A DNA stretch of 41,270 nt from Thermostichus sp. DG02_5_bins_236 (GTDB lineage Bacteria; Cyanobacteriota; Cyanobacteriia; Thermostichales; Thermostichaceae), in the NCBI GenBank assembly GCA_039794885.1, contig JAUQVI010000001.1:1-41270 (forward strand), in the 5' to 3' direction. Positions 1 to 41,270 of this stretch are shown here, piece by piece. The notes under the pieces are model-generated. The model was not told where the DNA came from and did not search any database. It saw only the letters and a list, made by a program, of their open reading frames with translations. The translations under genes were made by a program, and so were the position numbers. Numbering within the stretch: position 1 is the first letter of the stretch; the number at the start of each line of letters is the position of its first letter.

Positions 1-229
1 GGTAGCCTTGGGCTTTTCGCGGGCAGTAGGGGAATATGGCTCTATTGTCATCATTGCCTCCAGCATTCCCTTCCGAGATCTGATTTCGGCAGTTTTGGTG
101 ATTCAACGATTGGAGCAATACGACTATACAGGCGCAACAGTAATTGGCACAGTGTTGCTCTTGATCTCGCTGGTTTCTCTGATTGCTATTAACCTTTTAC
201 AAGCTTGGGGCCGTCGCTATGAAGCCTGA
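1..229 (+). CDS. cysT: Sulfate ABC transporter permease CysT, 3' end (truncated by window start)
   Basis: [14 protein letters not shown]...[13 protein letters not shown] is the typical CysT C-terminus. Stop TGA at 227-229 overlaps the cysW start. Confidence 0.9.
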
Positions 230-1100
230 GATAAAATCAGAGAGCCATGACCAGGCTGGGATCCTGCCATTTTCCCAACCGGAGCGGCCGATACCATCTC
301 AAGGGGCTTGGGTGCAGTGGGTATTGATTGGCATTGTATTGGTGTACATTGCCTTGCTGCTAGGGATCCCGGCAGTGAACATTTTCTATCAAGCCTTTAA
401 GGATGGCATTAGCCCTTTTTTCGAGACTCTCATTCAACCAGATTTTGTCAGCGCCCTGTGGCTGACGGTGCTAACAGCGTTGATTGTAGTGCCTCTGAAT
501 ACCTTTTTCGGCATCTACGCTGCCTTGGCCATTGCCCACAAAAAGTTTCGTGGACGCACCTTTTTGTTGAGTTTAATTGATCTGCCCTTTTCCATCTCGC
601 CGGTAGTGGCAGGGCTGATGTTTGTGTTGATCTTTGGTCGCCAAGGGTGGCTTGGGGATTGGTTACAAGCCTGGAATATCCAGGTGATCTTTGCTTTCCC
701 TGGGATCGTCATGGTTACGGCTTTCATCACCATCCCTTTTGTAGCGCGGGAAGTGTTACCCGTTTTGGAAGAAGCAGGCACCGATCAAGAAGAAGCAGCC
801 AAAACCTTGGGAGCCAATCCTTGGCAGATCTTTTGGCGGGTGACCTTGCCCAACATTCGCTGGGGTTTGCTCTATGGGGTAATCCTCACCAATGCACGGG
901 CCATGGGTGAGTTTGGCGCAGTGGCGGTGGTTTCCGGCAACATTATCGGCCGCACCCAAACCCTGCCGCTGTTTGTGGAGGATGCCTACAAGAGCTATGC
1001 CACCCCCTCGGCCTACGGTGCAGCGGTGTTGCTGTCGTTGCTGGCACTGGTCACCATTCTTGCTAAGGAAGTTCTAGAGCGAAGAACTCCAGTTCGATGA
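219..1100 (+). CDS. cysW: Sulfate ABC transporter permease CysW
   Basis: Motifs [22 protein letters not shown] loop [39 protein letters not shown] at 219 overlaps the cysT end by 11 nt. Confidence 0.93.
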
Positions 1101-1189
1101 AGTAGTTTGGGAAGTCTTATTTGCCGTCCGGTTTGCTCTAGCATGGATCCATTGCCTGAGGCAAATTGGGCCAACTCCCCGTTTTTTGC

Positions 1190-2428
1190 ATGAGCGCCAT
1201 TCCCCAAGTAGAACCAGATCTGATCTTCCACTCGATTCCTGAAGCCCTCGAAGACCTCAAGTCTGGTCGGATGATCATTGTGGTCGATGATGAAAATCGG
1301 GAAAACGAAGGGGATTTGATTTGTGCGGCCCAGTTTGCTACTCCCCAGGCGATCAACTTTATGGCCACCCATGCGCGCGGGTTAATCTGTCTGGCTATGC
1401 AGGGATCCCGGTTGGACGAGCTGAATATCCCTCTGATGGTAGGGCAAAACACCGATAGCAACCAAACCGCATTTACCGTCAGCATTGATGCTGGGCCAGA
1501 GGCCGGGGTATCCACAGGTATCTCTGCTACCGACCGCTCCCGTACCATCCAAGCAGCCATCAACCCCAATACCCGACCTCAAGATCTCCGCCGACCGGGA
1601 CATGTCTTTCCTTTGCGGGCTCGGGAAGGGGGGATCCTAAAGCGGGCTGGACATACTGAAGCAGCGGTGGATCTGTCGATTTTGGCGGGGTTGTATCCGG
1701 CAGGGGTGATCTGTGAAATTCAAAACCCAGATGGATCGATGGCACGATTGCCCCAGTTGTTCGATTATGCTCGCCAGCACAACCTAAAGATCATCACCAT
1801 TGCCCATCTGATCGAATATCGCCTGCACACTGAACAGTTGGTATATCGAGAGGCTACAGCTGCTCTCCCCACAGAATTCGGGCGGTTTCAGGTAGTTGGC
1901 TACCGGGATACCCTTAACCAGGTGGAACATTTGGCCCTTATCAAAGGGGATCCGGCCCAATTTTCCGCTGAGCCTGTGTTGGTGCGGGTGCATGTGGAAT
2001 GTCCGCTGGGGGATGCGCTGGGATCCCTGCGTTGTGATTGTCGTCGCCAGTTGATGGCAGCTCTGAAGATGATCGATTGCCAAGGCAAAGGGGTGCTCGT
2101 TTACCTCCGCCAGCAAGTCCAGGGGATAACCCCCATTCAGCAGATCAAGACCTATGCCCTACAAGACTTGGGATTAGCGGGATCCGTTGCCCTGTGGGCC
2201 GCCATGGGCGAACGTCCCAGTGGGACAGAGTCTTTATCGCCTCCAGTCATGGATTTACGGGATTACGGGATTGGGGCACAGATTTTACGGGATGTGGGGG
2301 TACGCAAGATGCGCCTGATCACCAATACCCCCCGTCATATCAGTGGTTTGCATGGCTTTGGCCTGGAAGTCGCCGAACGGGTGCCTTTGCTGGTGGAGGA
2401 GCAGGATCCCGGTCAGCTCGATCAATAA
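1190..2428 (+). CDS. ribB: 3,4-dihydroxy-2-butanone-4-phosphate synthase fused to a degenerate GTP cyclohydrolase II-like domain (RibBA/RibBX type)
   Basis: DHBPS motifs intact (VVDDENRENEGD, GLICL, TAFTVSID, TGISATDR, PGHVFPL, RAGHTEA, ICEI). C-terminal domain has RVHVEC...LRCDC and DLRDYG but lacks EGRG. ATG at 1190 chosen. Confidence 0.9.
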   Translation: MSAIPQVEPDLIFHSIPEALEDLKSGRMIIVVDDENRENEGDLICAAQFATPQAINFMATHARGLICLAMQGSRLDELNIPLMVGQNTDSNQTAFTVSIDAGPEAGVSTGISATDRSRTIQAAINPNTRPQDLRRPGHVFPLRAREGGILKRAGHTEAAVDLSILAGLYPAGVICEIQNPDGSMARLPQLFDYARQHNLKIITIAHLIEYRLHTEQLVYREATAALPTEFGRFQVVGYRDTLNQVEHLALIKGDPAQFSAEPVLVRVHVECPLGDALGSLRCDCRRQLMAALKMIDCQGKGVLVYLRQQVQGITPIQQIKTYALQDLGLAGSVALWAAMGERPSGTESLSPPVMDLRDYGIGAQILRDVGVRKMRLITNTPRHISGLHGFGLEVAERVPLLVEEQDPGQLDQ

Positions 2429-2464
2429 CCCGTCATTGACGGGGAAGAAGCTTTGCCTTAGGCA
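2429..2464. other. Two short odd palindromes directly after the ribB stop (possible hairpins or terminator)
   Basis: CCCGTCA-T-TGACGGG at 2429-2443 and TGCCT-T-AGGCA at 2454-2464. No clear U-tract. Confidence 0.35.
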
Positions 2465-2545
2465 CCCTCAGTCCAGCTTATGTGATAATTCTTAACAGTT
2501 AGTTCGCCTTTTGATCCATTAGCCACTGTTTGAGGAGCCTCCGCT

Positions 2546-3364
2546 GTGACTCGTACTACAGCCCTGACCTGGAGCCATCAGCAAATTTGGGCAGATAGCC
2601 TGACAGTCTTTTGGCGGGATTGGCTGGATCTGCGCGGGCGAGTTTGGCAGGTATTGGCCTCTGGCCTGGTGGCACCTTTGATTTATATCGTTGCCTTCGG
2701 TGTCGGTTTAGGGGGATCCCTGGGAACGGGCGGGTTAGCCTCGGTGGCGGGATCCAGTGGGGCGGATTCTTATCTGCGTTTTATCTTGCCAGGAATGGTG
2801 GCTTTGTCGGCCATGACCATTAGCTTTGCGGGCACGACCTTCTCCATTTGTGGGGCACGTCTTTTTACCAAAAGTTTCGAGGAATTGTTGCTGCTGCCGG
2901 TACACCCCCTCTCGCTGCATCTTGGCAAAGTGATGGCGGGTATTGCCCGCGGCCTCATCACCGCTTTGGGCGTCTTGGTGATTGGGGTGCTGGGTACAGG
3001 GGCTTGGGGGTTGCTCAATCCCTTGGCGTTCCTGATTTTGCTCTTAAACTGTGCTGTCTTTGCCGGAATTGGGGTGATTGCTGGGTTGAAAGTGCCGAGT
3101 TTGGAGAGTGTTGGGGTGCTGACCAATTTCTTGATTACCCCGATGTCCTTTTTGGGGGCGACTTTTTTTGATCCCAGCCAATTGCCCAGTTTTATGCAGG
3201 TGTTGGTGTATTGCTTGCCCCTCTCCTATGCCAGCGTAGGCATGCGAGCGGCGGCCTATCAGCCTCTTTCCCAGTTCCCTTGGTACACCGTTGCGGTGCT
3301 GGCAACATTGGCGGTGATCCTAGCTTTTGTAGGAGCCTACCAATTCTCTCACCAGCAGGATTAG
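2546..3364 (+). CDS. ABC-2 type (NodJ/YadH-like) exporter permease
   Basis: About six hydrophobic segments; YLRFILPGMVA, FEELLLLP, PMSFLGATFF, LPLSY. GTG start after GAGGAG. Confidence 0.85.
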   Translation: MTRTTALTWSHQQIWADSLTVFWRDWLDLRGRVWQVLASGLVAPLIYIVAFGVGLGGSLGTGGLASVAGSSGADSYLRFILPGMVALSAMTISFAGTTFSICGARLFTKSFEELLLLPVHPLSLHLGKVMAGIARGLITALGVLVIGVLGTGAWGLLNPLAFLILLLNCAVFAGIGVIAGLKVPSLESVGVLTNFLITPMSFLGATFFDPSQLPSFMQVLVYCLPLSYASVGMRAAAYQPLSQFPWYTVAVLATLAVILAFVGAYQFSHQQD

Positions 3365-3373
3365 GTTGAATCC

Positions 3374-4243
3374 ATGCCACAACCGATCAAAGCAGGGTTG
3401 ATTCAACTGTCTGTGCCAGCAGATGGGGTAGAGCGCTCCGTCAGCCAACTGAAACAGGCGATGATCGATAAACATCTGCCCTTTATCACCCAGGCGGCAG
3501 AGCAGGGAGTGCAAATTCTGTGCTTGCAGGAGCTGTTTTATGGCCCGTATTTTTGTCCTAGCCAAAGCCCACAGTGGTTTCAGTTGGTGGAACCGGTGCC
3601 GACTGGCCCCACCACGCAGCTGATGCAGGAGCTAGCTCGCCAATATGGCATGGTGTTGCTCGTACCGCTTTTTGAGGAGGAGATACCCGGTCTCTACTAC
3701 AACACAGCGGTGGTGATCGATGCGGATGGTCGGTATTTGGGCAAGTACCGCAAGACCCATCTGCCCCAGGTACAAGGGTTCTGGGAAAAGTTTTTCTTCC
3801 GCCCCGGCAATTTGGGCTACCCAGTGTTCCAGACTGCCTTTGCCAAAGTGGGGGTGTACATTTGCTATGACCGGCATTTCCCAGAAGGGGCGAGGGCTTT
3901 GGGTCTGAATGGGGCAGAAGTGGTGTTCAATCCTTCGGCAACGGTGGCAGGTCTTTCGGAATACCTGTGGTTTTTGGAACAGCCTGCTCATGCGGCGGCC
4001 AATGGCTACTTTATCGGAGCGAGTAATCGTGTGGGCTGGGAGGATCCCTGGCGCATTGGAGCGTTTTATGGTCAGAGCTATTTTGTTGACCCGCGGGGAC
4101 AAATTCTGGTCAAGGGATCCCGGGATCAAGACCAACTGGTGGTGGCGGATTTGGATTTGGATCAGGTGCGGCAAGTGCGGGAGCTGTGGCAGTTTTATCG
4201 GGATCGTCGTCCGGATTTGTATGGCGATTTGATCAAACCCTAA
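3374..4243 (+). CDS. Nitrilase-family carbon-nitrogen hydrolase (beta-ureidopropionase / N-carbamoyl amidohydrolase-like)
   Basis: Glu-Lys-Cys triad (CLQEL, YRKTH, ICYDRHFPE) and C-terminal WQFYRDRRPDLY. Confidence 0.88.
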   Translation: MPQPIKAGLIQLSVPADGVERSVSQLKQAMIDKHLPFITQAAEQGVQILCLQELFYGPYFCPSQSPQWFQLVEPVPTGPTTQLMQELARQYGMVLLVPLFEEEIPGLYYNTAVVIDADGRYLGKYRKTHLPQVQGFWEKFFFRPGNLGYPVFQTAFAKVGVYICYDRHFPEGARALGLNGAEVVFNPSATVAGLSEYLWFLEQPAHAAANGYFIGASNRVGWEDPWRIGAFYGQSYFVDPRGQILVKGSRDQDQLVVADLDLDQVRQVRELWQFYRDRRPDLYGDLIKP

Positions 4244-4376
4244 ACCCGTTTTCAGCTTTGTGAATGCTTACCGCCTGGAGCTAGTAGGTGGGTGTGTTAA
4301 CCTTAACTAGGTGGGTAGTGATCCATTTGCCCCCTTCAGTGGTTATTCAGCTATAGATCCGAGTTGAGGTTAGCAG

Positions 4377-4712
4377 ATGAACGGCGAGCCATTCGACGAT
4401 TTGCGCGATGCCATGAGCACCTCGGGTCGCTCCACGAAAAAAGCAGCCCGGCGGGGGGCTTACGAAACAGCTCAAGCGGTAGGGGAAGAGCGGCGACGCA
4501 TCCGTATTCGCACCCTTGATGGCACAGATATTCGCGGGGAAGTGTTTTTGGAAGGCACCGAATTTGAGCGGCGGGTTTCTAGCTTGCTCAATGATGAACG
4601 TACCTTTGTGGCAATGACCGATTCAGAAATGTTTGTCAACGGTCGCCGGGTTGCCCATGCGGAGTTTATTTGCGTCAACAAAAACGCCATCTCTTACGTG
4701 CTAGAAGAATGA
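4377..4712 (+). CDS. Small hypothetical protein with an Sm/Hfq-like beta-strand pattern
   Basis: 111 aa, ATG after GAGG, fills an otherwise empty gap. Segments IRIRTLDGTDIRGEV and FICVNKNAISYV. Confidence 0.75.
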   Translation: MNGEPFDDLRDAMSTSGRSTKKAARRGAYETAQAVGEERRRIRIRTLDGTDIRGEVFLEGTEFERRVSSLLNDERTFVAMTDSEMFVNGRRVAHAEFICVNKNAISYVLEE

Positions 4713-4762
4713 ATGAGAGCTGCTCTTGGTCTCAAGCTGGTCAACCGGTCAGTTTGCGTCTC

Positions 4763-4927
4763 TACAGCCATTTCTCTAGGCATCTCCCACAGGATAAACG
4801 GGATAAGTCAAATACACGCTCCTTTCGCGCTACGCGCCGTGCGGAGCACGAACGCGTAAGCGGGATGGAGTCCTTTGGGGCGTCAGGGACAAGAACACTG
4901 TTGTAGCAAACCCGCGAAAGGGCTGTA
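4763..4927. mobile_element. Candidate MITE (165 bp including flanking TA dinucleotides)
   Basis: Left end TACAGCCATTTC (4763-4774); right end GAAAGGGCTGTA (4916-4927), whose reverse complement TACAGCCCTTTC matches 11/12. Both ends bounded by TA; no credible coding content. Confidence 0.55.
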
Positions 4928-4961
4928 ATGGTGGATAACTTTTCCGCCCTGTTTTGTTTCC

Positions 4962-5780
4962 ATGAATCCTTCTCTTCTCTCCACCGGCCTGCAACCCCGC
5001 GAAGTGGGATCCCTAGTCAGCCTACGAGGTGTGAGCAAACGCTACCCCAGCCCAACTGGAGATGTAGTGGCGCTGCGGGATGTGAATCTGGAGGTGCAGC
5101 AAGGGGAATTTATCGCCTTGATCGGCCCCTCTGGCTGTGGCAAAACCACGTTGCTGCGCATTCTGGCGGATCTGGAGCAGCCTAGCGAGGGATCCCTTTC
5201 CATCGCCGGACGAACCCCGCAACAGGCGCGGCAGGAGCGTCTTTATGGCTATATTTTCCAGGCTCCTACCCTGCTGGAATGGCGTACGGCCTTGCAAAAT
5301 GTGATGTTGCCTTTGCAGGTGATGCATCTGTCTCAAGGGGAGCGACAAGAGCGAGCTAAGGCGATGCTGAAACGGGTGGGACTGGAGAATTTCTTACACA
5401 ACTATCCTTGGCAACTGTCGGGAGGGATGCAACAGCGGGTGTCGATCGCCCGTGCTTTGGCCTTTGATCCGGAGCTGCTGTTCATGGACGAACCTTTTGG
5501 GGCCTTGGATGAGATCACCCGCGAGAAAATGAACCTAGAATTGCTCCGCCTTTGGGAAAGCACCCGAAAGACCGTTTTCTTCGTGACCCACTCCATTCAA
5601 GAGGCCGTGTTCCTCTCCACAAGGGTGGTGGTGATGACCCCCAATCCTGGCCAAATTGCAAAGGTGATCCCAGTGGATTTGCCCCAACCGCGGGGGTTTG
5701 AAACCTGGCGCTCACCGCGTTTCTTTGAGCTGACGGGCGCAGTGCTAGAAAGCTTACGGGAGGTTTACGGCCAGGACTAG
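4962..5780 (+). CDS. NitT/TauB/SsuB-family ABC importer ATP-binding subunit
   Basis: Walker A GPSGCGKT, YPWQLSGGMQQR, LFMDEPFGALD, FVTHSIQEA. Confidence 0.92.
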   Translation: MNPSLLSTGLQPREVGSLVSLRGVSKRYPSPTGDVVALRDVNLEVQQGEFIALIGPSGCGKTTLLRILADLEQPSEGSLSIAGRTPQQARQERLYGYIFQAPTLLEWRTALQNVMLPLQVMHLSQGERQERAKAMLKRVGLENFLHNYPWQLSGGMQQRVSIARALAFDPELLFMDEPFGALDEITREKMNLELLRLWESTRKTVFFVTHSIQEAVFLSTRVVVMTPNPGQIAKVIPVDLPQPRGFETWRSPRFFELTGAVLESLREVYGQD

Positions 5781-5837
5781 ACATCTCCCCAATCCTCGGG
5801 AGCCTAATCCATCTCCTCTCCTCCCTGCAACGGTAGG

Positions 5838-6383
5838 ATGAGACAGATTCGGCCCCAAGCACCCATGAGTAGCACCCGCCATTTCCCCTTCGAGCATGTT
5901 CGTGAGCACCTGCTGTTTCAATCGCTGGAGGATGTCGAGTGGCAAGCCCTGACCATGGCGCTGTTGCCCAGTCGCTTTCAACCGGGCCACGTGATTTTTC
6001 AAGAAGGGGATCCCAGCAGCGATTTATATGTGATTCTCAGCGGGGTGGTGGAGCTGCGGCGGCAATACGTGCGGCACCCAGGGGACTATTTGCTGGCCAC
6101 TTTGCATGCCGGGCGGTTGTTTGGGGAGCTTTCCCTACTGACGGGGCGACGGCGCTCCTTTACAGCTGTGAGCATGATGGAAGTGCAAACCCTACGCCTC
6201 TCTACAGAAGGATTAATCTTGTTGCCCTTGGAAGTCCAGGTGAAACTGTACCGCGCCTGGAGCGGCATCATCAGCGAACGCTTGTACTGGATAGACAGTA
6301 TGTTTACGGATCTATTGGAACAGCGGGGAGTGGAAAATGTCGCCTCAGCCATGGCTTTGCTCCATCAGCGATATCCTTCTTGA
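5838..6383 (+). CDS. Stand-alone cyclic-nucleotide-binding (CAP_ED) domain protein
   Basis: IFQEGD...LYVILSG...FGELSL...RRSFTA. No recognisable C-terminal HTH. Start may be ATG 5865. Confidence 0.85.
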   Translation: MRQIRPQAPMSSTRHFPFEHVREHLLFQSLEDVEWQALTMALLPSRFQPGHVIFQEGDPSSDLYVILSGVVELRRQYVRHPGDYLLATLHAGRLFGELSLLTGRRRSFTAVSMMEVQTLRLSTEGLILLPLEVQVKLYRAWSGIISERLYWIDSMFTDLLEQRGVENVASAMALLHQRYPS

Positions 6384-6541
6384 AAGGCTGCGGATCCCGT
6401 CCTGGATAGCGGTTTAGCCTTCCAAGCCCTTAGGGATTTAAACCAAGGATCCCGAATTTTATCTTCAGAATATTCAGGGCTTGCGATATCATGTGCTAAG
6501 CAGCAGCCCCTAAAGAATTTCAAGCAGCGAGGTCAGGAGCA

Positions 6542-7561
6542 GTGGTCAGGGTAGCAATCAACGGATTTGGTCGCATCGGTCGCAACTTCTTGCGCTGTTG
6601 GTTAGGTCGCTCTCAGTCCAACCTGGACATTGTGGCCATCAATGACACTTCAGACTCTCGCACTGCTGCCCACCTGCTCAAATACGATTCTATCTTGGGG
6701 CCGCTGCAAGGAGCGGAGGTTGAGCCCGCTGAGCGGGGATTGGTGGTGAATGGCAAACACATCAACACCGTTTCGGATCGCAACCCCAGCAACCTGCCTT
6801 GGAAAGATTGGAATGTGGATTTGGTCATCGAGGCTACGGGTGTTTTCGTCAACTATGAGGGCGCCTCCAAGCATATCGAAGCCGGAGCCAAAAAGGTGAT
6901 GATTACAGCTCCAGCCAAAGGCAGTGAAATTCCTACTTTTGTGTACGGGGTAAACCAAGATACTTATGATCCCGTACGGCACAACATCGTCAGTAACGCC
7001 AGCTGTACCACCAACTGCTTGACTCCGATCATCAAGGTTCTGCTGGAAAAATTTGGCATCGTCCGGGCCACCATGACCACCACCCACAGTTACACCGGCG
7101 ATCAGCGCATTTTGGACGGTGGACACCGGGATCTGCGCCGAGCGCGGGCGGCTGCTTTGAGCATGGTTCCCACTACCACAGGAGCAGCCAAGGCAGTGGC
7201 ACTGGTGATTCCAGAGCTCAAGGGCAAACTGAGCGGTGTGGCAGTACGGGTGCCCACCCCCAATGTTTCTTTGGTGGACTTGGTTGTACAAACCGAAAAG
7301 AGTGTCATTGCTGAAGAGGTGAATGACGCCCTGAAGGAAGCCTCTTTAACCAGCATGAAAGGGATCCTCGCCTATTCCGATATTCCGTTGGTGTCGATTG
7401 ATTATCGTGGCCATGACTGCTCGGCCATTGTGGATGCAGAAATGACCAATGTGCTGGGTGGCGATTTGGTCAAGGTGATGGCCTGGTACGACAATGAGTG
7501 GGGCTACTCCCAGCGGGTGGTGGATCTGGCGGAATACATGGCGGCTCACTGGGTGGAATAA
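6542..7561 (+). CDS. gap2: Glyceraldehyde-3-phosphate dehydrogenase, NAD(P)-dependent Calvin-cycle type
   Basis: [55 protein letters not shown] start after AGGAG. Confidence 0.95.
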
Positions 7562-8532
7562 GGTTGCTTCTGATGCCAACGCCAGGCGGTTTCAAGGATC
7601 TCGGTCAAATCGGTGTGGGCGGGTTTCCAGCCTAGATCCTGCATGATGGCCCTAGCATCCCCCACCAAGCGAGGGGGATCCCCAGGTCGGCGTGCCCCGA
7701 TTTGAACCGGGATCTGCTTTTGGGTCACAGCTTCAGCGGTGGCAATCACCTCTTTGACCGAAAAGCCTTGCCCATTCCCCAGGTTGTAGGCGGGTTGCAC
7801 AGGCTGATGGGTGGCCAAGGCTTCCACAGCCAAGACATGGGCTTGGGCCAGGTCGGTGACATGAATATAATCTCGAATACAGGTGCCGTCTGGCGTATCG
7901 TAGTCATCGCCAAAAAGGGTGATGTGAGACCGTCGGCCACTGGCTGCATCCAACACCAAGGGGATCAAATGGGTCTCCGGGTCGTGGGCTTCCCCGATTT
8001 CGCCCTCGGGATCCGCCCCGGCGGCATTGAAATAGCGTAGGCTAATGGACTGGATCCCGTGGGCAACACGAAAATCCCGCAGCATTTGTTCCACCATCAG
8101 CTTGCTCTGGCCGTAGGGGTTGATTGGATGTTGAGGATGGCTTTCTGGAATTGGGATCTGTTCGGGTACACCGTAAGAGGCACAGGTGCTGGAGAAGACA
8201 ATATGAGGGATGCCGTGATCCCGCATCGCCTCCAGCAAACTGAGGGATCCACCCACATTGTTGCGATAGTACTTGGCCGGATCTTGAACCGACTCGCCCA
8301 CGTAGGCATAGGCGGCAAAGTGAATGACACCATCCGGTTGATACTGTTGGATCACCTGATCCAGTCGCTCTCGGTCAGCAATATCTCCCTGTTCCAAAGG
8401 CCCCCAGCGAACGGCCCAAGGGTGACCATAAACCAAATTGTCGTAGGTGATCGGGGTATGGCCGCAGATAGCCAATGCTTTGCAGGTGTGGCTACCGATA
8501 TAACCGGCACCGCCTGTAACCAAGAAACGCAT
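7546..8532 (-). CDS. galE: UDP-glucose 4-epimerase
   Basis: [21 protein letters not shown] (YxxxK), [20 protein letters not shown]. Confidence 0.93.
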
Positions 8533-8596
8533 AGGCAAACCCTGAGTGGAGGATCCTACTTAAGAATAGAGACATAAAACACTTACCCCAAATGCC

Positions 8597-9691
8597 CTAG
8601 CGTGTGAGCAAGTCGATCACCCGCCAGAGATTACCAATACTGGTGAGGGGTCGCAAAAGAATATTGATCGGGTTGAGGGCGATATCCAAACTGTCGGACA
8701 TTTCTGCTGCCCCGGAGGGGCGAACCACAATTACATCCGAGTTGCGCAGGGGAGGGTTGCTTTCCTCGCTAATGCCCTGAGCAAAATCGACCCCAATTTG
8801 CCGGGCTTCCACACTGCCATCAGGATTAAGTCGAATCAGTTCCACCTGCTGCTGGGCTTTGGGGGTAAACCCTCCTGCGGCCAAAATGGCCACATTCAAA
8901 GAAGCATTCGGGCTGAGGCTGACTGAGCCAGGACGGATGACTTCACCGACAACATTGATGGTGATGGTGTCTGGAGCAAAATTGGCGGCACTGAGCTGGC
9001 TAATTTCAGCAGGGCTAACCTGGCTGGCGACCGGAACTCGAATGGTGTCCCCGTCGTAGATGATCGGATCCTCACTAGCTGCTCCGTTCTGTAGCAGCTC
9101 CCAGAGGTTGACTTGCAACGTTTGCTCGCCACCATTGCGGGTTTGTCGGCGGATCTCGATGTTGCGAATATCAGCTTTTTGGGTGATACCGCCCGCCAGT
9201 TGTAGCAGCTGGGTCAAGCGGGGCACATCTTCCCGTAGGGTGGTTGCCCCCACCTCCAGTACCTCAGAGGCACCGGTTGTGCCCTGCTTGGGAGAGACTG
9301 TGTAGCCCCCTGGTCGGTTTACTTCCCCCACCACATTGATGCGAAAACCGCGCGTATCCAGAAGGCTGACATTGACGGAAGGATATTTCAAATAAAAGGC
9401 AAATTTTTGTTCTAAGTCTCCAGCCGCCTGCTGCAGCGTCATTCCTTCCACCGGTACTATACCCACGAGGGGCAAGGCCAAGGTGCCATCCAATAACACC
9501 TGCTGATCCCCACTCAGGCTAGGCTCATTCAAAACTGTTACTCGTACCCGATCCCCAGGACCCAGAATATAGGCCCGCTCCTGCCAGGTCAGGCGACCAT
9601 CCAGGCTGAGTGGAGGTTCAACCGCTAGGGCCACCCCAGGAAAACAGCTTAAACCCAGAGCGCAGGAAAGAAGCAAACCATGCCGTTTCAT
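8597..9691 (-). CDS. wza: Polysaccharide export outer-membrane protein (Wza/OPX family with SLBB repeats)
   Basis: Signal peptide, Poly_export motif YILGPGD...DGTLALPLVG, repeated VVGEV.RPG and AGG.T..A motifs. ATG 9691 chosen. Confidence 0.88.
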   Translation of the reverse strand: MKRHGLLLSCALGLSCFPGVALAVEPPLSLDGRLTWQERAYILGPGDRVRVTVLNEPSLSGDQQVLLDGTLALPLVGIVPVEGMTLQQAAGDLEQKFAFYLKYPSVNVSLLDTRGFRINVVGEVNRPGGYTVSPKQGTTGASEVLEVGATTLREDVPRLTQLLQLAGGITQKADIRNIEIRRQTRNGGEQTLQVNLWELLQNGAASEDPIIYDGDTIRVPVASQVSPAEISQLSAANFAPDTITINVVGEVIRPGSVSLSPNASLNVAILAAGGFTPKAQQQVELIRLNPDGSVEARQIGVDFAQGISEESNPPLRNSDVIVVRPSGAAEMSDSLDIALNPINILLRPLTSIGNLWRVIDLLTR

Positions 9692-9782
9692 GTCAGGGAT
9701 CCTCTTCTCCACTTCAGACTGTTCAAATCCATTGCTTTGGAATCCTTAGCAGTAACCTGCTGCAAGGTTCTTCCCCTTCCCC

Positions 9783-11276
9783 TCAACGCCCCATGCCAAT
9801 ATAGGTAAACCCTGCTTGGCGCATCTGCTGCGGAGAGAAAAAGTTACGGCCATCCACGATTAAGGCTCGCCGCATCCCTGCCGCCAACCGTTGGAAGTCC
9901 ACATTGGTAAACTCTGGCCATTCCGTTACCAAAACCAAAGCATCGCAGCCTTGGGCCAAACTCAGGGCATCCTGCTCCAACTGCACCCCCGCCAGGGATC
10001 CCTGGTTGGATTGAATAATCGGGTCGTAAGCTTTGACCTTGGCTCCCAATTTCAGCAGTTGTTCGATCACCGTTAGGGAAGGTGCATCCCGCATGTCATC
10101 AGTATTGGGTTTGAAGGTGAGTCCCAATAGGCCAATGGTTTTCCCCTTCAGAACTTTCAATTCCTGCTGCAGCTTTTCTACGACCCGCAGCCGCTGCTGA
10201 TGATTGGTTTCGATCACCGCTGCCAAAATGGGAGTAGCACAGTGGTAATCTGTCCCCGTTCGCACCAAGGCTGATACATCCTTAGGAAAACAGCTCCCCC
10301 CCCAGCCAATACCGGCATTGAGAAACTTAGGGCCAATGCGAGAATCAAGGCCAATGCCTCTTGCTACCTCTGTAACATCGGCCCCCACCCGTTCACAAAT
10401 GGTGGCGACTTCGTTGATAAAGCTAATCTTGGTGGCCAAAAAGGCGTTGGCGGCATATTTCACCATTTCTGCAGAGGCCAAATCCGTCACCAAAAAGGGT
10501 ACCGGCAGTTGCGCAGCTGTGGTTGCCTCCGGATCCCAGCTGTGGTTGATGATCGGTTCGTACAGTTGCCGCATGATCGCGACGGCAGTGGCGCTATCCG
10601 AGCCGATGACAATACGGTCGGGATGAAAGGTATCCCAGATGGCGCTGCCTTCTCTTAAAAATTCCGGATTGCTGACCACATCAAAGTGGGGCAACACAGA
10701 CTCCAAATCAAAGCGCCTTGGATTGCCGTGGGATCCCACCAACACTGAACTGCCCACCAATAATTCCTCTTTAGCTGCCTGGGCGGCTCCATCCAGGATC
10801 ATCATGCGCACCCAATCCCCAGAGCCAATCGGCACTGTGGATTTATTGACAACGACTCGGTAACGAGAACGCGTTTGAGTACGGACTAAGCCCTGCCCAA
10901 TGCCACGGGCCACGGCTTCCACGTACTGCAAATTCGGATCCCCGGAGGGCAAAGCCGGAGTGCCAACCGTAATGAAGATAATGTCCCCAAATTCGATGCC
11001 GCGGTTGAGGTCAGTAGTGAATTGAATGGATCCTGAAGAGATGGATTCTACAGAGGTAGAAGTAGGTTCATGGCCTACAGATCTATCTACAGATCCATAA
11101 GTATGACGGCAAACAATCGATTCCAACCCTGGCTCATAAATGGGAATCTTTCCAGCTTGTAGAGCCGTAACTTTGTCACGGTTATTATCCACACAAATCA
11201 CCTGATGACCAATTTCAGCCAAGCAGGCCCCTGTTACCAAACCGACATAACCCGTGCCAATTACAGTTACATTCAT
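9783..11276 (-). CDS. ugd: UDP-glucose 6-dehydrogenase
   Basis: VIGTGYVG, NKSTVP, SNPEFLREG, GGSCFPKD (catalytic Cys), FKPNTDDMR, DGRN. ATG after AGGAAGG. Confidence 0.93.
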   Translation of the reverse strand: MNVTVIGTGYVGLVTGACLAEIGHQVICVDNNRDKVTALQAGKIPIYEPGLESIVCRHTYGSVDRSVGHEPTSTSVESISSGSIQFTTDLNRGIEFGDIIFITVGTPALPSGDPNLQYVEAVARGIGQGLVRTQTRSRYRVVVNKSTVPIGSGDWVRMMILDGAAQAAKEELLVGSSVLVGSHGNPRRFDLESVLPHFDVVSNPEFLREGSAIWDTFHPDRIVIGSDSATAVAIMRQLYEPIINHSWDPEATTAAQLPVPFLVTDLASAEMVKYAANAFLATKISFINEVATICERVGADVTEVARGIGLDSRIGPKFLNAGIGWGGSCFPKDVSALVRTGTDYHCATPILAAVIETNHQQRLRVVEKLQQELKVLKGKTIGLLGLTFKPNTDDMRDAPSLTVIEQLLKLGAKVKAYDPIIQSNQGSLAGVQLEQDALSLAQGCDALVLVTEWPEFTNVDFQRLAAGMRRALIVDGRNFFSPQQMRQAGFTYIGMGR

Positions 11277-11381
11277 AGTTGGGCTTACCTTCCTAATAAG
11301 CTTCGAACAAACTACAGCTTTTACCTGCTTCATACCTGTAAAGCCTAAGACGAAGCAGGATCTCGTCGGGTATTGTGATGA

Positions 11382-11657
11382 TCAAGCGGAGGGTCTCCAA
11401 GTCAAATTGGGTTCAGCAGGCCGAAAGACTTCAGAGGTAGCACAGTAGGTACCCAAAAAGCTCTCCCGCTTCACTCTAGAACTACTGCTGGAGCCATTTC
11501 CGCTCAAGACCCGGCACCGATAAATGTGAATCTCCCCTTGCCGCAAGAAAATACCATTGCAGAGCAGGTGTTCTAGAGAAGCTCCTGCCCCAACAGGTTT
11601 AGCCCGACCGGGATCTCCTTCAGAACTGGCAGGGTAGGCTATGTACAAATAACTCAT
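11382..11657 (-). CDS. Hypothetical 91-aa protein within the EPS operon
   Basis: ATG 11 nt after the hepC stop, preceded by GAGG. Co-oriented and fills most of the hepC-ugd gap. No recognised motif. Confidence 0.45.
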   Translation of the reverse strand: MSYLYIAYPASSEGDPGRAKPVGAGASLEHLLCNGIFLRQGEIHIYRCRVLSGNGSSSSSRVKRESFLGTYCATSEVFRPAEPNLTWRPSA

Positions 11658-11668
11658 GGTCAAATTCC

Positions 11669-12610
11669 TCAAAAAGCGCCGAAACCGGTTGCAACCTTGG
11701 GCAATGTTTGCAGGAGAATTGATAGATCCCTGAGCAAAGACCAATGGCCTAAATACTGCAAATCCACACGATTGACGATCTCCAAATCCAGCTGGGTTGA
11801 ACGTGCCGACACCTGCCAAGCTCCGGTGATGCCCGGTAAGGCGAGCATCCGATGTCGGCAGGAGGCAGGGATCCGAATCGCGTCGTAAATAGCCCAGGGA
11901 CGTGGCCCCACCAGACTCATTTGCCCTAACATCACATTGAACAGTTGGGGTAACTCATCGATGCTGTACTTGCGCATCCAACGCCCGATTGGGGTGATGC
12001 GAGGGTCATCCTGACGCTTGTGCAAACCATTCTGGTTGCCCATGACTTGATGATGCAATTTGTCTGCATTGGGCACCATAGTGCGGAACTTGATGATGCG
12101 AAATAATCTGCCCCCATGCCCAACCCGCCATTGTTTGAAGAAGAAAGGGCCAGGAGAAGAAATGAGCATTAGTAACATCACCCCGAGAAAAACCGGGATC
12201 AAGCACAACAAACCGAAAGCCGCCGCCAGACGATCCAACCAACGCTTCACTTGCCAGGGCAATGGATGCCGTTGCTCCGGCAACCAGAACAGAGACGGTG
12301 TGCTTAACTGCATGGATGCTGGCCGACCCGTTTGAGCTGCCAAATCGACCCAAAGATGGATGTCCTGCTGGGGCAGAGACGGATCCAGAAAAATTCGTCG
12401 GGCAGAACTGTACCGTAGCCAACTGAGAACAGCTGGGCGGGAATCCCAATCCGTCATGGAATCCCGTTGCCACTGGGGCGCAGGCTGAACAAATAGGGAT
12501 CCCTTGAACTGCTTCAGGATCCAGCAGTGAAAATGGAAGCTGAGAAACATCTCCTCTGGTAAAAGCGCTGGAGAGGGCCTTGCTGCCTGTAGAACCAACT
12601 CTGAAACCAT
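11669..12610 (-). CDS. hepC: Priming sugar transferase (undecaprenyl-phosphate glycosylphosphotransferase), HepC type
   Basis: KRWLD, KFRTM, DDPRITPIGRWMRKYSIDELPQL, MSLVGPRP, PGITG, plus a cyanobacterial HepC-like N-terminal extension. Confidence 0.85.
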   Translation of the reverse strand: MVSELVLQAARPSPALLPEEMFLSFHFHCWILKQFKGSLFVQPAPQWQRDSMTDWDSRPAVLSWLRYSSARRIFLDPSLPQQDIHLWVDLAAQTGRPASMQLSTPSLFWLPEQRHPLPWQVKRWLDRLAAAFGLLCLIPVFLGVMLLMLISSPGPFFFKQWRVGHGGRLFRIIKFRTMVPNADKLHHQVMGNQNGLHKRQDDPRITPIGRWMRKYSIDELPQLFNVMLGQMSLVGPRPWAIYDAIRIPASCRHRMLALPGITGAWQVSARSTQLDLEIVNRVDLQYLGHWSLLRDLSILLQTLPKVATGFGAF

Positions 12611-12660
12611 AATCAAGCCGATGAGTATAGGTGAAGAAAGATGGACAGTTGGGATCCCAA

Positions 12661-12975
12661 TCAAAGACAAGCTTCGGTAACAACCTGAATTAACCCTTCC
12701 GAAGCAAGCGATTGGACTAGATTCAGCACCTCCTGTTCGCACACCTGCGGATCCACCTCATAGTCCTCTAGCAAGCAGTTCAAGAGATGGCCGATTCGAA
12801 TTGGGCTCTTCATAAGAGTCCAAATGTAAAAACCAATGGGGTTGAAGCCGTAGTAAACCCCAGAATCCAAATCCAGTAAGACAGCTCCATCTTCAAGAGA
12901 GGAGGAAACCTGATTGCCGGCACACACAACAGTGCTGTCAACCGTGATGGCAGGTGCAGTTTTCAACACGCTCAT
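12661..12975 (-). CDS. PqqD-family / RiPP recognition element protein (lasso B1-like)
   Basis: 104 aa with the pattern L.DGAVLLDLDSGVYYGFNPIG..IW.L...L...YEVD...CEQEV..L...L...GLI. RBS GGAG 7 nt before ATG. Confidence 0.88.
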   Translation of the reverse strand: MSVLKTAPAITVDSTVVCAGNQVSSSLEDGAVLLDLDSGVYYGFNPIGFYIWTLMKSPIRIGHLLNCLLEDYEVDPQVCEQEVLNLVQSLASEGLIQVVTEACL

Positions 12976-13390
12976 GGTTAAACTCCACAGTGTCAAATCC
13001 GCTCAGATCACCGCAAGGAACGTGGCAAATCAAGCAACAGAGCCACCGCACACCCGCAAAAGACCTCAGAGGCAGAGCGGAATACTCTCTGAGTTTGCCT
13101 AGTTCTGAGGGAAAGTGCATCTTTCTTTATATTTTCTTTAGATTTACTCATGATCTGCTCACAGGAAGCATTTTCTCGGTATCCATCCACTCTTTTCGGA
13201 GAGCAGCCCCTTTGCAATTCGGTTAAATATAAATAAATTCTTAAGAAAGATAGATCTCGATGATGGAGCATGTCTTACTTGCAATGTCTGCCTCCACAAG
13301 CTCTGTTGTCGAACGGTGGGTAGCACCTAGGAGTTCAGGCTGGGTTGAAAGCCTTGGCCCTAGTAGGTTCTGGTAGAGTTGGTTTTCCGG
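12976..13390. promoter_or_regulatory. Divergent promoter region of the EPS locus
   Basis: Non-coding gap between oppositely oriented operons with AT-rich tracts (13119-13150, 13223-13256). TTTCTTTA occurs twice at 11-bp spacing. Confidence 0.65.
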
Positions 13391-14470
13391 ATGATGTCCA
13401 CCCATTTGCAAATTCTGCCGCCCTCTGTTCCGACGAAAGCGTTGGGGCAGGTGTTTGCTGTGGACTTGTTAGGGCGTCAACTGCACTGCATGACAGCTCC
13501 CGCTTTGGTGGAAGAAATCTGGCAAGCCTGTCGCCACAACCAGCGTCGGGTGATTGCCCACTGCAATGTGCACGGGTTCAATCTTTCAATGATCTGCCCC
13601 CGGTTTTATCGCTTCTTGCAGTCAGCAGATATTGTCCATTGCGACGGTATTGGCATTCTCAAGGCGATTGGCTACTTGGGCAGGCTGAAGCTGCCGGTGG
13701 AGTATCGAGTCTCCTACACCATTCTCATGCCACTCCTGCTGGAGCGTTGCCAACGGGAAGGACTGTCTCTATACCTGCTGGGGGGGAACCCGACTCACTT
13801 GGAGAGAGCCCTGAGCAACTTGCGGTTGCTTTATCCTCATCTTCAGGTAACCGGCCACCACGGCTACTTTGCTGCAGAAGATCCCGAAGAGAATGCAGCC
13901 ATTGTGGAATCGATCCGCGCCAGCGGTTGCCAGATCTTGATCGTCGGCATGGGTATGCCCAGGCAAGAGTACTGGATTGAACACCATCGGGATCACCTGA
14001 CTGTGAATGCCATTCTTTCCGGTGGAGCTGTGGTTGACCGCTTGGCGGGAGTCGTACCCGATTGTCCGAAGTGGCTATCCGATGTCGGTTTGGAATGGCT
14101 GTATCGGTTGTCTCGCGAACCGCAGCGATTATCCGTTCGCTACCTGCTGGGAAACCCCACGTTTGTCTTGACGTTGGCTTTGGCTCGTCTGCAAGGATTT
14201 CGCGTGTCTTGGGTTGAGCAGACGGATCCCGCAGAACTGACTCTGCCTGTCTGGCAAGTGCAGCCTCCTGAAGAGGCCAAAATCCGCTTGCTAGGCCAGG
14301 TGCTGACCGAATCGGGAATCCTTAACCCCACCCAGCTCGAGGAAGCTCTGGTGGAGCACCGGTTGACGGGCAAACCTTTTCGAGAGGTCATTTCACGCCA
14401 TGGCTGGGCACGTGAAGAAGCTCTGGAAGTAGTGATCGAGAAGTTGCTGCGGACGGAGATATCCAGGTGA
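13391..14470 (+). CDS. WecB/TagA/CpsF (GT26) glycosyltransferase with a C-terminal MshEN-like domain
   Basis: CDGIG, GHHGYF, VGMGMPRQE, LEWLYRLSREPQRL..RY. C-terminal RLLGQVLTESGILNPTQLEEALVEH. Confidence 0.9.
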   Translation: MMSTHLQILPPSVPTKALGQVFAVDLLGRQLHCMTAPALVEEIWQACRHNQRRVIAHCNVHGFNLSMICPRFYRFLQSADIVHCDGIGILKAIGYLGRLKLPVEYRVSYTILMPLLLERCQREGLSLYLLGGNPTHLERALSNLRLLYPHLQVTGHHGYFAAEDPEENAAIVESIRASGCQILIVGMGMPRQEYWIEHHRDHLTVNAILSGGAVVDRLAGVVPDCPKWLSDVGLEWLYRLSREPQRLSVRYLLGNPTFVLTLALARLQGFRVSWVEQTDPAELTLPVWQVQPPEEAKIRLLGQVLTESGILNPTQLEEALVEHRLTGKPFREVISRHGWAREEALEVVIEKLLRTEISR

Positions 14471-14516
14471 TTGGGGCTGAGGGTTTGAGGGGTTCAGCAG
14501 AACTGTTGGGGGTGCG

Positions 14517-15611
14517 ATGAAGATCTTGCATGCTCTTTACCAATCCAAAACTGGCACAGGCACCCTTCAGGTGGTACTGGACTTGCAGACCTCAGCGCAG
14601 GCAGCAGGACACACAGTATCCATCCTGGCTAGAGATGCACAGGTGTTTGCACAAGCCGGGGCAGAGCGGTTTTTCACTGGCAACAAGTTTTGGGATTGGT
14701 TGCGGTTTGGGCAGCGAATAGCCCGAGATTCTCCTGATCTGGTGCATGTGCATGATCGCTATTGCTCCCTGCTGTTGCGAGGGATCCCCAATCGCCCCCC
14801 CAGTGTGCAAACCAACCATATTGCCTACACCACTCGTCGCCGCTTCACTCTTTTGGCAGATGTTGTGGTTGGGTGCTCCGAGGCGATGGATCGTCATCAT
14901 GCTGAGTTCTTTAACCTGCCCTCTCACCGTCGAGCCGTTATCCAGAATGGCATCACAGCCCGTTTGCCTCGGCCAGAGCAGGTGGCCAGGTTAGGGCAGT
15001 CTCTGCCGGGAGAGAAAAAAAAGCTTTGCCTGACGGTTGCCCGACTGGAACCGGAAAAAGGACACCGCTATTTGCTGGAGGCTATTGCCGGATTGGATCC
15101 GGCTCTGCGCCAAGAATGGGGGTTTGTCATGGCGGGTTCCGGCTCTCTGGAAAACTCTCTCCAAAAGCAGGCGCAGCAGCTGGGCCTGGACACCGACGTG
15201 TTTTGGGTCGGCCACACGCCTCAGGTACCGGAGTGGCTGGCTTTGGCTGAGGTGTTCGTCTTGCCTTCTCTCCTAGAAGGGTTGCCTCTTTCTTTGCTGG
15301 AAGCGATGGCTGCTGGGCTGGCTTGTTTGGCGACGGATGTGGGTGGTACTGCTGAGGCCTTGCATTCCTATCGAAATGGGTTGTTGATCCCGCCAGAGGA
15401 TGTACCTGCCCTAGGGGAAGGGTTGACCCAACTGCTGGGCAATGCTCAACTGCGCCGACAGCTTGGGCAAGCTGCTCGTGCTGATTACGAGCGCCATTGG
15501 CGGTTTGAGCGCACCTGGCAACAGTACGAAACTCTCTATCAGCACTTGTACCGCGCCGCTTTGCACGCCCCTACTGTCTCACCTAACTCTCTTACCCCGC
15601 GACTGCCATGA
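14517..15611 (+). CDS. Glycosyltransferase family 4
   Basis: VARLEPEKG, FVLPSLLEGLPLSLLEAMAAG (EX7E), TDVGG. Confidence 0.9.
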   Translation: MKILHALYQSKTGTGTLQVVLDLQTSAQAAGHTVSILARDAQVFAQAGAERFFTGNKFWDWLRFGQRIARDSPDLVHVHDRYCSLLLRGIPNRPPSVQTNHIAYTTRRRFTLLADVVVGCSEAMDRHHAEFFNLPSHRRAVIQNGITARLPRPEQVARLGQSLPGEKKKLCLTVARLEPEKGHRYLLEAIAGLDPALRQEWGFVMAGSGSLENSLQKQAQQLGLDTDVFWVGHTPQVPEWLALAEVFVLPSLLEGLPLSLLEAMAAGLACLATDVGGTAEALHSYRNGLLIPPEDVPALGEGLTQLLGNAQLRRQLGQAARADYERHWRFERTWQQYETLYQHLYRAALHAPTVSPNSLTPRLP

Positions 15612-17767
15612 CTTTTGATTCTGCCTACGCTATGCCTGTGCGTCGTCCCCTGCCGGAACGGGTGATACGTGCTTTCTTACCCGAATCTTGGTTGTTTCTG
15701 CTGGTTCTGATTGCCGTGTTGGGGCCGGCGGTGTACTGGATTCGGCGCATCCCTCCCATTTACCAGGCTCATTCGGAGTTGTTGATCGAGTCCCCTCGCA
15801 GTGTGGAGCGCTTGGTCTCAGGGGGAAATAATTCGGGGGTGAGTAACCTGGATACGGTTGGCGATCGAGTCAACCCGATCAACAACCAAATCGCCCTGAT
15901 CCGTTCCACTCCCATTTTTGAAAAGGCTCTCGAGCAGGCGGGACTGGAGCGACAAGAGGTTCCCCAAGGGGCACTTGGAGTGAAGCTGCTAGGGGGGACT
16001 GATCTAGTGGAAATCAGCTATTCCTCCACAGATCCAGAATTGCCACCGAAGGTTGTCGCTGCCATCACTGAGGTCTATATACAAGAGAACCTACGACTGA
16101 ACCGAGAGAGAGCCTCTCAGGCGCGGCGGGCCATAGAACGCCAATTACCAGAGCTACAGGAGGATCTGCGCAAAGCCCAAGATGCGTTAGAAGCCTTCCA
16201 ACAGGAAAATCGCTTCTTGGGAGGTGGCAGTGAGACGGCGGATGTGACTCGTACTCTGAATGAGATGCACCAGCGGGTGCAAGCGGCTCAGGTGGAGCTT
16301 TCTTCAACAGTACAGCGGATCGAAAGCCTGCAGGGTCAGCTGCCAGAGGATCCCGATGCTGCATTACGGGTTGTCGGCCTGAGTCGGGATCCCAACTTTC
16401 AAGCCCTGCGCGCGGATCTGGTCAAAGCAGAGACGGAATTGGCTCAGTTGCAATCCCGCTACACCGATCAAAATCCCCAGGTGCTCAGTGCTCTGGAAAA
16501 GAAAGAGCGCTTAGCTGGTCTCCTTCGAGACTACTCCATACGGGCTTTGGGGGAGCAAGCCGGATTCGATCTGGCCATCCCGGATCCCGTTCAGCAGGGC
16601 TTGGTGGAGAAATGGTTTGAGCTAGGGGTAGAACGTGCCGCTCAGAATGCACGCCTAGGTCAACTAAGCAGTCAGTTTGCGGAGATTCAAAGCCGCTACA
16701 ACGAGCTGCCTCAACTCATGAAAGAGCATAGTCAGTTGCAACTGGCTTTGGAGCGCGCCCGCCAGACCTACTTGATCTTCAGTGAAAACCTTGCCTCTAG
16801 CCGTAGTCTCGAGCAACAAAGTTTAGGCAATGTGCGGGTGATCGAGCCACCCAGCCAGCGAAGCGTTCCGATTGGTCCCAATCGCAAACCTCTTTATGCT
16901 GTGGCACTGGTTTTGGGCACTCTCTCAGGGCTAGGAGCCGTGTGGATTAAGGTTGCCACCAACAACAAGCTGCGTACTCTACCGGAGTTGCGAGATATTC
17001 TGCCGTTGCCTGTCCTCAGTGCGGTGCCCTGGGGGGGAGTTGAGAAGCTGGCGGATCCCAGTTTTGGAAAGGAGAACCCTCTGCTGGATGGCTATCAAAC
17101 TTTGCAAGCTCACATGCGCATGCTGCCGCGAGAGGTGCACACTATTGCCATTGCCAGTTGGTCTCGTCCCGAAGGGAGTGGGTTGGTGGCCGAAAACCTA
17201 GCCCTTCTAGAAGCGCAAATTCGTCGCCGAGTTCTGTTGGTACGGGCCAACACCAATGAGGTGGGATCCCCTCATTTGAGCCGTTTTGATGCCACTACTC
17301 TGGAGGAGCGAGATTTAAAAGATCTGGCAGAAGAGGAACGGCAATGGCGGGAGTGGCTACAAACTCAAACCACAGGGAACCCCAACGGTTCTAAGACCAG
17401 TGCCGAATTACGCGGATTCGATGTGTTGACTTATCAAGTGGGGCTCTCCCTTTCTGCCTACAAAAAATGGTCAATGCTTTTGGCTCGGTTGCGCAAGCGC
17501 TATGACTTGGTGATTTTGGATTGTCCACCTGTTTCCCAAGGCTCAGCGGCGACGTTACTGGCTTCTTTGTGTGATGGGGTGCTTTGGGTTGCAGCTCCCC
17601 AGCAATTAGGACGAAGGGGAGCAGCCGCAGCAGCAGAGACCTTACGCACTTGGGATACTCGCCTACTGGGTCAAGTTGTGGTGGGAACAGGTGCTCATGC
17701 TGTTGTCAATGGACATCCTCGATTGGGCAAACCCAAAGCCCAAAGCCTATTGCCTGAGGGGGTTTAG
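15608..17767 (+). CDS. wzc: Polysaccharide co-polymerase (Wzc/GumC) with a degenerate tyrosine-kinase domain
   Basis: N-terminal TM then PIYQA, long coiled coil with YTDQNPQV, Pro-rich segment and second TM, cytoplasmic CapB-like domain with YDLVILDCPP. ATGA overlap with the upstream GT. Confidence 0.88.
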   Translation: MTFDSAYAMPVRRPLPERVIRAFLPESWLFLLVLIAVLGPAVYWIRRIPPIYQAHSELLIESPRSVERLVSGGNNSGVSNLDTVGDRVNPINNQIALIRSTPIFEKALEQAGLERQEVPQGALGVKLLGGTDLVEISYSSTDPELPPKVVAAITEVYIQENLRLNRERASQARRAIERQLPELQEDLRKAQDALEAFQQENRFLGGGSETADVTRTLNEMHQRVQAAQVELSSTVQRIESLQGQLPEDPDAALRVVGLSRDPNFQALRADLVKAETELAQLQSRYTDQNPQVLSALEKKERLAGLLRDYSIRALGEQAGFDLAIPDPVQQGLVEKWFELGVERAAQNARLGQLSSQFAEIQSRYNELPQLMKEHSQLQLALERARQTYLIFSENLASSRSLEQQSLGNVRVIEPPSQRSVPIGPNRKPLYAVALVLGTLSGLGAVWIKVATNNKLRTLPELRDILPLPVLSAVPWGGVEKLADPSFGKENPLLDGYQTLQAHMRMLPREVHTIAIASWSRPEGSGLVAENLALLEAQIRRRVLLVRANTNEVGSPHLSRFDATTLEERDLKDLAEEERQWREWLQTQTTGNPNGSKTSAELRGFDVLTYQVGLSLSAYKKWSMLLARLRKRYDLVILDCPPVSQGSAATLLASLCDGVLWVAAPQQLGRRGAAAAAETLRTWDTRLLGQVVVGTGAHAVVNGHPRLGKPKAQSLLPEGV

Positions 17768-17772
17768 GAGCA

Positions 17773-19125
17773 ATGTTAACGTCTCCCCTTCCCCAATCTT
17801 TGAACGCTGAGGCGGAGTGGCTTCCTGAGTTGTTCAGCCAGGGAATGCCTGATCAACACTCTGAAAGAGTGATCTTTTGGACGATTGCTTTGGTGCCGCT
17901 TTGGTGGATTCTGGGTATTCAAATTATTGTTTACCCACTGGTGGGGGGATATTTGCTGTTGCGCAGTTGGTATCGCCCACAGCCAGTTCCATTGTTGGTG
18001 GGATGGCACCTTTGGTGTAGCTATATCATCGCTTGGCTGGTTTCTCTGCTGATTAATTTGGCTTTAGGGGTGGCAGAGGTGGGTCGTAGCCTCAATGCTT
18101 TGGGAGCGATCTTGGGTGTTTGGGTGCTAACAGTGGCGGTTTGGTACGCCGTGCGCCGGTTGCGGGTTCGCCTGCAAGTGGTGGTCAGGGCGGCCTGCAT
18201 TCTTGGTCTATGCCAGTTAATTGCCGTCCTGATTGGGGAAGGATACCTGCGCCTAACGGGATCCCTTTTGGAAACCCGCAGCCTTGTAACTATACTGTGG
18301 CCTTCGATACCGGCTCGAGTTTTCTTTGAAGCCCAGCTTTATGGTCTGGATCGAATCGCCTGGGACGTGGATCCCGTTTTAGTTCCGCGTCTGAAGTCGT
18401 TTTACTATTGGTCTCCCCTAGCTGGGACGATGAGCTTGATTCTGAGTCAGATTGCATTAACGGAGGAGAATCGATTTTGGCGGTGGGTCGGACTCATTGG
18501 TGCAGTAGTAACACTTCGATTCTCGGCAGCTCGTATGGCCCAATTGGCCTTTGGGGCAGCAACTCTGATCAGTCTCTGGTTTGGCAGTCGCTGGGGACGT
18601 CGCATCATGAATTGGTTGGCCATTCCCATCGTTGCAGCTTCTCCTTTTTTGATTGGCGGCTTAACTTGGTATCTCTTCAACTATCGGCGGGACTCCTTCA
18701 CGCTACGTCAGGAAATGTATCAAGAGGCTTTTGAAGCTTTTCTAGAATCTCCCTTTTTTGGCTATGGAGCTCAAGGCCATTCGAGAATTACCCACCATCC
18801 ACTGGGATCCCATTCCCAAGTTATTTCTTCTCTCTACCAAACTGGGGCAATTGGGTCTACATTGCTCGTTTTGTCTTGGATAGCCATAGCTATAGCATTG
18901 GTGAATTGGGTATTGAAACACCCTAATTTAGCACCCTGCTTAGGGGCTTGGGTTGGGCTTACATTTGTCATGCTCACTGAGGAGTATCACGCTGCCAGTG
19001 TTACTGCCTTTACACTATCAGCTTGGTTGGGCTGTGCGTGGAATTGGGGTGAGCAGGTTATTTGTCGTCAGTGGTTACCGCCATGGTGGCAAGAGCCTCC
19101 TTTCCCATGGCAACAGCGAGCGTAA
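17773..19125 (+). CDS. wzy: O-antigen ligase/Wzy-like polysaccharide polymerase
   Basis: About 10-11 hydrophobic segments, periplasmic loop R...Y...PFFGYG...GSHS, located between wzc and wzx. Confidence 0.75.
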   Translation: MLTSPLPQSLNAEAEWLPELFSQGMPDQHSERVIFWTIALVPLWWILGIQIIVYPLVGGYLLLRSWYRPQPVPLLVGWHLWCSYIIAWLVSLLINLALGVAEVGRSLNALGAILGVWVLTVAVWYAVRRLRVRLQVVVRAACILGLCQLIAVLIGEGYLRLTGSLLETRSLVTILWPSIPARVFFEAQLYGLDRIAWDVDPVLVPRLKSFYYWSPLAGTMSLILSQIALTEENRFWRWVGLIGAVVTLRFSAARMAQLAFGAATLISLWFGSRWGRRIMNWLAIPIVAASPFLIGGLTWYLFNYRRDSFTLRQEMYQEAFEAFLESPFFGYGAQGHSRITHHPLGSHSQVISSLYQTGAIGSTLLVLSWIAIAIALVNWVLKHPNLAPCLGAWVGLTFVMLTEEYHAASVTAFTLSAWLGCAWNWGEQVICRQWLPPWWQEPPFPWQQRA

Positions 19126-19169
19126 ATGATACTTTTCTAGACTTAATCCAGAACTCAACGGGTGCTATA

Positions 19170-20138
19170 ATGCTAAACCGTTTTCTTCGCAAATCTAGTT
19201 TCTTGAATATTAAAGGAACAAGCATTGCAGTTGCCCTAATTACTGCTTCTATTATTTTTGCTTGCTCTGGTTCAATCGTAGGAATTTCAAATAAATTATT
19301 TGTGAGAGTGGATACGTTTTATGGAGTGGAAGTAGGAAATGATGCCAACGTGTCTAGAATAATTTCTGTCTTACAGGATCTGAAGATTGGTACAGTTCGT
19401 CTTTGGGCTAATGTAAATTGGAATGAGCGCCGTGAACCTAGCAGTGGTGTTTTTAATCGAGCCCGACAGCTGAAACAAGCTGGATTTAGGGTCATCGTTC
19501 TGTTTCAGAATCGTGAGATTCCCTCTTCTACAACTGAGGTTAAAGCCTATTTTGATTGGGTACAAACCCTGCCAGGCATTAGAGAGTCTATCGATGTTTG
19601 GGAGATTCTTAATGAGTTAGAGAGTCGCAAGTATTGGCTGGGAACAGCCGATCAATATGTACAGTTGGTGCTCAAGCCAGCCTGGGACTCATTACATACC
19701 CAGAGGGAGAAAGTTCTCGGCGGCTCTTTCTCCGCTTGGCAGGAAACAGGTTGGAATACCAATGTTACACAAGAGTACCTAGCTGCAGGATATCTCAACT
19801 ACGTAGACTATGCCGGCAGCCATCCCTATACCTTTACAGTCGATCAGATGAGGCGGCACTTGAATGAAGTAAGGCAATTATATGGCGCTAAGCCAATCAT
19901 CATTACTGAATGGAACTTTTTGCCGCAGACTCGAGCTGATCACGGTAGAGATTATCAGAAGTGGCGACAGATGCTAGACGAGGTACTTCCTTATGTAAAG
20001 AGCCAAGCTTTGACCGTCTGTTATTTTCGCTTACACCGGCTGCAGAGTGAGGGTGGCTGGCCCGGCTTAATTGATTACGAAAACCACTCCATAACCCCCT
20101 TCTATGAAATGTATCGCTCTTGGACTAGATCAACGTAG
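19170..20138 (+). CDS. Clan GH-A glycoside hydrolase, probable lipoprotein
   Basis: WEILNE (acid/base), HPY, IIITEWN (nucleophile). Hydrophobic N-terminus ending IFAC (lipobox-like). Start may be 19107. Confidence 0.75.
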   Translation: MLNRFLRKSSFLNIKGTSIAVALITASIIFACSGSIVGISNKLFVRVDTFYGVEVGNDANVSRIISVLQDLKIGTVRLWANVNWNERREPSSGVFNRARQLKQAGFRVIVLFQNREIPSSTTEVKAYFDWVQTLPGIRESIDVWEILNELESRKYWLGTADQYVQLVLKPAWDSLHTQREKVLGGSFSAWQETGWNTNVTQEYLAAGYLNYVDYAGSHPYTFTVDQMRRHLNEVRQLYGAKPIIITEWNFLPQTRADHGRDYQKWRQMLDEVLPYVKSQALTVCYFRLHRLQSEGGWPGLIDYENHSITPFYEMYRSWTRST

Positions 20139-20174
20139 CTGTTTTGTTTGTTCAACCCATAGCCCAAACCTTCC

Positions 20175-21134
20175 ATGCATACCAATCCAACAGTTAGTGT
20201 CATTGTTCCTGCCTACAATGTACAGAAGTACATCTCCGAGGCTCTTCAGTCTCTTCTTTATCAAACCTGGCAGAATTTTGAGGTACTGGTAGTCGATGAC
20301 GGTTCCACAGATAGCACTGCAGAGGTTGTGAAACATTGGTGTCAAAGGGATCCCCGCTTCCATCTTTTATCAAAACCAAATGGTGGTCTTGCTTCTGCTC
20401 GCAATTGGGGGATTCGACATACTCAAGGTGAATTTATCGCTCTACTGGATGCTGATGATCGCTATCTTCCCCAGAAGTTGGCCAGCCATATTGAGATACT
20501 ACAACGCCATTCAGGCATTGACGTTATCTATAGTGCCTCAAAGATCATTCGGGATGATGGTTCTCCGACTTGGCTGTCACTGAGTGGCCGTCCCATGCAT
20601 TCAGATCCTCTACTGGCTATGCTCTGTAAGAACTTTATTGGTCATGGTTCAAATGCAATATTTCGACGAGCTTTGTTTGACCAAGTTGGAGGATTTGATG
20701 AAAGCTTACAAAGCTGTGAGGATCTTGATTTTTGGCTAAAAGTAGCAGAGCAGAGACCTCATTGCTTTTACCGATATCGACAAGCTTTGTGTGAATATCG
20801 TGTTCGGCCAAGTGGGTTATCTTTTGATGTCAAAAAGATGCAGGAATGTGGTGAACAAGTCTTGCAAGCTACTTTTATTCGTTCCCCGAAGAAGGTGCAG
20901 TCAATAATGCCTACAGCTTATGCTTTTTTCTATCGTCTACTAGCTCGCTTAGCTTTGACAGCTCAAGAACCTGAGTTGGCCAAAGATTATATTGTCAAAG
21001 CTCTTGCCAGTGATCGGTCGATTTTCTTGCAGGATCCCCGTTCATTGCTAACCTTGCTTGCTGTTCATCTACAGTTCATCTCACGTCCTTTAATTCACCT
21101 TTCGCTAAACCCTCGCTCTTCTCAAATCTCCTGA
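20175..21134 (+). CDS. Glycosyltransferase family 2
   Basis: VSVIVPAYN, VDDGSTD, NGGLASARN, LDADD, GGFDE, ED. Confidence 0.92.
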   Translation: MHTNPTVSVIVPAYNVQKYISEALQSLLYQTWQNFEVLVVDDGSTDSTAEVVKHWCQRDPRFHLLSKPNGGLASARNWGIRHTQGEFIALLDADDRYLPQKLASHIEILQRHSGIDVIYSASKIIRDDGSPTWLSLSGRPMHSDPLLAMLCKNFIGHGSNAIFRRALFDQVGGFDESLQSCEDLDFWLKVAEQRPHCFYRYRQALCEYRVRPSGLSFDVKKMQECGEQVLQATFIRSPKKVQSIMPTAYAFFYRLLARLALTAQEPELAKDYIVKALASDRSIFLQDPRSLLTLLAVHLQFISRPLIHLSLNPRSSQIS

Positions 21135-21185
21135 ACTTCTCCAAGTGAATGATCATCATTAAAAGTTGTAATCTCAGTAAGCTAT

Positions 21186-22685
21186 ATGACAAGTCTTGAA
21201 GCATCACCCGCAAACAACTTACGTTCTCGCCTTTTTAGCGGGCTGCGCTGGAAGTTGGGATCCCAAGCAACACAGCAGATATTAAATTTAGGTAGCGCAG
21301 TGGTGATGGCTCGTTTACTTTCACCTGCGGATTTCGGTTTGCTGTCAATGGCCAGTGTGTTTACAGGAATTGTCTATGTAATCTTGGATTTGGGTCTGGG
21401 AGCAGCACTGGTTCAACGCACAAATATTGAGCCACGTCATGTCTCTAGCATTTTTTGGATAAATGTAGGTGTAGGGTTTGGTCTTTCTCTCATCGGTCTT
21501 GTGCTCTCCTGGCCAATTGCCGTCTTCTATCAAACTCCAGCAGTACAATCGGTTGTTGGAGCTCTGGCTTGTTGTTTTTTTATTGCTGCTCTAGGGAGTA
21601 CACAAGAAGCTCTTCTTATTAGAAAAATGCACTTTCGAGCTTTAGAATTTCGTCGTATGTTAAGTCATCTAGTTGGTATTATTGCAGGCTTGATGATGGC
21701 ATATATGGGTTGGGGAGTTTGGAGCTTAGTTGGACGTATTGTTATAGCTAGTTTACTGGGCACAGTATTACTTTGGTACGTCTCAAGTTGGCGACCCAAT
21801 TGGCAGTTTTGTTGGGCAGACGTGAAACAAATGAGCGGCTTTAGCAATGATGTCCTTGGGGGTAACTTATTGGGGTATGTGGGGCGTAATGCTGATAATC
21901 TTTTAATAGGTAGATTTCTTGGTTCAGTTGAGCTTGGCTTTTACAGCATGGCCTACAATCTAATGTCAGCTCCGCTAGATCGAATTGCTCAAGTGTTGGC
22001 AGGAGTCTTGTTTCCAGCTCTCTCTCAACAGCAGAAGGATTTGAATAAAGTAAAGCAGAGCTGGTTTAGGGCTAGTCAACTAATTACAGCAGTCGTTATT
22101 CCACTTGTTATGGGTCTCATTCTTTTAGCACCTGAATTAATACGTGTGTTTTATGGTGAAAAATGGTTGCCTGCAGCCCCTATTTTACAGATTCTAGCAG
22201 TGCGAGCTTTAGTAGTTGGATTAAAGGTTCTTGATGGAACAGTTTTGTTGGCAATTGGTCAGACCCGACTACGACTCAACTTAATTGGCGTTTCAGTAGG
22301 AGTAGCTATTTTATCTTTCTTGATTGGGCTCCCATTTGGTATTCAGGGTGTGGCTCTGAGTTTCACTATCTTCACTTCTCTCGTATCGTTAATTGGTCTG
22401 TGCCTAACTCTGAATTGCGTCAAATCAAACTTTGCTGCCTACTTTAGCAATTTAAGTGGGATTTTATTTGCTACAGCTGGAATGACAGTTGGTGTCTTCA
22501 TGCTTAAAGTAGTATGGTTAGATTCTGCAGGCAGTCTGCTATTAGCCTCAATTCTGTTAGGAGGGAGTCTTTACTTGGGATCGCTACAGATAATAGATCC
22601 AAATGTACTTCAGGAAGGCATTCGCATCTTGCCTGACCACTGGAGGAATAAGTTTTTACGGTTTAAAAATCATTCTAATTTATAA
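21186..22685 (+). CDS. wzx: Wzx/MOP-family polysaccharide flippase
   Basis: ARLLSPADFG, DLGLGAALVQ, DNLLIGRFLG..ELGFYSMAY, YGEKW; about 12-14 TM segments. Confidence 0.9.
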   Translation: MTSLEASPANNLRSRLFSGLRWKLGSQATQQILNLGSAVVMARLLSPADFGLLSMASVFTGIVYVILDLGLGAALVQRTNIEPRHVSSIFWINVGVGFGLSLIGLVLSWPIAVFYQTPAVQSVVGALACCFFIAALGSTQEALLIRKMHFRALEFRRMLSHLVGIIAGLMMAYMGWGVWSLVGRIVIASLLGTVLLWYVSSWRPNWQFCWADVKQMSGFSNDVLGGNLLGYVGRNADNLLIGRFLGSVELGFYSMAYNLMSAPLDRIAQVLAGVLFPALSQQQKDLNKVKQSWFRASQLITAVVIPLVMGLILLAPELIRVFYGEKWLPAAPILQILAVRALVVGLKVLDGTVLLAIGQTRLRLNLIGVSVGVAILSFLIGLPFGIQGVALSFTIFTSLVSLIGLCLTLNCVKSNFAAYFSNLSGILFATAGMTVGVFMLKVVWLDSAGSLLLASILLGGSLYLGSLQIIDPNVLQEGIRILPDHWRNKFLRFKNHSNL

Positions 22686-22727
22686 GATTCTCACTCATTC
22701 CCCATCTTCTTAGAAGGAGATTCTAGT

Positions 22728-23657
22728 ATGCAAACACAGAAACAGATATCTTGGCCATTAGTATCGGTAGTCATTCCCATTTTCAATGGGGAGAAGATGC
22801 TGCCAACTTTGTTAGACTCTCTCAAGACATTAGACTATCCAAGACGTAAACTTGAAATTATCTTGATCAACAATAACTCTAGTGATGGAACTGCAAAACT
22901 GCTCCAAGAAAGTGGCCATCGACTTTTATTTGAGCCTATTCCTGGATGTGGCACAGCTCGTAATCGAGGTATTCAAGAAGCACAAGGCGAGTATATAGCT
23001 TGTACAGATGTGGATTGTGTGTTAGATCCCCGATGGATTCAGGATTTACTAGAAGGTTTTATACACCAACAGATAGGTGCTGTTGCTGGCACAATAAAAC
23101 CCTACAGACTAGACGATCCGGTTATTCGCTACGAAGCTTTAACCCTGCGTAGCCCTAGCCATTGTCCAGAGCACCATCTATTTCTACCTACAGCCTGCAC
23201 AGCAAATGTCATGTATAGGGCAGAAGTCTTTCAGAGAGTTGGTTTGTTGCTCAATCAGTCTGGTGGAGAGGAGGTAGATCTGAACTGGAGGATGCAAACT
23301 CAAACACCTTATAGAATTCATTTTTTGCAAGAAGGAGGAATCGTCTATCATCGCTACCGTGCAGACATTCAAGCTCTTTGCCGATCACAGAGATATAAAG
23401 CGCGTACATTAGTCGAACTACATCACAAATGGAAGCTCAAAGTTCCCACCGGAAGAAAAGAGTTATCAAAGGCAGGGTTATCCTTATTCACCTTTGCCCT
23501 TCGTTGCTCAAGTCGTTTTATTCAGAAGGTCAAACATGAGCCTATTTCTACAGCAGTTAGAGATAGTTTTTTAGAAACCTGGCTAGATATCTGTGTTCCT
23601 TGGACTCGCTATTTAGGAATTCGAGAGGGCCATGCAAAATTGCTCCGATCAACTTGA
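22728..23657 (+). CDS. Glycosyltransferase family 2
   Basis: VSVVIPIFN, NNNSSDGT, ARNRG, TDVDC (DxD). Confidence 0.88.
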   Translation: MQTQKQISWPLVSVVIPIFNGEKMLPTLLDSLKTLDYPRRKLEIILINNNSSDGTAKLLQESGHRLLFEPIPGCGTARNRGIQEAQGEYIACTDVDCVLDPRWIQDLLEGFIHQQIGAVAGTIKPYRLDDPVIRYEALTLRSPSHCPEHHLFLPTACTANVMYRAEVFQRVGLLLNQSGGEEVDLNWRMQTQTPYRIHFLQEGGIVYHRYRADIQALCRSQRYKARTLVELHHKWKLKVPTGRKELSKAGLSLFTFALRCSSRFIQKVKHEPISTAVRDSFLETWLDICVPWTRYLGIREGHAKLLRST

Positions 23658-23708
23658 GAAAACTCTCCAAATGACTACAGAACCATCTAAACTCTCTGAG
23701 TAGAATCT

Positions 23709-24776
23709 ATGCAAGTGACTCCTTTGCTTTCTACATCCACCTATCTCTCTACTGAGAAGCGACAAGTTCTTCATGTTGTCAAAGACAACAAAATGGGAGG
23801 AGTTAAATCAAATCTGAAAGGCCTGACCGAATCTGATTTGTCAAACAGCTTTGATTTTCAAATTGTTGTCTTTGACGTAGAGAGGTTTTGTCTACATTCA
23901 TTTCAGAACTTAAAAGAACCAGATTTAATCATTTATCATCCTACTTGTCGTCTAAAAGGATTACCTGACTTACTGCGTCTCAAGACTCGTTTCTCAAGAT
24001 CTAGGTTAATCATCCATGAGCACGCCTACTCACAAGGTTATGAGGAACACAACGTCTCACAACCATGGAAATTTCACAACGTGCTACGAGCCTTCTATCG
24101 TTTAGCAGACCGTGTGGTTGCTATCTCACGAGCCCAGCAAGACTGGATGTTGAAACATCATTTAGCTTCAGTGCATCAATTGAGACTTATTCATCAGTGC
24201 CCACCTCTTGATTGCTTTACTAAATTGTCTCCCAAATCTCGAGACAGAGATTTAATTTTGGGTGCCTATGGTCGCTTTTGCACACAGAAAGGATTCGAAG
24301 TACTTATTAAAGCGATGGAACAGGTTAAAGACTTGCCAATCAAGCTTTTGCTGGGAGGAACTGGGGAATTAGAGAAAGATTTACATCAAATCTCTAATCA
24401 TTTACCTTCGATAACCTTTTGGGGTCGAGTGGAAAACGTAGCAGATTTTCTTGGCCATTGTGATGTGGTAGTCATTCCCTCACTTTGGGAGCCTTGGGGA
24501 AATGTTTGCTTAGAAGCAAGAGCAGCTGGGAAGCCCATCATTGCAAGTCGGATTGATGGCTTAGTAGAACAGGTGCAGAATCCTGATGGTGAATCTTGTG
24601 GCTTACTGGTCACTCCAGGAAATTCAACCGAGCTGGCCAAGGGATTCCGAATCATGGCTCTGGCTTCTCCTTTGCAACTAAGACGTTGGGGAGAAAGGGG
24701 AAGGCTTTCTGTACAAGAAGGGCATCAGCGCTATTTACAAGCATGGAAAGAATTAATGTGGGAGGTATTATACTAA
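23709..24776 (+). CDS. Glycosyltransferase family 4
   Basis: MGGV, GRFCTQKG, PSLWEPWGNVCLEA (EX7E). Confidence 0.88.
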   Translation: MQVTPLLSTSTYLSTEKRQVLHVVKDNKMGGVKSNLKGLTESDLSNSFDFQIVVFDVERFCLHSFQNLKEPDLIIYHPTCRLKGLPDLLRLKTRFSRSRLIIHEHAYSQGYEEHNVSQPWKFHNVLRAFYRLADRVVAISRAQQDWMLKHHLASVHQLRLIHQCPPLDCFTKLSPKSRDRDLILGAYGRFCTQKGFEVLIKAMEQVKDLPIKLLLGGTGELEKDLHQISNHLPSITFWGRVENVADFLGHCDVVVIPSLWEPWGNVCLEARAAGKPIIASRIDGLVEQVQNPDGESCGLLVTPGNSTELAKGFRIMALASPLQLRRWGERGRLSVQEGHQRYLQAWKELMWEVLY

Positions 24777-26254
24777 TGCTATTTAGTTCGTTTACATTTA
24801 TTTTTTTATTCTTGCCTCTTTGTCTAGGAGTTTACTTCTGGATTGGGCGTTTTGGTTCAGCAACACTCTCAAAAGGTTGGTTATTGTTATCTTCTCTGTT
24901 TTTTTATGGGTATTGGAATATTACATTTGTGCCATTGATATTCATCTCAGTAGGAATAAATTATCAACTAGGGAAGTGCCTTCGAAAAAGAAAGCTAGAG
25001 AAAAGGCCTTCGAAAATATTTTTATGCTTAGGCTTATCGTTTAATATCGGTCTAATTGCGTACTACAAGTATGCAGATTTTCTCCTGTCTTGTCTGCCTT
25101 CCTTGTCATTCTCCACGTGGCTCAGCCGGCTCCTTGATGTGGACAATGTCGTTCTTCCCTTAGCAATCTCTTTCTATACATTCCAGCAAATTGCTTATTT
25201 AGTCGATGTATATCGTGGAGAGAGAGCTAGCTACTCCTTTCTTGACTATAGTTTATTTGTGCTTTTCTTTCCACAGTTGATTGCTGGTCCTATTATTCAT
25301 CATCAGGAAGTCATACCTCAATTTAATAGGTTGAGGAATTTGTTGTTTTCTCAGAAGAATTTTGCCTTAGGATGCGTGGCATTTTTTATTGGATTATCAA
25401 AAAAGGTTATTGTTTCTGATAATATTTCAGGATGGGTTACATTGCCATTTAGCCACGCTATGGATCTGAGCTTCATAGAGGCTTGGACAGCAGCTCTTAG
25501 CTACACTCATCAACTTTATTTTGATTTCTCCGGTTACTGTGATATGGCTCTTGGCCTTGGACTAATGCTGAATATAAAGCTGCCAATCAACTTTAGTTCT
25601 CCTTACAAGTCTGTTTCGATTGTTGAGTTCTGGCGACGTTGGCACATTACTTTGTCGAACTTCTTGAGAGACTACCTCTACATTCCGCTGGGTGGTAACC
25701 GTCTTGGGGAAACTCGAAGGGTTATTAATCTTATGATCACGATGCTACTGGGTGGGTTTTGGCATGGTGCTGGATGGACTTACATTGCTTGGGGTGGATT
25801 TCATGGAGTTTGTCTTAGCATCAACCACATTTCAGGGAAATTGGAGTTTCGTTTTCCAAAAGTAATATCGTGGGTAGTTACTTTCTTAGCTGTAACTATA
25901 GGCTGGGTTATTTTCAGAGCTCAATCTCTTAGGGATGCAGGTCATATTCTATGGGTTATGGCAGGTATGGAAGGGATACTGCTACCTGGAAAATATCGTG
26001 GTTCGTTAGGGCCTCTAGAAAAAATTGGTGTCCGATTCAGTAACTTTCCAAGTCTAGATTACTTTCCAGGTGGTCTAGAGAGTCTTGTTGTTCTGACTGT
26101 CTTAACCCTGTGGGTTGTATTCTTACCCAACACGCAGCAGCTGGTTCAGAGGTTTAGGCCAGAGTGGTGGTGGGGTTTATTTCTCAGCTGCCTATCTGTA
26201 CTGAGTTTGCTATCGATGAGCCGGGTTACGGAGTTTCTTTACTTCCAGTTTTGA
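24776..26254 (+). CDS. MBOAT O-acyltransferase (AlgI/PatA/DltB family)
   Basis: MLFSS..F, PLAISFYTFQQI, FFPQLIAGPI, YFDFSGY, FWRRWHITLS, GFWHGAGW, EFLYFQF. ATG overlaps the upstream TAA; RBS GGAGG. Confidence 0.93.
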   Translation: MLFSSFTFIFLFLPLCLGVYFWIGRFGSATLSKGWLLLSSLFFYGYWNITFVPLIFISVGINYQLGKCLRKRKLEKRPSKIFLCLGLSFNIGLIAYYKYADFLLSCLPSLSFSTWLSRLLDVDNVVLPLAISFYTFQQIAYLVDVYRGERASYSFLDYSLFVLFFPQLIAGPIIHHQEVIPQFNRLRNLLFSQKNFALGCVAFFIGLSKKVIVSDNISGWVTLPFSHAMDLSFIEAWTAALSYTHQLYFDFSGYCDMALGLGLMLNIKLPINFSSPYKSVSIVEFWRRWHITLSNFLRDYLYIPLGGNRLGETRRVINLMITMLLGGFWHGAGWTYIAWGGFHGVCLSINHISGKLEFRFPKVISWVVTFLAVTIGWVIFRAQSLRDAGHILWVMAGMEGILLPGKYRGSLGPLEKIGVRFSNFPSLDYFPGGLESLVVLTVLTLWVVFLPNTQQLVQRFRPEWWWGLFLSCLSVLSLLSMSRVTEFLYFQF

Positions 26255-26313
26255 ATGGGTTTTTGAGTTAGTCAGAAATGCTTGAGTAAGTTCATGCATG
26301 GTAAGGAGTGGGT

Positions 26314-27537
26314 ATGGATAAACGCAGCTTTCGGAACTTCAATAAGATCTTCTTGTCACTATCATTTTCAGCGCTGTGCACAACAAGTTTCTTTAATCTG
26401 ACCATTGATCCTTTCGGCGTTATTGACTCCCCATCAATAGCTGGTATCAATGCCATTAAGCCCAGAACACTGAATAACAGTAGATTGTTCAAGGCTATCG
26501 ATGTGGCTAGAGTTCGACCGAAAACCATCCTGTTGGGTTCCTCTCGCACCGATATTGGTCTTGATCCTTTCCACCCAGCATTGATTCAGCCGGCATACAA
26601 TTTGGGACTCACAGCCCCCAATATCTACGAGTTGCGTCGATATCTTGAGCACACTCTAATCATTCAACCCGAATTAGAGAAGGTGATAATTGGACTTGAC
26701 TTTCAAATGTTTAATGATCTGCGAACACCTCAACCAGATTTTAGAGAGCAGAGACTAGGCCATGCTGGGATAGTCAGATCGGATTTGCTAGATGTAACTC
26801 TCTCATTAGATGCTCTGAGCGCTAGCTGGAAAACTTTAACGAGGAATCAAGATCCTAACCCGCCGGGATCCACACGAGTAAATGGCATGATGGTTCGGGC
26901 CCCAAGGGAGGTTAGTTTAAGAGTATTCTTTGATACTATTTCTAAGGCCCAGCGTCAGTATCAAGATGGAGTATATAAGGGATTTAGAAGCTATGAGAAC
27001 TCTTTGCCTCACCTAAAAGCAATTATAGAGACCTGTGCTGATCGAGAAATTCAGTTGATTTTATTTATTTCCCCTGCACATGCTACAGAGTGGGAATCCA
27101 TCTACAATCTTGGTCTATGGCCTTTATTTGAAGACTGGAAAAGAGATATTGCTGAATTGCATCCCATATGGGATTTTTCAGGCTATAACAGCATTACCAG
27201 TGAAGTAATTAGCCCTAGCATGATTTACTATACCGACAGCTCTCACTACACACCAGCAGCAGGGCAGTTGGTACTAAATAGAATTCTCACCCATCAGCTT
27301 GAGTCGGTTCCTACAGACTTTGGGCGGTATTTAATTCCTGAAATGATCTCTTTCCATTTAGAAGCTATAGCCAATGAACGTTCTGCGTGGCATGAAAAAC
27401 AAGCAGAGCTAGCTCGCATAGTTTCTGATATTAAGCGTTATGAGGAGACTCGATATACTGAAGAAGTATATCCTCTAAATCTAGCCACTATCACGCAGGC
27501 TCAAATTGTATTAGAAGAACCCTCAACACGTCCTTAG
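26314..27537 (+). CDS. Membrane-anchored SGNH-like partner of the MBOAT (AlgJ/DltD-like acyl relay)
   Basis: N-terminal TM ending IDPFG, ILLGSSR, AYNLG, C-terminal DSSH (DxxH). RBS AAGGAG; directly follows the MBOAT. Confidence 0.7.
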   Translation: MDKRSFRNFNKIFLSLSFSALCTTSFFNLTIDPFGVIDSPSIAGINAIKPRTLNNSRLFKAIDVARVRPKTILLGSSRTDIGLDPFHPALIQPAYNLGLTAPNIYELRRYLEHTLIIQPELEKVIIGLDFQMFNDLRTPQPDFREQRLGHAGIVRSDLLDVTLSLDALSASWKTLTRNQDPNPPGSTRVNGMMVRAPREVSLRVFFDTISKAQRQYQDGVYKGFRSYENSLPHLKAIIETCADREIQLILFISPAHATEWESIYNLGLWPLFEDWKRDIAELHPIWDFSGYNSITSEVISPSMIYYTDSSHYTPAAGQLVLNRILTHQLESVPTDFGRYLIPEMISFHLEAIANERSAWHEKQAELARIVSDIKRYEETRYTEEVYPLNLATITQAQIVLEEPSTRP

Positions 27538-27574
27538 CTGCTAGAGGTGCATAGTCTCGTCTAGGAGAAGTAGA

Positions 27575-28546
27575 ATGCCTTTAATTTCTGTCATCATTCC
27601 AGCTTTCAACGCAGCTCTAACTCTAGAGGAAACTTTACGTTCCGTAATGAATCAGAGCTTTCCAGATATAGAAATTCTAGTCATTGATGATGGATCAGAG
27701 GATGAAACAGTTGCTATTGCAAAGCGGTTAGCAGCAGAAGATAGTCGTATATATATCTTTAGCTATTCAAATGGAGGTGTCTCAGTAAGCCGTAATCGAG
27801 GAGTTTGTCACGCAAGGGGTGAATATCTTAGTTTCATTGACGCAGATGATCTTTGGACAAGCAACAAGTTGCAGGCTCAGTATGAAGCTTTGCAAACTTA
27901 TAAGGAGGCAGCTGTAGCTTACAGTTGGACAGATAATATTGATGCTAGAGGCAATTTAGTTCAGGAAGGTATACGCACTCAGGCTACAGGTTATATACTA
28001 CCTGAACTTTTACAAGTAAATTTATTACAAAGTGGATCCAACCCCTTGATCAAACGTTTTGCTCTTGAGAATGTAGGGGGCTTTGATGAATCATTACTCA
28101 ATGCAGATGACTGGGATATGTGGCTACGGCTGGCGCAGCACTATGAATTTGCATTGGTGACTAAGCCTCAGGTGCTTTATCGCCGCAGTGAGACTTCTAA
28201 ATCGACCAGGGTTTTACGTATGGAGCAGCATGCAAGGCGTGTTATTGAAAAGGCCTTTACTCAGGCGCCAAAAGATTTGCAACCACTAAAAGCAAAAAGC
28301 TTATCCAACCTTTACAAATACCTGGCTTACAAGTCGCTCCAAGGCGTTCCCTCTACCCTGACTAAAGAAAGAATTTTGTCTGGATTGCGATTTTTGTTTA
28401 CTGCCTGTTACTATCAGCCCAGGCTACTTAAAGAGTGGAAGCCACTGACGAAGATGACTTTGCGAAGCCTTGCCTGTCTTTCACTTCCTCCTAACTACGC
28501 TGAAAAAATGATTGATCATTTCATTCCTTCGCACATGCCATTTTAG
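27575..28546 (+). CDS. Glycosyltransferase family 2
   Basis: ISVIIPAFN, IDDGS, NGGVSVSRN, IDADD, DWDMWLRL. Confidence 0.92.
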   Translation: MPLISVIIPAFNAALTLEETLRSVMNQSFPDIEILVIDDGSEDETVAIAKRLAAEDSRIYIFSYSNGGVSVSRNRGVCHARGEYLSFIDADDLWTSNKLQAQYEALQTYKEAAVAYSWTDNIDARGNLVQEGIRTQATGYILPELLQVNLLQSGSNPLIKRFALENVGGFDESLLNADDWDMWLRLAQHYEFALVTKPQVLYRRSETSKSTRVLRMEQHARRVIEKAFTQAPKDLQPLKAKSLSNLYKYLAYKSLQGVPSTLTKERILSGLRFLFTACYYQPRLLKEWKPLTKMTLRSLACLSLPPNYAEKMIDHFIPSHMPF

Positions 28547-28600
28547 TGGTGACTCTAAGCAGATGATTTATTAATTAGTAAACAGAAGGATCAGGATTTT

Positions 28601-29890
28601 ATGCTTCAACCGATAAAAGTGATTGAAATAGAATTAAATCAGCACCTTCCAGAGCTATTGGGTTTAGACCAGTATGGCTCAGTGTTAGCACTAGTACGTT
28701 ATCAAGGAACTCCACTTGCTTATCTGCAAATTCCTGTTGATCAGGGAAGGTGTTCTCCAGCTCAAATACGAAACGCATTGCTTCAACATCCTGACCTAAA
28801 TCCTAATGAGATCGAGCAGGTATTATTGGTTCCAAACTCTTATGAGAATCCTAATGGACTTAGTTTACTCCAAATAGAAGATGTCTCTCGAAAATACAAA
28901 TATAGTGCTGTAGACTTACAGAGTCAGAAGTGTTGGCTGAGCGTAACTGTAGTGGTTTGTACTCGTGATCGCACACAAGACTTGGATCAGTGTTTAAGAT
29001 CTTTGCTGGAGCTAGACTATCCTTCCCTGGAAATTTTGGTTGTAGATAATGCCCCAAGTGATAGTAAAACTGAGGATCTGGTACGATATCAATATCCACA
29101 AATTCGTTATATTCGAGAACCTCGACCCGGTCTTTCATCAGCTCGTAATTGTGCCATTCGCGAGACTGAAACGGATATTCTTGCTTTTACAGATGATGAT
29201 GTTGTAGTCGATAAGAATTGGGTGCGTGAATTGTCTCAAGTATTTCAGTTATACCCAGATGTGACGGCAGTTACAGGATTAATTGCTCCTTATGAACTGG
29301 AAACAGAAGCACAAATCCTATTCGAAAAGCGGAATGGCTTTGGGAGGGGATTTCAGCGAACATGGGTTCAAGTGAACACTTCTCCTGAACAACCAATAGC
29401 AGATATATGGTTTTTAACTGCAAAATGGGGAGCTGGTGCAAATATGGCGTTTCGCCGTCATTTTTTTATTCAAGAAGGGGGATTTCCACTTGCATTGGGT
29501 GCTGGGTCTCCCGGACAAGGGGGAGAGGATCTTGAGATGTTTTTTAGAGTACTCAAGCGCAGATATGCTTTAGTTTATGAACCAAGAGCCCTAGTCTGGC
29601 ATCGTCATCGACAACAAATGGATAAGTTAAAAAAACAAATGCTTAGCTATGGAATCGGATCAACGTTTTATTGCATACATTGTGCTAAAGTTTATCCTGA
29701 AGAACGTTGGGCGATTTTACGGCAATGGTTACATTTAATTTGGAATTGGCACTTACGTCGACTCTTCAGAGCTTTTATTCGAAATGAGGGAACTACTCCC
29801 AGATTGCTTACCTTCTTAGAGTTCGCTGGAGTGTGGTTAGGACTTTGGCAGTCTCTTAGTATCCTCTTTCGGAAAAAGTTAGATTTCTAA
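28601..29890 (+). CDS. Glycosyltransferase family 2 with an N-terminal extension
   Basis: VVVCTRDR, VVDNAP, PGLSSARN, FTDDD, GANMAFRR, GGED. Confidence 0.9.
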   Translation: MLQPIKVIEIELNQHLPELLGLDQYGSVLALVRYQGTPLAYLQIPVDQGRCSPAQIRNALLQHPDLNPNEIEQVLLVPNSYENPNGLSLLQIEDVSRKYKYSAVDLQSQKCWLSVTVVVCTRDRTQDLDQCLRSLLELDYPSLEILVVDNAPSDSKTEDLVRYQYPQIRYIREPRPGLSSARNCAIRETETDILAFTDDDVVVDKNWVRELSQVFQLYPDVTAVTGLIAPYELETEAQILFEKRNGFGRGFQRTWVQVNTSPEQPIADIWFLTAKWGAGANMAFRRHFFIQEGGFPLALGAGSPGQGGEDLEMFFRVLKRRYALVYEPRALVWHRHRQQMDKLKKQMLSYGIGSTFYCIHCAKVYPEERWAILRQWLHLIWNWHLRRLFRAFIRNEGTTPRLLTFLEFAGVWLGLWQSLSILFRKKLDF

Positions 29891-29997
29891 ATTTTACTCT
29901 TGGGCACTTCAGACTGTTTTTATCTCAAAAGCGTGATAGAAAACGGAAGAAATATTTTAGTGTTTGAATTTAGAATATTGTTTTTTGGGAGGTTAAA

Positions 29998-30894
29998 ATG
30001 CAAGAGCAATTAGAAGTTCCAAAGATTAATGATCTAATCTTTGATATTGGAATGCACAAAGGAGAAGATACTAACTTTTATTTAAAGAGAGGATTTCGAG
30101 TCATTGCATTCGAAGCTAATCCTGATATGGTTGCTTTTTGTGAACAACGTTTCAAGTCTTTTCTTGAGGATGGGAAATTAACTATTATTTTTGGTGCAAT
30201 AGTTGAATCAAATGATCTTATTCCAAAACAAGAAACCGTAAAATTTTATAAGAACAATTCTCTTTCAGTTTGGGGAACTGTTTGTGCTGATTGGGCTGAA
30301 AGAAATGTTCATCGAGGAACAACAAATACAGTTGTAGAAGTTCCTGTTATAAAATTTATAGAGATAATTCAGAAATATGGAATGCCCTTTTATATGAAAA
30401 TTGATATTGAGGGTTGTGACATGATTTGTATTAAAGCACTTAAACACTTTCAGATAGTTCCTAATTACATTTCCTTTGAGTCTTCCAAAACTTCTTTTTC
30501 TCAAATTGAAGCTGAGATAAAAATACTCTCAGAGCTTGGCTATCTTTCTTTTCAGGCAGTGGAACAATCCTCAATTCCACACACTCAGAAATGGATAAGT
30601 GAATGTATAGAGTATACTTTTGAAGAAGGTTCATCCGGCCTGTTTGGGACTGAACTTCCAAATCCCTGGAAAACCAAAGAAGAAGTTCTTACACAATATA
30701 AAATTATATCACTAGGATATAAGTTTCTGGGGGACTTTGGCTTACTAAATTCTTGGAAATTTCCTGGTTCTTTTTTGTTTAGAGGATTGACTCGAAGGGC
30801 TATTCAATTTGTAACTAAGGCACCTGTCCCAGGATGGTATGATACACACGCATCACTGTTCCCTCCCGTAAATCATAATGTAGGCAGCTCCTGA
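29998..30894 (+). CDS. FkbM-family SAM-dependent methyltransferase
   Basis: IFDIGMHKGED, VIAFEANP, MKIDIEG. RBS GGAGG. Confidence 0.88.
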   Translation: MQEQLEVPKINDLIFDIGMHKGEDTNFYLKRGFRVIAFEANPDMVAFCEQRFKSFLEDGKLTIIFGAIVESNDLIPKQETVKFYKNNSLSVWGTVCADWAERNVHRGTTNTVVEVPVIKFIEIIQKYGMPFYMKIDIEGCDMICIKALKHFQIVPNYISFESSKTSFSQIEAEIKILSELGYLSFQAVEQSSIPHTQKWISECIEYTFEEGSSGLFGTELPNPWKTKEEVLTQYKIISLGYKFLGDFGLLNSWKFPGSFLFRGLTRRAIQFVTKAPVPGWYDTHASLFPPVNHNVGSS

Positions 30895-30965
30895 ATAAAT
30901 AGTTTGCCGTTGAGACCCTACATGAATTTACATTTCTGCTTGTTTAGTCCTTTATTCTTTAATGG

Positions 30966-33767
30966 CTAACGGGACTGGCCATACAACATGGCTACAGGGA
31001 AAGTATTTAAAGCCAATCCTGTAGATATAGTTTCTCCAGCAGGGATTTCTTCATTTGTAAGCTCATTGACCCATTCAACTCGTTTCCAACGGGGCAGATG
31101 AATTTGGGTATCTTTCCAAATGGCCTCTCCAAAGGGATCCTGGGTTTCATTAATGAGTTGCGTTAACAGCCTTGGCACAACTGTAATTAACACTTGCTTG
31201 CCCTGATGGCGGGCAAAGGCTACCACGTGCTCCCGGTGGGATCCAGTGATTTGTAAGGGAGTATATTCACCTTTGTGGAACAGTTGCGGTTGTTCCTGGC
31301 GCATCTTTAGAGCCTGACGCAGCAAAAATAGTTTGATACGTCCATCGCTTCGGTGCAGTAGTAAATCTTCTATTAGTCGCTGAGGTTCCTGTTTGGCACG
31401 TCGCTGAATTTCTTCAAGGTAGGCTAAGCGACGAGAAAAATCAACAGGTCGGCGATTATCTGGATCCACCATACTCAAATCCCAAAGTTCTGTACCCTGA
31501 TAGATATCTGGGATCCCTGGGCTGGTTAGTTTAACTAAAGTTTGGGATAGGGAGTTAAAAATACCAAAGTGAGCGATCTTGCGTTGGAAAGGGAGGAAAG
31601 ACTCCAAAAAGGGGTTTGTTGATTGTAGGATTTGATCGATAAAGGCAGTGGTTGCTTCTTCGTAGTCGGTATCAGGTCGGAGCCAGGCAGTGTGCACCTT
31701 GGCCTCCCGAACTGCCTTGATCATGTACTCTTTGACCCGCTGCACAAATTCAGGTAGTTCTTCCGGCTGGAAAGGATAAGAACCAAGCAGTGTTTGGTAG
31801 AGGGAATATTCATCATTACGATCTGGCAGCTCTGAACGCTTAGCTTTTTTACTGCGGACTTTATAGTTGGCATTAAGTTCATGCCAGAGCTTAATGTGCC
31901 TTTCCCACTCATCAGGGATTTCAGAGAGCACATTCAGGCGGGCGCGGGTATCTTCGCCACGCTTGGTGTCATGGGTAGCAGAAGCATTCATAGCCAGGGG
32001 CCAGTGAGCAGCTCGTTCTTGGTTGAAGGGATGAAAGTCTTGAACAGAAAGACCAAATCGACAGGGATTCCCACCCACTTCGTTGAGAGACAGCAAACGA
32101 TTGTACACATAAAAGGCAGTATCCTCTACTCCTTTAGCCATGAGAGGGCCGGCTAACTGTTGAAGGCGCATGGCAAAATAAATTTGCTCCTCTTTTTCTT
32201 GTTCTGATAAATTATCCAGGAACTCCAGACAGAGAAAGCGCTCAATAAAGTTTAATTCATTTACCAAAATGGGTAGGTTCTCTTTGGCTTGCTCTACAGC
32301 TTGTCGGATAATCTGCTGACCTTCTGACTCAAGGACTCCCTCGCGGATATAAACCCGATAGACTGGGAAGCAAACCAAAACTTCCACCAAGGCTCGCCGC
32401 AAGCTGTAGAGAGTAAAGTCATTGGCATAGCGGTGATGGCTGGTGATTTGCTTGAGCAGGAAAGCAAGATTGTCCATATCACCAGACAAGTTACGTTCGA
32501 TGATCAAGCGTTTTTTCTCTTCAATTATCTGTTCTGGGGATTGTTGTAGCTTTGTAAAATGATGATAAAGTGAGTCGAAAGTATGTGCATGTTTAGTCTG
32601 ACAAAAGATGGCATTCATCTTAATCAAAAAGTCATAACCAGTGGTACCTTGAACAGGCCATTGCTTCGGCAGTGATTCTTCTGACTCCAGAATCTTCTCC
32701 ACTACGATGTAGGTTTCAGGACAACGCTCTCGTAGTCGATGGAGATATTCTTCCGGGTTAAATAGACCATCAATATGATCAATGCGCAGACCTGTAAACC
32801 GCCCCTGCTCAACTAGCCTTAAGATTAGCTGATGAGTTTTACGAAATACCTCTCGATCTTCTATGCGTAGAGAGATCAGTTCATTGATGGTAAAGAAGCG
32901 ACGATAATTGATTTCTTCAGCACCAACCTTCCAGAAAGAAATGCGAAAATTTTGTCGAGCCAAGAGATCATCCAACAGATCAAAACTAGAGGGATCCCCT
33001 GGCTTACCATTAAAGTTATCGATGTTCTCATCAAAGAAGTTTTGAACTGGTTGACTGGAGGTATAGAGTTCCCACAGGGAATGCTTAGCAAAGTTTATTT
33101 GATCAGTTCTCTCTAACAGATCCTCTTTACTTGGGATGAATTTTAGGCTAAAGAGGATTCCAAGCAGCTTAATGTAGTCTGGGTGACTACGTCCTAATTT
33201 CCGACGTAGCTTGCTCAAGTTGTAGGTAAAGACATCTGCATAGGTGTCGATGTTAAGTGGAAACTTTAGAGTGTAATAGTTGATGCTCAGGCCGTCTGCA
33301 TCATAACGCAGTTGGATTTGGCCAGATTCCAGGCATTTATCATAAAAGTCTCCCAGAAAAGGTGCCAGTATTCTGCCTTGGATCCCTAGATAGGAATGGT
33401 TCCAATTTACATCGAAATAGTCGATGAAATCTGAGTTTGGGCCACTTTCTAAGACATCCATCAGCATCTGGTTTTGGCCGTCGTAGGCCATATGGTTAGG
33501 CACAATATCCTGTATCCAACCCATCTGCTGCTGGTTCAGCGCCTCCCATAGCTCCTCAAATTTCTCACTGCCGCCTAACTCTGGATTGATTTGGCCGGGA
33601 TCCACCACATCATAACCATGGGTACTGCCCTTACGTGCCCGAAAAATGGGAGAGGCATAGACATCAGAGATACCCAGGGCTTTCAGATAGGGGACAATTT
33701 GCCGTGCTGCCTCGAAGTCAAACCCAGCATGGAACTGGATGCGATAGGTAGAAGTAGGGATCCGCAT
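30966..33767 (-). CDS. treY: Malto-oligosyltrehalose synthase (GH13)
   Basis: PTSTYRIQF, GSTHGYDV, DIVPNHM, INYRRFF, GLRIDHIDGL, VEKIL, ATHDTKRGED, VDPDNRRPVD. Confidence 0.95.
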   Translation of the reverse strand: MRIPTSTYRIQFHAGFDFEAARQIVPYLKALGISDVYASPIFRARKGSTHGYDVVDPGQINPELGGSEKFEELWEALNQQQMGWIQDIVPNHMAYDGQNQMLMDVLESGPNSDFIDYFDVNWNHSYLGIQGRILAPFLGDFYDKCLESGQIQLRYDADGLSINYYTLKFPLNIDTYADVFTYNLSKLRRKLGRSHPDYIKLLGILFSLKFIPSKEDLLERTDQINFAKHSLWELYTSSQPVQNFFDENIDNFNGKPGDPSSFDLLDDLLARQNFRISFWKVGAEEINYRRFFTINELISLRIEDREVFRKTHQLILRLVEQGRFTGLRIDHIDGLFNPEEYLHRLRERCPETYIVVEKILESEESLPKQWPVQGTTGYDFLIKMNAIFCQTKHAHTFDSLYHHFTKLQQSPEQIIEEKKRLIIERNLSGDMDNLAFLLKQITSHHRYANDFTLYSLRRALVEVLVCFPVYRVYIREGVLESEGQQIIRQAVEQAKENLPILVNELNFIERFLCLEFLDNLSEQEKEEQIYFAMRLQQLAGPLMAKGVEDTAFYVYNRLLSLNEVGGNPCRFGLSVQDFHPFNQERAAHWPLAMNASATHDTKRGEDTRARLNVLSEIPDEWERHIKLWHELNANYKVRSKKAKRSELPDRNDEYSLYQTLLGSYPFQPEELPEFVQRVKEYMIKAVREAKVHTAWLRPDTDYEEATTAFIDQILQSTNPFLESFLPFQRKIAHFGIFNSLSQTLVKLTSPGIPDIYQGTELWDLSMVDPDNRRPVDFSRRLAYLEEIQRRAKQEPQRLIEDLLLHRSDGRIKLFLLRQALKMRQEQPQLFHKGEYTPLQITGSHREHVVAFARHQGKQVLITVVPRLLTQLINETQDPFGEAIWKDTQIHLPRWKRVEWVNELTNEEIPAGETISTGLALNTFPVAMLYGQSR

Positions 33768-33913
33768 GATGACCTCAAAAAAGACAACAAGACCTGTGAA
33801 CGCCACAAGGGAACAGATGTTACCAGGGTAGCGGCTAAAATTGAGAAGTACCCAACGGGTAAAGGTCTGAGTTTGTCAACTGGACGCTGCAGCAGCTGGA
33901 GAGCTTCAAAGCT

Positions 33914-34585
33914 ATGACTGTGAGGAATTGGGCCGGGATCCTCATCCTGAGTGGGTCAATATGGAGTGGCCTTGGTGCTGTTGTCTGGAGCCAAAGCGAG
34001 TTTCGGGTGGTGAATGAACCTGTTCTGATGCTCCGTACCCCTGATGCCCCTTCCCGGTTACGCTTGCTGGAGCAACGATTTCAAGAGGTTCTTGCCCAAG
34101 CCACCAGTCCGCAGTTGCAGGTTAGCCTAGAAACCCCGGAGGCTCCAGTAGCTTCTTCGTTAGATTCCTCAGACGTGAAACCACAACCAACTCGTATCCT
34201 CTTGAATGGGCAGCTGCTTCTGGAAGTAACCCCTGCTGATGCAGAGGCCAACTCTACTCCTCAACCTGTTGATTTGGCAAGGATCTGGGGGGATCGCCTA
34301 CAAACAGTGTTAAACCAAAACCAACGGCAACTCTTTTTTGCCTTGGGCCTACCTCAGCAGCTCAGCTGGAGAAGCCGATTCTACAATCGCGCTGACCAAG
34401 CTGCCACTGATTTGGGTCGATTTATTACTGATGGCAGCCGCATTCAGGGTCAAATCGTCTATTGGGAGATCCCTGTTGGTGAGGATCCCTTTGGCTTTAC
34501 CTATAAGCCGGTTTTGCCAGATCCCCCTCCAGAGCGGCTATTTTTGTTGAATCGCTATCGTCAGTTTGTGCCCTACGAGTTGTAG
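33914..34585 (+). CDS. Hypothetical exported or membrane-anchored protein
   Basis: N-terminal hydrophobic segment, 223 aa, RBS GGAG. Middle part (LLEVTPADA...LARIW...L) recalls periplasmic segments of cyanobacterial MscS-type proteins (weak). Confidence 0.7.
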   Translation: MTVRNWAGILILSGSIWSGLGAVVWSQSEFRVVNEPVLMLRTPDAPSRLRLLEQRFQEVLAQATSPQLQVSLETPEAPVASSLDSSDVKPQPTRILLNGQLLLEVTPADAEANSTPQPVDLARIWGDRLQTVLNQNQRQLFFALGLPQQLSWRSRFYNRADQAATDLGRFITDGSRIQGQIVYWEIPVGEDPFGFTYKPVLPDPPPERLFLLNRYRQFVPYEL

Positions 34586-34611
34586 TCCTAAGCGTTTTTT
34601 ACTCTCCTCCT

Positions 34612-35445
34612 ATGCTGCCAATTCAACGAGAACCTCATATCCTGTTGGGCTTGCGGGCAGACCAATTTCGTCATCCTGTTGATCTGCAAGCGACCCGATC
34701 CCTACAACAGTTACCAGGGCTGGGCTTGCTGATTCAAAATCTCTTGGGTTCGACTGCAGAACAGGTGTTTTATCTGGATAACATTGCCTCGAGTATTCAA
34801 ATTAACGAGCATCAGTTGCCAGAAATTTATCAGCTTTTGGTGCAAGCCTGCCGTATTTTAGATTTGGAAGTTCCTCAATTGTACGTGAGGCAGAATCCCA
34901 TGCCCAATGCCTATACCTTTGCCATGCAGGGGAAAAAGCCTTTTATCGTTTTGCACAGTTCGCTGTTGGATTTGCTCGATCCACTTGAGATCCAGGCTGT
35001 TCTAGCTCATGAGCTAGGTCACCTGAAATGTAATCATGGTGTCTACTTAACGATGGCCAATATCCTAATGCTTTCCACCAGTTTGATCCCCTTTGGCGGT
35101 CTATTTTATCAGGCCCTACAGGATCAGCTGTTGCACTGGCTGCGCTGTGCTGAGTTTACCTGTGACCGAGCTGCTTTGTTGGTGGCACAAGAGGCTAAGA
35201 CAGTGATTTCAGTGTTGATGAAGCTGTGTGGGGGATCCCCACAATTGGCAGCAAAGCTCAGTGTGGATGCTTTTCTAGAGCAAGCCCGCACCTATGACGA
35301 GCTAGATGACGATCTCTGGCAGGTGGAACTGAAGCAGATGCAAAATATCGGGCGCACCCATCCACTGCCGGTGCTACGGGCACGAGAAATCGATCGTTGG
35401 TTTCACAGCAATACTTATCAACAAATCTTGGAGTTGCATGGCTAA
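34612..35445 (+). CDS. M48-family zinc metallopeptidase
   Basis: PNAYT, AHELGH (HExxH), AEFTCDRA, THP. Confidence 0.9.
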   Translation: MLPIQREPHILLGLRADQFRHPVDLQATRSLQQLPGLGLLIQNLLGSTAEQVFYLDNIASSIQINEHQLPEIYQLLVQACRILDLEVPQLYVRQNPMPNAYTFAMQGKKPFIVLHSSLLDLLDPLEIQAVLAHELGHLKCNHGVYLTMANILMLSTSLIPFGGLFYQALQDQLLHWLRCAEFTCDRAALLVAQEAKTVISVLMKLCGGSPQLAAKLSVDAFLEQARTYDELDDDLWQVELKQMQNIGRTHPLPVLRAREIDRWFHSNTYQQILELHG

Positions 35446-35462
35446 GTTGGTTCCCCATCTTC

Positions 35463-36377
35463 ATGACGGATCCCGTTAGACCTCTCGCTGGCCCGCCCCT
35501 AATTTTGGGGGAAGTTCTCTTGGATCGGTTTCCCAACCGGGCAGTATTGGGGGGCGCACCCTTTAATGTGGCCTGGAATCTGAAAGGCTTGGGATCCGAG
35601 CCGATTTTTCTCAGTCGTATCGGTCAAGACGCTGCCGGAGAGCAGGTGTTGGCGGCCATGCACCGGCAGGGATTAAGCAGCATCGCCCTGCAACGGGATC
35701 CCACCTATCCCACCGGCGCAGTTCAAGTGGAGCTGGATGGGCAAGGGATCCCTGCCTATGAAATTCTGGCCGACCAAGCCTATGACTACATTCACCTGAA
35801 TGCGGATCAACTGGGTGCCCTAAAACCCAGCTTGCTTTACCGAGGTAGCCTGGCTGCCCGTACAGAAGCAGCCCACCAACAGATTCAGGCTCTGATTCAA
35901 GGGCTGAATTGCCCGGTCTTTCTGGATCTGAATTTGCGGGATCCCTGGTGGAACCCAGAACGAGTCCGGGAGATGCTCCGCAGCTGTACTTGGCTGAAAC
36001 TGAACCAGGAGGAACTGACTCAAGTGGCGCAACTGGAAGGGATCCCGGCTCAAGATCTCCTGACCCAAGCCCAGACTTTGCGGGAGAAGCTGAACCTGAG
36101 CAAGGTTTTCCTCACGCTCGGAGCGGCAGGTGCAATGCTGATTACCCCTACCCAAATCCATCGATCGGATCCGGTACCCGTGCCTGAAATGGTGGATACT
36201 GTCGGTGCTGGCGATGCCTTTAGTGCGGTGGTGATTCTAGGGTTACTGCGGGGATGGCCAGAGGTTTGCTTACTGGAACGAGCAGTGTGGTTTGCCGCTG
36301 CTCTGTGTGGGATCCCGGGGGGAACACCGCAGGAGCCAGAGTTCTATGTCCCCTTTCGCAGGAAGTGGGGCTGTTAA
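35463..36377 (+). CDS. PfkB-family carbohydrate kinase (fructokinase-like)
   Basis: GGAPFNVA, DLNLR, LKLNQEE, DTVGAGDAF. Confidence 0.9.
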   Translation: MTDPVRPLAGPPLILGEVLLDRFPNRAVLGGAPFNVAWNLKGLGSEPIFLSRIGQDAAGEQVLAAMHRQGLSSIALQRDPTYPTGAVQVELDGQGIPAYEILADQAYDYIHLNADQLGALKPSLLYRGSLAARTEAAHQQIQALIQGLNCPVFLDLNLRDPWWNPERVREMLRSCTWLKLNQEELTQVAQLEGIPAQDLLTQAQTLREKLNLSKVFLTLGAAGAMLITPTQIHRSDPVPVPEMVDTVGAGDAFSAVVILGLLRGWPEVCLLERAVWFAAALCGIPGGTPQEPEFYVPFRRKWGC

Positions 36378-36688
36378 GGGAGATCCTGAATAACCTGCCA
36401 CCTGTTTTCCGGGAGGGCGAAAAAGATGGATTTGGAGCTTTGAGTGGCTGCAGGCTTGCCTAGCTGTACAGGAGCTAGGGAATTGGCCTAGGTCTGAGAT
36501 GGATGAACTCTAGAAGCAGTTATTTGACGCTGTCTAGCCGGTTGGGTTTCTGGAGGATTCGGGTTGCAATACCTGCCTACGCCCCTGGTCATTGAGTGGG
36601 GATGATCTCGTACCAACCTTTGCGCTTTTCCTCAAGGGGAGGAATGTGTCGGGATAAGGGTTCAACGTCCATCGAACTTCTGCTTGAA

Positions 36689-38413
36689 TTACTGAAACTG
36701 ACGCAGATGAAACTGGGCATAGCGTCCTCCTTTCCCCAGCAACTCTTTGTGGTTACCCTGCTCCAAAAGCTGCCCCTGCTCAAGCACAAAAATACGATGG
36801 GCCGTACGCACTGTAGAGAGCCGGTGGGCAATGACAAACACCGTACAGCGCTGCATCAGCCGTTGCAAAGCCTCCTGCACTAGCGCTTCTGACTCATTGT
36901 CTAGGGCAGAAGTGGCCTCATCCAAAATCAGAATCTTCGGGTTGAGCAAGACCGCCCGCGCAATCGCCAGCCGTTGCCGCTGTCCTCCCGAGAGGGTTAC
37001 CCCCCGTTCCCCCACCAAGGTGGCATAGCCATCCGGCAGACTTTCGATAAAGGTGTGGATATTGGCCACTTGAGCAGCTTGGCGCACAGCCTCCAGGTCA
37101 AAGTGCTCCTGGCCATAGGCGATGTTGCTGGCAATAGTCCCGGAAAATAAAGTGATCTCCTGGGGCACAATGCCGATCTGACGGCGCAAACTTTGCAAAG
37201 TAACGGTGCGGATGTCAATGCCATCGATGCGGATACAACCCTGCTGCGGATCGTAGAAGCGCGGGATTAAACCCACCAAGGTGGATTTGCCGGCGCCGGA
37301 GGATCCCACCAGAGCGACAATCTCACCAGGAGAGACCTTAAAACTGATTTGTTTGAGCACCGGTTGATCGGGTTTGTAGCGAAAAGAAACCTGATCGAAC
37401 TCCACCCACCCCTGAATCGGGGGCAAAGATTTGGCTCCGGGTGAATCACACACCTGAGAGCGAATATCCAGCAGCTCAAAAATCCGCTCAACCGAAGCCT
37501 CTCCCTGTTTCAGCTCGCTGTAGTTGTTGGTGATGTGCACAATGGGGTCGATCAGCATCGCAACCCCAGCAATAAAACCCAAAAACTGGCTGCCGGTCAG
37601 TTTGCCCTGGCTAATTTGCCAACCCCCAATCCAAAATACCCCTAAGACGCTCATGGCGTAGAGGAACCCCACCACCGGATCTTGAATCGCCTTCACCTGC
37701 TCCGTTTGGAAGCGGGCCAAACGGTTGTTTTCGGCAATGGTACTAAAGCGGCGAATTTCGTATTCTTCTGCAGCAAAGGCGCGAATCAGACCAATCCCGG
37801 CAAACACCTCTGTCAAAAGAGCTGCCAGATCCGACATGCTCTCCTGGTTGAGACGGGAGCGAAACAAGAGGCGATCCCCAAACCAGCTGATCAAGGCTCC
37901 CATCAGGGGGGCCATCAACAGAGTAGTTAGAGTAAGGATGCCGTTCAGGTAAAACAGATAGCCCACCACCGCCACGATGGTGAGCACACTGGGAATGAAG
38001 CGATGAAAAAACCGCTGCACCACTTCCCCCACCCGATCCAGATCCCCGGTGAGGCGGTAGACCAAATCCCCGGTACGGCTGCCGGAAAAATAATCCAGAT
38101 CCAGGGCCTGTAAGTGGGCATACACCCGTTGCCGCAACTCCAGCACCATTTGCAGCGAAGCTCTCGCCATCAGGGCATCTTGGCCGTACTGAAAAGCGCC
38201 ACGCACCAGAAAGAACACCACCCCAATCAGGGCTAGCATGCGCAGTTGACCCAAATCTCCTGCCCCAATCGACCGCGCCACCCACTCAATCAGATAAGCA
38301 AGCGCAGGCATGGTCAGCACAAAGCCGAGGGTACACATTAACCCCAACAGCAGCATCCACAAATGGGGCTGGATAAAGGGAATTAGGCGACGATAGCTAC
38401 GACCCGGATGCAC
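36689..38413 (-). CDS. MsbA-like ABC exporter (fused TMD and NBD)
   Basis: N-terminal TM domain, GSSGAGKST, LSGGQRQR, ILDEATSALD, IAHRLST. Confidence 0.92.
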   Translation of the reverse strand: MHPGRSYRRLIPFIQPHLWMLLLGLMCTLGFVLTMPALAYLIEWVARSIGAGDLGQLRMLALIGVVFFLVRGAFQYGQDALMARASLQMVLELRQRVYAHLQALDLDYFSGSRTGDLVYRLTGDLDRVGEVVQRFFHRFIPSVLTIVAVVGYLFYLNGILTLTTLLMAPLMGALISWFGDRLLFRSRLNQESMSDLAALLTEVFAGIGLIRAFAAEEYEIRRFSTIAENNRLARFQTEQVKAIQDPVVGFLYAMSVLGVFWIGGWQISQGKLTGSQFLGFIAGVAMLIDPIVHITNNYSELKQGEASVERIFELLDIRSQVCDSPGAKSLPPIQGWVEFDQVSFRYKPDQPVLKQISFKVSPGEIVALVGSSGAGKSTLVGLIPRFYDPQQGCIRIDGIDIRTVTLQSLRRQIGIVPQEITLFSGTIASNIAYGQEHFDLEAVRQAAQVANIHTFIESLPDGYATLVGERGVTLSGGQRQRLAIARAVLLNPKILILDEATSALDNESEALVQEALQRLMQRCTVFVIAHRLSTVRTAHRIFVLEQGQLLEQGNHKELLGKGGRYAQFHLRQFQ

Positions 38414-38449
38414 AAATGACGAACCAAAAGGGCCTCTGACCCAACCAGC

Positions 38450-40468
38450 TTACAGGATAGTGCTGCGAACTGCTGCTGGGATCCCCTCAATCGGGCTGTA
38501 GAGTTGAAAACCATTGCGGCCATTTTCCTTGACCCGGTAAAGGGCCAAATCGGCGTGATGGAGTAGAGTACGTACCTCCACCCCATCCTGCGGATAGAGA
38601 GCAATGCCAATACTGCAGGTAACGGCAATGGTATGGCCTTGGCAGGAGAACGGATCCTGAAAGGCATCGAGAATACGTTGGGCCAAACGCATGGACACCA
38701 CGGGGTTACCAATTTGGGGCAGCAACAGGGTAAACTCATCTCCTCCCCAGCGGGCCACCGTATCTCCTGAGCGAACACATTCCGTTAGACGCTGTGCGAC
38801 CCCCCGCAACAAAGCATCTCCCACGCCATGGCCGAGGGTATCGTTGATGTCTTTGAAATGATCCAAATCCACAAAAAGGAGAGCCAGCATTTCATTGCGG
38901 TACTGCTTCAGAGCTTGCTGTAGTTGATCACTGAAGTATTCTCGGTTCACCAAACTCGTGAGGGCATCATGATGAGCGCGAAACTCAATGTGAGCGAGGT
39001 TTTGCTTTTGGGCGGTGATGTCTTCCGAGATACCTTCGTAACCGAGGATATTCCCTTCGCTATCTTTCACCAAACGGGCATTTTCCCGCACCCAGATGAT
39101 CGATCCATCCCGCCGCCGAATCTGATATTCAAAGCCACGCACGGATCCCTGTTTGTGCAATAGGCGGACAAATTCTTCTCGTTGACCGGGATCCACATAA
39201 AGCTGAGTGCCGACGTTGTTGACTTCTTGCATCAATGCTTCCGGGGAGTCGTAGCCACAGATTTGGGCCAGCATCGGGTTAGCGGAAAGATAGCGTCCTG
39301 CTGCATCAGTAAAAAAGATTCCTTCGACAGCATTCTCAAAAAAGTTGCGATAACGTTCTTCTGCTCGGCGGAGAGCTTCTTCCATCTGTCGACGTTCTGA
39401 GATTTCTAAGGCTAGCGATACCAGATCCGCCAGGGATCCAGCAAAATTTTGGTCTTCCAACGTCCAGCGGCGGGGAAACCCGACACGAGCATGACAGAGA
39501 ATGCCCACCATCTGCCCTTCCAGTCGAATCGGGGCATCCAGCATTGAGACAACCCCGATCCCGGTCAGGTAAGAATTGCGAAACTCGACCGTGCGGGGAT
39601 CCTTAGCCACTTGGTCGGCGGCAATGGTGCGTTCCTGTTCCAAGGCATGAAAATAGCGGGGATAGTCTTTGGCCCAGATCTCTGCCCCCTGGGTATGGGA
39701 TCCCTCAGGGTTGTCGGGGCTGATCTCAAATTGATTGACACAGCGAATGCTCGAGCGCTCTGGCGTGTAAAGCCAAACCCCCACCCGTTCTACCCGCAAC
39801 GTATGGGCAGCAGTGGTACAAATCTCCCGCAAAGCCGCCTGTAGATCCCCTTGGTTGAGGGCCTTGTGACGGGTGAGGGCCATCAGAGCACGATTTTGCT
39901 CCAATAACCGCTCTTGGCTTCGTTGTAATGTCCATTCCACCTGTTTACGCGCTGTGATGTCCTGGCAGGAGCCAACAATTTGGCGAATTGGTTTTTCCCC
40001 CTCTAGAACGGGTGAGAGGGTGACAATCAAAATGTGGGTTTGTTCTTGGTCTGGGGTGGCACTGGCGGGATCCACTAAGCTCAGTTCAAAGCTGACCCGC
40101 CGGCGGTGTTTGACACAGTGTTGGGTATGCAATTGAATTTGCGCTGCTGTGGAAGCGGTTAGACAAGACAGTAAGTTCTCCCCCTCAATCGGCCTAGGGT
40201 GAAGAAAAAACATCCTCCGAAAGGTGGGGTTGCAGACAAGAAACCGGTAGCGCGGCTGGGATGTGCTCTGACTTTCTCCTTCTGGCAGGCACTCCAGAAT
40301 AAATAGTCCATCACTAACACTTTCAAACAGAGTGCGTAGCATGGCTTTGCCCTGCTCCTGCATCGGACGGCCCCGATACATCACCTGTGGGTTCCACAGC
40401 TCGCTGCGTGCCAGCGTGTCGTAGACACTGGGATCCTCACCAGGCCAGGTATTGGAAGTTTCAACCAT
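38450..40468 (-). CDS. Diguanylate cyclase, PAS-GAF-PAS-GGDEF
   Basis: HDALTSL.NR, DLDHFKDINDTLGH, RSGD I-site, intact GGDEF, no EAL domain. PAS/PAC ends QDIT and EDIT. Exact start uncertain. Confidence 0.92.
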   Translation of the reverse strand: MVETSNTWPGEDPSVYDTLARSELWNPQVMYRGRPMQEQGKAMLRTLFESVSDGLFILECLPEGESQSTSQPRYRFLVCNPTFRRMFFLHPRPIEGENLLSCLTASTAAQIQLHTQHCVKHRRRVSFELSLVDPASATPDQEQTHILIVTLSPVLEGEKPIRQIVGSCQDITARKQVEWTLQRSQERLLEQNRALMALTRHKALNQGDLQAALREICTTAAHTLRVERVGVWLYTPERSSIRCVNQFEISPDNPEGSHTQGAEIWAKDYPRYFHALEQERTIAADQVAKDPRTVEFRNSYLTGIGVVSMLDAPIRLEGQMVGILCHARVGFPRRWTLEDQNFAGSLADLVSLALEISERRQMEEALRRAEERYRNFFENAVEGIFFTDAAGRYLSANPMLAQICGYDSPEALMQEVNNVGTQLYVDPGQREEFVRLLHKQGSVRGFEYQIRRRDGSIIWVRENARLVKDSEGNILGYEGISEDITAQKQNLAHIEFRAHHDALTSLVNREYFSDQLQQALKQYRNEMLALLFVDLDHFKDINDTLGHGVGDALLRGVAQRLTECVRSGDTVARWGGDEFTLLLPQIGNPVVSMRLAQRILDAFQDPFSCQGHTIAVTCSIGIALYPQDGVEVRTLLHHADLALYRVKENGRNGFQLYSPIEGIPAAVRSTIL

Positions 40469-40532
40469 GGGCCAGAAACACCTGCTACCCACCTCGTCAA
40501 GTCTGAGAGAAAATAACTTGCAGCGGCATGAC

Positions 40533-40546
40533 GTAGCACAGACTAC
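40533..40546. promoter_or_regulatory. Candidate NtcA-type box GTA-N8-TAC
   Basis: GTAGCACAGACTAC, extendable to CGTAG-N6-CTACG, in the divergent gap between the cyclase and the Rrf2 gene. Confidence 0.4.
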
Positions 40547-40741
40547 GATACAAACTTATTTTCTAAGCTTGTTTTGTCAAAGTGTGTATTGGCTGGCACC
40601 AAAACCTACAAACTTCCTGCAGGTTCCGAGTCAGGGTTTGTTGTTTCGCTCTCCATCTTCTGTTGGGGGCCTCTCTCCCTGTGGCAGGATCGTGAAATCA
40701 ACCCGTTTGCGTTAGCGGGACGTAGTTGCAGAGGGATCCCG

Positions 40742-41221
40742 GTGCGCTTGACTACACGGGCCACCTACAGCATCAGAGCGCTGCTGGATCTGGCCATGCT
40801 TGGCTCAGGGCAAACAGCTTCCGTGCGGGCCATTGCCGAGCGACAAGGGATCCCCGCCCCCTATCTGGAAAAGCTGCTGATTGAGTTACGGCAGGCCGGT
40901 CTGGTACGTTCACAACGGGGGGCACAAGGGGGCTATCAACTGGCACGGGCGCCACGGCGGATCCCGGTGAGTGCCATTTTGACGGCGGTGGGAGAATCCC
41001 TGCATCCCTTGGTTGCAGACCCTCCCCAGGTCAAGTCCTCGGATCCTGATCCTTCTGCAGACAAGGCTTTAGAACGGCTGGACTGGGTGACTGCAGCCTT
41101 GTGGGCCCGCATTGCCCGGCGGGTTCAACAGGTTTTGGAGGAGACCACCCTAGAAGATCTGTACTTTGATGCCCGCAGTTGGCAGGCAGCCCAAGAGCAG
41201 GAGAGTGGATTTGTGGTCTGA
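40742..41221 (+). CDS. Rrf2-family transcriptional regulator without Fe-S cysteines
   Basis: LTTRATYSIRALLDLA, IAERQGIP..YLEKLL, VRSQRGAQGGY. GTG start at 40742; no Cys in the product. Confidence 0.9.
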   Translation: MRLTTRATYSIRALLDLAMLGSGQTASVRAIAERQGIPAPYLEKLLIELRQAGLVRSQRGAQGGYQLARAPRRIPVSAILTAVGESLHPLVADPPQVKSSDPDPSADKALERLDWVTAALWARIARRVQQVLEETTLEDLYFDARSWQAAQEQESGFVV

Positions 41222-41270
41222 ATGGTTTTTCCCGGCCCAAGAAACTGCCCTGCTTGTCCTGGTGGCCGCC

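What the first reader, a model, noticed from the sequence alone, without database searches (positions are those of the whole stretch)
12661..12975. Orphan RiPP-recognition element (PqqD/lasso B1-like) heading an exopolysaccharide operon
Seen: a 104-aa PqqD-type ORF with a good RBS is the first gene of the minus-strand run RRE-hepC-ORF-ugd-wza-galE. The window has no lasso cyclase (asparagine-synthetase-like), B2 peptidase, radical SAM enzyme, pqq gene or YxxPxL-type precursor. Known: RREs bind leader peptides and deliver them to modifying enzymes. Inference: here the RRE may be a peptide-binding adaptor for glycan synthesis, for example docking on the HepC N-terminal extension or delivering a peptide for glycosylation. 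It could instead act in trans or be a relic of a lost lasso-like cluster.
Basis: partly seen in the sequence, partly recalled or inferred. Interest (0 to 1): 0.7.

Follow-up and report, generated by a model that had tools for sequence, protein, structure and literature searches.

The report
Lasso-peptide chaperone inside exopolysaccharide operon
This small gene at the head of a slime-polysaccharide gene run is not an orphan: it encodes the peptide-gripping part that a lasso-peptide gene cluster elsewhere in the same cyanobacterial genome lacks, so it likely serves that cluster from afar, and a rare DNA motif upstream of both sites suggests peptide and polysaccharide are likely switched on together.

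Summary
In detail: window 12975-12661 (-) is a 104-aa PqqD/RRE gene heading RRE-hepC-ORF91-ugd-wza-galE. It is not an orphan. It is the genome's only PF05402 hit, and contig C54 carries a paeninodin-type lasso cluster (B2, cyclase, two precursors, HprK-like kinase, ABC transporter, nucleotidyltransferase) that lacks only B1. Two near-complete relatives have the same split, 1.17 Mb apart on one contig in G004. The gene is under purifying selection (dN/dS 0.09-0.17), nests among lasso B1s in a tree, and has Glu at the leader-specificity position, as most B1s with Trp leaders do; the C54 precursors are WxxP. A 22-bp motif occurs at only three sites in the genome: upstream of this gene, of the divergent wecG run and of lasso B2. 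In the two relatives it also precedes a third glycan locus. Best reading: a lasso B1 working in trans, co-regulated with EPS. Direct RRE-hepC adjacency is confined to this three-genome clade, and nothing supports docking on HepC. Lasso clusters near capsule genes are already described in Bacilli; the split and the shared motif were not found in my searches. Binding, transcription and any EPS role are untested.

The parts
12661..12975 (-). Lasso peptide B1 (discrete RRE, PqqD family), 104 aa; Asn45 and Glu82 sit at the two leader-specificity positions
12983..12986 (-). GGAG ribosome-binding-site core, 7 nt before the ATG
   Evidence: sequence
13119..13151 (-). Shared AT-rich motif with an 11-bp period, ending 143 nt upstream of the B1 start; candidate regulator site
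13219..13251 (+). Second copy of the motif, facing wecG; its last 31 bases differ at 2 positions from the copy upstream of lasso B2 (C54:5652-5684)
11669..12610 (-). HepC-type priming sugar transferase; likely start 50 nt after the B1 stop (the longest ORF starts at 12742)
11382..11657 (-). 91-aa ORF, conserved and coding-like in G004 and G008; no family and no lasso leader motif
9783..11333 (-). UDP-glucose dehydrogenase (second copy; other ugd matches on C126 and C148)
8597..9712 (-). Wza-type polysaccharide export protein
7546..8538 (-). GalE; also present in relatives that lack the island, directly after cobQ in G001 and G007
13379..30894 (+). Divergent EPS gene run: wecG, GT4, wzc, Wzy_C-family protein, glycosyl hydrolase-like, GT2s, wzx, GT4, MBOAT, FkbM methyltransferase

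Best explanation
The gene encodes a lasso-type RRE (B1), the one core part missing from the genome's lasso cluster on contig C54, which it likely serves in trans while likely being transcribed with the EPS genes under a shared upstream motif. Shown: family, fold match, single copy, conservation, the B1-less cluster and the motif. Inferred from known lasso chemistry: B1 would grip the WxxPx(F/L) leader of the two precursors (C54:8491-8664 and 8767-8961) and present them to B2, which would cut after Thr-Gln; the cyclase would join the new N-terminus to Asp8 or Asp9. The kinase and nucleotidyltransferase would add phosphate and hexose as for pseudomycoidin, though these precursors lack the C-terminal Ser, so the acceptor is unknown. 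Two tail Cys could form a disulfide, and the ABC transporter would export the product. The split likely arose by rearrangement of a mixed lasso-EPS island.
For: (1) One PF05402 hit each in G000, G004 and G008 (99% complete). (2) C54 has B2 (NF033537, 87.9 bits, cut-off 33), a lasso cyclase (NF033535, 788 bits, cut-off 525), two precursors, kinase, ABC and PF14907, and no RRE; the catalytic motifs are intact. (3) B1, B2 and over-cut-off HepC occur in the same 3 of 12 genus genomes. (4) 80 of 88 cyanobacterial B2 hits have a PqqD within 12 kb, and 72 of 81 close B1 relatives have B2 or C in the fetched locus. (5) The RRE nests in a 97/87-supported clade of 36 rows that are mostly B1s of B1-B2-C clusters, and the C54 cyclase nests with cyclases of the same loci. 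(6) At the position shown in PMC13381572 to set Tyr/Trp leader choice, B1s with Tyr leaders have Asp in 21 of 21, and B1s with Trp leaders have Glu in 4 of 6, Cys in 1 and Asp in 1; this RRE has Glu82. (7) dN/dS is 0.09-0.17 for the RRE and 0.08-0.42 for the lasso genes. (8) The motif has 3 sites in 3.27 Mb at up to 2 mismatches. A matrix built from the EPS-locus sites alone scores the B2 site 41.1 bits and the next site 21.4, and further sites precede a third glycan locus. (9) Complex prediction of RRE with precursor A1 gave weak support only: 0.37 against a best control of 0.00, contacts agreeing at least 87%, partner pLDDT 50. The mark was reached by 116 of 157 solved and 2 of 215 mismatched pairs, but at 0.60 or under by only 18 of the 157 and by both mismatches, and like complexes are solved, so the pass may be from memory.
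Against: No binding, cleavage, transcript or product was measured. Pseudomycoidin, from a similar cluster, is made in vivo without B1 and B2 (PMC6993621 passages), so C54 may not need this B1. The three carrier genomes are close kin (core genes mostly 80-95% identical), so co-occurrence and motif conservation count as about one event. The six Trp-leader clusters form one cyclase clade, so the 4 of 6 is not four independent cases. The RRE scores below the NF033536 cut-off, sits on a fairly long branch (1.47 against a median of 0.38) in a poorly resolved tree, and has Val where PbaB1 has the Trp-contacting Glu75. I first saw the motif by eye in these same regions, and one unrelated 17-base match from the same intergenic region occurs at C53:10306. 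The motif could be a duplicated promoter relic rather than a regulator site. G000 is 89.5% complete.
Confidence: 0.8

Rival explanations
1. The RRE has been repurposed as a direct adaptor for glycan synthesis, docking on the HepC N-terminal region or the 91-aa ORF, with no lasso role.
For: It is the first gene of the hepC run, 50 nt before hepC, in all 3 carrier genomes. HepC carries one FLDPSL stretch resembling an aromatic-xxPxL motif. Some cyanobacterial RREs sit among glycosyltransferases with a kinase but no B2 or cyclase in the 20-kb window (L036, L037).
Against: HepC is in 135 of 401 genomes and PqqD in 112. Of the 42 genomes with both, only these 3 have them within 1 kb; the next nearest are 8, 18 and 21 kb, all inside lasso loci (one genome's PqqD place was not listed). 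The HepC N-terminal region is covered by the ordinary family model. Neither HepC nor the 91-aa ORF has a [YW]xxPx[LFIVM] motif. The leader pocket matches the Trp leaders on C54.
Confidence: 0.06
2. The gene is a stranded passenger: left at the EPS promoter when the island split, and dispensable because the C54 cluster works without it.
For: B1 and B2 were dispensable in vivo for pseudomycoidin, and a cyanobacterial cluster without B proteins is noted there (PMC6993621 passages). Lasso genes are often beside EPS genes, so stranding needs no function. The branch is long.
Against: dN/dS is 0.09-0.17 at dS up to 0.53, like hepC (0.07-0.10) and the lasso ABC transporter (0.08-0.09). The frame, RBS and pocket residues are intact in 3 of 3 genomes. 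The same paper reports that in vitro cleavage needed both B1 and B2.
Confidence: 0.1
3. The RRE serves a different RiPP pathway elsewhere in the genome, for example an unassembled radical SAM or linear phosphopeptide cluster.
For: G000 is 89.5% complete in 349 contigs. I did not search for radical SAM/SPASM, YcaO or SipW-type clusters.
Against: It scores far lower against the ScmD, GeoRSP and WgkC PqqD models than against the lasso model. A genome-wide precursor scan gave 4 hits, of which only the C54 one looks like a lasso precursor. The tree and the pocket point to lasso B1.
Confidence: 0.04

Closest known systems
Paeninodin-type lasso clusters (pade, psm/pseudomycoidin, pba) with discrete B1 and B2, HprK-like kinase, nucleotidyltransferase and ABC transporter
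   Same: Same gene set, WxxP leaders and intact catalytic motifs. The best PDB sequence match, 9x90_B (E 1.6e-12), carries all ten PbaB1 residues named in the PMC13381572 passages at one constant offset, so I infer it is PbaB1; the code is not in the paper's main text. That paper also reports such clusters within capsular polysaccharide loci and up-regulated together with an EPS gene.
   Different: B1 lies at a separate locus (1.17 Mb away in G004) at the head of the EPS run. It has Asn45 and Glu82 where PbaB1 has Gly42 and Gln79. The precursors end in a Cys pair, not a C-terminal Ser.
Cyanobacterial lasso clusters (NCBIfam NF033535 cyclase, NF033528 lasso_cyano precursor), commonly ordered B1-B2-C-A-kinase-ABC-NT
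   Same: C54 keeps the order from B2 onward. Precursor Pro8, Gly14, Thr20 and the ring Asp are invariant across 38 aligned precursors. Sugar-transferase-B1, wza-B1 and wecG-B1 neighbours occur in intact clusters (L073, L044, L092).
   Different: 73 of 88 B2 hits have a PqqD within 1 kb; this clade accounts for 3 of the 8 that have none within 12 kb. Both precursors score under the NF033528 cut-off (23.4 and 17 bits against 33).
TbiB1 (PDB 5v1u, 5v1v) and TfuB1 (6jx3) lasso RREs
   Same: Top fold matches, rmsd 1.6-2.2 A over about 80 residues; sequence E 1.5e-9 for TbiB1.
   Different: 24-28% identity in the fold alignments; TbiB1 has Asp where this protein has Glu82.
Linear polyphosphorylated peptide (LPP) clusters of Bacillota (PMC13381572)
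   Same: Discrete RRE, HprK-like kinase, NTP transferase and ABC transporter in polysaccharide-rich loci.
   Different: LPP clusters lack a cyclase, use a SipW-like peptidase and have YxxP leaders read by an Asp; here a cyclase and B2 are present and the leaders are WxxP.
XssS/XssR/XssQ-controlled synechan EPS regulon of Synechocystis PCC 6803 (PMC8205485)
   Same: Several EPS promoters share a short repeated upstream motif.
   Different: The XssQ consensus is AAGTTxxAC, unlike the AAGAAA-based 11-bp-period motif here; no regulator was identified here.

Membership tests
Discrete RRE / PqqD family (PF05402) | Profile match above the curated cut-off | tested here: met
   59 bits against 23.4
Discrete RRE / PqqD family (PF05402) | Three-strand sheet followed by a three-helix bundle | tested here: met
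   predicted model E22-27, E30-35, E41-44, H46-54, H61-71, H76-92; TbiB1 top match
Lasso peptide B1 | Groups with B1s of B2/C-containing clusters | tested here: met
   97/87 clade of 36 rows; 72 of 81 close relatives have B2 or C nearby
Lasso peptide B1 | NCBIfam lasso_PqqD_Bac score above the cut-off | tested here: not met
   68.3 bits against 80; best of the five PqqD models hit
Lasso peptide B1 | Cognate precursor with [Y/W]xxPx[L/V/I/F/A] leader, Thr at -2 and Asp/Glu at core position 7-9 in the genome | tested here: met
   two precursors on C54 with Asp8 and Asp9; position rule recalled from lasso literature, leader motif from PMC13381572
Lasso peptide B1 | B2 peptidase and macrolactam cyclase available | tested here: met
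   NF033537 and NF033535 above cut-off; Cys94/His129 and SGGLDSS motifs
Lasso peptide B1 | Encoded within the lasso cluster (usual, not mechanistically required) | tested here: not met
   different contigs in G000 and G008; 1,165,551 bp apart in G004
Lasso peptide B1 | Leader-binding pocket residues | tested here: met
   Ile47, Leu68, Asp71, Tyr72, Glu73 and Val74 equal PbaB1 I44, L65, D68, Y69, E70 and V71; Val78 differs from E75
Lasso peptide B1 | Binds the leader and enables B2 cleavage | not testable with these tools
   prediction only, weak: 0.37 against best control 0.00
Paeninodin-type lasso system | HprK-like kinase, nucleotidyltransferase and ABC transporter in the cluster | tested here: met
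   kinase by weak HprK-related hits plus Walker A and Asp-Asp motifs; PF14907 174 bits
Paeninodin-type lasso system | C-terminal Ser as the phosphate acceptor | tested here: not met
   the precursors end in Cys-Ile and Cys-Thr-Tyr; Ser acceptor from PMC6993621
PQQ biosynthesis PqqD | pqqA-E genes adjacent | tested here: not met
   no pqq family among the 36 other window ORFs scanned; pqq genes were not searched genome-wide
LPP system | SipW-like peptidase, no cyclase, YxxP leader | tested here: not met
   cyclase present and WxxP leaders; SipW-like gene not searched

The most novel reading that the evidence does not exclude
The lasso peptide is a working part of the exopolysaccharide: its phospho-hexose tag is extended by, or anchors, the EPS glycan, and placing B1 at the head of the hepC run under one regulator makes peptide maturation conditional on EPS synthesis. 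This would give paeninodin-type lasso peptides, whose role is unknown, a structural job in the cyanobacterial matrix, with the shared motif marking an undescribed EPS-lasso regulon.
Probability: 0.2. Interest if true: 0.8.

Novelty: new variant of a known kind. Interest (0 to 1): 0.5.

Why it matters
PMC13381572 states that the biological role of paeninodin-type lasso peptides is unknown and that a biofilm role, suggested by their closeness to capsule loci, is untested. Here an apparently core lasso gene sits inside an EPS gene run and the lasso operon shares a genome-rare upstream motif with three glycan gene runs, which gives a direct genetic test of that link. It also shows that cluster-based mining could call C54 incomplete and this gene an orphan. 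The protein itself is an ordinary lasso B1.

Tried and rejected
RNA evidence: no RNA holder was listed for window 9700-14500, which says nothing about expression. Sigma-70 and terminator scans of 7400-13500 were at chance level, 3 promoters against 4.9 expected and 5 terminators against 7.1. The metagenome scan with the RRE gave 1 distant locus of 274 candidates, so no joined version of the island was found. The 91-aa ORF has no Pfam hit, no usable Atlas hit and no homologue among the ORFs of the other fetched loci; it was rejected as a lasso precursor for lack of a leader motif. The motif matrix found no strong site in fetched loci outside the clade (best 14.0 bits), and the motif does not match the XssQ consensus. 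cobQ-galE adjacency as proof of one ancestral island holds in only 2 of 5 relatives, is 25 kb co-oriented in 1 and is absent in 2, so it is suggestive only. Enrichment of core EPS genes near lasso clusters was not significant with one locus per genus (median 7 of 25 against 4 of 40, p 0.09). The careful cyclase tree did not finish; FastTree was used. No RRE-HepC complex was predicted: the single job went to RRE plus precursor. Earlier scan notes returned nothing. Paper searches for a split lasso cluster or this locus listed nothing describing it, judged from listings and abstract starts; most subscription papers are not searched, and supplementary genome-mining tables, which I did not open, may list these loci.

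Full report
Observation. Window 12975-12661 (-) encodes 104 aa with a GGAG 7 nt upstream. It is a PqqD-family protein (PF05402, 59 bits, cut-off 23.4), closest to the lasso B1 model NF033536 but under its cut-off (68.3 against 80). PDB sequence and fold searches both put lasso B1 proteins first. Downstream on the same strand lie HepC (50 nt after the stop), a 91-aa ORF, ugd, wza and galE; a 17.5-kb Wzx/Wzc-type EPS run starts divergently at wecG. Co-transcription is inferred from spacing only.

The rest of the pathway is elsewhere. The genome has one PF05402 hit, one B2, one strong asparagine-synthetase-like gene plus two weak partial hits and one PF14907. The strong hits are all on contig C54, in the order B2 (5905-6387), cyclase (6384-8396), precursor A1 (8491-8664), precursor A2 (8767-8961), HprK-like kinase, ABC transporter, nucleotidyltransferase. 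B2 is 160 aa with no room for a fused RRE, and the three forward frames of 5250-6050 hold no RRE. Catalytic motifs of B2, cyclase and kinase are intact. The precursors have WxxPxF and WxxPxL leaders, Thr at -2, Asp at core position 8 or 9, and two tail Cys. G004 and G008 (99% complete) have the same two loci and one PqqD each; in G004 they are 1,165,551 bp apart on one contig. B1, B2 and over-cut-off HepC are found in the same 3 of 12 genus genomes; these three are close kin and count as about one event.

Is this B1 the cognate one? In 401 genomes of the class, 112 had PqqD, 80 had B2 and 135 had HepC. I entered 149 PqqD places (1 under cut-off dropped, 2 not listed by the tool) and 88 of 93 B2 places (5 under cut-off dropped): 73 B2s have a PqqD within 1 kb, 7 within 12 kb and 8 none, 3 of them this clade. 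Among 81 loci of close B1 relatives across phyla, 72 hold B2 or a cyclase, and 43 of the 44 loci of at least 15 kb do. In a 61-row tree the RRE falls in a 97/87 clade of 36 rows, mostly B1s of intact clusters, on a long branch and with little inner resolution. The C54 cyclase falls among cyclases of the same loci, also on a long branch. PMC13381572 (passages and section 10) shows that LppB D70 / PbaB1 Q79 helps decide Tyr against Trp leaders. That position is Glu82 here (mapped through 9x90_B, which I infer to be PbaB1). Of the 33 other aligned B1s, 29 had a precursor found: Tyr leaders go with Asp in 21 of 21, Trp leaders with Glu in 4, Cys in 1 and Asp in 1, and Phe leaders with Ser in 1 and Asp in 1. 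The Trp cases are one cyclase clade, whereas the C54 cyclase sits in a 97-supported clade whose other members have Tyr or Phe leaders, so the Trp/Glu pair here may be a second origin. Complex prediction of B1 with A1 gave weak support: 0.37 against a best control of 0.00, contacts agreeing at least 87%, partner pLDDT 50; the mark was reached by 116 of 157 solved and 2 of 215 mismatched pairs, at 0.60 or under by 18 of 157 and both mismatches, and similar complexes are solved. dN/dS is 0.09-0.17 for B1, 0.07-0.10 for hepC, 0.14-0.17 for the cyclase and 0.16-0.29 for A1, so neither locus looks like a decaying relic.

The EPS link. Direct B1-hepC adjacency is not general: among 42 genomes with both families only these 3 have them within 1 kb (I entered the 45 HepC places of those genomes only). 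The looser link is real. Of 65 windows fetched around PqqD or B2 hits, 39 held B1, B2 and cyclase; 17 of those 39 had a glycosyltransferase against 6 of 40 arbitrary control windows from the same genomes (p 0.007), and 11 against 4 had hepC, wza, wzc, wzx or wecG (p 0.048), using this window's proteins as queries. With one locus per genus the first holds (median 12 of 25, p 0.009) and the second does not (7 of 25, p 0.09). Core EPS genes lie in 23 of the 81 cross-phylum loci, with no matched control. PMC13381572 already reports this closeness in Bacilli and calls the role unknown.

A shared upstream motif. The intergenic region 12976-13390 holds two copies of an AT-rich motif with an 11-bp period, one facing B1 and one facing wecG; a third lies 220 nt upstream of B2. 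The 22-bp pattern has exactly these 3 sites in the genome at up to 2 mismatches. The two regions share 17 exact bases, a length reached by 0 of 1000 locally shuffled pairs (longest 16); one other 17-base match of that region occurs at C53, so such a match alone is not proof. A matrix from the six EPS-locus sites of three genomes scores the B2 site 41.1 bits, C18:21770 21.4 bits and the next 14.6. With a slightly wider pattern, G004 and G008 each have the three sites exactly, two more sites and one stray; G001, G006 and G009 have 0, 1 and 1 strays; reversed-pattern controls give 0, 2, 0, 1 and 0. The two extra sites precede DUF6817-pyruvyltransferase-GT4 and GT4-GT2-Wzm-Wzt genes, a locus found in 2 of 12 genus genomes by its GT4 and in pieces in G000 (C18 end, C76). 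I saw the motif by eye before testing it; the C18-type sites were not used to define it. It is not the XssQ consensus (PMC8205485 passages). That it binds a regulator is inferred.

Origin. cobQ flanks the lasso locus and galE ends the B1 run. In G001 and G007, which lack both loci, cobQ is directly followed by galE; in G006 they are 25 kb apart and co-oriented; in G005 and G009 they are not neighbours. This fits one lasso-EPS island inserted between them and later split, but it is only suggestive.

Mechanism and rivals. Most likely (0.8) B1 works in trans for C54 by standard lasso chemistry, and the product is made together with EPS. Phosphate and hexose additions are by analogy with pseudomycoidin (PMC6993621 passages), where the acceptor is a C-terminal Ser that these precursors lack. 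The same paper shows B1 and B2 can be dispensable in vivo, which keeps a passenger reading alive (0.1). A direct HepC adaptor (0.06) has only gene order for it. Lasso peptide glycosylation by a cluster glycosyltransferase is known (PMC11912497 passages), so extension of the peptide by EPS enzymes is possible but untested.

Verdict. A real and ordinary lasso B1 in an unusual place: a new variant of a known kind. The split and the shared motif were not found in eight paper searches (listings and abstract starts only), and I opened no supplements. Interest 0.5, mainly because it makes the lasso-EPS question testable.

Noticed in passing
L039:9046-10814 and L040:4322-10072 (G371): A mirror-image split: a lone B2 follows wecG, while a B1-C-A-kinase-ABC cluster 1.5 Mb away lacks B2. 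Its precursor also has a tail Cys pair. The genome has another cluster with its own B2 (L041).
   Followed up: partly
L034-L038 (G198); G046 likewise: Lasso-type genes scattered over five loci: B2 alone, RRE with cyclase twice, and RRE with HprK-like kinase among GT2 or GT4 arrays with no cyclase in the window. Possibly cyanobacterial RRE-kinase-glycosyltransferase systems of another kind.
   Followed up: partly
L233:3449-11080 (G004), L234 (G008); G000 C18 end and C76: A third clade-restricted glycan locus (DUF6817, pyruvyltransferase, two GT4, GT2, Wzm, Wzt) carrying two copies of the shared motif.
   Followed up: partly
window 11382-11657 (-): 91-aa ORF with third-position-biased differences in three genomes (24 of 35, 13 of 18, 18 of 24), so likely a real protein, but with no family or homologue found.
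   Followed up: partly
window 13379-14470 (+) and L033:3247-5307 (-): WecG ends in an MshE-related c-di-GMP-binding motif (NF053729, 34.3 bits, cut-off 38), and a GAF-PAS-EAL gene is divergent from lasso B2: both loci may be tied to c-di-GMP.
   Followed up: no
L031:6810-9943 (G004): B2 and the EAL gene of G004 are far more diverged from G000 (53% and 63%; B2 dS 2.4) than neighbouring genes (78-91%), suggesting replacement by recombination.
   Followed up: no
window 19126-30894: The distal EPS genes have 41% GC against 54% for wecG-wzy and the genome, suggesting a separately acquired module that includes an MBOAT acyltransferase and a 409-aa ORF with no family.
   Followed up: no
L093:641-2936 (G223) and G178:C74:572: Lasso clusters with kinase and ABC genes in pieces, or a B2 with an internal stop; decay or sequencing error.
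   Followed up: no
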